DNA of 64,000 nt from an uncultured Planctomycetia bacterium (GTDB lineage: Bacteria > Omnitrophota > Gorgyraeia > Tantalellales > Tantalellaceae): NCBI GenBank assembly GCA_964527765.1, contig CAZGQR010000004.1:64083-128082 (forward strand), read 5' to 3'. Positions within the stretch are counted from its first letter, which is position 1. The number at the start of each line of letters is the position of its first letter. This document shows positions 1 through 64,000 of the stretch, one piece after another. Under the pieces are notes generated by a model, which was not told the DNA's origin, ran no database searches, and was given only the letters and a program-made list of their open reading frames with translations. Both the position numbers and the translations under genes were made by a program.

Positions 1-28
1 CGCAAACGGTACAAAAAGGTGTGTTTTT

Positions 29-889
29 GTGCTTTGCTTTGCGCTTTGCGCCATGCTTCTGGCGGGTTGTTCCCGTGAAGTTCCTCCCGTCGAGATCAAC
101 GTTGACGCCGGTGCGGCGATGATAGCTGAAGCCAAGAACGGAAAGATACTGTTCGAAAAGAACCCGGACAGGAGGTTCCCCCCCGCATCTACGGCAAAGG
201 TCATGACGGCGATCGTCGCTATAGAGCGCATACCTCTCACAAAAGATATGGTTGTTTCCAGGAGGGCGGTCCGCGTTGCGCCGACAGTGGCGGGTCTAAG
301 GTCCGGGACAGAGTATCAGATGAGAGACCTCATCGACGCGATACTTATAAAATCGGCTAATGACGCGGCGGTCGTTATCGCCGAGGGGGTAGCCGGCAGC
401 GAGAAAGAATTTGCCCGCCTCATGAACGCGATGGCCAAAGAGCTCGGCATGGAGAACACCTATTTCGCGAACGCCACCGGCCTTCCCGCAGGCAAAAACG
501 ACCGGCAGTACACCACGGCGGAGGATCTTGTAAAAATGATGCGCTACGCCATGCGTTATAAGGTCATCCTGAAGGCGATGTCCAAAAAAGAGGCAGATAT
601 ATACGGCAGTGACGGGAGAAGGATACACCTGGGAACCCATAACAAGGCTCTTTTGCGGGATAGCGAAGCGCCATGGGGAAAGACGGGTTATACGAAGCAG
701 GCGAGGCGCACCTTTGTCGGGGTGGACCCTTCCCCGGACCCGCATATAACGTTCGCGCTTCTTCGTTCCGATGATCTCTGGAATGATATTACCACGCTTA
801 ACGACCGGGGGCTTGAGATCTACAGGAGGAACCACAGGACGCTTGTTTCCGATCTGGTCCGCTGGATAAGGTCCGAGAGAGAGAAGTGA
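29..889 (+). CDS. D-alanyl-D-alanine carboxypeptidase (peptidase S11, PBP5/6-like) lipoprotein; may extend upstream of window
   Basis: Lipobox LLAGCS near N-terminus. SxxK (STAKVM), SxN (SANDAA) and KTG (KTGYT) motifs in S11 order. GTG start at 29 with no in-frame stop upstream, so true start could lie outside the window. Confidence 0.75.
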   Translation: MLCFALCAMLLAGCSREVPPVEINVDAGAAMIAEAKNGKILFEKNPDRRFPPASTAKVMTAIVAIERIPLTKDMVVSRRAVRVAPTVAGLRSGTEYQMRDLIDAILIKSANDAAVVIAEGVAGSEKEFARLMNAMAKELGMENTYFANATGLPAGKNDRQYTTAEDLVKMMRYAMRYKVILKAMSKKEADIYGSDGRRIHLGTHNKALLRDSEAPWGKTGYTKQARRTFVGVDPSPDPHITFALLRSDDLWNDITTLNDRGLEIYRRNHRTLVSDLVRWIRSEREK

Positions 890-892
890 GGT

Positions 893-3800
893 ATGCAAAA
901 AAAACTTTCCGTTGCCTTTCTCTGGCACATGCACCAGCCGCTGTATAAAGACCTCGCCACGGGGAAATATCATCTTCCCTGGGTGAGGCTGCACTCGACG
1001 TATTCCTACCTTGATATGGTCAGCATACTTGACAGGTTCCCGCGCGCGAAAATGACCTTTAATTTTACGCCGTCCCTTATCCTGCAGCTGCTGGATATAT
1101 CCAAAGAGGGGCCCCTTGACGATATATATCTTCAATTGTCCGAGAAGAAAGCAACGCACCTGACCGACAGGGATAAATATTTCCTTCTTAAGAATTTTTT
1201 CTCGTGCGACCCGAAAAGAGCCATGACACCCTTCAAAAAATACAGGGACCTTTTTTCGAAAAGGGGGAATGATCTGCGGGAAGAAGAGCTCATCAGGAAA
1301 GCCGGGGATTTCAGCGTGTCTGACTTCAGGGACCTCCAGGTATTTTTTAACCTGGCCTGGTGCGGGTTCACATTGAGAGGCAAAGATCCCGTCGTAAGGG
1401 AACTTGTCCGTAAAGGCTCAAATTACACCGAGGATGACAAGACATCGCTTCTTAAGCGCCAGAGAGAAGTTGTCGCTTCGATCATACCTGCTTACAGGCG
1501 ATTGCAGGACGAAGGCAGGGCGGAGATATCGACATCGCCGTTCTATCACCCGATACTTCCTCTTCTCAGCCGCGGCCGGCCCGGAGATGGATCTGATCTT
1601 TCGAAGGATGCGAGAGATCAGGTAAGGAAAGCTATCGCCCTTTACGGGGAAGTGTTCGGCGCAAGGCCCGCCGGCATGTGGCCGCCGGAAGGAGGCGTAG
1701 ACCGGGAAACGGTGTCTCTCCTGGCGGGCGAAGGCATAAAGTGGGCCGCGGCTGACGAGAGTATTTTACTGGAATCCCTTGGAGGAAAGAACATCCCGGA
1801 AAAAGAGCTTGTTAACAGGGTTTATACGGTGAAAGAAGACGGCAGAGAGCTCGATATGGTCTTCAGGGATACGTACATCTCTAACGCGATAAGTTTCATG
1901 TACGCGTACATGCCGCCGAGAAAAGCGGCGGCGGATTTTCTCAGGAGCGTAAGAAAGGCAGCCAGAACCGCAGAGCCGCGCGAGGAAGGGAATATAGTCA
2001 CCGTCATATTGGACGGAGAGAACCCCTGGCCTTATTATGCGGACGGCGGCAAGAGATTCCTTTCGGATGTTTACGCGCAATTATCCTCGAGCAGGGAAAC
2101 AGAGCTCGTCACCATAAGCGGGTATCTCGGCTCCCACAAGGGCAGGGGCAGGATCAGCGAGCTTGCCAGCGGTTCGTGGATAGACCGCGATTTTGGCAGA
2201 TGGACAGGATCTCCCCAGAAGGACAGGGCCTGGGGATATTTGAAGGATGCAAGGAAAGAGCTGTTCAGTTCAGGACATCCGGACGCGGATGCCCTGGAAG
2301 AACTGTATGCAGCGGAGGGAAGCGACTGGTTCTGGTGGTATGACGATTTCGGGAGCGAGCTGAATTTCGTATTCGACGAGCTTTTCAGGCTGCACCTGTC
2401 AAATACCTACACCCTTACGGGGCGAAAAGCTCCTCATTATCTTGCCAGACCGGTGCCGGCAGGTCCGTCTATCCGGAAACTGCCCGGAGCGGGAGCTCCT
2501 GTCATCCCGGCAGCCCGCCCCCGGAAGGTCCTCATAGTGTCGTCTGAGGCCGTTCCCTTCGCCAAGACAGGCGGCCTGGCGGATGTCGCCGGGAGCCTCT
2601 CGCAGGAACTGGTATCTCTCGGCTGCGATGCAAGGGTCATCATGCCGCTCTACAAGTGCGTTACGGAAGGCAATTTCAAGATAACCAGGGAAAAGGCCGG
2701 CATCAGACACCGGGCCCTGGGCATAAAGCGCCCGTTCGATCTTTATTCGGGCCGGACCGGTAAGGTCGCTGCTTATTTCGTGAAGAACCAGAGGTATTTC
2801 GCAAGGGACGGATTGTACGGCACGCCTGAAGGGGGTTACCGGGATAACGGCCTGAGGTTCGGTTTTTTCTCAAAAGCGGTCCTGTCAGCTATCAAAGCGA
2901 TCGATTTCAAGCCCGATATCATACATTGCAATGACTGGCAATCGGCGCTTGTCCCGTTCTATTTAAGGTTCAAGCTTGCGGATGACGAATTTTACCGGGG
3001 CATCAAAACACTCTTCACCATACACAATATGGCGTACCAGGGCGTTTTCAGCAAAAGGATCATGCGCGGGATCGGCATACCGGGAAGTTTCTTTGATATA
3101 GACGGCCTGGAGTTTTACGGGAAGCTGAACTTCATGAAATCCGGGATACTTTATTCGGATGCCGTCAGCACGGTAAGCCATCGTTACGCCGAAGAGATAA
3201 TGATGCCGGAATACGGCTCCGGCCTTGACGGATTTCTGCGGACCAGGAAAGAGGGTATCTACGGCATACCTAACGGCGCGGATTATTCAGTGTGGAGCCC
3301 GGAAAGAGACAGCTTTCTGAAAGTCAATTACGGCGCCGGGGACGTAGAAAAGAAGATCGAATGCAAGAAGGACCTGCTTGAATATACCCGCCTGCCGCTT
3401 CCGGTCGAAACGCCCTTACTCGGTTGCATCAGCAGGCTTGCCGATCAGAAGGGGATGGACCTTCTGGCCGGCATAATGGACAGGATCATCGGGCTGAACG
3501 CCGGCGTGGTGATCCTCGGCAGCGGCAGCAGGTATTACAATGAGCTTTTCGCAGGATTGGCCGGGAAGTATCCCCGGAATATCTATGTGTGCAGCGACTT
3601 CAATGACGAACTTGCCCATAAAATAGAGGCGGGATGCGACATGTTCGTCATGCCTTCCCGTTATGAACCCTGCGGTCTCAACCAGATGTACAGCATAAAA
3701 TACGGCACAATACCGATAGTGAGGGCCACCGGCGGCCTTGATGACGTCATCGTGGACCTCGATGACGACAATGAGAACGGGAACGGCTTTAAATTCAAAC

Positions 3801-3967
3801 CGGCGACCAAAGACGCTCTTTATCGGACCATAGAAAGGGCCGTTCGCCTGTATCGTGAAGATAAGACCTTATGGCAGAAACTAATGGTCCGCGCCATGGG
3901 TTATGATTTCTCATGGGCGCATTCAGCCAGGCAATACCTGGAACTGTACGGAAAGCTTATATCTTAA
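893..3967 (+). CDS. glgA: Fusion protein: N-terminal GH57 glycoside hydrolase domain (AmyC-like) plus C-terminal ADP-glucose-type glycogen synthase (GT5)
   Basis: N-terminus has GH57 signatures: FLWHMHQPLYK, MWPPEGG, ILDGENPW, GSDWFWWYDDFGSE. A Pro/Ala-rich linker (PVPAGPSIRKLPGAGAPVIPAARP) follows. Then the GlgA hallmark KVLIVSSEAVPFAKTGGLADVAGSL and C-terminal GT-B features. Single uninterrupted 1024-codon ORF. GAGG RBS before ATG 893. Confidence 0.85.
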   Translation: MQKKLSVAFLWHMHQPLYKDLATGKYHLPWVRLHSTYSYLDMVSILDRFPRAKMTFNFTPSLILQLLDISKEGPLDDIYLQLSEKKATHLTDRDKYFLLKNFFSCDPKRAMTPFKKYRDLFSKRGNDLREEELIRKAGDFSVSDFRDLQVFFNLAWCGFTLRGKDPVVRELVRKGSNYTEDDKTSLLKRQREVVASIIPAYRRLQDEGRAEISTSPFYHPILPLLSRGRPGDGSDLSKDARDQVRKAIALYGEVFGARPAGMWPPEGGVDRETVSLLAGEGIKWAAADESILLESLGGKNIPEKELVNRVYTVKEDGRELDMVFRDTYISNAISFMYAYMPPRKAAADFLRSVRKAARTAEPREEGNIVTVILDGENPWPYYADGGKRFLSDVYAQLSSSRETELVTISGYLGSHKGRGRISELASGSWIDRDFGRWTGSPQKDRAWGYLKDARKELFSSGHPDADALEELYAAEGSDWFWWYDDFGSELNFVFDELFRLHLSNTYTLTGRKAPHYLARPVPAGPSIRKLPGAGAPVIPAARPRKVLIVSSEAVPFAKTGGLADVAGSLSQELVSLGCDARVIMPLYKCVTEGNFKITREKAGIRHRALGIKRPFDLYSGRTGKVAAYFVKNQRYFARDGLYGTPEGGYRDNGLRFGFFSKAVLSAIKAIDFKPDIIHCNDWQSALVPFYLRFKLADDEFYRGIKTLFTIHNMAYQGVFSKRIMRGIGIPGSFFDIDGLEFYGKLNFMKSGILYSDAVSTVSHRYAEEIMMPEYGSGLDGFLRTRKEGIYGIPNGADYSVWSPERDSFLKVNYGAGDVEKKIECKKDLLEYTRLPLPVETPLLGCISRLADQKGMDLLAGIMDRIIGLNAGVVILGSGSRYYNELFAGLAGKYPRNIYVCSDFNDELAHKIEAGCDMFVMPSRYEPCGLNQMYSIKYGTIPIVRATGGLDDVIVDLDDDNENGNGFKFKPATKDALYRTIERAVRLYREDKTLWQKLMVRAMGYDFSWAHSARQYLELYGKLIS

Positions 3968-4022
3968 CAGGGGTGAATGTTCGCAGCACGGGCACGCCCT
4001 GTAAAAGCTGAAAGGAAACACC

Positions 4023-6152
4023 GTGAAGGCTGATTTCGCGATCGTCCTGCATTTTCACCAGCCGGTAGGGAATTTTGACCATGTCATCAATGAGGCATGC
4101 GATAAGTGCTATGTCCCGTTCCTTGAGACTTTGAGAAAATACCCGGCTATAAAGATGACCCTGCATTTCAGCGGTTGTCTTCTCGAATGGGCCGAGCAGA
4201 AAAAGCCCGAGATACTCGGGATGGTCCGGGAAATCGCGGAAACCGGGCAGGTCGAGATAATGAGCGGGGGTTTTTACGAGCCGATCCTTCCGGTGATACC
4301 CCCGGGGGACGGCTTGGCCCAGATCAGGATGTTGAACGAGTACGTGAGGTCGAAATTTTCATGCGAGGCGAAAGGGGCCTGGATAGCTGAGCGCGTATGG
4401 GAGCCCTCGCTGCCTTCCGTATTGCACGATGCCGGGATAGAGTATGTCGTGTTGGATGACACGCATTTCATTTATTCCGGCATTTCCAAAGAGAAGACCT
4501 ACGGTTATTATATCACGGAGGATAATGCCAGAGGAGTGGCTGTTTTCCCTTCGGATAAGATCCTGCGATATTACATTCCCTTCAAGGCGCCGTCCGAAAG
4601 CATGGATTACATGCGAAGCGTCCTCCGGGGAAAAGATAACCTGCTTTTCGTCTACGGCGACGACGGCGAAAAATTCGGAGAGTGGCCCGGAACGCACAAA
4701 TGGGTGTTCGAAGAAAAATGGCTGGAAAGATTTTTCGGCGAGATCATACAGAACAAGGACTGGTTGGATACCGTAAAGCTGTCCGAATGTCTTAGGAAAA
4801 GACCTCCTGAAGGGAGAGTGTACCTGCCCGCGGCTTCTTATGAAGAAATGCTCAAGTGGGCGCTTCCGGCCGAAGCTGCGCAGCAAATGGAGAACGCACT
4901 CGAAGACCTGCGGCAGTCGGGCAAGGAAGATCTGTACAGGCCTTTTATCAGGGGAGGATTCTGGCGGAACTTCCTGGCAAAATACCCCGAATCCGACCAT
5001 ATGAACAAGAAGATGGTCTATGTAAGCGGGAAACTGGAAAGGCTCCGCGCCGGAAGAAAAGCAAGACCGCCCCTGGCGGCGGCGGAAAAGGACCTTTTCC
5101 GAGGACAGTGCAACTGTGCTTACTGGCACGGTATATACGGCGGATTGTACCTGTTCCATATCAGGAAAGCCGTTTATCACCACCTGATCAGGAGCGAGGT
5201 CCTGATGGACAGGGTGCGTTACGGCAGGAGGCAGTTCTGCGCGGCGGATGTTTCTGATGTGGACGCTGACGGTCTCGATGAAGTGATACTGGAGAACAGG
5301 GAAGTATCGCTGTATTTTGCCCCCGCCGAAGGCGGAATATTAAAAGAGCTTGACTCAAAACCGGCCTGTCAGAATCTTATAAATTCTCTTGCCCGCAGGA
5401 AAGAGGCGTATCACGGCAAGATCCTGGAGAAGATCAGGCGCGCCGGGGTGGAAGAAACGGACAAGGTCAGGACCATACATGATGATGTCCAGGCGGCTGA
5501 CGCCCGGCTTAAGGATCATCTGTATTATGACCGGTACGGCCGTTACAGTCTTATCGATCATTTTTTCGGCAGCGATGTGGATATTGAAGCGTTCTCCCGC
5601 TGTGCTTATGAGGAAGCCGGTGATTTCATAAGAGGGATCTATGACTTTGAAGTAAAGAAGACCCGCAGGGGGATCATGCTGGTCATGCAAAGAGAAGGAC
5701 TGGCGGGCGGTTCCGGAGTTCATGTGGCGAAAGAGATATTTCTACCCGCCAGGGACGCTTCTTTTAAAGTCCGATACAGGATCGTCAACAGGGCCGACGG
5801 GGAAATGGATCTTGTTTTCGGTCCGGAATTCAACGTGACCATGCCCGATGCTGACGCGGAAAAATATTCCCTGGTCATTAATGGCGACGAAAAGCATCAC
5901 GAACTCGGCGATATGGTCCGGCACGAAGGCGCGCGAAGGATAGAGATCCGGGATGCCGACAGGCAGCTGTCGTTTGAGATGGTACTCGGCGAGGAATGTC
6001 CCCTCTGGCACTTTCCCGTAAGAACGGTGTCGCAATCGGAAAAAGCGTACGAGCTTCATTATCAGAGTTCGGTGCTGCTGCCGCGCATCAGGCTGAAACT
6101 CGGTGCCGGGGAAGAGAAACGATTTGACCTGGGGATCAAACTGCTCCATTGA
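4023..6152 (+). CDS. GH57 family alpha-amylase/4-alpha-glucanotransferase-like glycoside hydrolase
   Basis: GH57 conserved regions: HFHQPVGNF, GQVEIMSGGFYEPIL, WIAERVWEP, and VYGDDGEKFGEWPG (the catalytic acid/base block). GTG start with AAAGGA RBS. Confidence 0.8.
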   Translation: MKADFAIVLHFHQPVGNFDHVINEACDKCYVPFLETLRKYPAIKMTLHFSGCLLEWAEQKKPEILGMVREIAETGQVEIMSGGFYEPILPVIPPGDGLAQIRMLNEYVRSKFSCEAKGAWIAERVWEPSLPSVLHDAGIEYVVLDDTHFIYSGISKEKTYGYYITEDNARGVAVFPSDKILRYYIPFKAPSESMDYMRSVLRGKDNLLFVYGDDGEKFGEWPGTHKWVFEEKWLERFFGEIIQNKDWLDTVKLSECLRKRPPEGRVYLPAASYEEMLKWALPAEAAQQMENALEDLRQSGKEDLYRPFIRGGFWRNFLAKYPESDHMNKKMVYVSGKLERLRAGRKARPPLAAAEKDLFRGQCNCAYWHGIYGGLYLFHIRKAVYHHLIRSEVLMDRVRYGRRQFCAADVSDVDADGLDEVILENREVSLYFAPAEGGILKELDSKPACQNLINSLARRKEAYHGKILEKIRRAGVEETDKVRTIHDDVQAADARLKDHLYYDRYGRYSLIDHFFGSDVDIEAFSRCAYEEAGDFIRGIYDFEVKKTRRGIMLVMQREGLAGGSGVHVAKEIFLPARDASFKVRYRIVNRADGEMDLVFGPEFNVTMPDADAEKYSLVINGDEKHHELGDMVRHEGARRIEIRDADRQLSFEMVLGEECPLWHFPVRTVSQSEKAYELHYQSSVLLPRIRLKLGAGEEKRFDLGIKLLH

Positions 6153-6198
6153 CCGGATAGGTACGCGTCGGCTGATCTCTTTGCCCGCAAAATATCTG

Positions 6199-6228
6199 TT
6201 GACATTATTTAACGGCAGGAGTTAAAAT
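6199..6228 (+). promoter_or_regulatory. σ70-like promoter candidate (TTGACA-18 nt-TAAAAT) upstream of the DUF4912-like gene
   Basis: TTGACA 6199-6204 and TAAAAT 6223-6228 in the 128-nt gap after the GH57 gene. Confidence 0.4.
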
Positions 6229-6280
6229 TTAACATCACTCTTGCCTTATTATAACTTAGACGGTAAATATAAGGAGCTAA

Positions 6281-6721
6281 ATGGGACACCCTGATCTTCC
6301 GCATTATTATGGCGATAATAAGATCATCCTGATGGTAAGGGATCCGTGGACGATCTACGCGTACTGGGAGGTAAAGAAAGACATTGAGGATGAGGCGCGG
6401 GAAAAGATGCGAAGAAGAGGACTTGATATCTCAAGGAATATCTTGCGCGTATATGACGTGACGGAAAATGATCCGGACCTGGATCCCAAAGTGGTCTTTG
6501 ATCTTGAGCTGAATGGTCGGGCAGGCGACTGGTATATCCACGCCGTGCGCCCGGGAAGAGAATGGATGGTTGACATAGGAATACTCTCCACGAGAGGTGA
6601 TTTCTTCCGGCTTGCCAGGTCCAATGCGGTCAGGACTCCCGTTCACGACATGCCATATCCGTACGACGAAAATAGCGCCACCTCCGGGCTGTTTCGCGGT
6701 GCCAGTTCATTTGAGCGATAG
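6281..6721 (+). CDS. Small DUF4912-like protein (family frequently encoded next to GH57 genes; assignment from memory)
   Basis: 146 aa. N-terminal ILMVRDPWTIYAYWEV motif typical of the GH57-associated DUF. Sits between two GH57 genes and has its own TTGACA-N18-TAAAAT promoter-like element upstream. Confidence 0.5.
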   Translation: MGHPDLPHYYGDNKIILMVRDPWTIYAYWEVKKDIEDEAREKMRRRGLDISRNILRVYDVTENDPDLDPKVVFDLELNGRAGDWYIHAVRPGREWMVDIGILSTRGDFFRLARSNAVRTPVHDMPYPYDENSATSGLFRGASSFER

Positions 6722-6730
6722 AAAGTAAAT

Positions 6731-8320
6731 ATGCCAAAGGGTTATCTAGCTTTAGTATTGCACGCTCACCTGCCTTTTATAAGGCATCCGGAACACGAAA
6801 GTTTTCTTGAGGAAAACTGGCTGTTCGAATCCATGACCGATGCCTATATCCCGCTCATTAACGTGTTTGACAGGCTTATAGGCGACGGTGTGGATTTCCG
6901 GGTCACGATCTCCCTGAGCCCCACGCTTATTAACATGCTGAGGGACGGACTTCTCATGTCGAGATATCTGATGTATCTGGATAAATCGATATCGCTCAGC
7001 AGGCTTGAAGTTGAAAGGACACGGTCGGATAAACGCATCAATGACCTGGCCTTGATGTACCTCGAGAGGTTTGAGCGGGCAAAATATACATTTTCGGAAA
7101 GCTGCGGCGGTGACCTCATAGGCGCGTTCAAAAGATTCCAGGACGCGGGAAAGATCGAGATCATCACATCTTGCGCCACGCACGGGTACCTGCCTCTCAT
7201 GGACCTTCACAGACCCGCAGTAAAAGCGCAGGTGGCTGTTGCGGTGGATGTGTATAAGGACGTTTTCGGCCGCGCCCCCAAAGGCATGTGGCTTCCCGAA
7301 TGCGGTTATTATCCCGGCCACGACGAAATACTGAAAGAATTCGGCATCCGGTATTTCTTCGTGGACACTCACGGGATACTGCTGGGGACCCCGAAGCCCG
7401 CGCCTTTCGGCGTCTATAGTCCGTACCTGTGCAAGTCGGGCGTTGCCGTTTTCGGAAGGGACATGGAAAGCTCCAAGGCGGTGTGGAGCGCCGAAGAAGG
7501 TTATCCCGGCGATCATAACTACAGGGAATATTACAGGGATATAGGCTTTGACCTGGATTATGATTATATCAGGCCTTTCATCAATGGTTGCGGGACCCGG
7601 ACGAACACTGGCATAAAATACCACAGGATAACCGGTAAAACTGACCATAAGGACATCTACGACAGAGAAGCGGCGCTGGATACAGCCCGGGGTCATGCGG
7701 GTAACTTCATGTTCAACAGGGAAAAACAGGCGGAATACCTCGCCGGCACTATGGACAGGGCCCCCGTGATCGTCTCACCTTATGATGCCGAGCTTTTCGG
7801 GCACTGGTGGTTCGAGGGGCCGGAATGGCTGGAATTTCTCCTGCGCGGGATGTATCATGGCCGGAGCGCCGTGGAGACCATTACGCCCGGCGGCTATCTG
7901 GAGCTTTACGGGGAATACCCTGTTATAACGCCTTCGGAGTCCAGCTGGGGCTGGAAGGGGTACAGCGAAGTATGGCTGGACGGTTCCAACGACTGGATAT
8001 ACAGGCATCTTCACAAGATGATGGAGCTTATGACCCGCGCCGCCGCGGATCATAAAGACGCTGCCGGACTTGACAGGAGACTGCTCAACCAGATGGCCAG
8101 GGAATTGCTTCTCGCCCAGTCAAGCGACTGGGCGTTCATCATGAAAACCGGCACGTTCACGGATTATGCGGCCGGCAGGACCAAGGAGCATATCAAGAGA
8201 TTTTTTGCCCTGTATGACCAGTTGGGCAAGGGTGAGGTGGACGCGGCTTTACTGGAAGAAGCCGAGGGCAGATATAACGTGTTCAAGGACATCGATTACA
8301 GTGTTTATGCGGGAGTTTGA
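6731..8320 (+). CDS. GH57 family 1,4-alpha-glucan branching enzyme
   Basis: N-terminus LALVLHAHLPFIRHPE...EENWLFESMTDAYIPLI closely resembles Thermus/Thermococcus GH57 branching enzymes. WLPECGYYPG and SPYDAELFGHWWFEGPEWL blocks are present. Confidence 0.8.
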   Translation: MPKGYLALVLHAHLPFIRHPEHESFLEENWLFESMTDAYIPLINVFDRLIGDGVDFRVTISLSPTLINMLRDGLLMSRYLMYLDKSISLSRLEVERTRSDKRINDLALMYLERFERAKYTFSESCGGDLIGAFKRFQDAGKIEIITSCATHGYLPLMDLHRPAVKAQVAVAVDVYKDVFGRAPKGMWLPECGYYPGHDEILKEFGIRYFFVDTHGILLGTPKPAPFGVYSPYLCKSGVAVFGRDMESSKAVWSAEEGYPGDHNYREYYRDIGFDLDYDYIRPFINGCGTRTNTGIKYHRITGKTDHKDIYDREAALDTARGHAGNFMFNREKQAEYLAGTMDRAPVIVSPYDAELFGHWWFEGPEWLEFLLRGMYHGRSAVETITPGGYLELYGEYPVITPSESSWGWKGYSEVWLDGSNDWIYRHLHKMMELMTRAAADHKDAAGLDRRLLNQMARELLLAQSSDWAFIMKTGTFTDYAAGRTKEHIKRFFALYDQLGKGEVDAALLEEAEGRYNVFKDIDYSVYAGV

Positions 8321-8377
8321 CCGGAAGCGGCCGGCATTAGCGCGGCTACTTCCGGCGAGCCCGGAGGGATAATCATT

Positions 8378-9631
8378 ATGGAAGAAGCACTTTGTGTCAT
8401 CCTTGGAGGGGGCAGGGGAACGCGGCTTTATCCGCTTACCAAGGAAAGGTGTAAACCCGCGGTCCCCCTGTTCGGAAAATACAGGCTGATAGATGTGCCT
8501 GTCAGCAATTGTCTTAATTCGGGGTTCAACCGCATTTACATACTTACCCAGTTCCTGTCCGAATCGCTGAACAAGCATATAAGCCGCACATATAATATGG
8601 ACCCTTTCAGCAAGGGGTTTATCGAGATAATGGCCGCGGAACAGTCCATGGACGACACGGACTGGTTCCAGGGGACAGCCGATGCGGTCAGGCGCTGTCT
8701 CAAGCATTTTAATGACCCCGCCGTCAAATACATATTTGTCCTGTCCGGCGACCAGTTATATAAAATGGACCTGAGGGACATGTATCGCTACCACCTTGAA
8801 AAGAAAGCGGAGCTGACGATCGCCTGCAATTACGTGGAGCCGCAAAAGGTATCCGAGTTCGGGATAATGGACATAAATGACGATGCCAGGATAACCGGGT
8901 TTGTGGAGAAACCGAAAGACCGCTCAAAGATAGGAGATATGGCCGTAAAATACAACGGCAGGGAACATTTCCTTGGTTCAATGGGCATATACCTGTTCAA
9001 TAAACCGGCTTTGATAGAACTTCTCACCGAGGACAAAAAAGCCGATTTCGGATGGGAAATAATACCCGACGCGATACATGCCAAACCGACATACGCTTTT
9101 CGTTTCGGCGGTTACTGGCACGATATCGGGACCATAAAGACTTTTTACGAGGAGAACCTTTCTCTTACCGAGTCGCTTCCGCCTCTCGACATGTTCAATG
9201 AAAATTGGCTGATATTCACCAGGCCGCGTTATCTCCCCCCCGCGAAATTCAAGAACAGCTGCATAGAGAGGAGCATCGTCGCCGAAGGCGCGATAGTCCT
9301 CTCATCCAAAATAGTGCATTCGATCATAGGCCTCAGGTTCAGGGTAGGTACGGATTCGACGATCGAGGATACCGTGGTGATGGGCTGCGATTATTACGAG
9401 ACAATGGATGAGATCGAGGAAAACAGGTCCAGGGGGATACCGCCTCTGGGGGTCGGAAAAGATTGCCTGATAAAAAAGGCCATACTGGATAAGAATGTCA
9501 GGATAGGGGATAACGTCAGGATAATCAATACTAAAAAGCTGGACAACCATGACGATGCGAATTATGCCATAAGGGACGGGATAGTCATTATCGGCAAGAA
9601 TTCCGTTATTCCTTCCGGGACGGTTATTTAA
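8378..9631 (+). CDS. glgC: Glucose-1-phosphate adenylyltransferase
   Basis: ILGGGRGTRLYPLTKERCKPAVPLFGKYRLIDVPVSNCLNSG N-terminal nucleotidyltransferase signature and C-terminal left-handed beta-helix repeats. Confidence 0.9.
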   Translation: MEEALCVILGGGRGTRLYPLTKERCKPAVPLFGKYRLIDVPVSNCLNSGFNRIYILTQFLSESLNKHISRTYNMDPFSKGFIEIMAAEQSMDDTDWFQGTADAVRRCLKHFNDPAVKYIFVLSGDQLYKMDLRDMYRYHLEKKAELTIACNYVEPQKVSEFGIMDINDDARITGFVEKPKDRSKIGDMAVKYNGREHFLGSMGIYLFNKPALIELLTEDKKADFGWEIIPDAIHAKPTYAFRFGGYWHDIGTIKTFYEENLSLTESLPPLDMFNENWLIFTRPRYLPPAKFKNSCIERSIVAEGAIVLSSKIVHSIIGLRFRVGTDSTIEDTVVMGCDYYETMDEIEENRSRGIPPLGVGKDCLIKKAILDKNVRIGDNVRIINTKKLDNHDDANYAIRDGIVIIGKNSVIPSGTVI

Positions 9632-9647
9632 GCAGAAAAGAGGAAAA

Positions 9648-10409
9648 ATGCCGGATACGTTTGCCATTACCATACTTTTTATCGTTGTCTGCACCGTGGC
9701 AGGCGCTTTTGTAAAGGGCCGGACGAAAGATCTGTGTCTTCGGGATTTTTCCGGGTACTCCGTGACTCTTGAGAAGACCGGCGGCAAGGTCGTCTGGGGA
9801 AAGCTGCGCGTCGAGAATTCGGCGCTTGAGCTCGTCTATCCGGAACCTTATACGGATGAAAAGGACAAGCACACAGAGACAAGCTACATCCTCTATAAAA
9901 GCGAATACGGGCAGATGAAAGCCCTCGTGCGGTATATCGACGACCTTGATCCGGAGCGCGCGAAGGCGCGCGAAAAAGACCTTAAAAAGACGCGCTATCC
10001 TCACTGGTCTTCGCGCCTCATGCGGAGGGGGCGTAATTTTTTCGGGACGGTCCGCGATTCGCTTCTGGAAGTCGCGAATCTTTTTATGGGACGCGTCAAG
10101 TCGGCGATGCCCGCGGGCAAGATGCTGCAGGGGCAGGATAAATACGTTTCACAGCTTCAGCAGCAGGCAGCTGCGGCGATGCAGACATCCTATGAACCGA
10201 CGCTGGAGAGGTATATAGGTAAGGAAGTCGTCCTGGCTGTCATGCAGGACGGCAACAAGACGGAATACGCGGGCATTCTCAAGGACTATACGACGGAATT
10301 CATTGAAATAATGGATACCCGGTATGCGGATGCCCTGAGGAAGGAAACCCGCAGGGCTGATCTGGTGGTCCCCAGGGCCCTGGGGATAGTGCGGCATGCG
10401 GGAGGGTAA
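9648..10409 (+). CDS. Hypothetical protein with N-terminal transmembrane anchor
   Basis: Hydrophobic N-terminus (ITILFIVVCTVAGAF). No recognisable motifs. Lies 16 nt after glgC, probably co-transcribed. Confidence 0.4.
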   Translation: MPDTFAITILFIVVCTVAGAFVKGRTKDLCLRDFSGYSVTLEKTGGKVVWGKLRVENSALELVYPEPYTDEKDKHTETSYILYKSEYGQMKALVRYIDDLDPERAKAREKDLKKTRYPHWSSRLMRRGRNFFGTVRDSLLEVANLFMGRVKSAMPAGKMLQGQDKYVSQLQQQAAAAMQTSYEPTLERYIGKEVVLAVMQDGNKTEYAGILKDYTTEFIEIMDTRYADALRKETRRADLVVPRALGIVRHAGG

Positions 10410-10415
10410 GACATA

Positions 10416-10988
10416 ATGAAGGTGCTTGGAATAAGCGGCAGCCCCAGGACCGGCGGGAACACGGATATCCTGCTTGAGAAAGCTCTTGAAGGAGCCGCCT
10501 CCTGCGGAGCGGAGACGGAAAAGATCATCCTGAACGAGCTTGAGATCGCGCCCTGCCAGCAGCAGGAATACGAGAATGTCAATGACGAGGGCCTCTCCGT
10601 GGTAGATGACGACATTCAGATCATATTCAGGAAGATAAAGGAGAGCGGGGCCCTCATTCTGGCATCGCCCATATTTTTCGGGAGTCTTTCCGCGCAGACC
10701 AAGACGATGATAGACCGTTTCCAGTGCGTGTGGCTGGCGAAGAATATACTGAAAAAGGATGTATTCACCGGAAAGATAGCAGGCGGTTTTATCTGCGTCG
10801 AGGCTACCCTGCGTGAAGATTTTTTTGACAACGCGAGATCGATCGTCAGGCATTTCTTTGCCACCATCGGGGTATCTTACAGAGGGGAAGTTTTTTGCCC
10901 GGGCCTGGATAAAAAGGGAAAAGTGCTGGAGCATCCCGGATGTCTTGAGAGCGCGCTCGAATTAGGCAGAAAAATAGCGGCCGGATAA
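10416..10988 (+). CDS. Flavodoxin-like NADPH-dependent FMN reductase / iron-sulfur flavoprotein family
   Basis: MKVLGISGSPRTGGNTDILL N-terminal FMN-binding loop typical of the FMN_red family. Confidence 0.65.
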   Translation: MKVLGISGSPRTGGNTDILLEKALEGAASCGAETEKIILNELEIAPCQQQEYENVNDEGLSVVDDDIQIIFRKIKESGALILASPIFFGSLSAQTKTMIDRFQCVWLAKNILKKDVFTGKIAGGFICVEATLREDFFDNARSIVRHFFATIGVSYRGEVFCPGLDKKGKVLEHPGCLESALELGRKIAAG

Positions 10989-11003
10989 TAGAAAAGGAAA
11001 AAA

Positions 11004-11519
11004 ATGGACGTGTTGTTGGTCAGTGACATGCTTAAGGATTTTATGACCCCGAAAGGCGCGTTGTATTGCGGGGCTGAAGCCAGGAAAATAATACCGTTCA
11101 TCGCGCAAAAAATAGACAAGTGCAGGGAATCCGATTGCAAGGTCATCTACGTATGCGATGCCCACAGAACCGATGACAAGGAATTTAAAATGTTCAACCC
11201 CCATTGCGTTGAAGGCACCGAAGGGGCTCAGATCATAGAAGAGTTAAAACCTCAGGACGAAGATATTATCGTGAAAAAGACCACATACAGCGCTTTCTAC
11301 GGGACCGAGCTGGAAAAGATCCTAAAGGAACTTGCCCCGGGAACCGTTTATGTCGCAGGTGTGTGCACCTCTATTTGCGTCATGGACATGGTGGGGGGAT
11401 TAGGGAACAGAGGGTACAGGACGGTCGTTTACAGGGACGGGGTCGCGGATTTTGACACGGAAGCCCACGAGTTCGCCTTGAAGAGAATGAAGGATATCTA
11501 CGGCGCAGAAATAGTGTAA
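11004..11519 (+). CDS. pncA: Isochorismatase-family cysteine hydrolase, probable nicotinamidase
   Basis: VCDAH...D, the K residue and the catalytic Cys in VAGVCTSICVMD (D-K-C triad arrangement). Adjacent to a nicotinate phosphoribosyltransferase-like gene. Confidence 0.6.
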   Translation: MDVLLVSDMLKDFMTPKGALYCGAEARKIIPFIAQKIDKCRESDCKVIYVCDAHRTDDKEFKMFNPHCVEGTEGAQIIEELKPQDEDIIVKKTTYSAFYGTELEKILKELAPGTVYVAGVCTSICVMDMVGGLGNRGYRTVVYRDGVADFDTEAHEFALKRMKDIYGAEIV

Positions 11520-11542
11520 TGCCGTTTATGAAGGGGTAAGCT

Positions 11543-12604
11543 ATGGTGAGGTGGCAATACGGCAAGAGACTTCCACCGGCGGTCTTTGATATACCGGTGA
11601 AAAAAATAAAGAGCGGCTGGTATAGCGACAAGTATTTTGTCCGCACGAAAAAGATCCTTGAAAAGGATAATAACCACAGGAAAGTCATGATGCAGGTGTT
11701 CTGCAGGAAGGACGCGGTGGTATGCGGCCTTGACGAAGCCATTGCCGTGCTCAAACTTTGCGCCGACAGGCCCGAGGAACTGGCCATAAGGGCCCTGTAT
11801 GACGGGGATGAGGTCACCTCGGGCGAGACCGTGATGACAATAGAGGGAGACTACAGCACTTTTGCCCATCTTGAGACCGTTTATCTGGGCGTCATAGCCA
11901 GGCCCACAGCCATAGCGACGGCGGTCAAAAAGGTCGTTAAAGCCGCTAAGGATAAGAAGGTCCTGTTCTTTCCGGCGAGATTCGACCATTACCGCGTCCA
12001 GACCACCGACGGATATGCCGCTTTTATTTCCGGCGCCCTGGGCGTTTCGACGGATGCACAGGGGTTATGGTGGGGGGAGAAAGGCCTGGGGACCGTGCCG
12101 CACGGCCTGATAGCCGCTTATAACGGCGATACGGTCAAGGCGGCCGTTGCTTTTGATAAGTACATGCCGAAAAATATCCAGCGCGTCGTTCTCGTTGATT
12201 TTGATAATGATTGCATAGGGACCTCCCTCAAGGTGGCCGAGGCGCTCGGCAGGCGCCTGTGGGGGGTCCGTTTTGATACGGCGGAGGACGTGAGGGACAA
12301 GTCCGTCAAGGGCCGGGGTAAAGATTCCTACGGCGTGTGCCCGGAACTTGTTTTCAAGGCAAGGGAGGCCTTCGACAGGCGCGGGTTCGATTATGTGAAA
12401 ATAATCATCTCCAGCGGGTTCAATGAGGAGAAGATAAAGAGGTTTATAAAGCTGAAAGTCCCGTTTGATGCGGTTGGTGTCGGCTCGGCCCTCATGAGAG
12501 AAAAGGTAGATTTTACGGCGGATATCGTAAGAGTGAACGGAAAAGCGCTTTCTAAAGTAGGCAGGAGGCGGGAACCGAATCCGAGACTGAAGCCGGTCAA
12601 GTAA
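11543..12604 (+). CDS. pncB: Nicotinate phosphoribosyltransferase-like (type II PRTase)
   Basis: N-terminal YSDKYF..T..IL block and C-terminal GVGSAL are typical of NAPRTase and type II PRTases. Context with the nicotinamidase supports an NAD salvage pair. Confidence 0.5.
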   Translation: MVRWQYGKRLPPAVFDIPVKKIKSGWYSDKYFVRTKKILEKDNNHRKVMMQVFCRKDAVVCGLDEAIAVLKLCADRPEELAIRALYDGDEVTSGETVMTIEGDYSTFAHLETVYLGVIARPTAIATAVKKVVKAAKDKKVLFFPARFDHYRVQTTDGYAAFISGALGVSTDAQGLWWGEKGLGTVPHGLIAAYNGDTVKAAVAFDKYMPKNIQRVVLVDFDNDCIGTSLKVAEALGRRLWGVRFDTAEDVRDKSVKGRGKDSYGVCPELVFKAREAFDRRGFDYVKIIISSGFNEEKIKRFIKLKVPFDAVGVGSALMREKVDFTADIVRVNGKALSKVGRRREPNPRLKPVK

Positions 12605-13862
12605 GCACGTGGGGCGGAGGACCGGATTTTTCATTCGCGAGACAGAGAGTTTTAAACAAAAGTCCGGCGTTTATCCAGAAGAATATACTTAAATCCCAGC
12701 CGCCGATCAGAGTTACCGCCGTAGTATTGTATATGAAGGTGAAAACCACGACAGCTAAAAAGAAAAATATTTGCGGGATAAGCGATCTTTTCTGCGCGTC
12801 AATATGTTTCATCATTACCCCGACCCCGACCCAATAACATGTTATAAAGGTAAGAAAACCGCCCAGCCCGATCAGTCCGGCCTCGCCCAGAACTTCAAGC
12901 AATATATTATGCGCGTCCTGTCCCGGGGGTGTCAGATAAAGCGGCAAGCAGTCCGGTCCAACCCCGACGAAAGGATGTTCGCGAAATATGCTGAATACCT
13001 GGATCCATAACGACTCGCGGTTCGCCAGATCAAACTGGACCAGGAGTTGCAGTCTTCCCAGGATCTGCGGGAATTTAAACATGAAAATTCCAAACAAAAA
13101 GACAATAATGAAAATATATGTCCCCAGATAAGAGAAGATCTTCCGTATCCCGGAGAGCTTTAACAGGTAAATCACGGATACAATAACCACACCCCCCGCA
13201 ACGAGCGATAACCAGCTTCCCCTGGAATAAGTCAAGATCAGGACAGGGAAAAAGATCAGGGAAAGAAGCAGTGCGTATCCGCGGCAGTTTTTTCTCTCGC
13301 AGACCAGCCCCAGAGATATGATCCCTAAAAGAAGGCTTCCGATGTATCCTCCAAGCTGATTGTAATGTCCGAACGGCCCGCTTAGTGCGTTTATGATATA
13401 TGTTTCCTTTGTGGAAGCCAGAGGATACGCTTTGATAATATCCACGCCTTTTATATATTGATAACCGCAGTCGATCACTACAAATAATGCAGCGATGATC
13501 ATCATGGATATTATGCGTTCGATCTTTGCCGGGGTATCCACCGTCCCCCATATACTTAAAAAGATAAAACCATAAAAGATAAAACGCGTGAAGAAATATT
13601 CCTGGGAGACGTCAAAATTCCTGCTGAACAGCAGGGCGATCAAAAATGAGCCGAAAAAAGCAAGTAAGGGCCATCTGAGGGGGGATCCGAACAGCGAAAA
13701 CGGGCTTCGCAGAAGAAAGACAAGCAGGGAGCTCAGACATAACATGTAAACAAAGAACTTTGTCAGATTTTTATCGAAAGGCAGAAAAAGCGCTACAAGG
13801 CAGAGGCAGATAAAAGCACAACGTTCAAATATTGCGATCAACGACGATTTTTCTATTTTCAC
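12597..13862 (-). CDS. O-antigen ligase/polymerase-like (Wzy_C domain) polytopic membrane protein
   Basis: About 10-12 predicted TM helices. Wzy_C-type motif ILTYSRGSWLSLVAGG. The only gene on the - strand; its 3' end overlaps the pncB-like 3' end by 8 nt (convergent). Confidence 0.65.
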   Translation of the reverse strand: MKIEKSSLIAIFERCAFICLCLVALFLPFDKNLTKFFVYMLCLSSLLVFLLRSPFSLFGSPLRWPLLAFFGSFLIALLFSRNFDVSQEYFFTRFIFYGFIFLSIWGTVDTPAKIERIISMMIIAALFVVIDCGYQYIKGVDIIKAYPLASTKETYIINALSGPFGHYNQLGGYIGSLLLGIISLGLVCERKNCRGYALLLSLIFFPVLILTYSRGSWLSLVAGGVVIVSVIYLLKLSGIRKIFSYLGTYIFIIVFLFGIFMFKFPQILGRLQLLVQFDLANRESLWIQVFSIFREHPFVGVGPDCLPLYLTPPGQDAHNILLEVLGEAGLIGLGGFLTFITCYWVGVGVMMKHIDAQKRSLIPQIFFFLAVVVFTFIYNTTAVTLIGGWDLSIFFWINAGLLFKTLCLANEKSGPPPHVLT

Positions 13863-13924
13863 AATAAAAGCAGTATATCACACTTTTTTGCAATAATAAA
13901 TGTTGCAAATTTTTACGCTTCCTA

Positions 13925-13953
13925 TTGTAAGTTCAGCACCGGTATGATACAAT
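13925..13953 (+). promoter_or_regulatory. σ70-like promoter candidate with extended -10 (TTGTAA-17 nt-TGaTACAAT) for the PurF-like gene
   Basis: TTGTAA 13925-13930. TG at 13945-13946. TACAAT 13948-13953. Leaves an untranslated leader of about 90 nt before ATG 14049. Confidence 0.45.
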
Positions 13954-14048
13954 ACGTCTTTGCTGTTCGTCGTTACTGTTTTAGGTCCGTTTCATATCCA
14001 TGTCCTTAATTATCTATTGGAGCTTTTTTAACGGGAGGTCAGCTTAAG

Positions 14049-15506
14049 ATGAGCGGGATTTTTGGAGTAGTTTCCAGGGGGAATTGCGCGGAGACGTTAT
14101 TATACGGCACGGATTATCATTCGCATCTGGGCACGGAATACGGAGGCGTAGCCGTGCTGGGGGATGATTTTCAGCGGCAGATCCACAGTATCAGCCAGAG
14201 CCAGTTCAAATCCAAGTTCTATGAAGACTGCAGGCGGATGTCCGGCAACAAGGGTATAGGCGTCATCTCGGACAGCAATGAGCAGCCCATCTTTCTTAAT
14301 TCAAAATTCGGGCCGTTCTGTATCGTTACCGGCGGACTCATAGAAAACAGCGAAGAACTGACGAAAGAACTGCTCGCCAAGGGCGTTTCCTTTAGCGAGA
14401 TGAGCAAGGCGACGGTCAACGTGACGGAACTGATAGCAAAGCTGATCAACCAGGGGAATGACCTGATAGACGGCATTGAAAAGATGTTCGATAAAATAGA
14501 AGGTTCCTGCTCGCTGCTGTTGCTGAACAGGGAAGGTGTCTATGCTGCCAGGGACCGCCTGGGATATACGCCCCTTGTCGTCGGGAAGAGAGAAGACGCG
14601 TGGGCAGTGACTTCCGAGACATCAGCTTTTCCCAATAACAGGTTTGAGATAGTGAAGTATCTTGAACCCGGAGAGATAGTCGTGATCAACGAGCAGGGCA
14701 TGGTGCAGAAAAGAGGCGGGGGCGACAGGAACCAGATATGCGCCTTTTTATGGTTATATACCGGTTTTCCCGCCTCGAATTATGAGGGGATCAACGTGGA
14801 AACGGTAAGGGAGAAGTGCGGCAGGTATCTGGCGCAGAAAGACAAAGATATTGAAGTGGATATGGTTTCCGGGATACCCGATTCGGGAGTAGCTCACGCG
14901 CTCGGATATGCCATGGAGTCCGGCAAGCCCTTAAGGAGGCCGCTGGTAAAATACACTCCCGGATACGGCCGAAGTTACACTCCGCCATCACAGGAGACCC
15001 GCGATCTGGTCGCCACCATGAAACTCATCCCCATAAAGGATATAATCAAGGGCAACAGGATCGTCGTATGCGAGGATTCCATAGTAAGGGGGACGCAGTT
15101 AAAGAACTTCACGGTGAATAAATTATGGGAATGCGGCGCCAAGGAGATTCACGTCAGACCCGCATGCCCGCCGCTCATGTTCCCGTGCAAGTTCTGCCTG
15201 TCCACGCGGAGCATCCATGAACTTGCCGCCCGAAAGGCCATCCGGGACCTGGAAGGGCACGACATAGAGGATGTATCGGAATACGCCGACCATAATACGG
15301 AAAAGTACAAGAAGATGGTGAAGTGGATCGCCGATGACCTGGGCGTGACCACCCTCAGATATCAGACGCTCGATGATATGGTCAAAGCCATCGGTTTGCC
15401 GAAAGAGAAGCTGTGCCATTATTGCTGGACCGGCGAAAGCCCCGATCCGGAGCATAAGCCAAAAAATACGGGCAAGATGAGACAGAAAGTATCCCACGGC
15501 TCGTAA
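14049..15506 (+). CDS. Amidophosphoribosyltransferase (PurF)-family protein with Ser replacing the N-terminal nucleophile Cys
   Basis: MSGIFGV N-terminus (canonical PurF is MCGIxG). PRTase block VCEDSIVRGTQ. ACPPLMFPCKFC cysteine cluster reminiscent of Fe-S PurF enzymes. GGGAGG RBS. Extended -10 promoter upstream. Confidence 0.7.
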   Translation: MSGIFGVVSRGNCAETLLYGTDYHSHLGTEYGGVAVLGDDFQRQIHSISQSQFKSKFYEDCRRMSGNKGIGVISDSNEQPIFLNSKFGPFCIVTGGLIENSEELTKELLAKGVSFSEMSKATVNVTELIAKLINQGNDLIDGIEKMFDKIEGSCSLLLLNREGVYAARDRLGYTPLVVGKREDAWAVTSETSAFPNNRFEIVKYLEPGEIVVINEQGMVQKRGGGDRNQICAFLWLYTGFPASNYEGINVETVREKCGRYLAQKDKDIEVDMVSGIPDSGVAHALGYAMESGKPLRRPLVKYTPGYGRSYTPPSQETRDLVATMKLIPIKDIIKGNRIVVCEDSIVRGTQLKNFTVNKLWECGAKEIHVRPACPPLMFPCKFCLSTRSIHELAARKAIRDLEGHDIEDVSEYADHNTEKYKKMVKWIADDLGVTTLRYQTLDDMVKAIGLPKEKLCHYCWTGESPDPEHKPKNTGKMRQKVSHGS

Positions 15507-15567
15507 TCCGGACCTCACAGCTTTTAACCTGTGCAAAATCAGAAACACCGAAAGGGAGAACTTCGCT

Positions 15568-16335
15568 TTGAGAAAAGCCGCGATGATCTGTTTGCTGCTT
15601 TCAGCGCTGATAAGCTGTCCTTCAAGTTCAGCCGCGGAGGGCGATGTATTCAGGACCGGCTATGTGTGTTTTGACCTGGAAGGAAATGAACGGTGGAGCG
15701 CCGAGACGGAAATAACACGCTCCGAAAGCGGCAGAAAAGACGTCTATACGCTGACGGAAAAGGGTAAAGGTTACTACAGCGGTTTTAAGGATAAAGTTTC
15801 ATGGACAGCCGTGCTGGAATTTGAAAGCAATGATAGACGGGTCAGGCCTCTCAGGATGGAGAAGCGGACGTTCAGTGAAGAAGGGGGACCGATCGCCCTG
15901 GAGATCCAGGAATTTGATTTCACGGATGAAAGGGTGACCTGTATCCACGAGGACCTCTCCGGCGGCACCAGGCGGGAAAAGGCGTTCAGGATAAAGGGAG
16001 ATATAGCCAACCGGCTTATACTTGGCCTGTATGTCCAGAAGTTCCTGGAAAATGCGATACGCCGGCGGGAGATCTACATGCTGAGCAGCGAACCCCGGCT
16101 TTACAGGATAGACATAAAGGTGGTCGGCGAGGAAGAACTTGATATCAACGGACGGGAAAGAGCGGCTTATAAATTGTGCCTGGATCCGGACCTGGGCCTG
16201 TTCAACATGCTCAAAGTCGTTCTCCCCAAGGCGTACGCCTGGCATTCGGCCGTGCCGAAATTCGAATGGCTGAAATACGTCGGGCTGGAGGGGAGCGTTT
16301 CCTCCCCGAAAGTGGAGATCAGGACACTGGAGTAG
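15568..16335 (+). CDS. Secreted hypothetical protein
   Basis: Signal peptide MRKAAMICLLLSALISCPSSSAAEG. No recognisable catalytic motifs. Confidence 0.4.
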   Translation: MRKAAMICLLLSALISCPSSSAAEGDVFRTGYVCFDLEGNERWSAETEITRSESGRKDVYTLTEKGKGYYSGFKDKVSWTAVLEFESNDRRVRPLRMEKRTFSEEGGPIALEIQEFDFTDERVTCIHEDLSGGTRREKAFRIKGDIANRLILGLYVQKFLENAIRRREIYMLSSEPRLYRIDIKVVGEEELDINGRERAAYKLCLDPDLGLFNMLKVVLPKAYAWHSAVPKFEWLKYVGLEGSVSSPKVEIRTLE

Positions 16336-16339
16336 ATAT

Positions 16340-17674
16340 ATGGCGAAAAATATCATTCCGGAGAAGTTCCGCGGCGAGTACGAAGTCGAATTAAGCCGGC
16401 TTTTTCATTTCCGCATAAACCTTTTCTGCTACATAGCGATCTTCGCGTTCTCGCTCGAGGTGATACTCGGTCTTATTTTTTTCAGAAAACTCCTGAGCGT
16501 AAAAGATATGCCCGGGATCATAGGGGGGACGCTGTTCTCCGTGCTATTGCTCATAGCGGGAAGGGCCTTCAGATCGCTTCGCTTTCAGAAGGCCAGGGCC
16601 TTCTTTTTCACTTTCCTGCTGATACTAATAGCCGTTCTTGCCGCCACGGCCCATCCCGAGGTCATATCTTATATGGGGATCACGCTGGTCCTGCTGGCAT
16701 TCTTTTCGAGCGTGCTTCTTCTGCCGTGGACCTGGCTGGAAGCGTCGGTAATAGGCATATTCACGCTGGTAAATTTCGCCTGGGTCTATCTGGCTGCCGG
16801 CACGTTCGTCAGCGGCGAGATCTTCGGGATCAACATCATACTGCTCGGCGTCGCTATTTTCGTGGGCGCGATCGTCAAGAGGAGCGAGGAGATACTGAGG
16901 CAGAAAAGTTTCGCGTCCCGCAAGGATATAGAGGTAAAAAACGCTATAATGGCAAAAGAGCTTGAACTGGCAAAAAGCATCCACAAGGGCCTCATGCCGA
17001 AATCCATCAGGGCCGACCTGGCGGATATCGCGGTAACGTACAAGCCGGTATTTTACATGGGCGGCGATTACGCCAAGTTCCATTTTACGGATAAGGACAA
17101 ACTGATGTTCATCCTGGCCGATATCACGGGGCACGGCGTATCGGCGGCCCTTCTGGTGAACAGGATCCATATAGAGATAGAACGGTCGATCAGGGAAAAC
17201 CTCGCTCCCGGCGAGCTACTGAAGTCCCTTAATGACTTTATAAATGAGGATTTCGGGAAGATGGGGTTTTTTCTTACCGCGTTCTGCGGACTTCTGGATT
17301 TTTCCTCTAACAAGCTGATATACTCCAATTACGGCCATCCGCCCCAGATACTGGTCCAGTCCAGAGGGAACAAGATCGTTCTCATGGAGCCGCAGACGTT
17401 CCTGATGGGAATAGGCATGGAAGCGGGAAGTGTCTATAATAATGAAGTCGGGTTCGAGAAAGGAGACCGGCTCATACTCTTTACGGACGGCGTAACAGAG
17501 GCCAAAAACCCGAAGGATGAGTTCTTCGGACACCAACGGCTCGAGGATTTTGCAAAGAACAACGCCGATCTTGACGTGGTGAAGTTCAACAGCAGGCTTG
17601 AAGAGGAGATCAGCGCCTTCCAGGCCGCCCGGCAGGATGACGATATTTTCCTTTTGACGATACAGACAAAGTGA
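16340..17674 (+). CDS. Membrane-anchored PP2C-family serine phosphatase (SpoIIE/RsbU-like)
   Basis: Five or more N-terminal TM helices. C-terminal PPM domain with GGDYAKF, ILADITGHGVSAALL and FTDGVTEA motifs. Confidence 0.75.
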   Translation: MAKNIIPEKFRGEYEVELSRLFHFRINLFCYIAIFAFSLEVILGLIFFRKLLSVKDMPGIIGGTLFSVLLLIAGRAFRSLRFQKARAFFFTFLLILIAVLAATAHPEVISYMGITLVLLAFFSSVLLLPWTWLEASVIGIFTLVNFAWVYLAAGTFVSGEIFGINIILLGVAIFVGAIVKRSEEILRQKSFASRKDIEVKNAIMAKELELAKSIHKGLMPKSIRADLADIAVTYKPVFYMGGDYAKFHFTDKDKLMFILADITGHGVSAALLVNRIHIEIERSIRENLAPGELLKSLNDFINEDFGKMGFFLTAFCGLLDFSSNKLIYSNYGHPPQILVQSRGNKIVLMEPQTFLMGIGMEAGSVYNNEVGFEKGDRLILFTDGVTEAKNPKDEFFGHQRLEDFAKNNADLDVVKFNSRLEEEISAFQAARQDDDIFLLTIQTK

Positions 17675-17720
17675 TCGCGTTACGGAATGATCTTTCCGGG
17701 GCATCAAAGAGGAGAACTAA

Positions 17721-18488
17721 ATGAGCAAAGCTAAAGATGCATACAATAAGTACTATCAGGGCCTGGAGACGCCGATCGGCGGGATCGAAAGATATGCATG
17801 GATCAACTCCGGACTTTTGGGCGCCACGACGCATAAAACTATTCTGGATGTCGGATGCGGTGAAGGTTCGCTTTTAAAGATGTTAAAGGACAAAGGCAAT
17901 GACGTTTTTGGTATAGATGCCTCTAAAGAGGGTTTTCTCGCGTGTCAAAAAAAGGGGATCGATTGCAAACTCCTCGACGCCAGCGCGGAGAGGTTTCCAT
18001 ATAATGATGATAAGTTTGATATTGCACTGTGCCTCGAAACGATAGAACACCTCGAGAACCCTTATCACTGTATATGTGAGATAAAAAGAGTCCTGAAGGA
18101 AAAGGGCACGCTTATCATCAGTATTCCGAATTTCAAGATGCTGCACCCTTATATATACCCGGGACTTTTCAAGTTTAAGCATTTCAAGGATTTCCTGGAA
18201 CTTAATTCTTTTGAAATCCTTCAGGTGAAGGGGTGGGGGCAGGTCGCGATGCTGAACAGAACCAGCAGATGGCTTAAATCAAAGAACAATGCTTTTACTC
18301 AATTCCTGTCGAAATCGATATTTTATCTGAGCAGGAAACGGAATGCCCTGATGCGGAACCATCTCGGGACCCCGCTGGCCTACAGCCATGCATGGAATTT
18401 CGTGTGTCTTAATAGTAAAAGCGACAAAAACTTACTGGAGCTGGTAGCGGACAAAACCTGTCATAGCGAAGCAAGGAAAAACGGGTGA
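17721..18488 (+). CDS. Class I SAM-dependent methyltransferase
   Basis: Motif I ILDVGCGEGSLL and post I VFGID. Confidence 0.7.
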   Translation: MSKAKDAYNKYYQGLETPIGGIERYAWINSGLLGATTHKTILDVGCGEGSLLKMLKDKGNDVFGIDASKEGFLACQKKGIDCKLLDASAERFPYNDDKFDIALCLETIEHLENPYHCICEIKRVLKEKGTLIISIPNFKMLHPYIYPGLFKFKHFKDFLELNSFEILQVKGWGQVAMLNRTSRWLKSKNNAFTQFLSKSIFYLSRKRNALMRNHLGTPLAYSHAWNFVCLNSKSDKNLLELVADKTCHSEARKNG

Positions 18489-18500
18489 GGCAGGACAAAA

Positions 18501-18536
18501 GATACCCACGCTCATGGTCCGTATCTCGTGTTTTTT
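18501..18536 (+). terminator. Weak candidate intrinsic terminator after the methyltransferase gene
   Basis: Short stems GATAC/GTATC (18501-18505 and 18521-18525) or CACG/CGTG (18507-18510 and 18527-18530), followed by TTTTTT at 18531-18536. Stems are only 4-5 bp, so this is tentative. Confidence 0.25.
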
Positions 18537-18712
18537 GCATAAAAAGGGAATCGTAAGTATAATACAAAGTTACTTTTTCACATAACTACTTTAAAATAAA
18601 GAGCTTTTCTTATCTCACCAAAAACCCACAAATACTGCAAATAACCCGGAAAATGCCCCTCAAAGTGTCAAATCCCATATAATTGTATAATGATTTTATA
18701 TGTAAAAATGTA

Positions 18713-18740
18713 TTGACATATGCTATTAAGAAGCTATAAT
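18713..18740 (+). promoter_or_regulatory. σ70-like promoter (TTGACA-16 nt-TATAAT) for the MarR-led glycan operon
   Basis: TTGACA at 18713-18718 and TATAAT at 18735-18740 inside a roughly 300 bp AT-rich intergenic region. Confidence 0.55.
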
Positions 18741-18742
18741 GT

Positions 18743-18796
18743 TGTTCAATGAATGAACATCCTTTAGGAAAGGATATTTTGTTCAATGAATGAACA
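18743..18796 (+). promoter_or_regulatory. Two direct copies of a 17-bp inverted-repeat operator TGTTCAatgaaTGAACA (18743-18759 and 18780-18796)
   Basis: Exact 17-nt duplication spaced 37 bp apart. Each copy is an inverted repeat TGTTCA-N5-TGAACA. Copy 1 abuts the -10. Copy 2 contains the regulator start codon (ATG 18786). Confidence 0.6.
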
Positions 18797-19193
18797 CCCC
18801 TTAAAAGAAGAAAAATCCCTGGGAGAATTCCTCTTAAAAGAAGAACAATACCCTTTAATGGGGGAAGAGCACCACTTAAAAGAGGATATTTTCAAGATAC
18901 TGCGTCTTTTAGCATCCCATGACGACCTGTCCCAAAGGGACCTGTCAGGACACCTTGATATGTCTCTGGGCAAGACCAATTATCTTCTAAAAGCCATGAT
19001 CAAGAGAGGCCTGATAATGGTCAGGAATTTCACTGTCCGCGACAATAAGATGAAAAAAGTGCAGTATCTCCTGACCAAAGAGGGTTTCGACGTCAAACTG
19101 AAACTGGCCTATTATTATCTCAGGCAAAAAGAGGAAGAGTACCTGGCGCTTAAGGGGGAAATAGAACAGATGTCAGATCAGGGGGAGCAGTGA
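18786..19193 (+). CDS. MarR-family winged-helix transcriptional regulator (EPS/glycan-locus associated type)
   Basis: Winged-HTH core DLSQRDLSGHLDMSLGKTNYLLKAMIKRGLI...VQYLLTKEG. N-terminus carries short repeats (PLKEEKS / LLKEEQYPL / HLKED). Real start could be the internal Met at about 18858. Confidence 0.65.
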   Translation: MNEHPLKEEKSLGEFLLKEEQYPLMGEEHHLKEDIFKILRLLASHDDLSQRDLSGHLDMSLGKTNYLLKAMIKRGLIMVRNFTVRDNKMKKVQYLLTKEGFDVKLKLAYYYLRQKEEEYLALKGEIEQMSDQGEQ

Positions 19194-20992
19194 AGATAGA
19201 CTTTCGCAAAGCGGGGATCATCTGGTATTTTTTCAAACCGTATAAAGCACAGCTGCTGATCTTGCTGTTTGTAATGCTTTCCTCCGGTTTTATGGAAATG
19301 TTAAACCTGGCAGCTCTGTATCCTGTGATGAATTATGGGCTTAAGCTGGAGAACAGTAATTTTCTTTTGATATTATTCAATGAAATTATCGTTCATTTCG
19401 CGACCGACAATTATTTCTTTGTCTCCTGTGTCGCGCTTATAGTTATTACTGTGATCGCCGTGATATTCAAGTTTGCCTACAGTTTTTTATCAAACAAGCT
19501 GGTAATGAGAATTGTGGGAGATACGCAGAAAGCGGTCTTCAGGAAATATATAACTTCGGATTACGATTTCTTTGTTAAGAGCCAGCAGGGCAAATTGATC
19601 CATACAGTAACCATAGCTCCCGAACAGGTCACAAATATGATTTTATTCACTATAAGGCTGACACACGATCTGATAAGCTCACTATTTTTATTTTCTCTAC
19701 TGCTGGTGCTTACCTGGCAGGGGACTTTTTTGCTCGTATCAATAGGTGTTGTCTACATGCTGTTTGTAAAGAGGATCATGAAAAGAGTCATATATCGGTG
19801 CGCGGCTATTGCGACCGAGGAGGACAGGAAAAAGAATGTTATCCTGAATGAATTTATAAACGGCATCAAAGCCATCAAAATATTTTTTACTTTTAACGAC
19901 TGGGAAACGAAGTATGTCAGTGCGGTTGATGAGAGTTTGCACAATAGATTCAAGATGCTGCTGGGCCGCGTCTTCCCGGAATCTTTCATGAAGTTTATAT
20001 TTTTTGCCATGCTCGCTGTTTTTGGGATTTTGTTAAGCCGCAGGTCACCTCAGGACCTGATTCTGGCTATACCTCTTTTTGGAACGTTTGTGATGGTCGC
20101 AAGCCGTTTTTTCCCCTCGATCCAGATGGTCGGTAATGATCTTATGGTAATAACCGATTGCATCCCGAATACAAAGATAGTTCATACCCTGTGCATGTCA
20201 AAGCTTGCGAACATTCCGGACGGAACAGATATTTTAAAAGAATTCAACGGAAAGATCGCTTTCGAAGACGTCTGGTTTAAGTATGATAACATGCCGGAAT
20301 ACTTGTTAAAGGGCGTAACGTTCGGCATAAAGAAGAGAGAGATAACCGCCATTGTCGGTCCGTCCGGTTCGGGAAAAACAACTATAATCAATTTGTTATT
20401 AAAATTATATCGTCCAGAAACAGGCGAAATTAAAATTGACGGGACCGACATTTTTAGCTACACAAACAGATCCTATTTGGACAAGATCGGGTATGTAGGC
20501 CAGGAAACATTTATTTTTAACGACACCGTCAAGGAAAACATACGGTTCGGCATGCAAAACTGCAGCGATGATATGATAATAAGGGCGGCCAAACTGGCGA
20601 ATGCCCACGAATTTATTGTCAATACCCGGGATGGCTATAATACGCTGGTGGGAGACGCGGGTGTTAAGCTCTCAGGAGGACAGAGGCAGCGCGTTGCTAT
20701 CGCCAGAGCGATGCTGAGAGAACCGGAAATACTGGTCTTCGATGAAGCCACCAGCTCTCTGGATAATATTGCCGAGAAGAACGTGCAGGAAGCGATCAAC
20801 CGGGTATCACAACATACAACGGTAGTAATGGTCGCTCACAGGCTATCCACCATTCAGAATGCAGATAAAATAGTTGTTCTGGACAACGGCTCTATCTGGG
20901 AGGAAGGTACCCATACCGAGCTGATGGGCAATAACGGCCTGTATTTTAACCTTTATACAAAGCAGGATATTTTTATGCGGGAGAAAATATAA
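19190..20992 (+). CDS. ABC exporter, fused permease-ATPase (MsbA/PglK-like type I exporter)
   Basis: Six TM segments followed by Walker A GPSGSGKTT, signature LSGGQRQRVAIARAM and Walker B ILVFDEATS. No C39 peptidase domain. GTG start overlapping the MarR stop (GTGA). Confidence 0.85.
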   Translation: MKIDFRKAGIIWYFFKPYKAQLLILLFVMLSSGFMEMLNLAALYPVMNYGLKLENSNFLLILFNEIIVHFATDNYFFVSCVALIVITVIAVIFKFAYSFLSNKLVMRIVGDTQKAVFRKYITSDYDFFVKSQQGKLIHTVTIAPEQVTNMILFTIRLTHDLISSLFLFSLLLVLTWQGTFLLVSIGVVYMLFVKRIMKRVIYRCAAIATEEDRKKNVILNEFINGIKAIKIFFTFNDWETKYVSAVDESLHNRFKMLLGRVFPESFMKFIFFAMLAVFGILLSRRSPQDLILAIPLFGTFVMVASRFFPSIQMVGNDLMVITDCIPNTKIVHTLCMSKLANIPDGTDILKEFNGKIAFEDVWFKYDNMPEYLLKGVTFGIKKREITAIVGPSGSGKTTIINLLLKLYRPETGEIKIDGTDIFSYTNRSYLDKIGYVGQETFIFNDTVKENIRFGMQNCSDDMIIRAAKLANAHEFIVNTRDGYNTLVGDAGVKLSGGQRQRVAIARAMLREPEILVFDEATSSLDNIAEKNVQEAINRVSQHTTVVMVAHRLSTIQNADKIVVLDNGSIWEEGTHTELMGNNGLYFNLYTKQDIFMREKI

Positions 20993-22917
20993 TGGGGCAA
21001 ACAGAAAAAAACAGAATGGTTCTGATAGAGTCAGGTGATTCTGTTTCCTGCAGAATGGCGGCAAAATACAGGGAGGCATACGTATATTCCGGCAATTTGC
21101 GCGGCGCAAAAGGTCTCTCCGATGATTTTTTGGATCTGATAGACTATTACACGTCTCATTATAGAGCCGGCGAAGCGATCGATTGGGTATATGAACAGTA
21201 TGTTGAAAGCGGCGAAGCTGAGGTCCTCAACAGGGCGATAGGGGATAAGCGTGCCCACTTGGCCATAAAGAAAGCGATTTTGCTGGCACTAGGGGATCTT
21301 TTTCTTTCTTTTATCATGGCGGAAAAGTTTGTGAAAAAATACGATGTGGAGGAAACAATAGATTTTTTGCCCAACAAATTTTCGTACACCTTATATCAGA
21401 TTGTTTTTAAAAGAAAAGATTTAATGCCGGACCGCGTCAACATACCGGAATGGTATATAAAGAAGATGAAACGTCTGGAGTTCGGCAGGAACAGTGTTTA
21501 TCGCGCGGGACTGGTCCTGTATCCTCTTACGGTTTCCATGCTCATGAATCTCGGCAGAGCCGGAAAAACAGGAAAAAAGAATTACCGCTACGGAGTCCAT
21601 ATATGGAACGGCTGGGTCAGATCCTCGAGTTCATCAGCCCGGATAGGTTTTCTTGAGGATAAGAACGGCATCAATCAGGCGAATACATTATATATTCTGG
21701 ACTATAAGATCAAAAGAAGGGAAAGGAAAGCGGATCTTAAAAAGGTAAAAAACAGCGGTTATGATTACTGCCGTTTCGAAGAGATCGTGCGCGGGTTCAG
21801 CGTATGGAGATATTTCGGGGAGATCTATCCGGCTGTCAGAAGGGTCGCGAAGGAAATGTTTTCATTATGCGGCGGGAAGGGTCTTTTGGCGCGGTCATAT
21901 CTGAGGACGCTCCGGAGACTCATATTGTGGGAAATATTCTTTTCAAATTATGCCGTGGACTTATTCGTCGCCCTGCAGGATCCCGGTAATATACCGAGGA
22001 CGTTGCTCCAGAAGAAAAACGGAGCCGACAGCATATTTGTATTTACTTCCACTTCTTATGATCCCGTTTATCGGGAGAACATGGATACGCACGCTGATTC
22101 GAACTACAGCTTCATGGTTTATGACGCGGCGGTTTCAAGCCGCATGTCCAACGATTATTTCAGGAGAAATAACAATTTGATCAATGAGTATGTAAATTGC
22201 GGAATATTGCTTTCCGACAATGTTTACAGGGTAAGACAGGACGCCGCGTTGAAAGCAAGAATCAAAAAAGAGCTAGGCATTTCGCCGAACAAGGCCGTTA
22301 TAGGTTTTTATGATACAAAGATAGGAAAGATGGGCATGCTGAATAACCAGGAAGGCTACAGGATGATAAACGATGTTTATCGTCTTTTGGAATCGAACAA
22401 GGATTATTATATTCTCTTCAAGTCCAGGGGTTATTACCGGTATTCGGGAAATAGCGACGTCAAGAAAGAGATCGACAGGCTGATCGCGCATGAACGGGTG
22501 ATCCATGTCAATGAGACAAAAGCACATTCCGATTATGACGCGCGCTGTTTCATGGGGATCTGCGATCTGGTCATAGGGACCTTTACTTCGAGCGCGCCGT
22601 TGGAATCGGTTGCCGGAGGGATCAGGACAATTTGTTATGTTCCGTCCGAGAGATTCAATAAGGACGTCTTTGCGGTGAATACGTTCCCGCGCTTTTGCGC
22701 CCGCGGATATGACCAGTTAAAAGAGTATACGGAATACTGGCTTAACGAATGCAGCGAGGATGATTTTCGGTGTTTTCTGGATACTTATGTAAAAAAACAT
22801 GTTGATGATTACTGCGACGGCCAGGCGATGAAGAGGCTACATTCGTTGCTGGATCGATATAGCGGGCCGGCGCATGAACGTCCGCCCCGGGAAAAACTGG
22901 CAACGATTTCGAAATAA
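20992..22917 (+). CDS. Hypothetical 641-aa protein with TagB/TagF-like (CDP-alcohol phosphotransferase, Glyphos_transf-like) C-terminal pattern
   Basis: C-terminal YYILFKSRGYY...ICDLVIGTFTSSAPLESVAGGIRTICYVP resembles the TagF LIKPHP...SDILITDYSSVMFDFA...KPIIFY blocks. No other motifs recognised. TAATG overlap with the ABC gene. Confidence 0.4.
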   Translation: MGQTEKNRMVLIESGDSVSCRMAAKYREAYVYSGNLRGAKGLSDDFLDLIDYYTSHYRAGEAIDWVYEQYVESGEAEVLNRAIGDKRAHLAIKKAILLALGDLFLSFIMAEKFVKKYDVEETIDFLPNKFSYTLYQIVFKRKDLMPDRVNIPEWYIKKMKRLEFGRNSVYRAGLVLYPLTVSMLMNLGRAGKTGKKNYRYGVHIWNGWVRSSSSSARIGFLEDKNGINQANTLYILDYKIKRRERKADLKKVKNSGYDYCRFEEIVRGFSVWRYFGEIYPAVRRVAKEMFSLCGGKGLLARSYLRTLRRLILWEIFFSNYAVDLFVALQDPGNIPRTLLQKKNGADSIFVFTSTSYDPVYRENMDTHADSNYSFMVYDAAVSSRMSNDYFRRNNNLINEYVNCGILLSDNVYRVRQDAALKARIKKELGISPNKAVIGFYDTKIGKMGMLNNQEGYRMINDVYRLLESNKDYYILFKSRGYYRYSGNSDVKKEIDRLIAHERVIHVNETKAHSDYDARCFMGICDLVIGTFTSSAPLESVAGGIRTICYVPSERFNKDVFAVNTFPRFCARGYDQLKEYTEYWLNECSEDDFRCFLDTYVKKHVDDYCDGQAMKRLHSLLDRYSGPAHERPPREKLATISK

Positions 22918-22927
22918 AGGCAAAAAT

Positions 22928-23983
22928 ATGACTGTCAACGAAAAGCATATGGACGATCTGGTAAAAACATTATTTGACAGAGGGGATCCTTACGAAGTTC
23001 TGGAAAAGGAACAGGGTCCGGCCGTGAGGGAATATCGCCGCAAATGGAAGATGGCGGGTGAACACCTTTCGGAGTTTCAGTATCCGCTGCATCTAAATTT
23101 TGAACTGGTCTACGGATGCAATCTGCGATGCGAATTCTGCATTTTTAATTTGCCGGCGGAAGAATGGGATTATAAAGCAAGGCCGGGCGATAAGATCTCT
23201 TTCGAGAAGTATCAGGAAGTGGTGGATGAGGGGGTAAGGCACGGCCTTTGTTCTATTGCCCTGAACGGGTACAATGAGCCGTTGCTTCAGGCCGATATCG
23301 TAAAATACATTGATTATGCGAGAAAAGCAGGGGTTTTGGATGTGTCGTTGCATACGAACGGTCTTCTTTTAACGGAAAAAATGTCCAGGGCGCTTATTGA
23401 TTCAGGTTTAACGATGATAATGTTTTCCATAGATGCTGCTACCGGGAAGACGTATGAAAAGATAAGGCAAAGCCGTGATTTCAACAAAGCAATAAAGAAT
23501 GTCACGGATTTCGTGGCACTGAAAAAAACCGCTGGTAAGGCATTGCCCCTGACCAGAGTCTCGTTCGTGGAAACCAAGGTAAACCATATGGAATTGGAGG
23601 ATTTCGTTTCCTACTGGCGGAATAAGATCGATTTTTTCACGGTTCAGACTTTTTTCAATCCTTTTGTCGGCAAGGATAATTACGAAAAAATAGAGAGCGA
23701 ATACCGCCTTAAAGATACGTCTTTTTCGGTTTGCGCGGAACCGTATCAGCGTCTGATGATAACCTGTGACGGTAACGTTCTGCCTTGTTGTTCGAATTAC
23801 GGCCTGGGTCTGGTAGTCGGCAATATTTATCAGGATTCCGTTTACAACATTTGGAACAGCAAAAAGATGAAAGAATTGCGCTCGAAAATCAACGGTTCAA
23901 AGGAAGTTCAGCCGGAAGCCTGCAGAAAGTGCAGAGCTTCCGTCATGTCCCCTAAAAGCGGGATGAAAGAGGAAACGTCATGA
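22928..23983 (+). CDS. Radical SAM enzyme with C-terminal SPASM/twitch domain
   Basis: CNLRCEFC (CX3CX2C) near N-terminus. C-terminal Cys-rich TCDGNVLPCCSNYG...EACRKCRAS. AAAGG RBS before ATG 22928. The longer ORF from 22874 would overlap the upstream gene, so the shorter start is preferred. Confidence 0.75.
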   Translation: MTVNEKHMDDLVKTLFDRGDPYEVLEKEQGPAVREYRRKWKMAGEHLSEFQYPLHLNFELVYGCNLRCEFCIFNLPAEEWDYKARPGDKISFEKYQEVVDEGVRHGLCSIALNGYNEPLLQADIVKYIDYARKAGVLDVSLHTNGLLLTEKMSRALIDSGLTMIMFSIDAATGKTYEKIRQSRDFNKAIKNVTDFVALKKTAGKALPLTRVSFVETKVNHMELEDFVSYWRNKIDFFTVQTFFNPFVGKDNYEKIESEYRLKDTSFSVCAEPYQRLMITCDGNVLPCCSNYGLGLVVGNIYQDSVYNIWNSKKMKELRSKINGSKEVQPEACRKCRASVMSPKSGMKEETS

Positions 23984-25812
23984 ATATTCTGGGATTAAAT
24001 CTGGAAGAGTTTTGCAGCGCGGCGGTCATGAAGAACGGAGAAATAACCGCGGCATGCGCCGAGGAAAGATTTACGCGTGAAAAAGGATATTCTGGCTTTC
24101 CCAAAAGGTCGATAGAGTATTGCCTGGAAGAATCGGGTCTCGGGATAAATGATATTGACTTGGTCGCTGTCGCCGATCTCGGAACCAGCGTGATGGGGTT
24201 TGTATTTTCCTACGTGCAGAGAAGGTCCAGATTTTCCGTAGACGATTATGTGAGAGAGGCCAAAGATTACTGGTACCCGATGCTCTACCAGAACAAGGAT
24301 GTGGATTATCTGGAGATCTTTAAGGATAAACTGTGTCTTGAGACCTTTCCGGAGGAGTTTAATGATCATTTTTTCAAAGAGATAGACAGGTATAAAAGGG
24401 CGGATTTCCGCGAGATACAGAAGCTGAAAAAACGCCTCATAAAGACATATTATCCGCAGATAGACGAGGATCGGATTAAATTTTTTCCGCACCATGAGAT
24501 ACACGCGCTTTACGGTTATTACGGTTCAAAGTTCGCCGGGGAGAAAGAGTCCGTTTTGATCATTACGGCGGACAGCTGGGGCGATTTTGAGAACGGAACG
24601 ATCTCTCAGTTTAAAGACGGCAGATTTGAAGTCCTTCATATTGTTGATAACCAGAATCTGGGCAGGCTTTTCAGGAATATGACTTTATACCTGGGAATGA
24701 AACCTTATGATCATGAATACAAAGTCATGGGGCTTGCTGCATATGCTCCGGAATATCTCAGCAGGCCCGCTTATAACGTGTTTTCCGGCATCATGGACGT
24801 GGATAATATTGATTTCTTTTATAGAGAGAACCCGAAGGACCATTATTTCTGGTTTAAGGATAAGCTGGAAGGTATACGTTTTGACGGCGTGGCAGGGGGC
24901 TTGCAGAGTTATTTTGAAGATTGCGTGCAGAAATGGATCACGGCCGCTGTAAAAAAATATGGCATTAGAAGGGTCTGTTTTTCCGGCGGACTGGCGATGA
25001 ACATCAAGGCGAACATGAAACTCGGACAAATGGAGGGGGTAGAGGATTTTTTTGTCGCCGCTTCCCCGGATGATAATTCCAACTGTATCGGTGTCTGTTT
25101 TCTGGCCATGTACCGGGAATCGGAGCAGAGCAAAGGAGATATGTTCGGGATCAAACCGCTTGGATCCATGTATCTGGGGCCGGATATTACCGATACCGAG
25201 ATCCGGGAAGCCATTATTGAAAATAAGCTGGATGAATTTTGTGCCGTTACTGAGAATGTTAAAACAGATTACATCGCTGGTAGGCTGACGGAAGGTATTG
25301 TCATAGGGCGCGCCTCCGGAAGGATGGAATTCGGTGCCAGAGCCCTTGGAAACAGATCTATTCTTGCGGATCCGAGAAATCTGGGCATTGTCAACCGCAT
25401 AAACAGGATCATCAAAAAAAGGGATTTCTGGATGCCGTTCGCTCCCGTCGTAATCGATACTTACTGGGATAAATATCTGGTCAACAGGAATGATCTGTTT
25501 TCTCCCTTCATGACAGTTGGGTTCGAGACTACCGAAGCGGGGCGAAGGGATATGCCCGCAGCGATCCATCCTGCCGACAAGACTACCAGGCCTCAGATGT
25601 TGGCGAAAGAAGCTAATCCGGACTATTACGGCATAATCCGGGAATTTGAGAAGAGAACAAAAGTCGGAGCCCTGATAAATACTTCATTCAATTTACACGG
25701 TTATCCCATAGTCAGAAGCGCCCAGGATGCCGTGGATGTTTTCCTGAATTCGGACCTGGACGCCTTATTGCTCAATGATACATATATAGAAAAGCGAAGA
25801 AAAAAGTCATAA
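23980..25812 (+). CDS. NodU/CmcH-family carbamoyltransferase
   Basis: N-terminal ILGLNLEEFCSAAVMKNGEITAACAEERFTREKGYSGFP is a Carbam_trans_N signature. About 600 aa, as for NodU/NovN-type O-carbamoyltransferases. ATGA overlap with the radical SAM gene. Confidence 0.8.
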   Translation: MNILGLNLEEFCSAAVMKNGEITAACAEERFTREKGYSGFPKRSIEYCLEESGLGINDIDLVAVADLGTSVMGFVFSYVQRRSRFSVDDYVREAKDYWYPMLYQNKDVDYLEIFKDKLCLETFPEEFNDHFFKEIDRYKRADFREIQKLKKRLIKTYYPQIDEDRIKFFPHHEIHALYGYYGSKFAGEKESVLIITADSWGDFENGTISQFKDGRFEVLHIVDNQNLGRLFRNMTLYLGMKPYDHEYKVMGLAAYAPEYLSRPAYNVFSGIMDVDNIDFFYRENPKDHYFWFKDKLEGIRFDGVAGGLQSYFEDCVQKWITAAVKKYGIRRVCFSGGLAMNIKANMKLGQMEGVEDFFVAASPDDNSNCIGVCFLAMYRESEQSKGDMFGIKPLGSMYLGPDITDTEIREAIIENKLDEFCAVTENVKTDYIAGRLTEGIVIGRASGRMEFGARALGNRSILADPRNLGIVNRINRIIKKRDFWMPFAPVVIDTYWDKYLVNRNDLFSPFMTVGFETTEAGRRDMPAAIHPADKTTRPQMLAKEANPDYYGIIREFEKRTKVGALINTSFNLHGYPIVRSAQDAVDVFLNSDLDALLLNDTYIEKRRKKS

Positions 25813-25860
25813 TGGCGGAATGCCGAGAAAGACAACAAAATAACCCAGAGAGAGAAAAAA

Positions 25861-26841
25861 ATGAAAAAAGTATTGATCACGGGTGCCGGCGGATTTATTG
25901 GTTCACATCTGGCCGAATTATGCGTGCGAAAAGATTACAAGGTAAATGCCCTGGTCCGTTATAATTCCAACAATAGCCGAGGGTGGTTGGAGGGCGTTAA
26001 ATGCAAAAATAAGATCAACATTATAAGCGGTGATATCAGGGATTACGATTCGGTCTATAGTGCCTTAAGCGGCTGCGATACCGTTTTTCATCTGGCTGCG
26101 CTGATAGGCATTCCATATTCGTATATTACCCCCCTGGCGTATCTCAAGACCAATATCGAAGGAACTTATAATGTTCTGGAAGCTTCAAAAGGACTGGGCT
26201 TGAAAAATGTTATTATTACCTCTACGAGCGAGACTTACGGGACGGCGCAGTATGTCCCCATAGACGAAAGGCATCCCATGGTTGGGCAGTCTCCTTATTC
26301 GGCGACGAAGATATCAGCCGATCAACTTGCTTTGAGTTATTACTGTTCATTTGATCTGCCGGTCAAGGTTGTCCGCCCTTTCAACACGTACGGTCCGCGG
26401 CAATCTACCCGCGCGATCATACCCACGATCATCACGCAGTTGCTTTCCGGAAAGAAAAAGATAAAACTCGGGGCTTTGCATCCGACGAGAGATCTGGTTT
26501 TTGTTAAAGATACCGTGGAAGGATTCCTGAAAATAGCAAGATCCGGCAAGACGACAGGCAAAATTATAAACATAGCGACTCAGACAGAGATTTCCATAGG
26601 GGACCTTGCGAAGAAAATAATCGATATGATCGATCCCGAAGCGGAAATAATAGCGGACAGGACCAGGCTAAGACCCGGCAAGAGCGAAGTGGAAAGACTG
26701 CTTGGGAGCAATGAAGAAATAAAAAAACTGACCGGGTGGAAGCCGAGGTACAGTCTGGATAAAGGTCTGAAAGAGACGGTTGAATGGTTTAAGAATGGGA
26801 AAAATTTAAGATTATATCCGACGGATATCTACAATGTATAA
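25861..26841 (+). CDS. Extended-SDR NDP-sugar 4,6-dehydratase/epimerase (LegB-like candidate)
   Basis: Rossmann ITGAGGFIGSHL. TSTSETYG and SPYSATKISADQL (YxxxK) resemble the RmlB/GMD-like dehydratase catalytic blocks. Confidence 0.7.
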   Translation: MKKVLITGAGGFIGSHLAELCVRKDYKVNALVRYNSNNSRGWLEGVKCKNKINIISGDIRDYDSVYSALSGCDTVFHLAALIGIPYSYITPLAYLKTNIEGTYNVLEASKGLGLKNVIITSTSETYGTAQYVPIDERHPMVGQSPYSATKISADQLALSYYCSFDLPVKVVRPFNTYGPRQSTRAIIPTIITQLLSGKKKIKLGALHPTRDLVFVKDTVEGFLKIARSGKTTGKIINIATQTEISIGDLAKKIIDMIDPEAEIIADRTRLRPGKSEVERLLGSNEEIKKLTGWKPRYSLDKGLKETVEWFKNGKNLRLYPTDIYNV

Positions 26842-27934
26842 AAAGATATATTTAGACGCGCCGAATGTCGGGACGCTGGAAAAAGAATTGTTGAGTAAAA
26901 CCATAGACAGCGGGTATGTATCGACCGTAGGTCCTTATGTGCCGGAGCTGGAACGGAGGATCGCGAAATATCTGGATGTTAAAAAAGCCGTTTCGACCCA
27001 GAGCGGAACAGCGGCTATTCATATGGCTTTGCATGAGCTGGGAGTGGGCGGCGGCGACGAAGTGATCGTTCCCGCTTTGACGTTCGTCGCAACGGTGAAC
27101 CCCGTTGTGTATGTAGGGGCCACGCCGGTTTTTGCGGACGTGAATATTGACACCTGGAATATCGATCCTGGAAATATCGAGAAAGTTATCACGAAAAAAA
27201 CAAAAGCGATAATACCGGTTCATCTATACGGCAATCCCTGCAATATGGACGCGATAATGAGAATAGCCGGCAAATACGGCTTGTACGTGATAGAGGACGC
27301 GACTGAAAGCCTGGGGGCGAAATATAAGGATAAACATACAGGGACTTTCGGCGATTTCGGGTGTTTCAGTTTCAATGGGAACAAGATCATTACCACCGGC
27401 GGCGGGGGAATGATTACCGGCAATAATGGGAGGAAGATAAGCCATGTCAAGATGCTGGTTAATCAGGCAAGAGATGAGGGAAAGGAATATTATCATCCGG
27501 AGGTGGGATTTAATTACAGGATGACCAATATCGAGGCATCATTGGGTCTGGGGCAGATGGAAAAATTGGATGATTTTTTAGCGAAAAAGAAGAAATTCAA
27601 TACAATCTACAGGGAAGAGTTGAAAGACATGGAGTTTGTCCGTTTTCAGCAGGAATGCGGGGACGGTGAAAGCTCCTGGTGGCTGTCGTGCGTTGTTTTC
27701 GGGAAAGGCATAGATATAGCCGGTTTACAGGAGAAGTTAAAAGAAAAAGGGATTCCCACAAGAAGGGTTTTTCCGCCGGTCGTGGAATTCCCGCCTTATA
27801 GGTCGCACAAACATGCTGGGTACGAAAATTCTTACCACATTTATGAAGGAGCGCTCTGTTTGCCCAGCTCCACGCTTAATTCCGCGGATGATATACATTA
27901 TGTCTGCGAAAAGATGAAAGGCTCATTTAGATGA
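26834..27934 (+). CDS. DegT/DnrJ/EryC1-family PLP-dependent sugar aminotransferase
   Basis: TQSGTAAIHMAL, ALTFVATVNPVVYVGATPVFADV, and the lysine region FSFNGNKIITTGGGGM. Confidence 0.8.
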   Translation: MYKKIYLDAPNVGTLEKELLSKTIDSGYVSTVGPYVPELERRIAKYLDVKKAVSTQSGTAAIHMALHELGVGGGDEVIVPALTFVATVNPVVYVGATPVFADVNIDTWNIDPGNIEKVITKKTKAIIPVHLYGNPCNMDAIMRIAGKYGLYVIEDATESLGAKYKDKHTGTFGDFGCFSFNGNKIITTGGGGMITGNNGRKISHVKMLVNQARDEGKEYYHPEVGFNYRMTNIEASLGLGQMEKLDDFLAKKKKFNTIYREELKDMEFVRFQQECGDGESSWWLSCVVFGKGIDIAGLQEKLKEKGIPTRRVFPPVVEFPPYRSHKHAGYENSYHIYEGALCLPSSTLNSADDIHYVCEKMKGSFR

Positions 27935-28590
27935 GGATAGTTCTCTTTATCAAAAAGGATAAGCCTGCGACAGGAGAAGTTATCGAGTATTTGAGCAAGC
28001 GCTCGGATGATTTCATATTTTACGCGGGGGCCAGGGAAGACGGATTTCCGGAAGAAGCCGTTATATCTTTTCAGGATATATTGATCTCATATTTGTCTCC
28101 CTGGGTGATCCCGGAGGGGACGCTGAAGAATACAAGGCTTTGGAACATAAATTTCCATCCCGGCCCCCCGGAATATCCCGGGATAGGCTGTTTTAATTTC
28201 GCGATATACAACGGCGAGAAGTCTTACGGTGTTACCGCTCACCTGATGGATAAAAGTGTCGACAGCGGAAAAATAATAGCCGTTAAGAGATTTCCATTGC
28301 TTCCGTCCGATTCTGTGCACAGCCTGAGCGTGAAAAGCTATGAATGCATGCTTTCCCTGTTCCGCGAAGTGATGGACCTGGTCCTGGCGAAAGGCGAGAT
28401 CCCGGATTGCGGCGAAAAATGGCAGAGGAAAGCCTACAGGCGGGAAGATCTGGAAGATTTGTGCAGGATAGACCCGGGCATGGGAAAAGAAGAGATAGAA
28501 AAACGGATCAAAGCGACTACTTATCCCGATATGCCGGGCGCCTATATGGATATAGTCGGTTATAGATTTGCATATGCCCCTGACAGGTGA
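27931..28590 (+). CDS. Fmt-family formyltransferase (sugar N-formyltransferase-like, N-terminal domain only)
   Basis: WNINFHPGPPEYPGIGCFNFAIYNGEKSYGVTAHLMDKSVDSGKII matches the Formyl_trans_N N-H-D active-site region. 219 aa. ATGA overlap with the upstream gene. Confidence 0.7.
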   Translation: MRIVLFIKKDKPATGEVIEYLSKRSDDFIFYAGAREDGFPEEAVISFQDILISYLSPWVIPEGTLKNTRLWNINFHPGPPEYPGIGCFNFAIYNGEKSYGVTAHLMDKSVDSGKIIAVKRFPLLPSDSVHSLSVKSYECMLSLFREVMDLVLAKGEIPDCGEKWQRKAYRREDLEDLCRIDPGMGKEEIEKRIKATTYPDMPGAYMDIVGYRFAYAPDR

Positions 28591-29600
28591 TAAGAATGAG
28601 CAAGGTTTTTATAATAGCCGAAGCGGGAGTTAACCATAACGGAAGCATTGAACTGGCGAAGTGCCTGGTGGATTCGGCTGCAGAAGCCGGAGCGGATGCC
28701 GTGAAGTTCCAGACGTTCAGAGCGGAGAAAATGACCAGCAAGTTCGCGCCCAAGGCCGCGTACCAGGAAGAAACGACTTCTGGGTCGGAATCCCAGCTTG
28801 ATATGCTAAAAAAACTGGAATTGGACTCGAACGCACATGTGGAGATCATCGAATACTGCAGGAAGAAAAGCATCATGTTCCTTTCGGCACCGTTTGATAT
28901 TGAAAGCGTGGATCTGCTCGATAAATTGGGGCTTGAAATGTTCAAGATCCCCTCAGGCGGTGTAACGGACCTTCCTTATTTGGAAAGGATAGGAAGCCTA
29001 GGGAAGAAGGTCATAATGTCGACCGGGATGGCGGATCTGAAAGAGATAGAAGAGGCACTGGACGTGCTTACAAGATCAGGAACTTCGAAAGAGGATATAA
29101 CCATTTTACATTGCAATACGGAATATCCGACGCCGGTCGAAGATACAAATTTGGCCGCCATGCTCACAATGAAAAAAGTTTTTAAGGCCAACGTCGGGTA
29201 CTCCGATCATACGACAGGCACGGAGGTTCCCATAGCGGCGGTAGCTCTGGGAGCGTCCATGATAGAGAAGCATTTTACGCTGGATAAGGGCATGGAAGGC
29301 CCCGACCACAGGATGTCATTGGAACCTCATGAGTTTAAGAGCATGGTCGAGGCTATAAGAAATATAGAAAAAGCCCTTGGTGACGGGAGAAAGAAGCCTT
29401 CCAAGTCCGAGGCCGGGAACAGGCGCATAGTCAGGAAGAGTATAGTGGCGGGGCGGGATATCAAAAAAGGGGAGATTTTTACCGAGGAAAACATAACGGC
29501 TAAAAGGCCGGGGTCGGGGATAAGCCCAATGCGTTGGCACGACGTGATCGGAAAAGTCGCAAAAAGGGATTTCAGGAAAGATGAGGTTCTGACGCTGTGA
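28587..29600 (+). CDS. NeuB-family nonulosonic acid synthase (NeuB/LegI-type) with C-terminal SAF domain
   Basis: FIIAEAGVNHNGSIELAKCLVDSAAEAGADAVKFQTF closely matches the NeuB/LegI N-terminus. C-terminal SAF (antifreeze-like) domain GRDIKKGEIFTEENITAKRPG. Confidence 0.85.
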   Translation: MIRMSKVFIIAEAGVNHNGSIELAKCLVDSAAEAGADAVKFQTFRAEKMTSKFAPKAAYQEETTSGSESQLDMLKKLELDSNAHVEIIEYCRKKSIMFLSAPFDIESVDLLDKLGLEMFKIPSGGVTDLPYLERIGSLGKKVIMSTGMADLKEIEEALDVLTRSGTSKEDITILHCNTEYPTPVEDTNLAAMLTMKKVFKANVGYSDHTTGTEVPIAAVALGASMIEKHFTLDKGMEGPDHRMSLEPHEFKSMVEAIRNIEKALGDGRKKPSKSEAGNRRIVRKSIVAGRDIKKGEIFTEENITAKRPGSGISPMRWHDVIGKVAKRDFRKDEVLTL

Positions 29601-30778
29601 AAAGAAAAGTCTGTGTTGTCACGGGTTCGAGAGCGGAATACGGGCTTTTGAAGCCGCTGTTGGCCGAGATTAAAAACGACGGAGAAATGGAACTGCAGTT
29701 GATAGTGACGGGCATGCATCTGTCTTCCGAGTTTGGATTAACCTTCCGTGATGCGGAAAAGGACGGTTTTCTTATTAAAGAAAAAATAGACATTCTTCTG
29801 GATTCAGATACTCCCGTCGGTATCGCGAGATCCATGGGGCTCGCGCTGAAAAGTTTTGCCGAAGGATACGAACGGCTGCAGCCGGATTGCGTTGTCGTTC
29901 TTGGCGATCGATTTGAGCTGTTCGGAGTCGTCGCAGCGGCTCTTGTAAGCAGGATACCCGTTGTCCATATACACGGAGGGGAGCTTACAGAAGGCGTTTT
30001 TGACGACGCCATCCGCCATTCAATAACCAAGATGAGCCACCTGCATTTTACATCGACCGAGGAATACAGAAAAAGAGTCATCCAGCTGGGTGAAGATCCG
30101 AAGCGGGTTTTTAACGTGGGGGCGTTAGGTATAGATAATGTAAAAAGATTAACTCTTGTGCCTAAAGAAGAGTTAGAGAAAGAATGGGTTTTCACGTTCG
30201 CCAAACATAATATTTTGGTCACATTTCACCCGGTCACTCTTGAGGACAATACGGCGCAGGAACAATTTCGGAACGTACTTGATGTGATGGACGGGATCCC
30301 CGATATGCATATTATTTTCACTAAAGCGAACGCCGACCCGGGCGGAAAGACCATTAACGGTATGATCGATGAATATGTGTCGAGGAACAGCCGTAAAGCT
30401 GTCGCGGTAACGTCCATGGGAACGGCGAAATACCTTTCAACGATGAAGCTTGTCGATGCCGTGGTCGGCAATTCATCCAGCGGCATTATCGAGGCCCCGA
30501 GTTTCAGGGTTCCTACCGTCAATATCGGCGATCGGCAAAAGGGGCGAGTCAGAGCAAAGAGCGTGATAGATTGCGAACCTACGAAAAAAGGGATAAAAAG
30601 GGCGATAGAAAGACTGTATTCCGAAGAATTCCAGAAAAGCCTTGAAAATGTGGTTAATCCATACGGTGACGGCAATACCGCGAAAAGGATCAAGGGTATC
30701 CTGAAGTCCAACGACCTGACCGGCATCGTGAAAAAGTCTTTTTATGATATGACTGGAGGGCGTAATGAGGTATTGTAA
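29597..30778 (+). CDS. UDP/GDP-N-acetylglucosamine 2-epimerase (hydrolysing), NeuC/LegG-type
   Basis: KVCVVTGSRAEYGLLKPLL...VVLGDRFELFGVVAAAL...HIHGGE is the NeuC-family signature. GTGA overlap with the upstream gene. Confidence 0.85.
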   Translation: MKRKVCVVTGSRAEYGLLKPLLAEIKNDGEMELQLIVTGMHLSSEFGLTFRDAEKDGFLIKEKIDILLDSDTPVGIARSMGLALKSFAEGYERLQPDCVVVLGDRFELFGVVAAALVSRIPVVHIHGGELTEGVFDDAIRHSITKMSHLHFTSTEEYRKRVIQLGEDPKRVFNVGALGIDNVKRLTLVPKEELEKEWVFTFAKHNILVTFHPVTLEDNTAQEQFRNVLDVMDGIPDMHIIFTKANADPGGKTINGMIDEYVSRNSRKAVAVTSMGTAKYLSTMKLVDAVVGNSSSGIIEAPSFRVPTVNIGDRQKGRVRAKSVIDCEPTKKGIKRAIERLYSEEFQKSLENVVNPYGDGNTAKRIKGILKSNDLTGIVKKSFYDMTGGRNEVL

Positions 30779-31892
30779 AAAATGTGTGATGCCGGATACC
30801 AGACCCGGAATCGTTTTTGACGAAAAAGGTGTTTGCCATCCCTGTAAAGTGACCGAAGAAAGAAAGAAGATCGACTGGGACGCAAGATTAAATGAATTGA
30901 GGAAGTTGTGCGATAAATACAGGGGGATAAACGGGGACTATTACGATTGTATTATCGCGGTGAGCGCGGGGAAAGACAGCCATTTTCAAGTATATGTCAT
31001 GAAGGAATTGATGGGGATGAATCCCCTTCTTGTCAATGTCTATAATTTCAGTTGGACTCAGACAGGGTTGCATAATTTTAATAACATAAGTGAGGCATTC
31101 GGGTGTGACATTATTTCGCTGCATCTCAACAGAAAAATCGCCAGGAAGATGCTTTGGAAAGCTCTTGTGAAGATGGGGTCGCCGACCTGGTACTGGGACA
31201 GGGCAGTTTATGCCTTTCCTTTAAGGGTCGGCATAAATTTTAATGTCCCTTTGATCGTATATGGCGAAAATATAAGCTATGAATACGGCGGCCCACAGGT
31301 GAAAGAGACATACAGCGCCAGGGAGCAGATCGATAATGATGTGGTAAAAAATGTGGATTGGGATTACTGGCTGGACGATGAAATAACAATGAAGGATCTG
31401 AATGGGGTCGTATATCCCGGCAAGGAGGAATCGGAAAAAGCGGGTCTGGAGCCCATATATCTCAGCTATTTCGTGAGATGGGACGGGCACAGGAACATGG
31501 AGATTGCGAAAAGGTATGGTTTCAAATCCCTGAAAGACACCGGCGAGTGGGATAGAAAAGGTTATATAGAAGATTACGACCAGATAGACGCCGTAGGTTA
31601 TCTCGTCCATCCGTGGTTGAAGTACCCCAAATACGGGCACGCACGCGCTACGGATGTCGCCTGTTACTGGATAAGGACGGGCCGTATCACAAGGGAGGAA
31701 GGGATAAAACTGGTGAAGGAACATGATCACGAGCTTGACGGAAAGGCCCTGAAGGATTTCCTTGATTTTGTGGGGCATACGGAAGAAGAATTCTGGCAGG
31801 CGGTGGAAAGGTTCTATAACAGGGATATCTTCGAAAAAGTAGAGGGCCGATGGATGCTAAAAGACCCTATTTACAAGGATTTGAAGGAGTGA
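30765..31892 (+). CDS. N-acetyl sugar amidotransferase (PseA/WbpG-like PP-loop family)
   Basis: MRYCKKCVMPDTRPGIVFDEKGVCHPC zinc-ribbon N-terminus followed by PP-loop IAVSAGKDSHFQ, as in PseA/WbpG acetamidino-forming enzymes. Confidence 0.75.
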   Translation: MRYCKKCVMPDTRPGIVFDEKGVCHPCKVTEERKKIDWDARLNELRKLCDKYRGINGDYYDCIIAVSAGKDSHFQVYVMKELMGMNPLLVNVYNFSWTQTGLHNFNNISEAFGCDIISLHLNRKIARKMLWKALVKMGSPTWYWDRAVYAFPLRVGINFNVPLIVYGENISYEYGGPQVKETYSAREQIDNDVVKNVDWDYWLDDEITMKDLNGVVYPGKEESEKAGLEPIYLSYFVRWDGHRNMEIAKRYGFKSLKDTGEWDRKGYIEDYDQIDAVGYLVHPWLKYPKYGHARATDVACYWIRTGRITREEGIKLVKEHDHELDGKALKDFLDFVGHTEEEFWQAVERFYNRDIFEKVEGRWMLKDPIYKDLKE

Positions 31893-31893
31893 T

Positions 31894-32961
31894 ATGAGGG
31901 ACATAGTTTCTAAGATAAGGATCTCTCCGGAGGCGTCGATAAAAGAAGCCCTGAAGAAGATTGATGAAGCGGGTCTGGCGATACTGTTTGTCTGCGGCAG
32001 AGACGGTTCTTTGCTGGGGTCGCTTACTGACGGCGATATAAGGAGAAAGGTCTTAAAAGGAGGGAACCTGCAGGAAAAGATCACCAATTGCTTTAACCGC
32101 AAGCCCGCCTTCGTCGTGGAAAACAATTATACCACGGAAGATGTAAAGGCACTCATGCTGGACAGGACGATCGAGGTCATTCCCGTGGTCGATAACATGA
32201 ACAGGATCGCGGATATACTGTTCTGGAAGGACTTGTTTGAAAAAGACAGCGTCTCCGGAAGAAAGATAAATGTCCCTTTGGTAATAATGGCCGGCGGAAA
32301 AGGGGAAAGGCTGGGCCCTTTCACCAAGATACTTCCCAAGCCCCTCATCCCCATAGGGGAAAAACCCATAATAGAGATAATCATAGACAAGTTCCGGCAG
32401 CACGGGGTGAAGCAGTTTTATATCACGCTGAATTATAAGGGCGAAATGATAAAAGCTTATTTCGAAAGCATTAAAAAGGAATGCTATATAGAATACGTCT
32501 GGGAAAAAGAATTTTTGGGGACAGCCGGCAGTTTAAAATTGATGCCTCTCCATTTAGAGGATACATTTATAGTATCTAACTGCGATATTATCGTGAATGC
32601 GAACTACGAGGATTTATTGAATTTCCATCAGGAGAACCAGAATGTATTGACCGCGATGGGGTCGATCCAGCATCATAGGATTCCTTATGGCGTCATTCAT
32701 TTCGAAAAAAAGGGGAAGGTGAAGAATATTCAGGAAAAGCCGGAATACGATCTCACGGTGAACACGGGAGTGTACGTGTTGTCTAAAAAAGTCTTTGATC
32801 TCATCCCCGAAAATGAATATTTCGACATGACGGATCTTATGCAGGTTCTTTTGGACAGGGGAGAGAATGTGGGGGTGTACCCCGTGTCCCAGAAGTCCTA
32901 TGTGGATATCGGACAATGGGAAGAGTATAAAAAAGCGATAGAAGACCTTGGGTTATTCTGA
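31894..32961 (+). CDS. CBS-pair domain fused to sugar-phosphate nucleotidyltransferase (PtmE-like)
   Basis: N-terminal CBS pair (about 120 aa) then MAGGKGERLGPFTKILPKPLIPIGEKPIIE nucleotidyltransferase G-loop. Same architecture as Campylobacter PtmE of the legionaminic acid pathway. Confidence 0.7.
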   Translation: MRDIVSKIRISPEASIKEALKKIDEAGLAILFVCGRDGSLLGSLTDGDIRRKVLKGGNLQEKITNCFNRKPAFVVENNYTTEDVKALMLDRTIEVIPVVDNMNRIADILFWKDLFEKDSVSGRKINVPLVIMAGGKGERLGPFTKILPKPLIPIGEKPIIEIIIDKFRQHGVKQFYITLNYKGEMIKAYFESIKKECYIEYVWEKEFLGTAGSLKLMPLHLEDTFIVSNCDIIVNANYEDLLNFHQENQNVLTAMGSIQHHRIPYGVIHFEKKGKVKNIQEKPEYDLTVNTGVYVLSKKVFDLIPENEYFDMTDLMQVLLDRGENVGVYPVSQKSYVDIGQWEEYKKAIEDLGLF

Positions 32962-32978
32962 CGGGGGGTGTCGTCGGT

Positions 32979-33674
32979 ATGTTTCAAAATAAAAAAATTC
33001 TGGCTTTGATTCCTGCCAGGGGCGGCAGTAAGGGGCTTTCGCGTAAGAATATAAAACTCTTATCCGGAAAACCATTGATCGCGTGGACGATAGAAAGAGC
33101 GAGAAACAGCAAGTATATTGACGAGATCGTTGTTTCTACGGACGATGAAGAAATAGCCGAAGTTTCCAAACAATACGGGGCGGAGATCCCCTTCTTGAGG
33201 CCCGAAGAATTGGCTACGGACGAAGCAAAAGGGGTGGATGTCGCTTTACACGCGGTTGAGCGGCTGAAAACTGATGGTAGGGTCTATGATTTATTGATAC
33301 TATTGCAGCCTACTTCTCCGCTTCGGGTGTCGGAAGATATTGATAAGGCAATAGAGCTGCTTTTTTCAAAAAGCGCAAAGGCTGTTGTTTCGGTGCATGA
33401 GATCAGGCACCATTCTTATAAAGCCAATAATTTGCCTGAAGATGGGTGCATGAAAGATTTTATCAGACCCGAAGCCATGAATAAAAATAGACAGGATTTA
33501 CCGGTCTTTTACGGGTTAAACGGTGCTATTTATTTAGCTTATTGTGATTACATGGAAAGGCAAAAAAGCTTTTTCGGGAATGAGACCTTTGCTTATATAA
33601 TGCCGCGGAAAAGATCAGTCGATATCGACGATGAAATAGATTTCAAGATGGCAGAGACCCTGCTGGAGTCGTGA
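32979..33674 (+). CDS. CMP-nonulosonic acid synthetase (acylneuraminate cytidylyltransferase family, NeuA/LegF-like)
   Basis: ILALIPARGGSKGLSRKNIKLLSGKPLIAWTIERA is the CTP_transf_3 N-terminal signature. Confidence 0.8.
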   Translation: MFQNKKILALIPARGGSKGLSRKNIKLLSGKPLIAWTIERARNSKYIDEIVVSTDDEEIAEVSKQYGAEIPFLRPEELATDEAKGVDVALHAVERLKTDGRVYDLLILLQPTSPLRVSEDIDKAIELLFSKSAKAVVSVHEIRHHSYKANNLPEDGCMKDFIRPEAMNKNRQDLPVFYGLNGAIYLAYCDYMERQKSFFGNETFAYIMPRKRSVDIDDEIDFKMAETLLES

Positions 33675-33709
33675 GTTTCTGGAAATAATAACATAAAGGA
33701 GAGAAAACA

Positions 33710-34726
33710 ATGTACGATTATTTAAACAACAAAACGGTTTTAATAACGGGTGGCACAGGGTCTTTCGGCAGGAAATGTACGGAACTGTTGCTGAAGAACG
33801 CTAAACTGCGCAAACTTATCATTCTAAGCCGTGATGAGCTGAAACAACACGATATGGCTCGCGTTTTTAACAGCAGTTTCTATGACACCAAGATAAGTTA
33901 TTATCTCGGCGACGTGCGGGACAGCCAGCGGCTGCACAGGGCGTTTCACGGCGTGGATTATGTCGTTCACGCGGCCGCGCTTAAACAGGTTCCCGCCGCA
34001 GAGTATAATCCGGACGAAGTAATTAAGACCAATGTTATGGGTGCTATAAACGTTGTAAATGCCGCTATAGACCAGGGGGTCAAAAAGGTTGTCGCGCTCA
34101 GTACGGATAAAGCGGTCAATCCCGCGAATCTGTATGGCGCGAGCAAGCTCTGTTCGGATAAATTATTTATTGCGGGCAACTCTTATGTTGGGGATGCCGG
34201 GACACATTTCAGTGTGGTGCGTTACGGAAATGTTATCGGATCCAGAGGAAGTGTTATCCCCGTATTTTTGGAAAAAAGGGAAAAAGGGGTTTTGCCGGTT
34301 ACCGACGAACGGATGACCAGGTTCTGGCTGACGATTGAAAACGGGGTTAATTTCGTTCTGCGGTGTTTAAAGGAGATGGAGGGTGGGGAGATTTTTATCC
34401 CTAAGATTCCCAGCATGAAGATTGCAGATCTGGCAAAAGCGATCGCCCCTGGTTGCAAGATTGAGAAGGTCGGGATAAGGCCCGGCGAGAAGATCGACGA
34501 ATGTTTGCTTACGGAAGACGAAGCAAGGTATGCGCTTGAATTTGAAGATTTTTTTGTGATTATTCCACAACGTCCATGGTGGAAGTCGGATAAGTGGGAA
34601 AACGGCAGAAAATTGCCCGATGGATTCAGATATGCCAGCAATACTAACGATCGCTGGTTAAGCGAAAACGAATTACAGGAGATGACCGGAGATTTGAATG
34701 GAACATATTTCTTACGGCAGGCATAG
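33710..34726 (+). CDS. pseB: UDP-N-acetylglucosamine 4,6-dehydratase (inverting), PseB/FlaA1
   Basis: KTVLITGGTGSFGRK...KLIILSRDELKQHDM is near-identical in pattern to PseB/CapD short-form enzymes. YxxxK present. Confidence 0.85.
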   Translation: MYDYLNNKTVLITGGTGSFGRKCTELLLKNAKLRKLIILSRDELKQHDMARVFNSSFYDTKISYYLGDVRDSQRLHRAFHGVDYVVHAAALKQVPAAEYNPDEVIKTNVMGAINVVNAAIDQGVKKVVALSTDKAVNPANLYGASKLCSDKLFIAGNSYVGDAGTHFSVVRYGNVIGSRGSVIPVFLEKREKGVLPVTDERMTRFWLTIENGVNFVLRCLKEMEGGEIFIPKIPSMKIADLAKAIAPGCKIEKVGIRPGEKIDECLLTEDEARYALEFEDFFVIIPQRPWWKSDKWENGRKLPDGFRYASNTNDRWLSENELQEMTGDLNGTYFLRQA

Positions 34727-35837
34727 CATCGATAAGAGCGATATAGACGGTGTGGTCAGGGCCTTAAAGTCGGATCGGATCACCCAGGGCCCCGCTGTGC
34801 CTGAGTTTGAAGCGGCCCTATGTCGGTATACAGGCGCTGAATATGCGGTGGCGGTTTCGAGCGGGACAGCTGCTTTGCATATCAGCTGTTTAGCCGCTGG
34901 CATAGGTAAAGGGGACAGGGTTATAACCTCGCCCATGACTTTTCTGGCGACAGCGAATTCCGTATTGTACTGCGGAGGAAAGCCGGTTTTTGCGGATGTC
35001 CATGAAGACACAGCGAACATCGATCCGGAAGAGATAAAAAAGAAGATAACAAAGAAAGTGAAAGCGATCATCCCGGTCCATTTCGCCGGGCATCCGGCCG
35101 ATTTAGAGGAGATCCGCAGTATCGCCGATAAACATGATTTAACGGTGATTGAAGATGCCTGTCACGCGCTGGGGGCGGAATATAAAGGTTCCCGGATAGG
35201 GGCCTGCAAGCATTCGGACATGACGGTTTTCAGTTTTCACCCGGTAAAACACATTACGACAGGTGAAGGGGGAGCTGTTACAACGAACCGCAAGGACCTG
35301 TATGAGAAACTTTTGATGCTGAGAAATCACGGGATAACCAGAGAAAAAGAAAAACTCGGTAGATGGGATGGTCCATGGTATTACGAACAGCAGATGCTCG
35401 GTTTTAATTATCGCATAAGCGATTTTCAGTGTGCCCTGGGGATCAGTCAGCTTCAAAGACTTGACACGTTTTTGAAGAGACGTAGAAGAATCGTTGATTA
35501 TTACAATAAGCAGTTTTCCAGCATCGATGGCCTTATATTGCCCGTGGAACGGCCGTATGTAAGATCTTCCTGGCATATATATTGTGTAAAATTCCGCAGA
35601 TATTCGCGAAGAAAAAAGATATTCGAGGGTTTACATAGGGCAGGCATCGGCGCTCAGATCCATTATATTCCCGTTCATTTGCAACCGTATTATCGCGGAA
35701 ATTTTGGATATAAAAGGGGGGATTACCCGAAAGCCGAAGAGCATTACCGTAAAACCACAACCATACCTCTTTACCCCAAAATGGAGGGGACAGAGAAGTG
35801 TCATGTAGCGAACATTTTAAGGACGTTATTGAAATGA
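34698..35837 (+). CDS. pseC: UDP-4-amino-4,6-dideoxy-N-acetyl-beta-L-altrosamine transaminase, PseC
   Basis: ISYGRHSIDKSDIDGVVRALKSDRITQGPAVPEFE matches the PseC N-terminus. DegT-family PLP lysine region. 29-nt overlap with pseB. Confidence 0.8.
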   Translation: MEHISYGRHSIDKSDIDGVVRALKSDRITQGPAVPEFEAALCRYTGAEYAVAVSSGTAALHISCLAAGIGKGDRVITSPMTFLATANSVLYCGGKPVFADVHEDTANIDPEEIKKKITKKVKAIIPVHFAGHPADLEEIRSIADKHDLTVIEDACHALGAEYKGSRIGACKHSDMTVFSFHPVKHITTGEGGAVTTNRKDLYEKLLMLRNHGITREKEKLGRWDGPWYYEQQMLGFNYRISDFQCALGISQLQRLDTFLKRRRRIVDYYNKQFSSIDGLILPVERPYVRSSWHIYCVKFRRYSRRKKIFEGLHRAGIGAQIHYIPVHLQPYYRGNFGYKRGDYPKAEEHYRKTTTIPLYPKMEGTEKCHVANILRTLLK

Positions 35838-37207
35838 AGATTTTGTTGATCAACCCGCCTATACGAGAATGGTCCAAGCCCAATGTTTTTCCTTTGGGAT
35901 TGGGATATATTGCGGCTGTATTGCTCAGGGACGGACATGATGTTGAGGTGCTGGATATAAATGCTTATCGGTTTGATAAAGAGGAAGTTGAAAACAGGAT
36001 CAGAGACCTTGATTTTGACATAGTCGGTATCGGCGGGATAGTGACAATATATGCGTATGTTAAATGGCTGACAGGGATGATAAAAAGATATCATCCCGGG
36101 AAGAAAGTCATTGTCGGCGGCAGTGTCGGTTCTTCCATTCCAAGGATCATGCTGGAAAAAAATCCCGTCGATGTCGTTTGTATTGGCGAGGGGGAGGAAA
36201 CGATCAGGGAGCTGGCCAGGGCGCTGGAAAATAACGGGGATCTATCAAAGATCAAAGGGATCTGGTACAGGGGGAATAAGGGTGAAGCATGTCAGAACGA
36301 AATACGCCCCCCTATTAAGGATTTGGATGAAATACCTTTGCCGGCATGGGATCTTTTCCCGATGGATATATATCTTAAAAATCCGGTAGGCGCGCCGAAC
36401 AGGAATAAGTGGATAGATGGTTCGGCGGATAATGAGGAAAGCCTTTCGATGAATGTATTTGCTACCAGGGGGTGTCCGTATCAATGCATTTACTGTTACC
36501 ATGATTTCATGGGGCAGGGGTATCGCACGCGTTCTCCGGAAAATATAATCAAGGAAATAAGAACCCTTTACGAACGGTACGGCGTTAAGTATTTTCATTT
36601 TATCGACGATGAATTGGTTTTGAATAAAAGTTTCATTTATGAGCTGTGCAGACGGTTTACGGCGCTCAGCAAAGAGACCGGGCGCAAGATAACCTGGGGA
36701 TGTGCCGGCAGGGTCAATCTTATGACGGAAGATCTGGTCTCCTCCATGGCTGATGCCGGTTGCGTTTTAATAGGTTACGGCATAGAAACGGGTAGCTTGA
36801 AAATGCTGGAATTAATCAAAAAAAACACGACAGTTGAGCAGGCAAAAGATGCCATACGCCTTACCAGAAAATATCTCGGATGGGCGGACACTTCATTCAT
36901 GATTGGTTATCCCGGCGAGACGCGGAGCACGGTTCAAGAGACAGTAGATTTTTGCAAAGAATTAGATTTAACGCCCGAAGTGATTTTTTTCATGACCCCT
37001 TATCCGGGGACAGAATTATATTCGATGGCCTTGAAACAGGGCAGGATCAAGGATGAAGAGAAATACTTGCTTGGATTGGGAGAGCAGGGCGAGAAAATCA
37101 GGGTTAATTTCACGGATTTTTCCGACAGTGAACTTTACCGGATCCAAGCGGAGATGATAGAGGAATTGAACGCGTGGAACAAAATAAAACATCCTGAAGC
37201 GAGGTGA
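35834..37207 (+). CDS. B12-binding domain radical SAM enzyme (class B-like)
   Basis: N-terminal cobalamin-binding-like region (MKILLINPP...GLGYIAAVL...VEVLDIN). CPYQCIYC CX3CX2C motif. Start placed at ATG 35834 (ATGA overlap with the pseC stop) rather than ORF-track 35798. Confidence 0.75.
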   Translation: MKILLINPPIREWSKPNVFPLGLGYIAAVLLRDGHDVEVLDINAYRFDKEEVENRIRDLDFDIVGIGGIVTIYAYVKWLTGMIKRYHPGKKVIVGGSVGSSIPRIMLEKNPVDVVCIGEGEETIRELARALENNGDLSKIKGIWYRGNKGEACQNEIRPPIKDLDEIPLPAWDLFPMDIYLKNPVGAPNRNKWIDGSADNEESLSMNVFATRGCPYQCIYCYHDFMGQGYRTRSPENIIKEIRTLYERYGVKYFHFIDDELVLNKSFIYELCRRFTALSKETGRKITWGCAGRVNLMTEDLVSSMADAGCVLIGYGIETGSLKMLELIKKNTTVEQAKDAIRLTRKYLGWADTSFMIGYPGETRSTVQETVDFCKELDLTPEVIFFMTPYPGTELYSMALKQGRIKDEEKYLLGLGEQGEKIRVNFTDFSDSELYRIQAEMIEELNAWNKIKHPEAR

Positions 37208-37211
37208 TTGA

Positions 37212-37925
37212 ATGAATATCGTTGGAATTATTCCCGCCAGAGGAGGAAGCAAAGGGATCAAAGGAAAGAACATTATTGATATCAACGGGAAACCTCTCAT
37301 CGGATATACGATAGAGGACGCATTATCTTCAAAGCTTATCAACAGGATCGTGGTTTCCACGGATAGCGATGAGATAGCAAGCGTTGTCTCAGGTATGTAC
37401 GATGTGGAGGTCATAAAAAGACCGTCTGCATTTGCCAGAGACGATTCTCCGATTGAAGAAGCTTTGCTGCATGTAGTCGAATATCTGGAACAGAAGGAAA
37501 AATATACCGTTGATCTCGTGGTATGGATGCAAGCCAACGTGCCCATAAGAAAAGAGGGAATAATCGACGAAGCTGTTGTCAGGCTTGTTAATTCCGATGC
37601 GGATTCCTGCGTGACATGTTATGAGGTGGATCAAATACCCGAGGTGATGAAGGTAATGAATGAAAAAGGGAGACTGGCACCCTTATTTGAGGATGTAAAA
37701 GGCATAAGAAGGCAGGAGTTCCCTAAAAAGTATTTACTTGATGGTTCGGTTGTCGCTTTAAGGGCGAAAAATCTTTTCCAGACCCGCGGGATAAGGAAAG
37801 CGCACATATATCTGGGCAGGGAAATCATCCCGCTTATTCAGGAAAAGAAGATGTATACGCTTGAAATTGACGTTCCGGAGGATATTTTGTCCGTGAAGTA
37901 TTATATGGAAAAGGTCGATCGATGA
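37212..37925 (+). CDS. pseF: CMP-pseudaminic acid synthetase-like cytidylyltransferase, PseF
   Basis: NIVGIIPARGGSKGIKGKNIIDINGKPLIGYTIEDA is the CTP_transf_3 signature. Position between pseC and pseG. Confidence 0.75.
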   Translation: MNIVGIIPARGGSKGIKGKNIIDINGKPLIGYTIEDALSSKLINRIVVSTDSDEIASVVSGMYDVEVIKRPSAFARDDSPIEEALLHVVEYLEQKEKYTVDLVVWMQANVPIRKEGIIDEAVVRLVNSDADSCVTCYEVDQIPEVMKVMNEKGRLAPLFEDVKGIRRQEFPKKYLLDGSVVALRAKNLFQTRGIRKAHIYLGREIIPLIQEKKMYTLEIDVPEDILSVKYYMEKVDR

Positions 37926-38923
37926 AAATCGTTATATTCACAGAAGGCGGCAGAGAAACAGGTTTCGGTCATACTGTAAGATGCTCGGCTTTGTCCGCCG
38001 CACTCAGGGCCAGGGGCATGGATCCCAGGATCTTAATAAAAGGGGATAAAAGCGTAAGGTCTTTTTTTGACGGCGCGGAATACGAAATCGTTAACTGGCT
38101 GTGCCTGGATAGGAAGGTTTTGGAAGACATAACGGCGGATGCGGATATGATAATAATTGATTCATATTTGGCCAAGCCGGGCTTTTACGAATATATATCG
38201 GAAAAAGTAAAATTACCGGTATATATAGACGATGATAATAGGATCGCGTACCCGAGAGGCATTGTTATAAACGGAAGTCTAAGCGCGAAAAAGTTGGGCT
38301 ATGTGAACAAAGCAGGGCTTAAGCATGTCCTTGGAGCAGAATATATCATGCTGAACCGCACCTTTCATGATGTCCCCGAAAAGGTGATTTCCAGGGATAT
38401 GAGAAGCGTTATGGTGACTTTTGGGGGCAGCGATCCCTGCAGGATGACATCCAAAACACTCAGATTTCTGGTTGAGAACTATCCTCATTTAACGAAAAAG
38501 GTGATCATAGGCAGAGCTTTTGATGATGTTTCAAAAATAGAAAAGGAAAAAGACAGCAGCACCCAGGTCATTTTATTCCCGAACGTTGGGAAGATGTTAG
38601 ATATCATGATGGAAGCGGATACGGCGATATCCGCCGGCGGGCAGACTCTTTATGAGCTTGCCAGGATCGGGGTCCCCACGATAGCGGTGACAATAGCGGA
38701 TAATCAGCTGTCTGAAGTGGAGACCCTGGAAAAGGACAAGATCCTGAAATACGCGGGGCCATGTGATTTTCCCGGGATATGGGAAAAAGTTTCGAATTGC
38801 ATGGATGAATTTAAAGAGGTCTCCGAACGCCGCAACTATTCCAAAAGAAGCCGAGAGCTGATAGACGGACATGGCGCATACAGGATAGCGGATCTTTTGC
38901 TGAGGGAGGCAACATGTTGCTGA
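37922..38923 (+). CDS. pseG: UDP-2,4-diacetamido-2,4,6-trideoxy-beta-L-altropyranose hydrolase, PseG (GT28-like)
   Basis: MKIVIFTEGGRETGFGHTVRCSALSAAL matches the PseG N-terminal motif (GxGHxxR). C-terminal MurG-like half. Confidence 0.75.
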   Translation: MKIVIFTEGGRETGFGHTVRCSALSAALRARGMDPRILIKGDKSVRSFFDGAEYEIVNWLCLDRKVLEDITADADMIIIDSYLAKPGFYEYISEKVKLPVYIDDDNRIAYPRGIVINGSLSAKKLGYVNKAGLKHVLGAEYIMLNRTFHDVPEKVISRDMRSVMVTFGGSDPCRMTSKTLRFLVENYPHLTKKVIIGRAFDDVSKIEKEKDSSTQVILFPNVGKMLDIMMEADTAISAGGQTLYELARIGVPTIAVTIADNQLSEVETLEKDKILKYAGPCDFPGIWEKVSNCMDEFKEVSERRNYSKRSRELIDGHGAYRIADLLLREATCC

Positions 38924-39603
38924 AGGATTTGGAAGGACTGAAGTTCCCCGATGATTATGTCATAAAATTCTTTTTTAAGGAGAAATTGGACGTTTCAACA
39001 GGGAGAGTATTGGAATTCGGATGCAGTAACGGAAATAACCTGATGTTGTTTTTTCAATTTGGGTGGGAAGTAATCGGGGTGGACAAAGATAAAAAGCTGC
39101 TGGAGATGGGGAGCAGGAATTTCGCCAAATGCCGCAAAGAACATAATCTATCCAATCAATTCGATTTGATTTGCCAAGACATGATCGATTTCGTAAAAAG
39201 TCATGGTGGTTTGGTCCTCGACGTGCTTTTATTGCCCAATATTATCTGCTATCTGAGTTATTCTCAGATTTTGGAGTTTTTCCGCGAAATAAAAAAGGCG
39301 GGAATGCTAAAGAAGGGTTCATTAATATTTATACGCACAAGAGACCTGAAAGACTACAGGTTCGGGAAGGGCGAAAGGATCGACAGCAATACATACAGGC
39401 TCAAGATAGGGGAAACGGGAGAGAACGGGTGCATAAATACGTTTCTTTCACCGGAGGAGCTGGCAGGTATAGTGGAGAAGAATTTTGAACTTGAATATAA
39501 ACATCTGTTCGAATGCTATTTCGATAACCGCCAAATGGATCGTTTAGTCGGCAATGCCGATATAATCTTTTGGGGGAAAGTGCAAAATACGACCAAAGCA
39601 TAG
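38914..39603 (+). CDS. Class I SAM-dependent methyltransferase
   Basis: Motif I VLEFGCSNGNNL with the acidic residue GVDKD. Confidence 0.55.
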   Translation: MLLKDLEGLKFPDDYVIKFFFKEKLDVSTGRVLEFGCSNGNNLMLFFQFGWEVIGVDKDKKLLEMGSRNFAKCRKEHNLSNQFDLICQDMIDFVKSHGGLVLDVLLLPNIICYLSYSQILEFFREIKKAGMLKKGSLIFIRTRDLKDYRFGKGERIDSNTYRLKIGETGENGCINTFLSPEELAGIVEKNFELEYKHLFECYFDNRQMDRLVGNADIIFWGKVQNTTKA

Positions 39604-39606
39604 AAT

Positions 39607-40377
39607 ATGAAATGTGCCATAATGCAACCCACATATTTTCCATGGATCGGATATTTTGATCTATTGTCGCAGGTCGACAAGTTTGTCTTCCTGGATGATG
39701 TTCAGTTGGCCAGACGTAGCTGGCAGGTAAGGAACAGGATAAAAACCGCAAATGGAGAACTTTATCTTACAGTCCCCGTATTGAAGACGAAAAGCAGGGA
39801 TGAGCAGGTGATTTGCGGATCACATATGTGTCCGGAAAAGCAATGGAGGCAGAAACATATAAACTCTATCAGGTTTTCGTATAAAAAGTCCGGATTTTTT
39901 CATGAAATAATTTCCATGGTGGAGGAGCTTATAAATGCAGATACGTCCGACTTATCCACTTTTAATATTAATATCATCAAAAGGATCTCTCGGGGGATAG
40001 GCATCAATACAAATTTTCTCAAAGCATCCGAACTTAAAGGCGTTAGCGGCGCCAAGGACTATCGTCTGGCTTCGATCTGCAAGAAAATAGAATGCGATGA
40101 ATATGTCTCGCCGCCCGGGGCCGCAGATTATATCGAAAAGGAATCTCCGGGGGGCGTATTCCGGATCGAGGGCATAAAACTTTATTACCATAGGTATAGA
40201 CACCCTGTTTATCCTCAGCTTTACGGCGATTTTCTGGAATATATGAGCATTATCGATTTACTGCTTAATTGCGGTTTGGGTGAAAGTCTGCAGATTATAA
40301 AAAAGGGGTCCGTAGAGGCGATCAGCTCTCCGGAATTTCGGAAGAATCATTTTAATGATGAGGAGTCTGATTTATGA
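39607..40377 (+). CDS. WbqC-like family protein (unknown function, polysaccharide loci)
   Basis: MKCAIMQPTYFPWIGYFDLLSQVDKFVFLDDVQLARRSWQVRNRIK matches the WbqC-like family N-terminus. Confidence 0.6.
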   Translation: MKCAIMQPTYFPWIGYFDLLSQVDKFVFLDDVQLARRSWQVRNRIKTANGELYLTVPVLKTKSRDEQVICGSHMCPEKQWRQKHINSIRFSYKKSGFFHEIISMVEELINADTSDLSTFNINIIKRISRGIGINTNFLKASELKGVSGAKDYRLASICKKIECDEYVSPPGAADYIEKESPGGVFRIEGIKLYYHRYRHPVYPQLYGDFLEYMSIIDLLLNCGLGESLQIIKKGSVEAISSPEFRKNHFNDEESDL

Positions 40378-41426
40378 ACAGGGAAATTTGCATAGGCAAC
40401 CGGTCCATAGGGGGAAGGAACCCCCTTTTTGTTGTAGCGGAGATTTCGGCTAATCATGCCCAAAAATTCGATAGAGCGGTCGAATTGATAAATAAAGCCA
40501 AAGAATGCGGCGCTGATGCGGTGAAATTTCAAACTTACACGCCGGATACTTTAACTTTGGACATTGACAGCAAATACTTTCAGATAGAACATCCTGAATG
40601 GGGCGGAAGGACATTGTACAGCCTGTATCAAAAAGCGCATACCCCTTGGAAATGGTTTAAGAAGCTTAAAGAAACGGCTGACAACGTCGGAATTGTATTT
40701 TTTTCCACTGCTTTCGACAGAACTTCAGTCGATTTTCTGGAGGGAATAGGCGTCCCCGTGCATAAAATATCTTCTTTTGAGCTGGTTGACCTCCCCCTTA
40801 TTGAATACGCGGCAAAAACGGGAAAGCCGCTCATTTTATCGACGGGCATGGCGACTATCGCAGAAATAAGAGAAGCGGTAAATGCGGCGAGAAAGGCGGG
40901 AGCAAAGGAAGTCATCCTGCTTAAATGCGCGAGCAGTTATCCCGCTGTTCCGGAAGACATGAACCTGAAAACCATCCTTCATATGAAAGAATTCTTCAAA
41001 TCCCATGTCGGGCTTTCCGATCATACTTTAGGGATAGAGACATCAATAGCGGCCGTATCGCTTGGGGCCGTTATGGTCGAGAAACATTTTACTTTGTCCA
41101 GGAAATTTAAAACGCCTGACAGTTTTTTCTCGATAGAACCGGGAGAATTGAAGCAGTTAGTGAAGAGTGTAAGAATAGCAGAGCGCGCACTGGGAAAAAT
41201 CCAATACGGACCTGTGGAGAACGAAAAAAAGAGCATGGCTTTCAGGAAGTCTTTATTTGCTGCGGAAGATATCGAAAAGGGAGAAGTCTTCACCGATAGC
41301 AATATACGGGCCGTGAGACCGGCCAATGGTTTAAAGCCAAAATGTCTAAAGACTATTTTAGGGAAAAAGGCACGAAAAAAGATAAGAAAAGGGATTCCCT
41401 TGGATCGGACTCATGTCGGGAAGTAG
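40374..41426 (+). CDS. pseI: Pseudaminic acid synthase, PseI (NeuB family with SAF domain)
   Basis: FVVAEISANHAQKFDRAVELINKAKECGADAVKFQTY matches the PseI-type N-terminus (SANH rather than GVNH). C-terminal SAF domain. Confidence 0.85.
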   Translation: MNREICIGNRSIGGRNPLFVVAEISANHAQKFDRAVELINKAKECGADAVKFQTYTPDTLTLDIDSKYFQIEHPEWGGRTLYSLYQKAHTPWKWFKKLKETADNVGIVFFSTAFDRTSVDFLEGIGVPVHKISSFELVDLPLIEYAAKTGKPLILSTGMATIAEIREAVNAARKAGAKEVILLKCASSYPAVPEDMNLKTILHMKEFFKSHVGLSDHTLGIETSIAAVSLGAVMVEKHFTLSRKFKTPDSFFSIEPGELKQLVKSVRIAERALGKIQYGPVENEKKSMAFRKSLFAAEDIEKGEVFTDSNIRAVRPANGLKPKCLKTILGKKARKKIRKGIPLDRTHVGK

Positions 41427-41453
41427 CCGAAAAACGTATTACGGGCAAAAAAT

Positions 41454-43895
41454 ATGCATTATAGAAACAATATGGATTTCAGATTTTCGTCAAAAGCGGA
41501 TGTTCTTGAGTGGCTGAGACCGCGGGTGAAACATTCCTGCGTGGAGAAGCTCTACGTATGCACCGTTGATCGATGGATGAAGGACGCGGACACGGTGTTC
41601 AGGGAAATACAGAAAGAGTTCCCGGAAGGCAGGATTGTTATGAGAAGTTCTTCGCTGCAGGAGGACGGGTTGACCGGTTCCAGAGCGGGATATTTCAAAA
41701 GCGTACTCGACCTTCCGGTCCTGTTTTCCAGGACAGAAGCCGCCGCTGCCGCGATAATCGATTCTTACAAGAGGGCGGAACGCGACGGAACAGGCGGAGG
41801 ACCTGGCACGGACAGGGAGCAGATCCTGGTGCAGTCGCAAACCGGAAATATCCGCGTGAGCGGGGTGGTCTTCACACGTCAGATAGAGACTAACGCGCCT
41901 TATTACGTGATCAATTATGATGATAGGAGCGGCAGGACGGATACGGTTACCGGCGGGATGGAAGGCAAAGTGATATATATTTCACATTTTGCCGATGCAT
42001 CATCCGACGCAAGATGGAGAGGGCTGATACGGGCGGTCAAGGAACTTGAATTCCTGTTCAAGGGGGCGGTCCTCGATATAGAGTTTGCTATTACGGGGGA
42101 AGGTAAGGTGGTCATTTTTCAGGTCAGGCCCCTCGCGGCGAACCGTGATATCGCGATGCCCGAGGACGGGTTTACCAGGCATCTTATAGAGGATATGGTG
42201 AAGAAATTCAGCCGCTTCTCGCAGCGCGTGCCTCATCTGGCCGGCGAGACCACCGTTTTAGGCGATATGCCCGACTGGAACCCCTCGGAGATCATAGGCA
42301 GCCGGCCGAATACTCTTGACTACACGATGTACAGCTTTATCGTGACGGATGAAGTCTGGCACGAAGCAAGAAGCTCTCTTGGGTACTATGACGTCTATCC
42401 CGCGGAACTCATGCTTTCTTTTGGCAAAAAACCCTATATCGACGCAAGGGCGAGCTTTAATTCTTTCACCCCCGCCGATATGCCACATGAGCTCAGGGAA
42501 AAACTGGTGAATTACTATCTGGATAAGCTGAGGAAAAATCCTGCCTATCAGGATAAGGTGGAATTTGAAATATTGTGGACCTGCTATGATTTTTTGACAG
42601 CAAAGAAACTGAATATATTGTCAAAGCACGGGTTCAGCAGCGCGGATATTGACACTTTTTCAAAGGCGCTGAAGGGCCTTACAAACAGCATACTGAAGGA
42701 TTCCCGCGGCATCACGGAACACGACCTGAAACAGGTGAAACTTTTGACCGAGCGGCGGGACAGGATCATGCGGTTTTACGGGAAGAGCGATAAAACGCCC
42801 TGGAATTCGCTCCATACGGCCTACGGCATCCTGCAAAACTGCAAAAGGTTCGGGACATTCCCTTTTTCCAGACAGGCGCGACTGGCTTTTATAGCAAAAA
42901 GTTTTCTCATTAGCCTCAGAAAAGAAGAGGTTGTTTCGGAGGAATTCTACCATGACTTTCTGAACTCGATACGCACCGTAGCTTCCGAATTCAATGATGA
43001 TTTTTATCGTCTGCAGAACGGGGAGCTAGACAAAGATTCTTTCATCGGGCAGTACGGACATCTAAGAGCCGGGACATATGACATCACCACCCCCAGATAT
43101 GATAGCTCTTCCAATCTCTTTGACGGACAGGCCGACGCAAAGGCGGTCCGGCGCCCGATGTACGGTTTTAACGCGCCAAAGAAGGTCCTGAAGAATATTG
43201 ATAAACTGATGGAACTTCACGGCATACACGGGAACGGCGCGTACCTGATGGATTTCATGAGATCGGCCGTCAGGAACAGGGAATGCGCCAAATTCGAATT
43301 TACCAGAAGCCTGAGCGACGCGTTGGAATTGATCGCCGAAGCCGGAAAAATGCTGGGCTTTGACCGTGAGCAATTATGTCACGCGGATCTTCCCACGATC
43401 ATGAAATTTCGCAATCCCGAACACGGCGATTCGGATTATGCCCGGAAGATCATAAAGCAGTCCATAGACAGACATAAGAAGGAAAGAGAATGGTATGACG
43501 CGGTCATTCTCCCTCCCGTGATAATTTCCGAGAGGGATTTTTATTATGTGGAACCTTATGAGGCGATACCGAATTTTATTACGCGCAAGTCCGTAAAGGG
43601 CCGGATCATTACTTTCGACGAGATAAAACACATGAAAGAACATGTTTTAGAGGGCCGTATCGTGCTTCTGGAAAATGCGGATCCCGGGTTTGACTGGATA
43701 TTTACAAAAAGACCTCTGGGGATAGTTACCAAGTACGGAGGGGTGGCTTCCCACATGTCCATAAGATGCGCCGAGTTTGGCATACCGGCCGCGATAGGAT
43801 GCGGCGACGTTATTTATGATGGCCTGAAAAAGGCGAAACTTGTCGAACTGGACTGCATGAGGAAGACCGTAAGGCCGTTAAACAGTCATGGATAA
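41454..43895 (+). CDS. PPDK/PEP-synthase-like ATP-dependent kinase lacking a PEP-binding TIM barrel; candidate L-glutamine kinase (Cj1418-like)
   Basis: N-terminal ATP-grasp/PPDK_N-like region. C-terminal PEP-utiliser swivel domain with phosphohistidine motif GGVASHMSIRCAEFGIPAAIG. Protein ends about 55 aa after the His, so there is no PEP/pyruvate-binding domain, as in small-molecule kinases of this fold. Followed by C26, NTase and APS-kinase-like genes in the same order as cj1418c-cj1415c. Confidence 0.65.
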   Translation: MHYRNNMDFRFSSKADVLEWLRPRVKHSCVEKLYVCTVDRWMKDADTVFREIQKEFPEGRIVMRSSSLQEDGLTGSRAGYFKSVLDLPVLFSRTEAAAAAIIDSYKRAERDGTGGGPGTDREQILVQSQTGNIRVSGVVFTRQIETNAPYYVINYDDRSGRTDTVTGGMEGKVIYISHFADASSDARWRGLIRAVKELEFLFKGAVLDIEFAITGEGKVVIFQVRPLAANRDIAMPEDGFTRHLIEDMVKKFSRFSQRVPHLAGETTVLGDMPDWNPSEIIGSRPNTLDYTMYSFIVTDEVWHEARSSLGYYDVYPAELMLSFGKKPYIDARASFNSFTPADMPHELREKLVNYYLDKLRKNPAYQDKVEFEILWTCYDFLTAKKLNILSKHGFSSADIDTFSKALKGLTNSILKDSRGITEHDLKQVKLLTERRDRIMRFYGKSDKTPWNSLHTAYGILQNCKRFGTFPFSRQARLAFIAKSFLISLRKEEVVSEEFYHDFLNSIRTVASEFNDDFYRLQNGELDKDSFIGQYGHLRAGTYDITTPRYDSSSNLFDGQADAKAVRRPMYGFNAPKKVLKNIDKLMELHGIHGNGAYLMDFMRSAVRNRECAKFEFTRSLSDALELIAEAGKMLGFDREQLCHADLPTIMKFRNPEHGDSDYARKIIKQSIDRHKKEREWYDAVILPPVIISERDFYYVEPYEAIPNFITRKSVKGRIITFDEIKHMKEHVLEGRIVLLENADPGFDWIFTKRPLGIVTKYGGVASHMSIRCAEFGIPAAIGCGDVIYDGLKKAKLVELDCMRKTVRPLNSHG

Positions 43896-44592
43896 TATGT
43901 ATTATGCGATCTCACTGAGCGTCGAGCCGGGCGATGTTCCCCGGGATTTTCTGTATACCGACTATCGCTTTTTTTTCGAGAAGTTCGGATGTAGACTCGT
44001 TTATCTACCCAATCACGCCGGTGCGATTGGATCCTATTTTGACGATTTACCGCTCAGCGGGGTGATATTGTCCGGCGGCAACGATCTGAGCGCCGAGTTC
44101 ACCGGCCAGGTGGATCTTGACATACGTAACCCGGCGCCGGGGCGGGATGCTGCGGAAAAAAAGATACTTGATCTCGCCGTTGCGAGAAAAATGCCCGTGT
44201 TGGGCATATGCCGCGGCATGCAGTTTATAAACTGTTATTTCGGAGGATCTATAACGCAAAAGATCGGAGAGCAAGGGGGTGCGAAACAGCCGCACGTGAA
44301 GCGGAAACATATGATCGCGATCTGTGATAATGAAACGTCTGAATTTTTAGGTGCAAAAGAGATGGAGGTCAATTCTTATCATCATCAAGGCATAAAAAAA
44401 GACCAGGTTGCCGCGGATTTAAAGATAATGGCGATATCTCCCGGGGACGGGATCGTAGAAGCGGTTTATCATCCTTCATTGCCGCTGGTGGGCGTGCAAT
44501 GGCATCCCGAGAGAGAAGGCTCCTCGCCAGAAGTAAATGACAGGTTGATTGAAGCGTTTGTGTGGAGAAAACATCACTGGAAGGATAAATGA
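43888..44592 (+). CDS. Class I glutamine amidotransferase-like / peptidase C26 hydrolase (Cj1417-like candidate gamma-glutamyl-CDP-amidate hydrolase)
   Basis: Nucleophile elbow GICRGMQFIN and His-Glu VQWHPE. Confidence 0.7.
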   Translation: MDNMYYAISLSVEPGDVPRDFLYTDYRFFFEKFGCRLVYLPNHAGAIGSYFDDLPLSGVILSGGNDLSAEFTGQVDLDIRNPAPGRDAAEKKILDLAVARKMPVLGICRGMQFINCYFGGSITQKIGEQGGAKQPHVKRKHMIAICDNETSEFLGAKEMEVNSYHHQGIKKDQVAADLKIMAISPGDGIVEAVYHPSLPLVGVQWHPEREGSSPEVNDRLIEAFVWRKHHWKDK

Positions 44593-45371
44593 TGAAGGCC
44601 ATTATACTTGCCGCCGGTGAAGGAAAAAGGCTGAAACCGTTTGCGGAAAATATGCCGAAATGCCTTATAGAACTTGAAGGCAAGAGTATACTTGACCGAC
44701 AGATAGAGGTAATACGCCGTTGTGGGATAGATGACGTAATAGTCGTAAAAGGGTACATGGCGAACAGGATCAACCGCAAAGATGTCCATTATTATTTTAA
44801 CAAGGATTATGGCACGACAAATATGGTCATGACATTGTGGTGCGCCGAAAAGGAATTGAAGGGTGAGGTAGTCGTTTCTTATGGCGACATCGTATATAAC
44901 GAGGAAGTGCTCCGTAGTCTAATCGATTCCGCCCACGACATATCCGTTGTAGTGGATGTCGCCTGGGAGAAGTACTGGAAAATGCGGTTTGACGACCCCT
45001 TGAAAGATGCCGAAGCTTTTAAGATGGACAGAACAGGACGGATAGAAATTATCGGTCAGAGAGCTGAAAGGATTTCGGATATCGAAGCGGGTTACATAGG
45101 ATTGGTCAAGTTTCGGGGCGGGGGGATGAAAGCTTTTAGGGAATCGTTCTTGAACGCGCGAAACGTTTCCAGGAACGGGGGGAAGGCATGGGGCGCGCCC
45201 CGACCATTCGAAAAATCCTATATGACAGACATGCTCCAGGGGCTGGTCAATGAAGGTCATGACGTATACGGGGTCAAGGTGGAAGGCGGCTGGGTAGAAA
45301 TAGATTCACCCAGCGATTATGATCTGGCGAAAAAGTTGTTTGTGGACGGAAAAATCAAAGCACTGGTTTAA
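44589..45371 (+). CDS. Short-form nucleotidyltransferase (Cj1416-like candidate CTP:phosphoglutamine cytidylyltransferase)
   Basis: MKAIILAAGEGKRLKPFAENMPKCLIEL G-loop signature. 260 aa. Confidence 0.7.
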   Translation: MMKAIILAAGEGKRLKPFAENMPKCLIELEGKSILDRQIEVIRRCGIDDVIVVKGYMANRINRKDVHYYFNKDYGTTNMVMTLWCAEKELKGEVVVSYGDIVYNEEVLRSLIDSAHDISVVVDVAWEKYWKMRFDDPLKDAEAFKMDRTGRIEIIGQRAERISDIEAGYIGLVKFRGGGMKAFRESFLNARNVSRNGGKAWGAPRPFEKSYMTDMLQGLVNEGHDVYGVKVEGGWVEIDSPSDYDLAKKLFVDGKIKALV

Positions 45372-45387
45372 AAAGGAAAGACAGATC

Positions 45388-46677
45388 ATGAAAACCATAT
45401 TTATTGGCGGGATTCAGAGAAGCGGCGGTTCTTTATTGGCGCGTTTATTCGATGGTCACCCGGATATTGCAAGTTATCCCGTGGAATGCAGTTTTCCCGT
45501 GAATAATAAGATCTATCCCGTTTTTGAAAATTATACCGGCATTCCCTTGACCATGCCGTTGTTTGATCCGACGGCTGATAAGGACATTTTTGAGATAACG
45601 AATACCCCTTCTGAAAAACCGAAAGTGATACTTAAATTCGGAAAGGAAAAGGAAGATCTGATAGGCGTGCGCAGGAACTATCTGGAAAAGGAATATTATG
45701 ACACGGTTAAAACCGACTTTGACTTTTTCAGATTCAAAGCGCTTTTTACTTCTTATGCGGAGGTGGCTAAAACAATAGAGGAACTTTACGACGCGAAACA
45801 CAGAGCTTACTTCGCCGCCTGGGATAACGGGATGCATTCCGGGAGCATGAAATTTGTTTCATGGCATTCCAGTTCCGGGATATACCTTACGAATATAGAC
45901 AGATATTTTAGCGAGTTCAAGGATTCATTTTTCATCCACCCGTTACGGGATATTATGGGGTATATTGCGTCTGAAAAAACAAGATTAACGAGGCAATATT
46001 ATGGTTCACGCCGTTTTCCGAAAATGAAAATGCCCAATATTTTTGTCAAGAAATTCAAGAACTATGATCTGGAAGCTCAGATCAGAGGATGGATGGCCAC
46101 GTTGACCCGGGTGGTTCTCCTGCAGGAACGATTCGGGGTGCGGGACAGGTTTTTTGTCGTCAGATACGAAAATATTGCAAATGATGCTGAATCTGTCATG
46201 AGATCTTTATGCGAAAAAATAGGCTTGGATTTTCATAATACTTTGCTTGAACCCACAATAGGCGGTTATCCCTGGGGCGGGAATTCGCACCAGGGCAAAC
46301 AGCGGGGCATTAATAAGGATTTAAGTTCATATTATCCGCAGGTCCTGACATCGCAGGAAATCAGGCTTATTGATAGATCCACGGCGCCCATTAGAGAATA
46401 TCTTGATCGATGCAAAGAGACCCCGGCAGATTTGGGGAAGATTCGTAAAAAGCATTTGTATGATTATGAATATCAGAAAAGATATTTCGACGACGAAGAA
46501 AAACTCTTTTTATATTACGCGCTTGTAAACAGCGGCAGGCGGAAGATAACGGTCAAGAACCCCGACTTTACGGCGATCATCGCTTTTTTGTATAAAAAGA
46601 TAATCCATCTTATTCATATACCACGCTTGCTTAAATTGAGGTTTTTTCACGGATGGGGGAAGCAGAACTATACATAG
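45388..46677 (+). CDS. Sulfotransferase-fold protein (Sulfotransfer_3-like) with PAPS-type 5'-PSB and 3'-PB motifs
   Basis: 5'-PSB loop GGIQRSGGSLLARLF. 3'-PB-like HPLRDIMGYIAS (R-x7-S). Start set at ATG 45388 (MKTIFIGG) after an AAAGGAAAG RBS; the ORF-track extension to 45319 overlaps the upstream gene. Confidence 0.65.
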   Translation: MKTIFIGGIQRSGGSLLARLFDGHPDIASYPVECSFPVNNKIYPVFENYTGIPLTMPLFDPTADKDIFEITNTPSEKPKVILKFGKEKEDLIGVRRNYLEKEYYDTVKTDFDFFRFKALFTSYAEVAKTIEELYDAKHRAYFAAWDNGMHSGSMKFVSWHSSSGIYLTNIDRYFSEFKDSFFIHPLRDIMGYIASEKTRLTRQYYGSRRFPKMKMPNIFVKKFKNYDLEAQIRGWMATLTRVVLLQERFGVRDRFFVVRYENIANDAESVMRSLCEKIGLDFHNTLLEPTIGGYPWGGNSHQGKQRGINKDLSSYYPQVLTSQEIRLIDRSTAPIREYLDRCKETPADLGKIRKKHLYDYEYQKRYFDDEEKLFLYYALVNSGRRKITVKNPDFTAIIAFLYKKIIHLIHIPRLLKLRFFHGWGKQNYT

Positions 46678-46737
46678 AGAGATTGCTCCGCGACATGAAG
46701 ACATGTACGAGCAAAGCGCATTGAAAGAGAGGCTTGT

Positions 46738-47271
46738 ATGGGGCACATAATATTGCTAACGGGTATTTCCGGTTCGGGCAAGACCACGCTGGGGAATGCT
46801 TTGAAAGACGTTCTTACCCGGGAGGGCAGGCGGCCGGTTGAATTTATCGACGGCGACACAACACGTGAGTTTTTGGGTAATGATCTGGGTTATGCCCCGC
46901 GGGACCGGTTGTTGATAACGAAACAGATAGCATACGCGGCGTATTTATTGTCTAAGAACGGCATTGATGTCATTGTGGCCAATATCGCCGGCAGCTATGA
47001 GATCCGGGATTATTTGAGGGGGAAATGGGAACGGTATATACAGATTTTTCTGGATGCCGACATCGAAGACTGTATCAAAAATGACCGCAAGGGCGTTTAC
47101 GGGAAAGCCCTGGAATCGGAAAAACCCTGGCTTTACGGGATAGATATGCTCTATGAAAAGCCGCGTAGCCCCGACTTAACGGTATATCCTTACAAGGAAA
47201 GCGTGAAAGAAAGTCTTAGCAGGATAATAGATTGTTTGACGGGAAGGAAATTTTTCACAGTAAAAAATTAA
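46738..47271 (+). CDS. Adenylylsulfate (APS) kinase-family P-loop kinase (Cj1415-like candidate cytidine diphosphoramidate 3'-kinase)
   Basis: P-loop ILLTGISGSGKTTLGNAL. IDGDTTREFLGNDLGYAPRDR and KGVYGKA align with the CysC DGDNIR...LGFS..DR and KGLYKKA blocks. Confidence 0.8.
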   Translation: MGHIILLTGISGSGKTTLGNALKDVLTREGRRPVEFIDGDTTREFLGNDLGYAPRDRLLITKQIAYAAYLLSKNGIDVIVANIAGSYEIRDYLRGKWERYIQIFLDADIEDCIKNDRKGVYGKALESEKPWLYGIDMLYEKPRSPDLTVYPYKESVKESLSRIIDCLTGRKFFTVKN

Positions 47272-47283
47272 CTTGGGGAGATC

Positions 47284-48240
47284 ATGTCTGGATTCGAGAT
47301 AGAAAGAAAAGCGTTCACCAAAAATCTGGCTTTGATAACCGGGCTTACAAGGTCCGGAAAGTCTATGCTGGGCCCGATAGTTTCCAGTTTCGAAGGTGCT
47401 GAAAACGTAAGACTTAACTATCTCATGGAATTGGTCCCTCCCATGAATAAGATAGAGCTGATAACGGAGGATGTCGCAATTTATCTCATGAGGCATGCTG
47501 TTGATTTCATGCTGTATGACAATATGATAGGACGGAATTCAAATTTTCGGCCTTCGGATTATACGAGCATATGGAGGACAAAGAACCCCGCTAAGTATTT
47601 TCAGCGCTTATTCAGAAAAGAAGGCGATCTTGTTTTTGACGAATTAATGGAAAAAAATATCATTTTTGTTTTGATGTTCCACAATGGACCGTGGTTTGCG
47701 GATATTTTATTCAAAGCTTTTCCGGACATGAAAATGCTGTATGTAAAAAGGAATCCCGTTGATGTGGTGTCCTCATGGTACAAGAAAGGGTATGGCACAG
47801 ATTTTTATGCGAAACCCAGAAACGGGCTTTTAACGATAAAATGGAAAGGCAGGACCCTGCCTTTTTATTCCGCGGGATGGGAGGAAGAATATTGTTCTTT
47901 GGGAGAAGTGGACAGGATCGTATTTACAATAAACAAGATCGAGATGAAATTTAAAGAAACATTGCATGGTCTTTCGGACGCGCAGCGCGAGAACATTATG
48001 GAAGTTTGCTTTGAGAGAATGGTCACAAAGCCGGATATGGTGATCCCTGAGGTCTGTAGATTTTTGGGCACAAATGAGACCGCATACACGCCCAGGGTCC
48101 TTAAGCAGGAGCTTTGTCCGCGGGTTCTTCGCGAAAAAGATCAGGAGGAAAAGTTCAATAAGATCAAGGAAAATTGTTCGTCGAAAGCCGCGGATCTGTT
48201 GGGAGCCATGGTTAAAGGATATAAAGATAACGCAGGATAA
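47284..48240 (+). CDS. Sulfotransferase-fold protein with PAPS-type 5'-PSB and 3'-PB motifs
   Basis: 5'-PSB ITGLTRSGKSMLGPIV. Classical 3'-PB YVKRNPVDVVSSWY. GGGGAG RBS. Confidence 0.7.
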   Translation: MSGFEIERKAFTKNLALITGLTRSGKSMLGPIVSSFEGAENVRLNYLMELVPPMNKIELITEDVAIYLMRHAVDFMLYDNMIGRNSNFRPSDYTSIWRTKNPAKYFQRLFRKEGDLVFDELMEKNIIFVLMFHNGPWFADILFKAFPDMKMLYVKRNPVDVVSSWYKKGYGTDFYAKPRNGLLTIKWKGRTLPFYSAGWEEEYCSLGEVDRIVFTINKIEMKFKETLHGLSDAQRENIMEVCFERMVTKPDMVIPEVCRFLGTNETAYTPRVLKQELCPRVLREKDQEEKFNKIKENCSSKAADLLGAMVKGYKDNAG

Positions 48241-48243
48241 TGC

Positions 48244-50160
48244 ATGAAGTACTGTTTGATAGAAAAATGGCACGCTGATTATTCTCTTCCCAGGGAGTGT
48301 AAAGTCGTGCCTTTGACCACTGAAGCGAGTGATTCGCTTGAGAAATGCGGCGTTGATTATGTGACGTTCCAGGAGTATTTTTCATCGGGCGAGGTTCGCG
48401 GCGACACGGACGGTTATCTTGATTCTCAGCGGGTATGGTTCCGGGAATTTGACCGGTTTGTTTGGAGCGTTTTTCCCGAAGCGGAAAAAATGAAGGTCCG
48501 GTTACCCTCGCTTTACTTTTACAATATAAAACACCTGGTAGATTGCGCCGTGCTGACCGCAAGGATCATCAATAAGTTTCTGGATGTTGTCAAACCGGAT
48601 AAGGTCTGGTTCATCCCGAAGATCCGCGGCAGCGGCAAAATGCATCGGTGGTACTGGTATTCTTTCGACAGAAGTGCCTTCGCGCATTTATTGGAGCCGC
48701 TTTGCCGGAAAAGGGGGATTGCATTCGAAGAGTTGTATGCCGACCAAGAGCAGCCCCCGACGCTAAAAGAAGACACGGTGAAACCCTTCGCTGGAATAAT
48801 GAAAGTTAAAGGCTTGTTCACATCCAGGATCAGAGGTTTTCTTAAAACGGCCAGGGAAGTATGTGCGCAATATCCATATTTTGTTTTCTTTTCGAAACAT
48901 AAAAAAGGCAGCATCCTGGTCGTGAACGTCAAAAATTATCTTTATGACTTTTGCCGAGATTGTCGCAAGAACGGATTCAGCGTGTTCCTGAAAAACGGAG
49001 ATTATGTGCGTAAGCCCTCCTTATTCCCGGCAAAAGAAAAGATCGGTCCGGGAAAAAGCAGCGGCGCGAAATACCCGAACGGTCCTGACAAAGATTCTGT
49101 TATGGATGGTTTCATCCGCAGTGGCGTCATGGACTGGATAAACGAACGGTGTGGACTGGACGTTTCTTCCATGATGTATCCAAGATTTAAATATGTTTTG
49201 TGCGATGTTTTTCCAGAAACACTGAGCTGTATAAAGAGTTTTGTCGATTTTTACAACAGGAATAATATAGATTTTGTTGTTAATTATTCCCTTTCTTCAG
49301 AGGATGAGTTTGCTGCTGCAGCTGCCGCGGCGATCAGCGATTCCACGAAAAGCGTTGGTTTTAGCCATGGCACCGATGCTTATGAGGCAAAACCCAGATT
49401 TTTTCTGGAATACAACCACTATGATTTCTATTTCGTGAATACGAAAGCAGAGGCGGACCACATAAAAGGCCTGGCCGATGGGTATGGTTTTTCAAAGCCT
49501 TCAGCGCATGAATACCCGTATTTCCGGAAACGCTTTTCCCGGATAGCTGAAAAAAGAAGCCGGGCAGAACGACTGAAAAAGACGCGTAAACAAGATAAGC
49601 CGATCGTTCTTTTTGCTCCCGTGATGCGCACAGAGAGGATGCATATGCCCATTGTGAATACTCAGCCACTTCAATGGGATTATTTCAGGTGGCATTACGC
49701 TCTTATTGACTATTTTGCGTCAAGATCCGATTTCAGGTTCGTATGGAAGGCGCTTTTACAGCCCTTGGGTTTCGGGGATACTATCCGTGATCTTTTGCAG
49801 GACAAGCGCTATGGGAACATCAGTTTCAGTTCCGATAAGTTAAGCGAATGGATGATCGCCGCTGACAGAATATTGTGCGATGTTCCCGGAGGGGCGTTTT
49901 ATGAAAGCATTTTCAGCGGGATACCGACGCTGGCTTTTTACCGTCCGAAAGACCAGGAACTCCGCAAGGATGCTTATCATGTTTTCGGCCCGAGTTTACA
50001 GCCATATTCGACCATTGAAGATGGGATCAAAGCGGTTGAGGATTTTCTGGACAGCGCTCCCAAAAGATATATTGTTACAATCCCTCAAGAGCGATCGTCC
50101 GTGCCCGGTATTCTTATGAATGGCGTTCAAGAAAGGCAAGATCATGTCGGAAGAATATAA
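48244..50160 (+). CDS. Hypothetical 638-aa protein with TagF-like (CDP-alcohol phosphotransferase-like) C-terminal pattern
   Basis: PIVLFAPVMRTER (compare TagF KVILYAPTWRD) and IAADRILCDVPGGAFYESIFSGIPTLAFYRP (compare TagF SDILITDYSSVMFDFA..KPIIFY). Same architecture and length as the 20992-22917 protein. Confidence 0.4.
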   Translation: MKYCLIEKWHADYSLPRECKVVPLTTEASDSLEKCGVDYVTFQEYFSSGEVRGDTDGYLDSQRVWFREFDRFVWSVFPEAEKMKVRLPSLYFYNIKHLVDCAVLTARIINKFLDVVKPDKVWFIPKIRGSGKMHRWYWYSFDRSAFAHLLEPLCRKRGIAFEELYADQEQPPTLKEDTVKPFAGIMKVKGLFTSRIRGFLKTAREVCAQYPYFVFFSKHKKGSILVVNVKNYLYDFCRDCRKNGFSVFLKNGDYVRKPSLFPAKEKIGPGKSSGAKYPNGPDKDSVMDGFIRSGVMDWINERCGLDVSSMMYPRFKYVLCDVFPETLSCIKSFVDFYNRNNIDFVVNYSLSSEDEFAAAAAAAISDSTKSVGFSHGTDAYEAKPRFFLEYNHYDFYFVNTKAEADHIKGLADGYGFSKPSAHEYPYFRKRFSRIAEKRSRAERLKKTRKQDKPIVLFAPVMRTERMHMPIVNTQPLQWDYFRWHYALIDYFASRSDFRFVWKALLQPLGFGDTIRDLLQDKRYGNISFSSDKLSEWMIAADRILCDVPGGAFYESIFSGIPTLAFYRPKDQELRKDAYHVFGPSLQPYSTIEDGIKAVEDFLDSAPKRYIVTIPQERSSVPGILMNGVQERQDHVGRI

Positions 50161-50866
50161 ATATTTCAAGAACCAATATCTTGACGACATCAGGGAAAAC
50201 TATTTCAAACCCGTGCTCGATGATGTTTTCAAAAAATACGGGAAGAACATAAAGGTCATGGGGGATGTAGGTTGTGGTAACGGCATATTCAGCACTTATT
50301 TGAAGAGAGAACGCGAAATAACGCTGTGCGGGTTTGACGCCAGCGAGTACGCCCTTGAATGTGCGCTGCGGAAGGGCATGGACAAAGTCTTCTTGAACGA
50401 GGATTTCAGCACGCGGGCGTTGCAGGTAAACGATGCTTATTTTGATTTTGTCCTTAATAAAGATGTCCTGGAACATCTCATGGATCCGGAATTCTTGATA
50501 AAGGAGATCGCCAGGGTGTTAAAACCCGATGGGCTGTTTCTTTTGCACGTTCCCAATGATTTTAACCTGTGGAAGAGGATCCAGTTTGTTTTTTCCAACA
50601 GTATCGATACGTACAGCTATTGCCCCGGCGCGAAGCAGTGGAACTGGCCACACATACGTTTTTTTACGTTTGAAGGCATAAAAGAACTGTTGCACATGCA
50701 TGGTTTTGAGATCATAGAGAATTACAGCTCTTTTTTTGCTCATCGACTTTCGAAAATACACAGGATCCCGGGATATATGCCGGTAGCCAGGTTGCTCGCC
50801 GGCAGATATCCGTCGCACTTCTCTCAGGCGGTGAGCGTTTTAACGAAGAGGGGAAAAAAAGCATGA
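50144..50866 (+). CDS. Class I SAM-dependent methyltransferase
   Basis: Motif I VMGDVGCGNGIFSTYL. FDFVLNKDVLEHL. Start at ATG 50144 preferred over 50120. Confidence 0.65.
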   Translation: MSEEYKYFKNQYLDDIRENYFKPVLDDVFKKYGKNIKVMGDVGCGNGIFSTYLKREREITLCGFDASEYALECALRKGMDKVFLNEDFSTRALQVNDAYFDFVLNKDVLEHLMDPEFLIKEIARVLKPDGLFLLHVPNDFNLWKRIQFVFSNSIDTYSYCPGAKQWNWPHIRFFTFEGIKELLHMHGFEIIENYSSFFAHRLSKIHRIPGYMPVARLLAGRYPSHFSQAVSVLTKRGKKA

Positions 50867-52800
50867 GAAACGAAAGTTCAAATACATCGAAAAGGTCCGC
50901 GGATGTCGTTTTGCTGCAGTTGCCCTTTTGGGGGGTAGGGTGCCCGCCTCTGGGGCCGGCGCTTTTGAAAAGCTACCTGGCGCAAAACGGCATTTCCTGC
51001 AAAGTATTCGATATCAACGCGCATGCCTACTCTATACGGGGCAAAAGATATTTCGACTGGTGGGAATTGAAGAACGGATATTATTTTTTTCAGGGCGACG
51101 AGGGGAAAATGCTTGAGTATTACCGTGATAACAGGGCGTTATTCCTTTTTTATATAGGTGAGATCATCAAGCTGAGCCCGAAGGTCGTCGGGTGCTCATG
51201 TCATAATACTTCCATCACGTTGAGTAAAATATTTCTGGGGGAATTGAAGAACTACTTGCCGAATTGTAAATATATCCTTGGAGGACCGGAAGTTGCCGGA
51301 TTTATGAATAATGCGGACCAGCTCTTGTCGGAGGATTATATTGACGCCGTGGCGCTTGATGAGGGTGAGAAGAGCCTCGTTGGCTATTTCCGGGGCCTGG
51401 AGGAGGATTCCGAAGGCCCCATACCCGGTCTTGTGTACAAGAAAGACGGACGTATCATCGAAGGCGGGGAGGTCGATATTATCGGGGACCTGGATGAGCT
51501 TCCCTTTCCCGATTTCAGCGAATTTAACCTTGAGCATTATTATAAACCGAACTCATTGCCAAGTTATACCTCCAGGGGATGCGTGAACAGATGCATATAT
51601 TGCAGCGGCAGGACTTACATGAAGCGCTTCAGGAATCGGTCCGGTAAGAGGATATTCGAGGAATTCAAATATCTGAAAGAACATTATCCCGAGGCCGACT
51701 ATATAAGACTGTGTGATAATGTCTCCAACGGCGATATCAAAAAGCTGGAATCGCTGTGTGACCATTTAACGGAGGCGGACCTGGGTATAAGTTGGACGCT
51801 GGATAATGCCGTTATTCGCAAAGAAATGAGAGCGCCGCTTTATAAAAAACTAAAGAAAGCGGGATGCACGCTGATAGGTTACGGTTTGGAAACGCCGTGT
51901 CACAGGATACTCGAGAACATAGGCAAGCATTTTTCGAGGGGGGTTGATTTTGTAAAAGTGTTCAAAGAGGGCAAAAAGGCCGGGATATATATAAGCGTTA
52001 ATGTGATGTTCGGCTTGCCGGGGGAAACGGAAGAAGATTTCAGGTATATGATCAATTTTGTGGTAAAGAACAGACGCGCGTTTAACATGCTGAACCCGTC
52101 CCTGACTTTTTGCGAATTTTATCCCGGTTCAGCAGGGTATGACGAACCGGGAAGGTTCGACCTGGATATGGCCAAGGGAAGCCTTTTTTGGGAGTCCGTC
52201 GATGGGGCCAATAACTATCTCGTAAGGATGAGGCGTTTTGAGGAATTTTGCAAGGTTCTGAACAAATATAAATATGACACTCTTTTTTATGTCAAGGAGC
52301 TTCCGAATAAGCATGCCCTTTTATTTGAATATTATTTCATAAGCAATGAGTACGATAAAGCCATGGAGCATTACGGGAAAATACCGCTCGATCAGATCAA
52401 TGCCAAGGTAAAAGAGATATACCGCAAGATCAACGGCAAAAGCGTGCCGGGAACCGGGGAAAAGAAACTGCGATTAAGCGACTTTATAGAGAAAGATAAA
52501 ACGTTCGAAGAATCATTTTTGGAGGTTTCTTTGGCCGAGGCCATAGAACAGTTGCAAAAGACGGACGTATTTGAACTCGGCCCCAAAAAGGCGTGGAAGC
52601 GGAAGTTGCGCTCCTTTGCACATCGCGTAATAGGTTATGACAGGATCGAGGAAAGGGTCAGCAGCGTTTATTCCATGATGAAACTTATTGACGCCAAAAT
52701 AAACTGTTATGCGGCCGCCGCGTACAGCCACAAAAATGGAATAGGCGAAGAAGAAAAGATTGAAGTAAAAAATCAAAGGATGCGTGGATTGACCGGATGA
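50863..52800 (+). CDS. B12-binding domain radical SAM enzyme (second copy)
   Basis: N-terminal B12-binding-like VVLLQLPFWGVGCPPLGPALLKSYLAQNGISCKVFDIN. SRGCVNRCIYCSG CX3CX2C motif. ATGA overlap with the upstream gene. Confidence 0.75.
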   Translation: MRNESSNTSKRSADVVLLQLPFWGVGCPPLGPALLKSYLAQNGISCKVFDINAHAYSIRGKRYFDWWELKNGYYFFQGDEGKMLEYYRDNRALFLFYIGEIIKLSPKVVGCSCHNTSITLSKIFLGELKNYLPNCKYILGGPEVAGFMNNADQLLSEDYIDAVALDEGEKSLVGYFRGLEEDSEGPIPGLVYKKDGRIIEGGEVDIIGDLDELPFPDFSEFNLEHYYKPNSLPSYTSRGCVNRCIYCSGRTYMKRFRNRSGKRIFEEFKYLKEHYPEADYIRLCDNVSNGDIKKLESLCDHLTEADLGISWTLDNAVIRKEMRAPLYKKLKKAGCTLIGYGLETPCHRILENIGKHFSRGVDFVKVFKEGKKAGIYISVNVMFGLPGETEEDFRYMINFVVKNRRAFNMLNPSLTFCEFYPGSAGYDEPGRFDLDMAKGSLFWESVDGANNYLVRMRRFEEFCKVLNKYKYDTLFYVKELPNKHALLFEYYFISNEYDKAMEHYGKIPLDQINAKVKEIYRKINGKSVPGTGEKKLRLSDFIEKDKTFEESFLEVSLAEAIEQLQKTDVFELGPKKAWKRKLRSFAHRVIGYDRIEERVSSVYSMMKLIDAKINCYAAAAYSHKNGIGEEEKIEVKNQRMRGLTG

Positions 52801-54140
52801 AGATCGTTCATTTTACCCATAACGTTATCGACGGCGCAGGAAAGGCGGCGTATCGATTGCACAAGGCGCTGCAGCGGGAAGAAGGCCTGGAATCTTTGAT
52901 GCTGGTCTGCAGGAAGGGACATGGGGACGATTCGGTCATCCAGGTCTGCAACACTCTTTTTACGGACAGGCCCGGTTTAGCCGGGCTCGGCGAAGACGTT
53001 TTCAGGAAATTCTTCAGAGCTATCCCGTATATCTGCAGGCAGGTTTACTGGAAGATGAAGAGGCGCAAATGGAAACCGCTGACGCTTTTTAATTTCAATA
53101 TTCCGTATATTTCCATGCGGAGGATAAAGAAATATCTGTGCGGCGTCGATATTATTTGCCTGCATTCGGTCCAGTCATTTTTATCCCCGGGACTGATCAG
53201 GGACATTCACAGGTTCTGCCGGGCGCCCGTGGTATGGACTTTGATGGATGTTGAACCTTTGACCGGCGGATGTCATTTTAGCGGAGAGTGCAGAGGTTTT
53301 GCGGGATCCTGCGGCAATTGCCCGCAGCTCGCCGTGCGGGGAGAAAATGACATCTCAAGACGCATATGGAAGGAAAAACGCGAATATTTCAGGGATGTCC
53401 CGCTTACTTTCGTAGCCGCCTCTTCCTGGGTCCGTGAGCATATCGCGGACAGTTCATTGTTCGGCTCCAGACGGATAGAAAAGATATTCCTTGGCGCGGA
53501 TCGCAGTATTTTTGAGAGAGTGCATAAAAAAGCGGCACGCGAGATACTTGGCCTGCCGGAAGAAAGCAGGATCATCCTTTTCGGGTGTTTTGACCTCGAT
53601 GATCGGCGAAAGGGAGCGGATCACCTGGAACGGTCCCTGAGCGTCCTGCCCCGGAAGATCTTGCCCGGTCACAGGGAGCTGTTTGATCAGGTAGTTCTTG
53701 TTACTTTCGGCAGGACGGACGGACGCACCTTTTCAGGAATACCGTTCAAATGGATACATCTCGGGGAATTGAGAGACGACAGGCTTATCGCGCTTTCGTA
53801 TCAGGCCGCGGATGTTCTGGCGTGTCCGTCTATTGATGATTTTGGACCGATGATAGTGAATGAGGCGTTCATGTGCGATCTGCCCGTGGTTGCTTTTGAC
53901 CGCGGGGTAGCTCCGGATCTGGTAAAAACAGCCGGATCCGGTTATATAGCCAGAAGATACGATACCGATGATTTCAGTTCGGGCATATTGAAGTGTCTGT
54001 CGGAGGAAGAGAATGGGGCGGCTACCGACGAGATCCTGCGTTTAAAAGAGATGTGCAGAACGGACTTTCAGGCGCGGCAGTACGCGAGACTTTTTGAAAA
54101 ACTTCTAAGCGAAAAAAGCGATAAAAAAGGAGTTTTATGA
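52797..54140 (+). CDS. GT4-family glycosyltransferase
   Basis: GT-B N-terminal MKIVHFTHNVIDGAGKAAYRLHKAL. EX7E-like NEAFMCDLPVVAFDRG. Confidence 0.7.
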   Translation: MKIVHFTHNVIDGAGKAAYRLHKALQREEGLESLMLVCRKGHGDDSVIQVCNTLFTDRPGLAGLGEDVFRKFFRAIPYICRQVYWKMKRRKWKPLTLFNFNIPYISMRRIKKYLCGVDIICLHSVQSFLSPGLIRDIHRFCRAPVVWTLMDVEPLTGGCHFSGECRGFAGSCGNCPQLAVRGENDISRRIWKEKREYFRDVPLTFVAASSWVREHIADSSLFGSRRIEKIFLGADRSIFERVHKKAAREILGLPEESRIILFGCFDLDDRRKGADHLERSLSVLPRKILPGHRELFDQVVLVTFGRTDGRTFSGIPFKWIHLGELRDDRLIALSYQAADVLACPSIDDFGPMIVNEAFMCDLPVVAFDRGVAPDLVKTAGSGYIARRYDTDDFSSGILKCLSEEENGAATDEILRLKEMCRTDFQARQYARLFEKLLSEKSDKKGVL

Positions 54141-54973
54141 AAAAAAATAAAAGGTCGAGAATATATCTCAATAACGAGATAGGTAGGGATGAGCTGGAAA
54201 AAATGCTGAGCAATCACGCTTTCTGGGAAAATAGCGCAGAAAGATTTGCTTCTTCCAGCAAGGTTTCCTGGGGGGACAGGAACGCGATGAAGCTTGAGAT
54301 CGGCAATATCTCGGGATATATCGTTCATGGGGATCTTGTCCTTGACGCCGGTTGTTCGAACGGGTTTTCTACTTTTGAAATAGCGAAGGATAAAGACATC
54401 AGGATCAGGGCTTTTGATTACAGCGAGAAAGCCATACGTATCGCCAGGGGGGAACAGCCCGCCAAGGACCCCCATGGGAAAATAACATTCTACTGCGGCA
54501 ATATCCTTAATATAGGGGAAAAGGACGCCGTTTTTGATGCTGCCTATACTATAAGGGTCCTGATCAACCTGCCGACGTGGGAGAGGCAGAAAGAGGCTAT
54601 CCTGGAGATACATAGGGTATTAAAACGCGGGGGGCTCTATCTCATGTCGGAGGCATTTTCGGGCAGCCTGAAAAAACTGAATACGCTCCGCGGCATGGCC
54701 AGCATGAAACCGCTGGGTGTGCATGAATTCAACCTGTACCTGGAAGAGCAAAAGCTTGAAAGTTTTGTTAAACGACATTTTGATGTAGTCGCCATAAAGA
54801 GGTTTTCCAGCGCGTATTATGTCGCTTCCAGATTTTTGCGTTACCTGACGATGGAAAAAGGCGATGAGGATTCTTACGATAATGAGATCAATAATCTGTT
54901 CGTTAAATATCCGGAAACGTCGAATTCCGGGGATTTCGGCATTCAAAAACTCTATGTCTTGAAAAGGAAATGA
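54137..54973 (+). CDS. Class I SAM-dependent methyltransferase
   Basis: Motif I VLDAGCSNGFSTFEIA. Acidic residue AFDYSEKA. Confidence 0.6.
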   Translation: MKKNKRSRIYLNNEIGRDELEKMLSNHAFWENSAERFASSSKVSWGDRNAMKLEIGNISGYIVHGDLVLDAGCSNGFSTFEIAKDKDIRIRAFDYSEKAIRIARGEQPAKDPHGKITFYCGNILNIGEKDAVFDAAYTIRVLINLPTWERQKEAILEIHRVLKRGGLYLMSEAFSGSLKKLNTLRGMASMKPLGVHEFNLYLEEQKLESFVKRHFDVVAIKRFSSAYYVASRFLRYLTMEKGDEDSYDNEINNLFVKYPETSNSGDFGIQKLYVLKRK

Positions 54974-56010
54974 TCATGAAAAAAACCATTTTACTCACGG
55001 GCGCTGCCGGATTTATCGGAAGCAACTTACTGGACCACCTATTCAATAAGTACCGAGACTATCGCTTTTTAGTGCTGGATTCATTGACGTACGCGGGTAA
55101 TCAAAAGAACATTTCCGCGCATATACAGGATTCGGAGCGATTTGAGTTTTGGTACGGGGATGTCGCGAACCCGTATATCGTGGAAGAGCTGATGAAAAGA
55201 GCCGATCTTGTGGTGCATCTGGCGGCGGAAACCCATGTCGCCCGGTCGATCTTCGACAATTCCAAGTTTTTTCATACCGATGTGATAGGAACGCAGGTCC
55301 TGATGAATGCGCTGCTTAAGTGCAAACAGGTGGATAGGTTTATCCACGTATCCTCGTCGGAGGTGTACGGAACGGCCCTGACCGACCCGATGACGGAGGA
55401 ACACCGGCTTGATCCCCGGTCTCCTTATGCCGGCGCCAAGGCCGGAGCTGACAGGCTGGTATACTCGTATTGCTGTACTTATCCGAACCTGCCCGTGGTG
55501 ATAATCCGTCCGTTCAATAATTATGGTGCGCGGCAGCATTTGGAAAAAATGACGCCGCGTTTTATCACTAGCACACTGAAAGGCGTACCGCTGAAAATTC
55601 ATGGCGACGGCAGCGCAAAACGCGACTGGATATATGTCGGGGACAATTGTGAGGCCATCGACAGAGTCTTGCATATGAAGGATTTCGGCAAGATCAGGCA
55701 TCAGGTCCTTAATGTGGGGACCGGCAAAGCCACAAGCGTGCTGGAGATGGCGAAGCTGGTTTTAAAGATCATGGGAAAGCCCGAAAGTCAGATACGGTTC
55801 ATAGGGGACCGGCCGGGTCAGGTCGAACTTCACGTGGCTTCCACGCGGAAAGCGAAGGAATTGATCGACTGGAAATCGGAAACAACGCTGGAAGAAGGCA
55901 TGAGAAAAACGATCAAGTGGTATGCGGAGAATGAGGCATGGTGGAAAGAGCTGGAATGGATGAAAGAGGTCCCCATACATACCGCTAACGGGAATGTTGA
56001 GATGCATTGA
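54970..56010 (+). CDS. rfbB: dTDP-glucose 4,6-dehydratase
   Basis: ILLTGAAGFIGSNLLDHL...VLDSLTYAGN, SSSEVYG, and YAGAKAGAD (YxxxK) match RmlB. Confidence 0.85.
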   Translation: MIMKKTILLTGAAGFIGSNLLDHLFNKYRDYRFLVLDSLTYAGNQKNISAHIQDSERFEFWYGDVANPYIVEELMKRADLVVHLAAETHVARSIFDNSKFFHTDVIGTQVLMNALLKCKQVDRFIHVSSSEVYGTALTDPMTEEHRLDPRSPYAGAKAGADRLVYSYCCTYPNLPVVIIRPFNNYGARQHLEKMTPRFITSTLKGVPLKIHGDGSAKRDWIYVGDNCEAIDRVLHMKDFGKIRHQVLNVGTGKATSVLEMAKLVLKIMGKPESQIRFIGDRPGQVELHVASTRKAKELIDWKSETTLEEGMRKTIKWYAENEAWWKELEWMKEVPIHTANGNVEMH

Positions 56011-56049
56011 TTCTGTTTCAGTGGCTAAGGAAAGGGTTTTGGAGGATAT

Positions 56050-57177
56050 ATGAAGATCGAATTTTACAGGCACAGCCTAGAAAAGGAAGATAAAAACGAA
56101 GTGGCAAAAGTCCTGGATTCCGTTTTTTTGACTTCCGGGGAGTGGACAAAGGCGTTTGAGCGGAAACTAGCCGATTATGTAGAAAGCAGATACGCGGTGG
56201 GATTGACTTCCTGCACGAATGCCCTGGAGATCACGTTGAAATATTTCGGAATAGAACAAGGTGACGAAGTCATCACGACGCCCATGTCCTTTATAGCGAC
56301 TGCGAATGCCGTGGAATATTGCGGGGCGAAGCCCGTGTTTGTTGATGTGGAGCCGGACACCGCGAATATCAATGCGGACCTGATAGAAAGCGTGGTCACC
56401 CCGAGGACAAAAGCGATATTACCGGTGCATCTTTACGGGCATATGTGCGATATGGGAAGAATAAGAAAGATCGCTGATAAACACGGCCTGAAAGTTATCG
56501 AGGATGCCGCCCACTGCATGGAAGGTCAAAGAGACGGCATCAAACCGGGACAAGTGGGGGACGCGGCCTGTTTCAGTTTTTACGCCACTAAGAACATTAC
56601 CTGCGGGGAGGGCGGCGCCGTTTCGTGCAATGATCCGGAGATGTATGACTGGTTATTTAAAGCAAGGATGCACGGGATGACCAAGAATGCGGCCGATCGT
56701 TATTCTAAAAAATATGAGCATTATGACATGGACTTTCTGGGGTTTAAGTGCAATATGAGTAATATCCAGGCCGCGCTTTTAATCCATCAGATTGAAAGGA
56801 TCGAGACGTTGCTGTCTGCAAGGCAAAGGATCGCCCAGCGATATGATGAAGCCTTTCTCGGCAATCCTGGTATAAAGGTGCTTGGGACTTTGCCTGGGAC
56901 CAGACACGCCAGGCATCTGTACACGATACTGGTCGATCCACGTAAGAGGGACGAATATATGCACAGGTTGCAGGAAGCGGGCGTCGGTGTCGCGATCAAT
57001 TACAGATCCATCCATCTGATGAAGTATTATCGCCAAAAATACGGGTATAAAAGAGGGGATTTCCCGGTATGCGAAAGGATAGGGGATTCGACTATTTCCA
57101 TTCCTTTTTATCCCAAGCTGAGCGATGAAGAGGCAGGATACATTATTAACGCGGTGAATTCAATGACGAATTCGTGA
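56050..57177 (+). CDS. DegT/DnrJ-family PLP-dependent NDP-4-keto-6-deoxyhexose aminotransferase
   Basis: GLTSCTNALEITL, TPMSFIATANAVEYCGAKPVFVDV, and FSFYATKNITCGEGGAV (PLP lysine region). GGAGGA RBS. Confidence 0.8.
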   Translation: MKIEFYRHSLEKEDKNEVAKVLDSVFLTSGEWTKAFERKLADYVESRYAVGLTSCTNALEITLKYFGIEQGDEVITTPMSFIATANAVEYCGAKPVFVDVEPDTANINADLIESVVTPRTKAILPVHLYGHMCDMGRIRKIADKHGLKVIEDAAHCMEGQRDGIKPGQVGDAACFSFYATKNITCGEGGAVSCNDPEMYDWLFKARMHGMTKNAADRYSKKYEHYDMDFLGFKCNMSNIQAALLIHQIERIETLLSARQRIAQRYDEAFLGNPGIKVLGTLPGTRHARHLYTILVDPRKRDEYMHRLQEAGVGVAINYRSIHLMKYYRQKYGYKRGDFPVCERIGDSTISIPFYPKLSDEEAGYIINAVNSMTNS

Positions 57178-57194
57178 GTCGATCGGGAGGTAAA

Positions 57195-58157
57195 ATGAAC
57201 AGAAGAAACGAGCAGATCGAAGCCGTTAGCGGGTGGTGGAACACTGAAAGAAACAAGGAAAAATGGGACAGGGCTTATATCAAGACAAATGTTCATGGCA
57301 GGATGTATTTGAAAACACGGCAAAGGCGCGTTCTTAATTACATGAATGAGGCCGGCTTAAAAGAGGGTTCCCGGGTTCTCGAGTTGGGTTATGGCGCGGG
57401 ACAGACGGCTTTGGAGCTCGGGAAACGGGGATTTGAGGTCTACGGCTTGGATATTTCGGAGAAATTTCGTGAGGTAGCCAGTGCAAGGTGCAGGAGGATG
57501 CATCCGGAGGGAAAATTTTATTTAAAAACCGGGAACATTGAATCAAATTATGAATTCAAGGATGGTTTCTTTGACGCGGTGGTTGTGGTTGGAGCTTTGC
57601 AGTATCTTTACGACCCTTCTGTCTGTCTGAGAGAAGTATTCAGGGTCCTCAGGCCCGGAGGGTTCTTTGTAGTAGCCCAGAGAAATATTTATTCTCTGAG
57701 CAATTTGACTTCACCGAGGGAATTCGCGCGTGCCTGCGCCCATTTTTTCCTGAGAGAAAAATACGAATTATTCCCTTCGTTCAAGTCCATACTGGTCGAC
57801 TCAAAACTGGGATGTATATTCAAACGGTTTGAAGGCTCAAAGTTTTTTAATACGCGATTCATGCTAAAAGGGCATGATGAGTGGAAATTCAAGATCAAAA
57901 AAAGGATAAATTCATATTTCTCCCTCAAGTCGATACTGAAAAGGGAGGGGTTCGCCACGCTTAAAGCCGATGGTGCCTATTATTGCGTTTCCGAGACACC
58001 GCGGTTCTTCTATATCAATCTGAAAGCGGACAGGCTGATCGAAAAAATAAACGGCAAGCTGAGAATACCTTATTTGTTCACGTTGGGAAGAAGCATTGTT
58101 TTGCTGTGTAAAAAAGGGGCGAGGGAAGCGTTTTTGCAAAGATCGGGAGGCATGTAA
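57195..58157 (+). CDS. Class I SAM-dependent methyltransferase
   Basis: Motif I VLELGYGAGQTALELG. Start at ATG 57195 directly after a GGGAGG RBS; the ORF-track start at 57174 would contain that RBS. Confidence 0.6.
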   Translation: MNRRNEQIEAVSGWWNTERNKEKWDRAYIKTNVHGRMYLKTRQRRVLNYMNEAGLKEGSRVLELGYGAGQTALELGKRGFEVYGLDISEKFREVASARCRRMHPEGKFYLKTGNIESNYEFKDGFFDAVVVVGALQYLYDPSVCLREVFRVLRPGGFFVVAQRNIYSLSNLTSPREFARACAHFFLREKYELFPSFKSILVDSKLGCIFKRFEGSKFFNTRFMLKGHDEWKFKIKKRINSYFSLKSILKREGFATLKADGAYYCVSETPRFFYINLKADRLIEKINGKLRIPYLFTLGRSIVLLCKKGAREAFLQRSGGM

Positions 58158-58295
58158 TGACTTTGTTGCAGCGGTTGATCGACAGCGTTGTTCGCATAGT
58201 ATCAAAATGGTTCAGCGGTACGGACAGCGACGATAAGGAGCGTAACGAGCCGCCTGACAGCATATACCCTTTATGGTGACGAGGAGCTGGTATCC

Positions 58296-59450
58296 ATGGG
58301 AAAAGCGTTTTTTTATTCTATCGTTTTTATATGCGGCCTTATTGCGGTAGCAGAGATATTATTCAGGCTATGTTACAGGATCATGCGCAAAAGGCCATAT
58401 CAGTTTATCCCCAGGATACCGTTTAAGAAAATGTACATTGAACCTCATCCGTACCTTCCCTATGTTTCCAAGAAGCATTTTCTGTGCAGCGAGAACATAG
58501 CGGCCCGGTTCCAGCTTAATCAGGATAAAGGGTATAAGTTCACGGAACTGAAAACGAATAATTTCCGCCATTATAACGGCCCGGACGGCAGCAGGGACAT
58601 TGTGATGCCTAAACCTGAAGGTTTGACGCGGATCAACTGTTTAGGCGCTTCGACGACAGGCAACTATATCTTCTACAACGGGCGCCAGTATAGTTATCCG
58701 ATGGAATTGGAGAAGATCTTGAAGAATTCTTTCCCGGGAAACAATACCGAGGTCAATAATTGCGGACAGGGTGGATATACCAGCGCGGAAGTCCTGATAA
58801 AATTTTTATTAGATACTATAGACACGACTCCTGATATCGTTGTCCTGTACCTTGCGTATAACGATCTACAGCCGTCCATGACGGATGGTTTTCAGGGCGA
58901 TTATTCACATGCCAAGAGAAATCTGGGTGAAATATATCATCGCTATGAATTTATCTCAAAAATTCCTTATATACCCCTTGCCATCTGGAACTATCTGATT
59001 AATGCGCGCACGTTTGGTCAGAATATACGCTTTACTCTTTTAAGCGCGATCGCCCGCAAGAACGCAAATATCGACAATGATTTCGAAGGTTTAGGAACGT
59101 ATGAGAGAAATATCGAGCACATAATAAATATCTGCAAGGCGAACGGAATACAAGTGGTCTTGTCGACGTTCTGCCACTATTTATATGACGGCATTAAGGA
59201 CAATAAAGAACATTTGAAATATCATGAAGGCATCAAGCTGGAGAACGAAATAATGAGGGGACTTTCCCGCCGGCATGATGTGCCGCTGGTCGACAATGAC
59301 ATGTTGATACCGAGGGATAATAAGTATTTCGTGGACAGCATACATTTCTCCCCCGAAGGCATGCAGATGCTCGCGGAAAACATTTCGAAGCCGATTATCA
59401 ATATTCTTAAGACGGAAAAAGTCGGGTCGTTGCATGGAAAGCAAGCTTAA
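58296..59450 (+). CDS. Membrane-anchored SGNH/GDSL-type hydrolase-fold protein (candidate sugar O-acyl esterase/transferase)
   Basis: N-terminal TM helix. Block I-like INCLGASTTGN. Block V DSIHFS (DxxH). Confidence 0.5.
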   Translation: MGKAFFYSIVFICGLIAVAEILFRLCYRIMRKRPYQFIPRIPFKKMYIEPHPYLPYVSKKHFLCSENIAARFQLNQDKGYKFTELKTNNFRHYNGPDGSRDIVMPKPEGLTRINCLGASTTGNYIFYNGRQYSYPMELEKILKNSFPGNNTEVNNCGQGGYTSAEVLIKFLLDTIDTTPDIVVLYLAYNDLQPSMTDGFQGDYSHAKRNLGEIYHRYEFISKIPYIPLAIWNYLINARTFGQNIRFTLLSAIARKNANIDNDFEGLGTYERNIEHIINICKANGIQVVLSTFCHYLYDGIKDNKEHLKYHEGIKLENEIMRGLSRRHDVPLVDNDMLIPRDNKYFVDSIHFSPEGMQMLAENISKPIINILKTEKVGSLHGKQA

Positions 59451-60351
59451 AAAAATATTCATTACAGGTGGAACGGGACTATTGGGACACTATCTGGTAA
59501 GAACCGCGCCGGGGATATATGATGTAAGTTGTACCTATTTTCCCGGGAACAAGAAGCACTCCGTGCCTTATGTCTGCGGAAAACACCATCTCGATATCAG
59601 CGATAGAGCCGCGGTGATGGACATTATAAAAAAGGCGAAGCCCAATCACGTGATACATACCGCGTCCATTGCTGACGTGGATTATGTCGAGAAAAACAAA
59701 AAAGAGGCGGAGATGTCCAATCTGGGAGGCACGAAGAACGTCATCGAGGCATGCCGGGAAGTAAATGCCGGTCTGGTGTATACGTCTTCCAACGCGGTAT
59801 TTGACGGGAAGAATCCGCCTTATTCGGAGGATGATCCGGTCAATCCTCTTAGTTACTACGGAGAATTAAAGATAAGAGAAGAAGAGCTGGTCAAAAAGAG
59901 CGGGCTGGAATATGCTATCGTAAGGCCCATATTGATGTATGGGTGGAACCTTGGGACGGAAAGAAAAAATCCGGTAACATGGCTTATTGATCTTCTCAGG
60001 ACCGGCAGGGAAGTCAACATGGTTGATGATATCTTTTGTAATCCCCTTTTTGTCGAAGATTGCACGAAAGTGATATGGGAGATCATCAGATCGGACAGAA
60101 AGGGCCTGTTTCACGTCGGGGGAGAGAACGAGATATCTAGATATGAATTCGCCCGTCTTACGGCCGATGTTTTCGGTTTCGACACAAATTGTGTAAAACC
60201 GGTTAAAAATTCTTTTTTTGCGGAAATAGCCCCACGGCCGCGAAATACCACTTATTGCATCAATAAGATCAAGAGGGAGCTGAGAATTTTTCCTTTGGGC
60301 GCGCGTGAGGGCTTGGAAGCGATGAGGGGAGCAGGACATGAAACCTCCTGA
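59434..60351 (+). CDS. dTDP-4-dehydrorhamnose reductase (RmlD)-like SDR
   Basis: KIFITGGTGLLGHYL. HLDISDRAAVMDIIKKAKPNHVIHTASIADVDYVEKNKKEA and VYTSSNAVFDGKNPPYSEDDPVNPLSYYGELK follow the RmlD pattern. Confidence 0.7.
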   Translation: MESKLKKIFITGGTGLLGHYLVRTAPGIYDVSCTYFPGNKKHSVPYVCGKHHLDISDRAAVMDIIKKAKPNHVIHTASIADVDYVEKNKKEAEMSNLGGTKNVIEACREVNAGLVYTSSNAVFDGKNPPYSEDDPVNPLSYYGELKIREEELVKKSGLEYAIVRPILMYGWNLGTERKNPVTWLIDLLRTGREVNMVDDIFCNPLFVEDCTKVIWEIIRSDRKGLFHVGGENEISRYEFARLTADVFGFDTNCVKPVKNSFFAEIAPRPRNTTYCINKIKRELRIFPLGAREGLEAMRGAGHETS

Positions 60352-61309
60352 AGTATCAATAGTAGTCGGGGCGTATAATTGCGGAGAGTTTATTCAGGCA
60401 ACCGTTTGTTCTGTTATCGATCAAACGTTCAAGAATTGGGAATTGATCGTTGTTGATGATTGTTCAACCGATGATACTTATGAAAAAGTCAAAGATATGC
60501 AGGACGGGCGTATCAGGATAATCAGGCGCGACAGCAACAGCGGCCTTCCGGCAGTAGCGCGCAACGAGGGCATCAAAACCGCGAAAGGAAAGTTTATCGC
60601 TTTTCTTGACCATGATGACATATGGTTCAGTGAAAAATTAAGCGTCCAATTAAGATATTTGGAGAAAAATACCGACATAGGACTTGCTTCCTGCTCATTG
60701 AGAACCATAAGCCCTGATAGAAGATATAATAACAGGCTGGTTACTGCCGATAAAAGCGGCCATCCAGATTATATCTACGATAAACTGTTGCGATCCAATT
60801 TTATTGCCTGTTCATCCGTTGTCGTGAGAGCTTCTGTTCTGCGGGATATCGGATTTTTTGACGAGACCCCGGAGATGGTGACCGTGGAGGATTGGGATCT
60901 GTGGCTCAGGATAGCGCGAAAACGCAAGGTCGTGTTCATTCCCGAAGTATTGGGTCTTTATAGGAGACATAGCGTCAATCTTTCCTCGGATGTCGAACGG
61001 CTCCAGAAAGCGCTATACGTCATAGACAAACATCTTGAAAAGGACTGGATCACTCAAAGACAGGCGGATGGGGCAAAAGCAAATTTTTATATTTGCGAGG
61101 GATGGAAATTCATCGATAAGGATATTAAACTCGCCAGGTCGCTATTATCTGAAACGCTGCATTTTAAAAAGTACGGCACGAGGATATTTTTCGCGGGTTT
61201 TTCCGGAATGCTCTTATCCGCGTTTCCGCCTTTATGCAGGTTTATCAAGAATAGGTCATTGGACAGGAAGCTAAAAGGCGCCATAAATTTTTGGAAACCG
61301 GACAAATAA
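60338..61309 (+). CDS. GT2-family glycosyltransferase
   Basis: VSIVVGAYNCGEFIQATVCSVIDQTFKNWELIVVDDCSTDDT and DxD LDHDD. Confidence 0.8.
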   Translation: MKPPEVSIVVGAYNCGEFIQATVCSVIDQTFKNWELIVVDDCSTDDTYEKVKDMQDGRIRIIRRDSNSGLPAVARNEGIKTAKGKFIAFLDHDDIWFSEKLSVQLRYLEKNTDIGLASCSLRTISPDRRYNNRLVTADKSGHPDYIYDKLLRSNFIACSSVVVRASVLRDIGFFDETPEMVTVEDWDLWLRIARKRKVVFIPEVLGLYRRHSVNLSSDVERLQKALYVIDKHLEKDWITQRQADGAKANFYICEGWKFIDKDIKLARSLLSETLHFKKYGTRIFFAGFSGMLLSAFPPLCRFIKNRSLDRKLKGAINFWKPDK

Positions 61310-61311
61310 TT

Positions 61312-63177
61312 ATGTGCGGAATATTTGGATCCATCACCAGAGAAGGGCTTGAAGGCAGGGAGATCGATCAGATCTCCCGTGTTTTATATCCCAGGGGACC
61401 TGATGACGAGGGCAGGGCCAGGATCGAGGCCGGGGGCGCGGTTATCGATCTGATTCACAGGCGCCTCTCGATAATTGACCTTTCCAGCCGCGCGCATCAA
61501 CCGATGTGCGATGAGAGCGGTACCGCGTGGATAGTGTATAATGGCGAGATATACAACTACAGGGAAATAAAAGAAGAATTGGTGCAAAAAGGATACCGGT
61601 TCAGGTCGGATTCCGACACGGAAGTGGCATTGAAGTCATATCGGGAATGGGGAACGGACTGCGCTAAGAAGTTCGTGGGCATGTTCGCATTCGCTGTTTT
61701 TGACAAGAGCAAGAACAGGTTTTTTATCTTCAGGGATCACGCGGGGATAAAACCGCTCTATTATTATTCCCGGGACGGGATATTCATGTTCAGTTCGGAA
61801 CTGAAAAGTTTCTTTCAGGTCCCGGGATTTAAGAAGGAAATAGACAGGGAAGCGTTGTATCTGTATCTGCTTTTCGGTTACGTGCCGTCCCCTTATTCCA
61901 TATTTGAGAATACCAATAAGCTGGAAGCGGGCTGCATCCTGGAGGTCGATCTGGAAGGGGGCATCAAGAGATCGAGATGGTGGAACGCGGATGATTATCA
62001 TGGCCGGGAAGATAAATATCTTTCGTTCGATGAGTCAAAAGAAGCCCTCAAAGAGAAGTTGTTGGCTTCATTCAGATACAGGCTTGTTGCCGACGTCCCC
62101 GTAGGAGTCTTTCTGAGCGGGGGCATAGATTCTACCTTGATCACGACCTTGCTGCAGAGGAATATGGACCGTCCGTTAAGAACTTTCACTATCGGGTTTC
62201 ATGAAAAAGGCTATAATGAGGCGGCATGGGCGAAAAATATCGCAGAATATCTGAAGACCGAACACACCGAATTCTTCTGTACCCCTTCTGATGTCATGGA
62301 AGTTATGAAGAAGCTTCCTCAAATTTACGACGAACCGTTCGCGGACAGTTCGGGGATTCCTACATATCTTTTGTCAAGACTCTCCAGAGAGCGTGTCAAG
62401 GTCTGCCTTTCCGGGGATGGAGGAGATGAATTACTTGGCGGTTACGACAGATATAAAAAAATAAAGTTGTTCTACAGGCTGCTCCATCTGCCTTTTGCCC
62501 TGAGGAAGCATTTGATCAGGAAGCTCGGGTTCACCGCCAGGATGAAATTCATTAGCGAAGATAAGATATTTAAGACCTTTTCCATGCTGAACAGCGAAAA
62601 TTTTTCTCAGAGTTATGTTTCACTTGTGAGCTACTGGAATCCTTACCAGCTTTCGGAGTTGATGGGGGCGGATAAAAGACATTTTCACAAACTTTTCTCT
62701 GAAGAAGTCGAAGGGGATTCCCTGGCCGAGAAGGCAATGCGGTGGGATTTTAATTATTATCTTCCTGATGATTTGCTCACAAAAGTGGACAGGGCATCCA
62801 TGGCGAACGGCCTCGAAGCAAGAGTCCCGATTTTGGATAAAGAGGTCTGTCAATATTCTTTCAAGATTCCTTTGCGGCACAGGTGGAACAAAAAAATACT
62901 TAAATCCATCATATCGGATTATCTTCCCAATGATCTTTTTTACAGGCCTAAACAGGGTTTTCGTGTCCCCATTTACGAGTGGTTCAGGAAGGACCTAAAA
63001 GAGCTGTTTGCCCGGCATCTTTCAAAAACCCGGCTGGACAGCCACGGGCTTTTAAACACTGATTACGTGCTTTCCGTGCTGGCCCGGTATCTTGACCGCG
63101 GAAATGTTTCCGTGCACAAGCTCTGGGCGGTGTTGATGTTCCAGATGTGGTATGAAGAATGGATGGGAAAAAAGTGA
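61312..63177 (+). CDS. asnB: Asparagine synthetase (glutamine-hydrolysing) family amidotransferase (WbpS-like, common in glycan loci)
   Basis: MCGIFGS class II glutamine amidotransferase N-terminus (start set at ATG 61312 so that Cys follows Met). PP-loop FLSGGIDST. Confidence 0.85.
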   Translation: MCGIFGSITREGLEGREIDQISRVLYPRGPDDEGRARIEAGGAVIDLIHRRLSIIDLSSRAHQPMCDESGTAWIVYNGEIYNYREIKEELVQKGYRFRSDSDTEVALKSYREWGTDCAKKFVGMFAFAVFDKSKNRFFIFRDHAGIKPLYYYSRDGIFMFSSELKSFFQVPGFKKEIDREALYLYLLFGYVPSPYSIFENTNKLEAGCILEVDLEGGIKRSRWWNADDYHGREDKYLSFDESKEALKEKLLASFRYRLVADVPVGVFLSGGIDSTLITTLLQRNMDRPLRTFTIGFHEKGYNEAAWAKNIAEYLKTEHTEFFCTPSDVMEVMKKLPQIYDEPFADSSGIPTYLLSRLSRERVKVCLSGDGGDELLGGYDRYKKIKLFYRLLHLPFALRKHLIRKLGFTARMKFISEDKIFKTFSMLNSENFSQSYVSLVSYWNPYQLSELMGADKRHFHKLFSEEVEGDSLAEKAMRWDFNYYLPDDLLTKVDRASMANGLEARVPILDKEVCQYSFKIPLRHRWNKKILKSIISDYLPNDLFYRPKQGFRVPIYEWFRKDLKELFARHLSKTRLDSHGLLNTDYVLSVLARYLDRGNVSVHKLWAVLMFQMWYEEWMGKK

Positions 63178-64000
63178 AAGTAATCCATATTACAAATATG
63201 TATCCGACAGACTCCCATTCCTATGGCGGGGTCTTTGTAAGGAACCAAATAGATTCATTGGGGAGACATGGTTTGAACATAAAGCTGAAATGCATAGGCC
63301 GGCCGTTTGGCGGGTACAGCAGGATTTTTTCCTTTAGAACAGAGATAAATGAGGCCGATATAATACACTGTCATTTCGGGCACACGGGGTCTTTGGCGCT
63401 TTTCTGGAAGCTTTTGGAGCGTAAACCACTGGTTGTTTCCTATTGCGGTGACGATCTTATGGGCGGAGTAACGGAAGAAGGCAGCTACCATTTGAAAGGC
63501 AGGCTTCTGGCGTCTTTAAATTCTCTTTTGTCCAGATATGTCGATTGCGCTGTTGTCAAGTCAAGACAGCTTGCGGAAAAGGTGAAGACAAAAAGGGTTG
63601 AACTCATTCCTAACGGAGTTGACATGGATCTTTTCAGGGAAATGGATAAGCAAAAAGCGAGAAAAAAAATCGGCTTAGAGACCGATGAAGAAAGAATTTT
63701 TTTCTTCTTGGGTCAAAAAAATGAACCGGTTAAAAATTTTTCCTTGTTTGAAAAAAGTTTAACATACCTGAATTTTAAATTTAAATTTTTTGTGCTAGAA
63801 AATATTTCATATAAAGATGTAGTGTATTATATGAATGCGGCAGACGTTTGTGTGCTGACTTCGCTCCATGAAGGCTCTCCGAACGTTATAAAGGAAGCAA
63901 TGGCTTGCAATAGGCCGATCGTTTCCGTGGATGTGGGGGATGTAAGGGAATTGTTGGGGCCTGTGGAAGGATGCTTTGTAGTGCGGCATGATCCGAAGGA
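63174..64000 (+). CDS. GT4-family glycosyltransferase, 3'-truncated by window end
   Basis: Open frame from GTG 63174 (GTGA overlap) or ATG 63198 to the window end, with no stop. N-terminus KVIHITNMYPTDSHSYGGVFV. EX7E-like HEGSPNVIKEAMACNRP. Not in the ORF track because there is no stop inside the window. Confidence 0.7.
   Translation, partial: MKVIHITNMYPTDSHSYGGVFVRNQIDSLGRHGLNIKLKCIGRPFGGYSRIFSFRTEINEADIIHCHFGHTGSLALFWKLLERKPLVVSYCGDDLMGGVTEEGSYHLKGRLLASLNSLLSRYVDCAVVKSRQLAEKVKTKRVELIPNGVDMDLFREMDKQKARKKIGLETDEERIFFFLGQKNEPVKNFSLFEKSLTYLNFKFKFFVLENISYKDVVYYMNAADVCVLTSLHEGSPNVIKEAMACNRPIVSVDVGDVRELLGPVEGCFVVRHDPK

What the first reader, a model, noticed from the sequence alone, without database searches (positions are those of the whole stretch)
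45388..48240. Two sulfotransferase-fold proteins interleaved with the phosphoramidate cassette: candidate users of a 3'-phospho-CDP-amidate (PAPS-mimic) donor
The proteins at 45388-46677 and 47284-48240 both carry bacterial sulfotransferase-family hallmarks: a 5'-phosphosulfate-binding P-loop (QRSGGSLL; TRSGKSML) and a 3'-phosphate-binding R-x7-S element (KRNPVDVVSSWY; HPLRDIMGYIAS). They flank the CysC-like kinase, yet no ATP sulfurylase is visible anywhere in the window. The only 3'-phosphorylated nucleotide donor this locus is predicted to make is 3'-phospho-CDP-amidate, which is isosteric with PAPS at the 3'-phosphate and 5'-diphospho positions. Inference: either the glycan is sulfated using PAPS made elsewhere in the genome, or these sulfotransferase-fold enzymes have been recruited as phosphoramidate transferases. 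C. jejuni uses unrelated proteins (Cj1421/Cj1422) for that step, so this would be a previously undescribed enzyme solution. In both cases an anionic S- or P-based modification system is hard-wired into the Pse/Leg sugar island.
Basis: inference. Interest (0 to 1): 0.8.

Follow-up and report, generated by a model that had tools for sequence, protein, structure and literature searches.

The report
Sulfotransferase-fold enzymes in a phosphoramidate cassette
Two genuine sulfotransferase-fold genes sit inside a sugar-decoration operon that makes a PAPS-like phosphoramidate donor, and comparison with about 170 related loci suggests one adds the phosphoramidate and the other adds sulfate.

Summary
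ST1 (45388-46677) and ST2 (47284-48240) are real, conserved sulfotransferase-superfamily proteins. They flank an APS-kinase-like gene directly downstream of Cj1418/Cj1417/Cj1416 homologues. No ATP sulfurylase was found in the ORFs examined.

ST2 always occurs with a cytidylyl-activated phosphorus cassette: the phosphoramidate trio, or a PEP-mutase phosphonate set in four loci. Those cassettes share a Cj1416-like cytidylyltransferase and a non-canonical APS-kinase-like gene. 16 of 18 long ST2 loci carry such a kinase, against 1 of 25 loci without ST2. ST2 is therefore the best candidate for a transferase using 3'-phospho-CDP-amidate.

ST1's usual partners are a pyruvate-kinase/ATP-sulfurylase fusion and a canonical APS kinase. 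15 members of its subclade carry that sulfurylase. The window is one of three exceptions with readable downstream sequence. ST1 is therefore most likely a PAPS sulfotransferase that has lost its private PAPS supply.

All of this is genomic inference. The neighbouring GT-B protein remains a rival phosphoramidate transferase. I could not obtain Cj1421/Cj1422 sequences, so the claim that they are 'unrelated' is untested.

The parts
41454..43895 (+). Cj1418-like L-glutamine kinase (PEP-utilizer/PPDK_N), first enzyme of the phosphoramidate trio
   Evidence: NCBIfam NF004508 (PRK05849), 840.7 bits against a cutoff of 501. Pfam PEP-utilizers and PPDK_N. At least 1492 50%-identity clusters match at E<1e-30.
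43888..44592 (+). Cj1417-like glutamine amidotransferase (gamma-glutamyl-CDP-amidate hydrolase type)
   Evidence: Pfam Peptidase_C26 at E 1.2e-38. The best NCBIfam hit is NF045546 gamma-glutamyl-CDP-amidate hydrolase at 84.6 bits, below its cutoff of 250. It keeps a conserved position between the Cj1418-like and Cj1416-like genes in most related loci.
44589..45371 (+). Cj1416-like nucleotidyl (cytidylyl) transferase
   Evidence: Pfam NTP_transf_3 at E 5e-16. Conserved third gene of the trio. It is 27-36% identical to the NTP transferases that precede ST2 in phosphonate loci.
45388..46677 (+). ST1: 429-aa Sulfotransfer_3-type sulfotransferase-fold protein, most likely a PAPS-dependent sulfotransferase
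   Evidence: Pfam hit. 278 homologues. AlphaFold model at pLDDT 91, with all 50 listed PDB matches sulfotransferases. 15 members of its subclade have a PK-ATP-sulfurylase gene directly downstream.
46738..47271 (+). APS-kinase-family 3'-kinase of a non-canonical clade ('B'), inferred to be a CDP-amidate kinase (Cj1415 function)
   Evidence: Pfam APS_kinase at E 1.4e-32. It falls below every NCBIfam cutoff: TIGR00455 119.7/138.7 and PRK05541 111.3/127. In the two-kinase loci L090, L104 and L149 it is the kinase not adjacent to the sulfurylase. It lacks the ISP motif and the Asn that the sulfurylase-coupled kinases keep.
47284..48240 (+). ST2: 318-aa Sulfotransfer_1-type protein, the best candidate for the phosphoramidate transferase using 3'-phospho-CDP-amidate
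   Evidence: Pfam hit. Canonical RNPxDxxxS(W) 3'-PB motif and an invariant SGK P-loop. It is always found with a trio or a phosphonate cassette, and next to a kinase, a Cj1416-like gene or a Cj1418-like gene. It co-varies with non-A kinases, 16/18 against 1/25.
48244..50160 (+). LIC12162-family (PF27859) 638-aa GT-B fold transferase. Probably the nonulosonic-acid or other glycosyl transferase; rival candidate for CDP-dependent phosphoramidate transfer
50120..50866 (+). SAM-dependent methyltransferase directly after the transferases; possible O-methylation of the phosphoramidate or a sugar
   Evidence: Pfam Methyltransf_11 at E 4.6e-20. Only weak similarity to the cassette-embedded methyltransferases elsewhere.
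57174..58157 (+). Methyltransferase homologous to the one embedded between the Cj1416-like gene and ST1 in loci L170/L175
   Evidence: 50-53% identity over 308 aa, E 1e-97 to 7e-102. Pfam Methyltransf_11.

Best explanation
The block 41454-50866 is one operon-like unit inside a nonulosonic-acid glycan island. It installs anionic groups on the glycan.

Inferred from homology: the Cj1418/Cj1417/Cj1416 homologues make CDP-amidate from glutamine, ATP and CTP.

Inferred from clade and context: the kinase at 46738-47271 adds the 3'-phosphate, giving 3'-phospho-CDP-amidate, a PAPS look-alike.

Inferred from gene co-variation only: ST2 (47284-48240) binds this donor through its P-loop and its canonical 3'-phosphate motif. 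It then transfers the phosphoramidyl group to a sugar hydroxyl, releasing 3'-phospho-CMP.

ST1 (45388-46677) belongs to a different sulfotransferase family. That family's conserved partners elsewhere are a truncated-pyruvate-kinase/ATP-sulfurylase fusion and a canonical APS kinase. ST1 is therefore most likely a true PAPS-dependent sulfotransferase. In this organism its private PAPS-synthesis genes are absent. It must use PAPS made elsewhere, or APS phosphorylated by the local kinase.
For: Fold and motifs are shown.

ST2 and phosphorus cassettes:
- 29 ST2 loci were found. Every one of at least 10 kb has the trio (15, plus L100 with an edge fragment) or a PEP-mutase/Ppd/aldehyde-dehydrogenase phosphonate set (L171-L174). 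None of the four phosphonate loci has ST1, a sulfurylase or PK.
- ST2's direct neighbour is usually a kinase, a Cj1416-like NTP transferase or the Cj1418-like gene, across about seven different gene orders.
- The NTP transferases beside ST2 in phosphonate loci are Cj1416 homologues at E 1e-27 to 1e-31. Three of the four phosphonate loci also carry a divergent APS-kinase-like gene. The shared back end is therefore cytidylyltransferase + 3'-kinase + ST2.
- Among 43 loci of at least 12 kb, 16 of 18 with ST2 have a non-A kinase (clades B, C or Pn). Only 1 of 25 without ST2 does, and that one is L103, whose contig is cut inside the Cj1418-like gene.

Kinase classes:
- Trio-embedded kinases pass the PRK05541 cutoff (163 and 211 against 127).
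- The sulfurylase-following kinase tested (L103_7748) passes TIGR00455 (162 against 138.7).
- Loci with both a sulfurylase and the trio mostly carry two kinases: L090, L103, L104, L106, L149, L170, L175.
- The window's kinase clade is the one not coupled to the sulfurylase.

ST1 and sulfate activation: 15 members of the window's ST1 subclade have the sulfurylase fusion directly downstream. L006, L094 and L096 show ST1 plus sulfurylase with no trio in view, though L094 and L096 are short contigs.

Independent support for sulfotransferase-fold partners of the cassette: 14 of 80 GTDB trio loci carry a sulfotransferase-like ORF, and 11 of those have no sulfurylase. Seven (L029, L039, L045, L071, L084, L087, L089) also carry the common methyltransferase.
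Against: - No biochemistry exists for any of these proteins. All function is inferred from context.
- ST1 itself co-occurs with the trio in 20 of 24 well-flanked loci, more often than with a sulfurylase domain (6 of 24).
- Divergent ST1-like proteins sit beside trios that lack any sulfurylase (L079: hhalign 86%, E 5e-6). ST1 could therefore also use the phosphoramidate donor.
- L004 and L092 have a sulfurylase followed only by the window-type kinase. That kinase may accept APS, so kinase plus ST2 could be a minimal sulfation pair fed by housekeeping APS.
- The GT-B protein next to ST2 resembles TagF/TarL CDP-alditol phosphotransferases. It recurs after ST2 in two phosphonate loci.
- The co-variation counts are not phylogenetically independent. 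Many loci are related marine contigs.
- The kinase tree is a rough neighbour-joining tree.
Confidence: 0.42

Rival explanations
1. Both ST1 and ST2 are ordinary PAPS-dependent sulfotransferases. The local kinase makes PAPS from APS supplied by a housekeeping sulfurylase elsewhere in the genome, or is bifunctional. The phosphoramidate is transferred by another protein, most likely the GT-B LIC12162-type enzyme acting on CDP-amidate like a TagF/TarL phosphotransferase.
For: - Both proteins keep canonical PAPS-type motifs.
- Close relatives embed a sulfurylase in the same operon, so PAPS is certainly made there.
- L004 and L092 have the window-type kinase as the only kinase after the sulfurylase.
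- TagF-like (Glyphos_transf), sulfatase-superfamily and CDP-alcohol phosphotransferase genes sit beside trios in other lineages.
Against: - The four phosphonate loci have ST2 plus a Cj1416-like cytidylyltransferase, and three also have a kinase. None has any sulfurylase, ST1 or PK.
- Loci with a sulfurylase and the trio usually carry two different kinases. That is redundant if both make PAPS.
- The window kinase fails the apsK cutoff and lacks the ISP and Asn positions kept by sulfurylase-coupled kinases.
- The LIC12162 family is absent from all 80 GTDB trio loci and from many ST2 loci.
Confidence: 0.28
2. Both ST1 and ST2 are phosphoramidate transferases using 3'-phospho-CDP-amidate. They serve two acceptor positions, the way C. 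jejuni uses the pair Cj1421 and Cj1422.
For: - No sulfate activation was found in the window.
- ST1 co-occurs with the trio in 20 of 24 well-flanked loci.
- Compact trio-ST1-kinase(C)-ST2 operons exist without sulfurylase or PK: L099, L156, L160, L164, L167.
- ST1-like divergent proteins lie next to trios in Lachnospiraceae, Methylococcaceae, Bryobacterales and others, with no sulfurylase.
- C. jejuni uses two transferases for two acceptor sites (PMC3907429).
Against: - ST1 with a sulfurylase but no trio occurs (L006, 10 kb on each side).
- ST1-PK-kinase loci without a trio occur (L128, L131).
- The window's ST1 subclade is mostly sulfurylase-linked.
Confidence: 0.15
3. One or both genes are decaying leftovers of a lost sulfation module and do nothing here.
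For: The sulfurylase and the canonical APS kinase that accompany ST1 in close relatives are missing here. Only 60 bp separate ST1 from the kinase.
Against: - Both ORFs are full length and keep every family-invariant residue.
- They are tightly packed in the operon.
- The same sulfurylase-less arrangement recurs in L107, where ST1 is only about 50% identical.
- The identical genes are seen on several independent assemblies.
Confidence: 0.05

Closest known systems
Campylobacter jejuni O-methyl phosphoramidate (MeOPN) pathway: Cj1415-Cj1418 with transferases Cj1421/Cj1422
   Same: It has the same three donor-building enzymes plus an APS-kinase-family 3'-kinase. The proposed donor, CDP-phosphoramidate 3'-phosphate, is the same (PMC11800397). 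Methyltransferases lie nearby. The target is a surface glycan.
   Different: - The kinase belongs to a different clade and fails the PRK05541 cutoff that typical trio-embedded kinases pass.
- The transferase candidates here are sulfotransferase-fold proteins of 318 and 429 aa, not proteins annotated as sugar transferases.
- There are no poly-G phase-variation tracts.
- The context is a Pse/Leg-type nonulosonic-acid island.
- Cj1421/Cj1422 have only genetic evidence, and I could not compare their sequences.
PAPS-dependent sulfotransferases (TPST1/2, CurM and olefin-synthase ST domains, mycobacterial Stf, heparan sulfate 3-OST)
   Same: The fold, the 5'-phosphosulfate-binding P-loop and the 3'-phosphate-binding Arg...Ser element are shared.
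   Different: - Structural alignments show only 10-17% identity among the top matches.
- ST1 has about 150 extra residues and an invariant C-terminal GKQNYT tail.
- ST2 has Lys directly after the P-loop Gly (SGK).
- There is no sulfate activation in the window.
- ST2 is associated with P-N and P-C cassettes rather than with a sulfurylase.
Canonical bacterial glycan sulfation clusters, such as C. jejuni HS:19 cysD-cysN-cysC plus a putative sulphotransferase (PMC8743553)
   Same: An APS-kinase-family gene lies next to a sulfotransferase in a surface-glycan locus. Relatives of the window carry a sulfurylase in the same operon.
   Different: - The sulfurylase in relatives is a Sat-type enzyme fused to a truncated pyruvate kinase (PK + PUA_2 + ATP-sulfurylase, about 730 aa), not CysDN.
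- The window has none.
- A second, non-canonical kinase and the phosphoramidate trio are interleaved.
Cytidylyl-activated phosphonate tailoring (PntC-type; PMC6697681)
   Same: Sister loci of ST2 encode a PEP mutase fused to a cytidylyltransferase, phosphonopyruvate decarboxylase and a further NTP transferase.
   Different: Described phosphonate tailoring ends with LicD-like phosphotransferases or glycosyltransferases. Here an APS-kinase-like gene and a sulfotransferase-fold gene follow the cytidylyltransferase.
TagF/TarL CDP-alditol phosphotransferases and GT-B glycosyltransferases (for the neighbouring 638-aa protein)
   Different: No Pfam-A or NCBIfam hit at E up to 0.01; only a weak precomputed PF27859 hit. 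Identity is 9-13%. Its function is unknown.

Membership tests
Sulfotransferase superfamily (Pfam Sulfotransfer_1 / Sulfotransfer_3) | Profile score above the curated gathering threshold | tested here: met
   ST1 scores 57.5 bits against 27 (Sulfotransfer_3). ST2 scores 43.9 against 22 (Sulfotransfer_1) and 35.9 against 27 (Sulfotransfer_3).
Sulfotransferase superfamily | 5'-phosphosulfate-binding P-loop near the N-terminus, conserved in the family | tested here: met
   ST1 R11/S12/G13/S15 are at least 90% conserved. ST2 G20/G25/K26 are invariant and S24 is at least 90% conserved.
Sulfotransferase superfamily | 3'-phosphate-binding Arg ... Ser element | tested here: met
   ST2 has RNPVDVVSSW with R156/P158/W165 invariant, aligned to the same motif of PDB 3rnl. 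ST1 R187 is invariant. The Ser is present in the window but is Ala in a subset of homologues.
Sulfotransferase superfamily | Sulfotransferase three-dimensional fold | tested here: met
   For ST1, the model has pLDDT 91 and all 50 listed Foldseek PDB matches are sulfotransferases.
Sulfotransferase superfamily | PAPS-dependent sulfuryl transfer | not testable with these tools
   This needs an enzyme assay. Context favours PAPS for ST1 and a phosphorus donor for ST2.
C. jejuni MeOPN donor pathway (Cj1415-Cj1418) | Cj1418-type L-glutamine kinase | tested here: met
   NF004508, 840.7 bits against a cutoff of 501.
C. jejuni MeOPN donor pathway (Cj1415-Cj1418) | Cj1417-type gamma-glutamyl-CDP-amidate hydrolase | tested here: inconclusive
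   The best NCBIfam hit is NF045546, but at 84.6 bits against a cutoff of 250. Position between the Cj1418-like and Cj1416-like genes is conserved.
C. jejuni MeOPN donor pathway (Cj1415-Cj1418) | Cj1415-type CDP-amidate kinase (PRK05541 subfamily) | tested here: not met
   PRK05541 scores 111.3 against a cutoff of 127, whereas typical trio-embedded kinases score 163-211. The function is inferred from context instead.
Canonical APS kinase (CysC, TIGR00455) | Score above the equivalog cutoff, plus the ISP motif and Asn kept by sulfurylase-coupled kinases | tested here: not met
   TIGR00455 scores 119.7 against 138.7. The window has IAG in place of ISP and Thr in place of the Asn. The residue roles are recalled from knowledge of APS kinase structures and were not tested.
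Cj1421/Cj1422 MeOPN transferases | Sequence or fold homology to Cj1421/Cj1422 | not tested
   No Campylobacter locus was retained by the genome scan. afdb50 was unavailable. The Raushel-group papers that might describe these proteins are not held.
LIC12162 family / GT-B transferases (638-aa neighbour) | GT-B fold | tested here: met

The most novel reading that the evidence does not exclude
A Cj1416-like cytidylyltransferase, an APS-kinase-like 3'-kinase and a sulfotransferase-fold transferase together form a general PAPS-mimicking 'back end'. It takes different front ends: a glutamine-kinase route to phosphoramidate, or a PEP-mutase route to phosphonate. It installs P-N or P-C groups on surface glycans from 3'-phospho-CMP-linked donors. 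Sulfotransferase-fold enzymes would then have a second natural donor class. The uncharacterised phosphoramidate-transfer step, possibly including Cj1421/Cj1422, would get a fold and a mechanism.
Probability: 0.45. Interest if true: 0.85.

Novelty: new variant of a known kind. Interest (0 to 1): 0.65.

Why it matters
The last step of phosphoramidate decoration, moving the group from the nucleotide donor onto the sugar, has only genetic evidence in C. jejuni. I found no mechanism for it in the papers I could search. If ST2-type proteins do this step, several things follow:
- The sulfotransferase fold gains a new donor and a new chemistry: phosphoramidyl, and perhaps phosphonyl, transfer.
- The purpose of the puzzling 3'-phosphorylation by Cj1415-type kinases is explained.
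- Small, compact candidate enzymes become available for biochemical testing.
- Phosphoramidate, phosphonate and sulfate decoration would be shown to share interchangeable gene modules in nonulosonic-acid glycan islands of many uncultured bacteria and archaea.

If both proteins turn out to be plain sulfotransferases, the finding is ordinary.

Tried and rejected
- Obtaining Cj1421/Cj1422: the genome-contig scan with a 70-sequence Cj1418 alignment kept only the best 80 of at least 580 loci, none from Campylobacter. The AlphaFold-database library was not available. Three Raushel-group papers were not held. Full-text searches found no paper linking phosphoramidate transfer to a sulfotransferase fold.
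- 'ST1 and ST2 are paralogues': rejected. Their profiles match only around the 3'-PB region (hhalign probability 4.5%).
- 'The 638-aa neighbour is a sulfotransferase-like or unknown fold': rejected. It is GT-B.
- 'The kinase is a plain CysC': not supported.
- Phase variation as in cj1421/cj1422: there are no G/C homopolymer tracts in 41-52 kb.
- Naming the organism: cluster look-up gave no names. The window is JGI metagenome contig Ga0309772_1000088. Some homologues are labelled Omnitrophota.
- Looking beyond the window start for sulfate-activation genes: the place returned was a 9-kb contig with nothing relevant.
- CDP-alcohol phosphotransferase as the alternative phosphoramidate transferase where ST2 is absent: it is present in 0 of 18 ST2 loci and 22 of 25 ST2-less loci. 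It also occurs in seven loci with no trio in view, so the link is uncertain.

Full report
**What is in the window.** From about 19 kb to the end, the window is one + strand glycan island. G+C drops from about 0.52 to about 0.45 at 18 kb. The island encodes:
- two NeuB-type synthases, two CMP-sugar synthetases, and several dehydratases and aminotransferases;
- a formyltransferase, a carbamoyltransferase, WbqC, two B12/radical-SAM enzymes and four or more methyltransferases (five with the one at 17721-18488 just upstream of the island);
- GT1 and GT2 glycosyltransferases and an asparagine synthase.

The finding lies in a packed run of genes with gaps of -41 to +60 bp:

| Coordinates | Gene | Evidence |
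|---|---|---|
| 40374-41426 | NeuB | |
| 41454-43895 | Cj1418-like glutamine kinase | NF004508, 840.7 bits, cutoff 501 |
| 43888-44592 | Peptidase_C26 amidotransferase | best NCBIfam hit is gamma-glutamyl-CDP-amidate hydrolase, below cutoff |
| 44589-45371 | NTP_transf_3 cytidylyltransferase | |
| 45388-46677 | ST1 | |
| 46738-47271 | APS_kinase-family gene | |
| 47284-48240 | ST2 | |
| 48244-50160 | 638-aa protein, no Pfam-A hit | |
| 50120-50866 onward | methyltransferase, B12/radical-SAM enzyme, GT1 | |

Family assignments in the table are unless stated.

**Checking the observation.** Both proteins score above Pfam's curated sulfotransferase thresholds. ST1 has 278 homologues and ST2 has 44 in the large protein collection.

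In ST1 the motif Ser is Ala in one marine subgroup.

An AlphaFold model of ST1 (pLDDT 91.1) matches only sulfotransferases among the 50 PDB matches listed. The best is TPST1 at E 3.4e-7. ST1 and ST2 are not close to each other (hhalign probability 4.5%).

No sulfurylase or pyruvate-kinase-like gene was found in the 64 kb.

**Relatives of ST1.** I collected 80 metagenomic loci with an ST1 alignment, plus several long contigs. I annotated them with profiles built here.
- ST1's most constant neighbours are a truncated pyruvate kinase (PK) and an APS-kinase-like gene. The PK is either alone or fused as PK + PUA_2 + ATP-sulfurylase (about 730 aa).
- Of 24 loci with at least 6 kb on both sides, 20 have a PK domain. 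Six of these are sulfurylase fusions and 14 are PK alone. Twenty have a kinase and 20 have the Cj1418/17/16 trio.
- In the ST1 tree, the window's own subclade is dominated by loci where the sulfurylase fusion directly follows ST1 (15 members). Only the window, L099 and L107 have enough downstream sequence and lack it.
- L006 has ST1, a second sulfotransferase, the sulfurylase fusion and a kinase, but no trio within 10 kb.

ST1 is therefore most simply a PAPS sulfotransferase. The window looks like a locus that lacks the PAPS-making genes.

**Kinases.** The APS-kinase-like genes fall into groups that track context (rough neighbour-joining tree; BLAST).
- Clade A follows the sulfurylase or PK. 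One member tested passes the apsK cutoff (162 against 138.7).
- Clade C is embedded in or next to the trio. Members pass the PRK05541 cutoff (163 and 211 against 127).
- Clade B is the window's clade (53-66% identity among members). It passes neither cutoff.
- Clade Pn is a further group found in phosphonate loci.

Loci with both a sulfurylase and the trio usually have two kinases. L103, L106, L170 and L175 have A + C. L090 has A + B. L104 and L149 have B plus a divergent sulfurylase-adjacent kinase. In those loci the window-type kinase is the one not attached to the sulfurylase.

Clade B lacks the ISP motif and the Asn that clade A keeps. The residue roles come from my knowledge of APS kinase structures and were not tested.

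I infer that the window kinase does the Cj1415 job. L004 and L092, where it is the only kinase after a sulfurylase, show it might also accept APS.

**Relatives of ST2.**
- Twenty-nine loci carry ST2. All those of at least 10 kb carry either the trio or a phosphonate set. In L100 only a Cj1416-like gene at the contig edge is visible.
- Six look-ups seeded on ST2 homologues alone gave two trio loci (L170, L175) and four phosphonate loci (L171-L174).
- The phosphonate loci encode a PEP mutase fused to a cytidylyltransferase, phosphonopyruvate decarboxylase, an aldehyde dehydrogenase, an NTP transferase and then ST2. Three of the four also have an APS-kinase-like gene. None has ST1, a sulfurylase or PK.
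- The NTP transferase beside ST2 in those loci is a homologue of the Cj1416-like enzyme (E 1e-27 to 1e-31).
- L173's ST2 is 50% identical to the window's. It is followed by a 637-aa protein 37% identical to the window's 638-aa protein.

So the front end (what makes the phosphorus compound) is swapped. The back end (cytidylyltransferase, 3'-kinase, ST2) is kept.

Among 43 loci of at least 12 kb, 16 of 18 with ST2 have a non-A kinase. Only 1 of 25 without ST2 does, and that contig is cut inside the Cj1418-like gene. The link survives about seven different gene orders.

**Independent sample.** Eighty GTDB loci were chosen only for a Cj1418 homologue.
- They include 14 with a sulfotransferase-like ORF within 10 kb. 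Eleven of these have no sulfurylase.
- Seven, from different lineages, combine the trio, the common methyltransferase and a sulfotransferase-like protein. A kinase is visible, separate or fused, in six of the seven. The lineages are Methylococcaceae, Sericytochromatia (two tandem ~600-aa TPR + sulfotransferase proteins), Bdellovibrionales, Bryobacterales, Magnetococcales, Lachnospiraceae and Woesearchaeota.
- The 565-aa protein after the trio in L079 has no Pfam hit. It aligns to the ST1 profile at 86% probability (E 5e-6).
- Other trio loci show different candidates: a sulfatase-superfamily protein, TagF-like proteins and CDP-alcohol phosphotransferases. The transfer step may have several solutions.

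**Mechanism proposed.**
- Inferred from homology to the C. jejuni enzymes (PMC11800397): glutamine is N-phosphorylated, cytidylylated and hydrolysed to CDP-amidate.
- Inferred from clade and context: the kinase adds the 3'-phosphate.
- Inferred from co-variation only: ST2 binds the 3'-phospho-CMP part as sulfotransferases bind PAP. It transfers the phosphoramidyl group to a glycan hydroxyl.
- A nearby methyltransferase may then O-methylate the group. The one at 57174-58157 is 50-53% identical to the methyltransferase embedded in the cassette of L170/L175.
- ST1 adds sulfate from PAPS made elsewhere.

I put about 0.42 on this split reading. I put about 0.6 on 'at least one of the two transfers phosphoramidate', 0.28 on 'both are plain sulfotransferases' and 0.15 on 'both transfer phosphoramidate'.

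**Comparison and novelty.** The donor pathway is the known C. jejuni MeOPN pathway. The proteins are members of the sulfotransferase superfamily. What would be new is the donor and the group transferred.

I found no paper proposing this. The library lacks the key subscription papers. I could not compare Cj1421/Cj1422, so the novelty claim is provisional. I rate it a new variant of a known kind, with interest 0.65.

Noticed in passing
L004:11311-13500, L006:11287-13479, L170:18116-20230, L175:8605-10704; PK alone at L007:11297-12271 and L009:5224-6201: A truncated pyruvate kinase (A/B domains, about 320 aa; TIGR01064 232 bits, below cutoff) is fused to the N-terminus of a PUA_2 + ATP-sulfurylase. 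Elsewhere it stands alone directly before an APS-kinase-like gene. It may regenerate ATP from the kinase's ADP, but its role is unexplained.
   Followed up: partly
L171, L172, L173, L174 (for example L173:5309-12919): ST2 homologues (38-50% identical) sit in phosphonate loci. These encode a PEP mutase-cytidylyltransferase fusion, phosphonopyruvate decarboxylase, an aldehyde dehydrogenase, a Cj1416-like NTP transferase and an APS-kinase-like gene. This suggests 3'-phospho-CMP-phosphonate donors.
   Followed up: partly
43 loci of at least 12 kb; for example L007:9195-10004, L009:8325-9104: CDP-alcohol phosphotransferase genes and ST2 were mutually exclusive: 0 of 18 ST2 loci against 22 of 25 ST2-less ST1 loci. 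This may be an alternative route using CDP-amidate directly. The gene also occurs in seven loci with no trio in view.
   Followed up: partly
L046, L052, L065, L083, L084, L085 (for example L083:9368-12316): The APS-kinase-like domain is fused to the N-terminus of the Cj1418-like glutamine kinase (about 975-995 aa), mainly in Acidobacteriota-type MAGs. Other Cj1418 homologues carry an N-terminal cytidylyltransferase domain (925-1100 aa).
   Followed up: no
L026:6343-8166, L037:6211-7995; L069:7428-8891, L059:12922-14226; L072:6449-9762: Other trio loci have different candidate transferases: a 600-aa sulfatase/alkaline-phosphatase-superfamily protein in Cohnella, and TagF-like Glyphos_transf proteins. 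In Pseudomonas the trio lies next to flagellin and FlgK genes, suggesting flagellin glycan modification.
   Followed up: no
L087:5604-9196: Two tandem ~600-aa TPR + Sulfotransfer_1 proteins lie beside the kinase, the methyltransferase and the trio in a Sericytochromatia MAG. The layout recalls the cj1421/cj1422 pair.
   Followed up: no
window 57174-58157: This methyltransferase is 50-53% identical to the one embedded between the Cj1416-like gene and ST1 in L170/L175. It lies 9 kb downstream of the cassette here.
   Followed up: partly
window 20992-22917: A 641-aa protein with a sub-threshold match to the NCBIfam 'polysaccharide biosynthesis PFTS motif protein' model (TIGR04417, 68.7 bits against cutoff 100). 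A PFTS_polysacc gene also appears in phosphonate locus L172.
   Followed up: no
window 25861-41426: Two parallel nonulosonic-acid routes: NeuB at 28587-29600 and 40374-41426, and CMP-sugar synthetases at 32979-33674 and 37212-37925. They come with a formyltransferase (27931-28590), a carbamoyltransferase (23980-25812), WbqC (39607-40377) and a B12/radical-SAM enzyme (35798-37207). A second B12/radical-SAM enzyme lies further on at 50863-52800. Together these point to a heavily tailored sugar.
   Followed up: no
window 1-18500: The upstream flank has higher G+C (about 0.52 against 0.45, with a dip to 0.40 at 18-20 kb). It encodes glycogen metabolism, including a 1024-aa GH57 + starch-synthase (GT5) fusion at 893-3967, two more GH57 enzymes and GlgC. 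An O-antigen-ligase-like gene lies on the minus strand at 12597-13862.
   Followed up: no
window 45388-46677 (ST1) and homologues: The ST1 family ends in an invariant GKQNYT C-terminus. This is preceded by a long hydrophobic helix (model residues 395-419) and an invariant PWGGNSHQGK-like loop. Neither feature matches the classic sulfotransferase motifs I know.
   Followed up: no

Follow-up and report, generated by a model that had tools for sequence, protein, structure and literature searches.

A GT-B transferase encoded beside a phosphoramidate cassette belongs to a rare family that travels with pseudaminic-acid sugar genes

To our knowledge, the biochemistry of phosphoramidate (MeOPN-type) glycan decoration comes from Campylobacter only, and we know of no in vitro reconstitution of transfer by Cj1421/Cj1422 or of methylation by Cj1419/Cj1420. 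The window analysed here, the whole stretch of 64,000 nucleotides, comes from an environmental bacterium and holds, within a gene cluster for a pseudaminic-acid glycan, a cassette of the Cj1416-1418 type. A sequence-only reading had put forward a 638-aa protein, described as TagF-like, as a candidate for transfer of the phosphoramidate, and the methyltransferase encoded after it for the O-methylation step; both roles are possible, but neither is supported by the analysis presented below.

Gene organization of the window

The ORF encoding the 638-aa protein (48244-50160, +) is a real gene, because 731 representatives of its family were counted in a set of 1.84 billion proteins; an exact copy of the protein is present on 16 public contigs. 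The gene lies directly 3' of the phosphoramidate cassette, as had been stated, the genes starting at 41454, 43888 and 44589 matching Cj1418, Cj1417 and Cj1416. The five cassette genes (41454..47271, +) encode a Cj1418-like glutamine kinase (41454-43895, +; Campylobacter-type match with E = 7e-145), a Cj1417-like amidohydrolase (43888-44592, +; E = 3e-18), a Cj1416-like cytidylyltransferase (44589-45371, +; E = 4e-56), a 429-aa Sulfotransfer_3 protein (45388-46677, +) and an APS-kinase/Cj1415-like kinase (46738-47271, +). The cassette is preceded by a PseI-type nonulosonate (pseudaminic acid) synthase gene (40374..41426, +), the last of a Pse-type pathway at 33710-41426, and followed by the gene for a 318-aa sulfotransferase-fold protein (47284..48240, +).

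The methyltransferase ORF extends over 50120-50866 (+; 248 aa) when read from the upstream ATG at 50120. Public gene calls place its start at 50144 (50144..50866, +; 240 aa), inside the 638-aa gene, whose last 17 nt it then shares. ORF calls confirmed the positions previously given for both genes and for a 641-aa protein (20992-22917, +). Further downstream are the genes for a 645-aa B12-binding radical SAM protein (50863..52800, +) and a 447-aa GT4 glycosyltransferase (52797..54140, +), genes for a 4-amino-6-deoxyhexose-type sugar (dehydratase at 54970, aminotransferase at 56050 and RmlD-like at 59434), and the gene for a 327-aa class I methyltransferase (57174..58157, +). Two nonulosonate pathways, both complete, and two CMP-nonulosonate synthetases are encoded in the window, in which no Pfam-recognisable Maf, sialyltransferase or KpsS-like gene was found; once a single GT4 and a single GT2 are set aside, the 638-aa and 641-aa proteins are the only transferase-fold proteins found there that remain unassigned.

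Fold and family of the 638-aa protein

The AlphaFold model of the 638-aa protein (pLDDT 78, pTM 0.80) matched GT-B enzymes in structure searches with E-values of 2e-7 to 5e-5, the top matches being GT4 enzymes and UDP-GlcNAc 2-epimerases, which bears out the proposed transferase fold. Sequence searches were far less productive: the protein has no Pfam match at E ≤ 1, phmmer and hmmsearch searches of the PDB with the protein or its family returned nothing relevant, TagF and TarL included, tblastn against plasmids yielded no match, and a genome-locus search with a 10-sequence family alignment recovered two loci only. The precomputed Pfam annotation, marked weak, is PF27859 (LIC12162). The match to TIGR04331 (E = 0.032) reaches only 13 of the 225 bits that the curated cut-off requires, which places the protein in a sister family rather than in LIC12162 itself; 19 of the 70 members of its family match TIGR04331, with a best E-value of 1.6e-9. 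LIC12162 was mentioned only once in our literature search.

Within the family, His375 is invariant (70/70) and is followed by Gly376 (61/70), with Asp546 (69/70), Asn525 (68/70), Lys502 and Pro548 (66/70 each) and Glu554 (64/70) also conserved. Of these residues, the window protein keeps His375, Lys502, Asn525, Asp546, Pro548 and Glu554. The family donor-site motif is D-x-P-S-T-A, its PST being kept in all nine close homologues; the window protein has Gly549-Gly550 where its relatives have Ser (53/70) and Thr (64/70), which makes its predicted donor site atypical.

Profile alignment showed that the C-terminal patterns on which the comparison with TagF had been founded are genuine family motifs, PIVLFAPVMR falling on TagF APTWR and DRILCDVPGG on TagF ITDYSS. 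The 638-aa family aligned with the TagF family over 192 columns (hhalign 68.7%, E = 4.5e-5), against 0.1-0.5% for reversed-sequence controls and 21.5% for the 638-aa family with GT4; TagF itself scored 34% with GT4. HMM-to-sequence scores between the family and TagF were at most 15 bits, and His375 fell on the catalytic His444 of TagF (WHGT) only in an extended low-confidence alignment (-mact 0.01). None of the 70 family members matches Glyphos_transf (PF04464) at E ≤ 0.01, TagF is absent from the top 50 structural matches of the model, and the APTWR Arg varies within the family. What stands of the claimed likeness is thus a weak, positionally consistent profile match of the donor half; a PF04464 or TagF/TarL sequence match does not form part of it. 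Bacterial sialyltransferases carry D/E-D/E-G and His-Pro motifs, and the motifs of the 638-aa protein (His-Gly in the N-domain and x-Pro after the first C-domain strand) look more TagF-like than sialyltransferase-like. The protein is a real but rare GT-B transferase, with no more than a remote resemblance to TagF.

The 641-aa probable PFTS protein

The 641-aa protein (20992..22917, +), probably a PFTS-motif polysaccharide biosynthesis protein (TIGR04417/PF27878) and with a GT-B fold, had been described as a near-twin of the 638-aa protein. It matches TIGR04417 with E = 4.6e-19 (68.7 bits, below the cut-off of 100), and its precomputed PF27878 match is unmarked, that is, E ≤ 1e-5; our search gave no Pfam match at E ≤ 1, PF04464 included. 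At the sequence level the resemblance to the 638-aa protein failed (BLASTP E = 0.27; hhalign 5.8%), and we reject near-twin paralogy, but the predicted architecture is co-linear: both AlphaFold models are GT-B, with secondary-structure elements in the same order. TagF does appear among the 50 best structural matches of the 641-aa protein, and the remote relationship to TagF is clearer for this protein than for the 638-aa one. The 641-aa gene is linked to an ABC exporter and to the legionaminic/neuraminic-type pathway, and a PFTS protein accompanies a legionaminic-type pathway in another locus (L021) too.

Phosphoramidate transfer and methylation

Cj1421/Cj1422-type proteins, taken from locus L019, match DUF2972 (PF11186) with E-values of 1e-72 to 2e-73. 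No such protein is encoded in the window, the 638-aa protein has no PF11186 match, and its suggested comparison with Cj1421/Cj1422 showed the proteins to be unrelated (BLASTP E = 0.11-0.18; hhalign 0.2%). Because the window lacks a Cj1421/22 homologue, a different enzyme must transfer the phosphoramidate. The Campylobacter phosphoramidate donor carries a 3'-phosphate, like PAPS, which would favour the Sulfotransfer_3 protein (45388-46677) as the transferase; this protein co-varies with the cassette. We do not claim homology of Cj1421/22 to the sulfotransferase-fold proteins of the window, the hhalign match being a 17-column motif at 7.8%. For Cj1421/22 and Cj1419/20, our literature search turned up neither a fold nor a biochemical characterisation.

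The gene overlapping the 638-aa gene does encode a class I SAM methyltransferase, as predicted (Methyltransf_11, E = 4.6e-20), but its proposed equivalence to Cj1419/Cj1420 was not upheld. BLASTP E-values were 1.2e-4 to 0.003 for Cj1419 and 0.31 for one copy of Cj1420, the other copy not being among the matches listed, and hhalign aligned 92-124 columns with Cj1419/Cj1420, as against 241 columns between Cj1419 and Cj1420. The match is confined to the SAM-binding core and the gene type is found in only two of the five cassette loci (the window and L006), which rules out 50144-50866 as the specific counterpart. The best Cj1419/Cj1420 match in the window is instead the 57174-58157 methyltransferase, whose type is present in all five cassette-bearing loci and in none of the five cassette-free ones, making it the better candidate for phosphoramidate O-methylation. 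The 50144-50866 product is a class I methyltransferase of generic type, which would act on some position of the glycan or of a precursor.

Gene neighbourhoods of the 638-aa family

A NeuB/PseI gene is found within 10 kb of the family gene in the window and in all eight related loci with enough flank, counts that draw on roughly 10 loci, of which some share synteny and are hence not independent. The linkage is kept in L017 and L018, where identity to the 638-aa protein is down to 21-23%. The supposed tie to phosphoramidate genes did not hold: the Cj1418/17/16 cassette is restricted to the window, L006, L010/L012, L011 and L016, and homologues of the 638-aa protein occur in the cassette-free loci L007, L009, L014, L017 and L018. 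The head-group genes vary among loci, with a phosphonate cassette in L007, a separate, genuine Glyphos_transf gene adjoining the homologue in L014, and no head-group cassette of any kind in L017 and L018. The family therefore travels with pseudaminic-acid sugar genes and not specifically with phosphoramidate genes.

A Cj1416-like nucleotidyltransferase is located near every close homologue with enough flank except that of L014. The commonest immediate upstream partner of the family is the 318-aa sulfotransferase-fold gene, adjacent in the window, L006, L007, L011, L014 and L016, and hence in cassette-free loci too. Homologues of the 645-aa radical SAM protein (36-63% identity) accompany the family in L006, L007, L010, L011 and L016, and a GT4 gene is downstream in the window, L006, L007, L009, L010, L014 and L016. 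This comparison sorts the candidates of the window into a cassette-independent core, to which the 638-aa protein belongs, and the Sulfotransfer_3 protein and 57174-58157 methyltransferase, which co-vary with the cassette.

Discussion

We tentatively favour, with a confidence that falls somewhat short of even, the reading that the 638-aa protein acts on the pseudaminic-acid glycan as a transferase dependent on cytidine nucleotides, probably a CMP-nonulosonate glycosyltransferase, and is a core enzyme of the surface-glycan pathway rather than part of the cassette. It would be a soluble or peripheral GT-B transferase, of a family sister to the LIC12162 transferases, whose TagF-like C-terminal Rossmann domain may bind a donor activated by a cytidine nucleotide; the most probable one is the CMP-nonulosonate from the Pse-type pathway encoded just upstream. 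The donor, acceptor and residue roles that we infer would assign Lys502, Asn525, Asp546-x-Pro548 and Glu554 to the donor domain and acceptor deprotonation to the N-terminal GT-B half, where the invariant His375 would act on a hydroxyl as CMP leaves. The 641-aa PFTS protein may do the same for the window's other nonulosonate, of the legionaminic/neuraminic type. In favour of this reading we count the fold and family placement, the conserved residues, the remote TagF-like C-domain, the NeuB/PseI neighbourhoods, the two CMP-nonulosonates with so few unassigned transferase-fold proteins, the PFTS protein of L021 and the neuABC setting of LIC12162-family genes. Against it speak the motifs, which look more like those of TagF than of bacterial sialyltransferases, the atypical Gly549-Gly550 donor site, and L018, where a KpsS/Capsule_synth-like protein beside PseI could be the Pse transferase in place of the 638-aa homologue. 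The proposal would give the LIC12162-like and PFTS families, both uncharacterised and both recurrent in nonulosonate loci, their first functional hypothesis.

The Cj1416-like cytidylyltransferase near close homologues means that a phospho-head-group donor would fit equally well, and that it persists while the head-group cassette varies speaks for a TagF-like phosphotransferase, which would take a phospho-head group from a cytidine diphosphate or monophosphate donor and attach it to the glycan, with His375 as the base in the manner of TagF His444. The profile comparison, closer to TagF than to GT4 and with three TagF motifs aligning in order, catalytic His included, is consistent with such an enzyme, as are the absence of a DUF2972 transferase from the window and the precedent of FtaD with its CDP-linked donor (bioRxiv 10.64898/2026.02.12.704994). 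We nevertheless consider it unlikely, given the missing Glyphos_transf matches, the position of TagF outside the top structural matches, the unconserved APTWR Arg and the lack of a head-group cassette in L017 and L018; in L014 the true Glyphos_transf neighbour would do that job, and the 3'-phosphate of the Campylobacter donor would point to the Sulfotransfer_3 protein. An extension of the same idea, that the family is a hitherto unrecognised TagF-like branch which decorates pseudaminic-acid glycans with interchangeable head groups activated by cytidine nucleotides (phosphoramidate in the window, phosphonate in L007, polyol-phosphate in L009), is similarly doubtful; if true, phosphoramidate transfer outside Campylobacter would have its missing enzyme in the 638-aa protein, a non-orthologous one.

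The structural matches to GT4 enzymes and UDP-GlcNAc 2-epimerases, together with the few family members that match Glyco_transf_4 (best E = 1.2e-5) or Glyco_trans_1_2 in Pfam, would also suit an ordinary backbone glycosyltransferase using a UDP-, GDP- or dTDP-sugar, with no special link to nonulosonates or phospho-head groups, and the cluster does make a 4-amino-6-deoxyhexose-type sugar. Such an enzyme seems improbable to us, as neither CMP-nonulosonate of the window would then have a transferase, the NeuB/PseI linkage persists in very distant members, and the C-domain is more remote from GT4 than from the TagF family, which binds CDP. The replacement of the family Ser-Thr by Gly549-Gly550, with PST kept in the nine close homologues, raises the further thought that the window protein is a catalytically impaired or scaffold copy with a structural or regulatory role. 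Glycine-rich loops can, however, still bind phosphate through backbone amides; with the other conserved residues intact and the identical protein present on contigs from several samples, we regard impairment as very unlikely.

Comparison with known systems

Like the 638-aa gene, Cj1421 and Cj1422 of Campylobacter jejuni lie near a Cj1415-1418-type cassette and encode proteins of similar size (612-625 aa); Cj1419, Cj1420 and the 50144-50866 product are likewise all class I SAM methyltransferases of about 250 aa encoded beside a phosphoramidate cassette. FtaD (CD0244) of C. difficile, a TagF-like CDP-N-methylthreonine:GlcNAc phosphotransferase, is reported to resemble TagF in BLASTP and TarF in Foldseek comparisons (bioRxiv 10.64898/2026.02.12.704994). 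Its gene has nucleotidyltransferase and methyltransferase genes as neighbours, and the enzyme adds a phospho-head group to a glycan, which makes it a functional analogue for the phosphotransferase alternative, although FtaD is TagF-like by direct searches whereas the 638-aa protein is not recognisably so. With TagF, TarL and TarF (PF04464; PDB 3L7I and 8VA1), the 638-aa protein has in common a GT-B-type core of two Rossmann domains behind an N-terminal extension and, in the extended profile alignment, the order of the His-Gly, x-Pro and D-x-x-S/T motifs, and a cytidine-nucleotide donor is plausible for it too; the TagF DYSS serines and APTWR Arg are conserved differently in its family. The LIC12162 family resembles the 638-aa protein in length (~600-640 aa) and in its O-antigen or capsule locus setting, with genes for nonulosonate synthases alongside, and LIC12162-family genes adjoin neuABC (PMC6679464).

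Gene content of the glycan cluster

The 638-aa protein is encoded at 48244-50160 (+ strand) and is followed on the same strand by a methyltransferase at 50120-50866 (248 aa), for which public gene calls on identical contigs choose a start at 50144 (240 aa), leaving a 17-nt overlap with the end of the 638-aa gene. The two are a real gene pair, and both open reading frames, like that of the 641-aa protein (20992-22917, + strand), are present as the sequence-only reading described them; the exact 638-aa sequence occurs on 16 public contigs. Between ~17.7 kb and 63 kb every gene is on the + strand and the intergenic gaps are short, which fits a single long surface-glycan cluster.

Two complete nonulosonic-acid pathways stand side by side in the window, each with its own NeuB-family synthase and CMP-synthetase. 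The legionaminic/neuraminic-type pathway (25861-33674) comprises a NeuB_NnaB equivalog (508 bits), 2-epimerase, WbuX amidotransferase, CBS-nucleotidyltransferase and CMP-synthetase, and the pseudaminic-type pathway (33710-41426) comprises PseB-like, PseC-like, B12-radical SAM, PseF-like, PseG-like and WbqC-family proteins and PseI (465 bits), as well as a methyltransferase. No Maf, sialyltransferase or KpsS-like gene is recognisable by Pfam in the window, and the only transferase-fold proteins found there are the 641-aa and 638-aa proteins, one GT4 and one GT2.

A divergent GT-B family remotely similar to TagF

The 638-aa protein had no Pfam match at E ≤ 1, hence none to Glyphos_transf (PF04464), which was also matched by 0 of 70 aligned family members. 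Its only NCBIfam match was TIGR04331 ('LIC12162 family transferase'), at 13 bits against a family cut-off of 225 bits; 19 of the 70 members match this model (best E 1.6e-9), and precomputed annotation assigns the protein weakly to PF27859:LIC12162. Only 9 relatives (40-46% identity) emerged when 5.8 billion proteins were searched with a word index, and an exhaustive search with the profile, covering 1.84 billion cluster representatives, yielded 731 proteins (E ≤ 0.001), almost all 600-650 aa long. No solved structure was detectable by sequence or profile, nor was there a transmembrane-like segment in the protein (maximum 19-residue hydropathy 1.39). The anticipated GT-B fold was borne out by the AlphaFold model (pLDDT 78, pTM 0.80), which matched GT-B enzymes in Foldseek (E 2e-7 to 5e-5), among them BshA and MshA (GT4), UDP-GlcNAc 2-epimerases and OtsA; TagF was not among the best 50 matches. 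The 638-aa protein is another of the uncharacterised GT-B transferases of nonulosonate loci, a known kind.

For profile comparison by hhalign, segments of TagF, TarL and Cps3D were reconstructed from their PDB alignments with an authentic Glyphos_transf protein of a related locus, and a database search supplied a further 120 TagF relatives. The 638 family scored 68.7% against the TagF family (E 4.5e-5, over 192 C-terminal-domain columns) and 21.5% against the neighbouring GT4 family, compared with 72.9% for the 641 family against TagF, 34% for TagF against GT4 and 0.1-0.5% for reversed-sequence controls. The alignment pairs PIVLFAPVMR with VIMYAPTWR of TagF and DRILCDVPGG with DCLITDYSS and, when extended at low confidence, places His375 (in S-H-G-T), the sole invariant residue of the family, on H444 of TagF W-H-G-T. 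HMM-to-sequence scores are weak, not exceeding 15 bits in the 638 family and reaching 22 bits in the 641 family, and the Arg of TagF APTWR is not conserved in the 638 family. The TagF-like C-terminal pattern is therefore real as a remote, superfamily-level similarity; membership of the TagF family itself is not supported. At residues 549-550 the window protein carries Gly-Gly (D-V-P-G-G-A, 49888-49893) where the family has D-x-P-S-T-A (Ser in 53 and Thr in 64 of 70); Ser-Thr is kept in 9 of 9 close homologues and Gly-Gly is confined to the window protein among them, a substitution that may alter donor binding.

The 641-aa protein, proposed as a near-twin, is probably a PFTS-motif protein (TIGR04417, E 4.6e-19; PF27878). 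In its model (pLDDT 77), a GT-B fold, strands and helices succeed one another as in the 638-aa model, and TagF and Cps3D are among the best 50 structural matches. The architectural resemblance thus stands, but sequence similarity does not (BLASTP E 0.27; profile comparisons 1.8-5.8%, the upper value by hhalign), which leaves a near-twin unsupported; the two are architectural analogues or very distant homologues. Homologues of both families are recorded on contigs of 67,230 and 52,294 bp, equal sizes that suggest shared contigs in two other samples. Genes for an ABC exporter, a radical SAM-SPASM protein and a carbamoyltransferase share a conserved block with the PFTS gene (19190-25812, and 8203-14843 of L021, a 34%-identical locus), adjoined by legionaminic-type genes.

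A conserved core with apparently exchangeable modules

The phosphoramidate cassette (41454-47271 in the window) accompanies the 638 family in the window and loci L006, L010/L012, L011 and L016, the L016 homologue being only 28% identical. Every informative locus carries a NeuB-family synthase, of PseI type in L007, L010, L011, L016, L017 and L018 (49-67% identity to the window PseI); L018 also has PseB, PseC and PseG/H genes. A 318-aa sulfotransferase-fold protein lies directly upstream of the 638-family gene in six loci, and a B12-radical SAM protein and a GT4 glycosyltransferase are further constant features.

Among cassette-free loci, the cassette position is taken in L007 (4110-8817) by a phosphonate module (PEP-mutase, phosphonopyruvate decarboxylase, aldehyde dehydrogenase) and in L009 (3044-6607) by an Fe-ADH, CDP-OH-P transferase and nucleotidyltransferase module; in L014 (8195-9415) a genuine Glyphos_transf gene takes this position, next downstream of the homologue, and L017 and L018 hold distant members in Wzx-type loci. 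The differences between L007, L014 and L009 suggest modular swapping of glycan head-group decorations. Given these constant genes and varying modules, the 638-aa protein behaves like a core enzyme with decoration modules exchanged around it, among them modules for phosphoramidate, phosphonate, glycerophosphate and sulfation; ATP sulfurylase marks the last in L006, L012 and L015.

A fused pyruvate-kinase-like, PUA_2 and ATP-sulfurylase gene, absent from the window, lies between the Sulfotransfer_3 and APS-kinase-like genes in L006 (6259-8493), L012 (7229-9433) and L013 (2811-5000), and directly upstream of the 638 homologue in L015 (705-2894). It raises the question whether the window kinase (46738-47271) acts in PAPS synthesis, in the phosphorylation of CDP-amidate or in both.

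Probable role of the 638-aa protein

The 638-aa gene is tied to PseI, and the PFTS gene, in the window and L021 alike, to the exporter and legionaminic-type genes. We tentatively favour a transferase for the Pse-type glycan that depends on a cytidine nucleotide, most probably a CMP-nonulosonate glycosyltransferase, in which the TagF-like C-domain would bind CMP and His375 would act as the base. A head-group phosphotransferase, generalising the earlier proposal, appears unlikely: the catalytic motifs look like those of TagF, almost all close homologues have a Cj1416-like cytidylyltransferase nearby and the window lacks a homologue of the C. jejuni MeOPN transferases Cj1421/Cj1422, but some 638-family loci have no head-group cassette at all, L014 has its own TagF-like gene, and the Sulfotransfer_3 protein (429 aa, 45388-46677, + strand) would more naturally accept a 3'-phospho-CDP-amidate donor, which is PAPS-like. 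The phosphoramidate donor of Campylobacter resembles PAPS in being a 3'-phospho-nucleotide, which makes this protein the more natural choice of candidate for phosphoramidate transfer; the window, L006, L010/L012 and L016 all have its gene straight after the Cj1416-like one, and cassette-free loci lack it.

Comparison with the Campylobacter phosphoramidate locus

An exact-match scan of metagenome contigs with a published cj1420 RT-PCR primer (PMC3907429) retrieved two Campylobacter-type loci with the expected gene order: L019, with Cj1422-like (625 aa), Cj1421-like (612 aa), Cj1420 (259 aa) and Cj1419 (253 aa) genes, and L020, with Cj1420, Cj1419, Cj1418 (781 aa), Cj1417 and Cj1416. The window cassette matches Cj1418 (E 7e-145), Cj1417 (E 3e-18) and Cj1416 (E 4e-56). 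Cj1421/22-type proteins carry DUF2972 (E about 1e-73), whereas no window gene does; their best window matches, not significant, were the 638-aa protein (E 0.11-0.18; hhalign 0.2% for its family), whose proposed equivalence to them is unsupported, and the 318-aa protein (47284-48240; E 0.4-0.7). The Cj1421/22-type C-terminus LVYIKQHRPDIVASW (L019, 4827-6665, residues ~579-595) resembles MLYVKRNPVDVVSSW of the 318-aa protein (residues 149-165), a sulfotransferase 3'-phosphate-binding-like motif, hinting that DUF2972 might be sulfotransferase-related; hhalign aligned only 17 columns (7.8%, not significant).

The 50144-50866 methyltransferase, suggested to correspond to the MeOPN-locus methyltransferases Cj1419/Cj1420, is a class I enzyme of generic type (Methyltransf_11/23), with 3CC8, a putative methyltransferase, as its best PDB match. 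It matches Cj1419 at E 1.2e-4 to 0.003 and one copy of Cj1420 at E 0.31, the other copy not being among the listed matches, and occurs among related loci only in the window and L006, the L006 version being a fusion with a sulfotransferase domain; the correspondence is unsupported. Directly after it, a 645-aa B12-binding radical SAM protein (50863-52800, + strand), with weak NCBIfam matches including C-methyltransferases and P-methyltransferases, is kept in L006, L007, L010, L011 and L016 (36-63% identity). The best window match to Cj1419/Cj1420 is a 327-aa class I methyltransferase at 57174-58157 (+ strand; E 4e-6 to 9e-5 and about 0.005, respectively), whose relatives (42-63% identity) occur in 5/5 cassette-bearing and 0/5 cassette-free loci, with the L016 gene placed within the cassette and the L011 gene immediately adjoining it. 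This enzyme and the cassette-linked Sulfotransfer_3 protein are more interesting leads than the 638-aa/methyltransferase pair. By hhalign, all window methyltransferases share only the SAM-binding core with Cj1419/20, the two best over 92-124 columns and some others over many fewer; the alignment between Cj1419 and Cj1420, by contrast, spans 241 columns.
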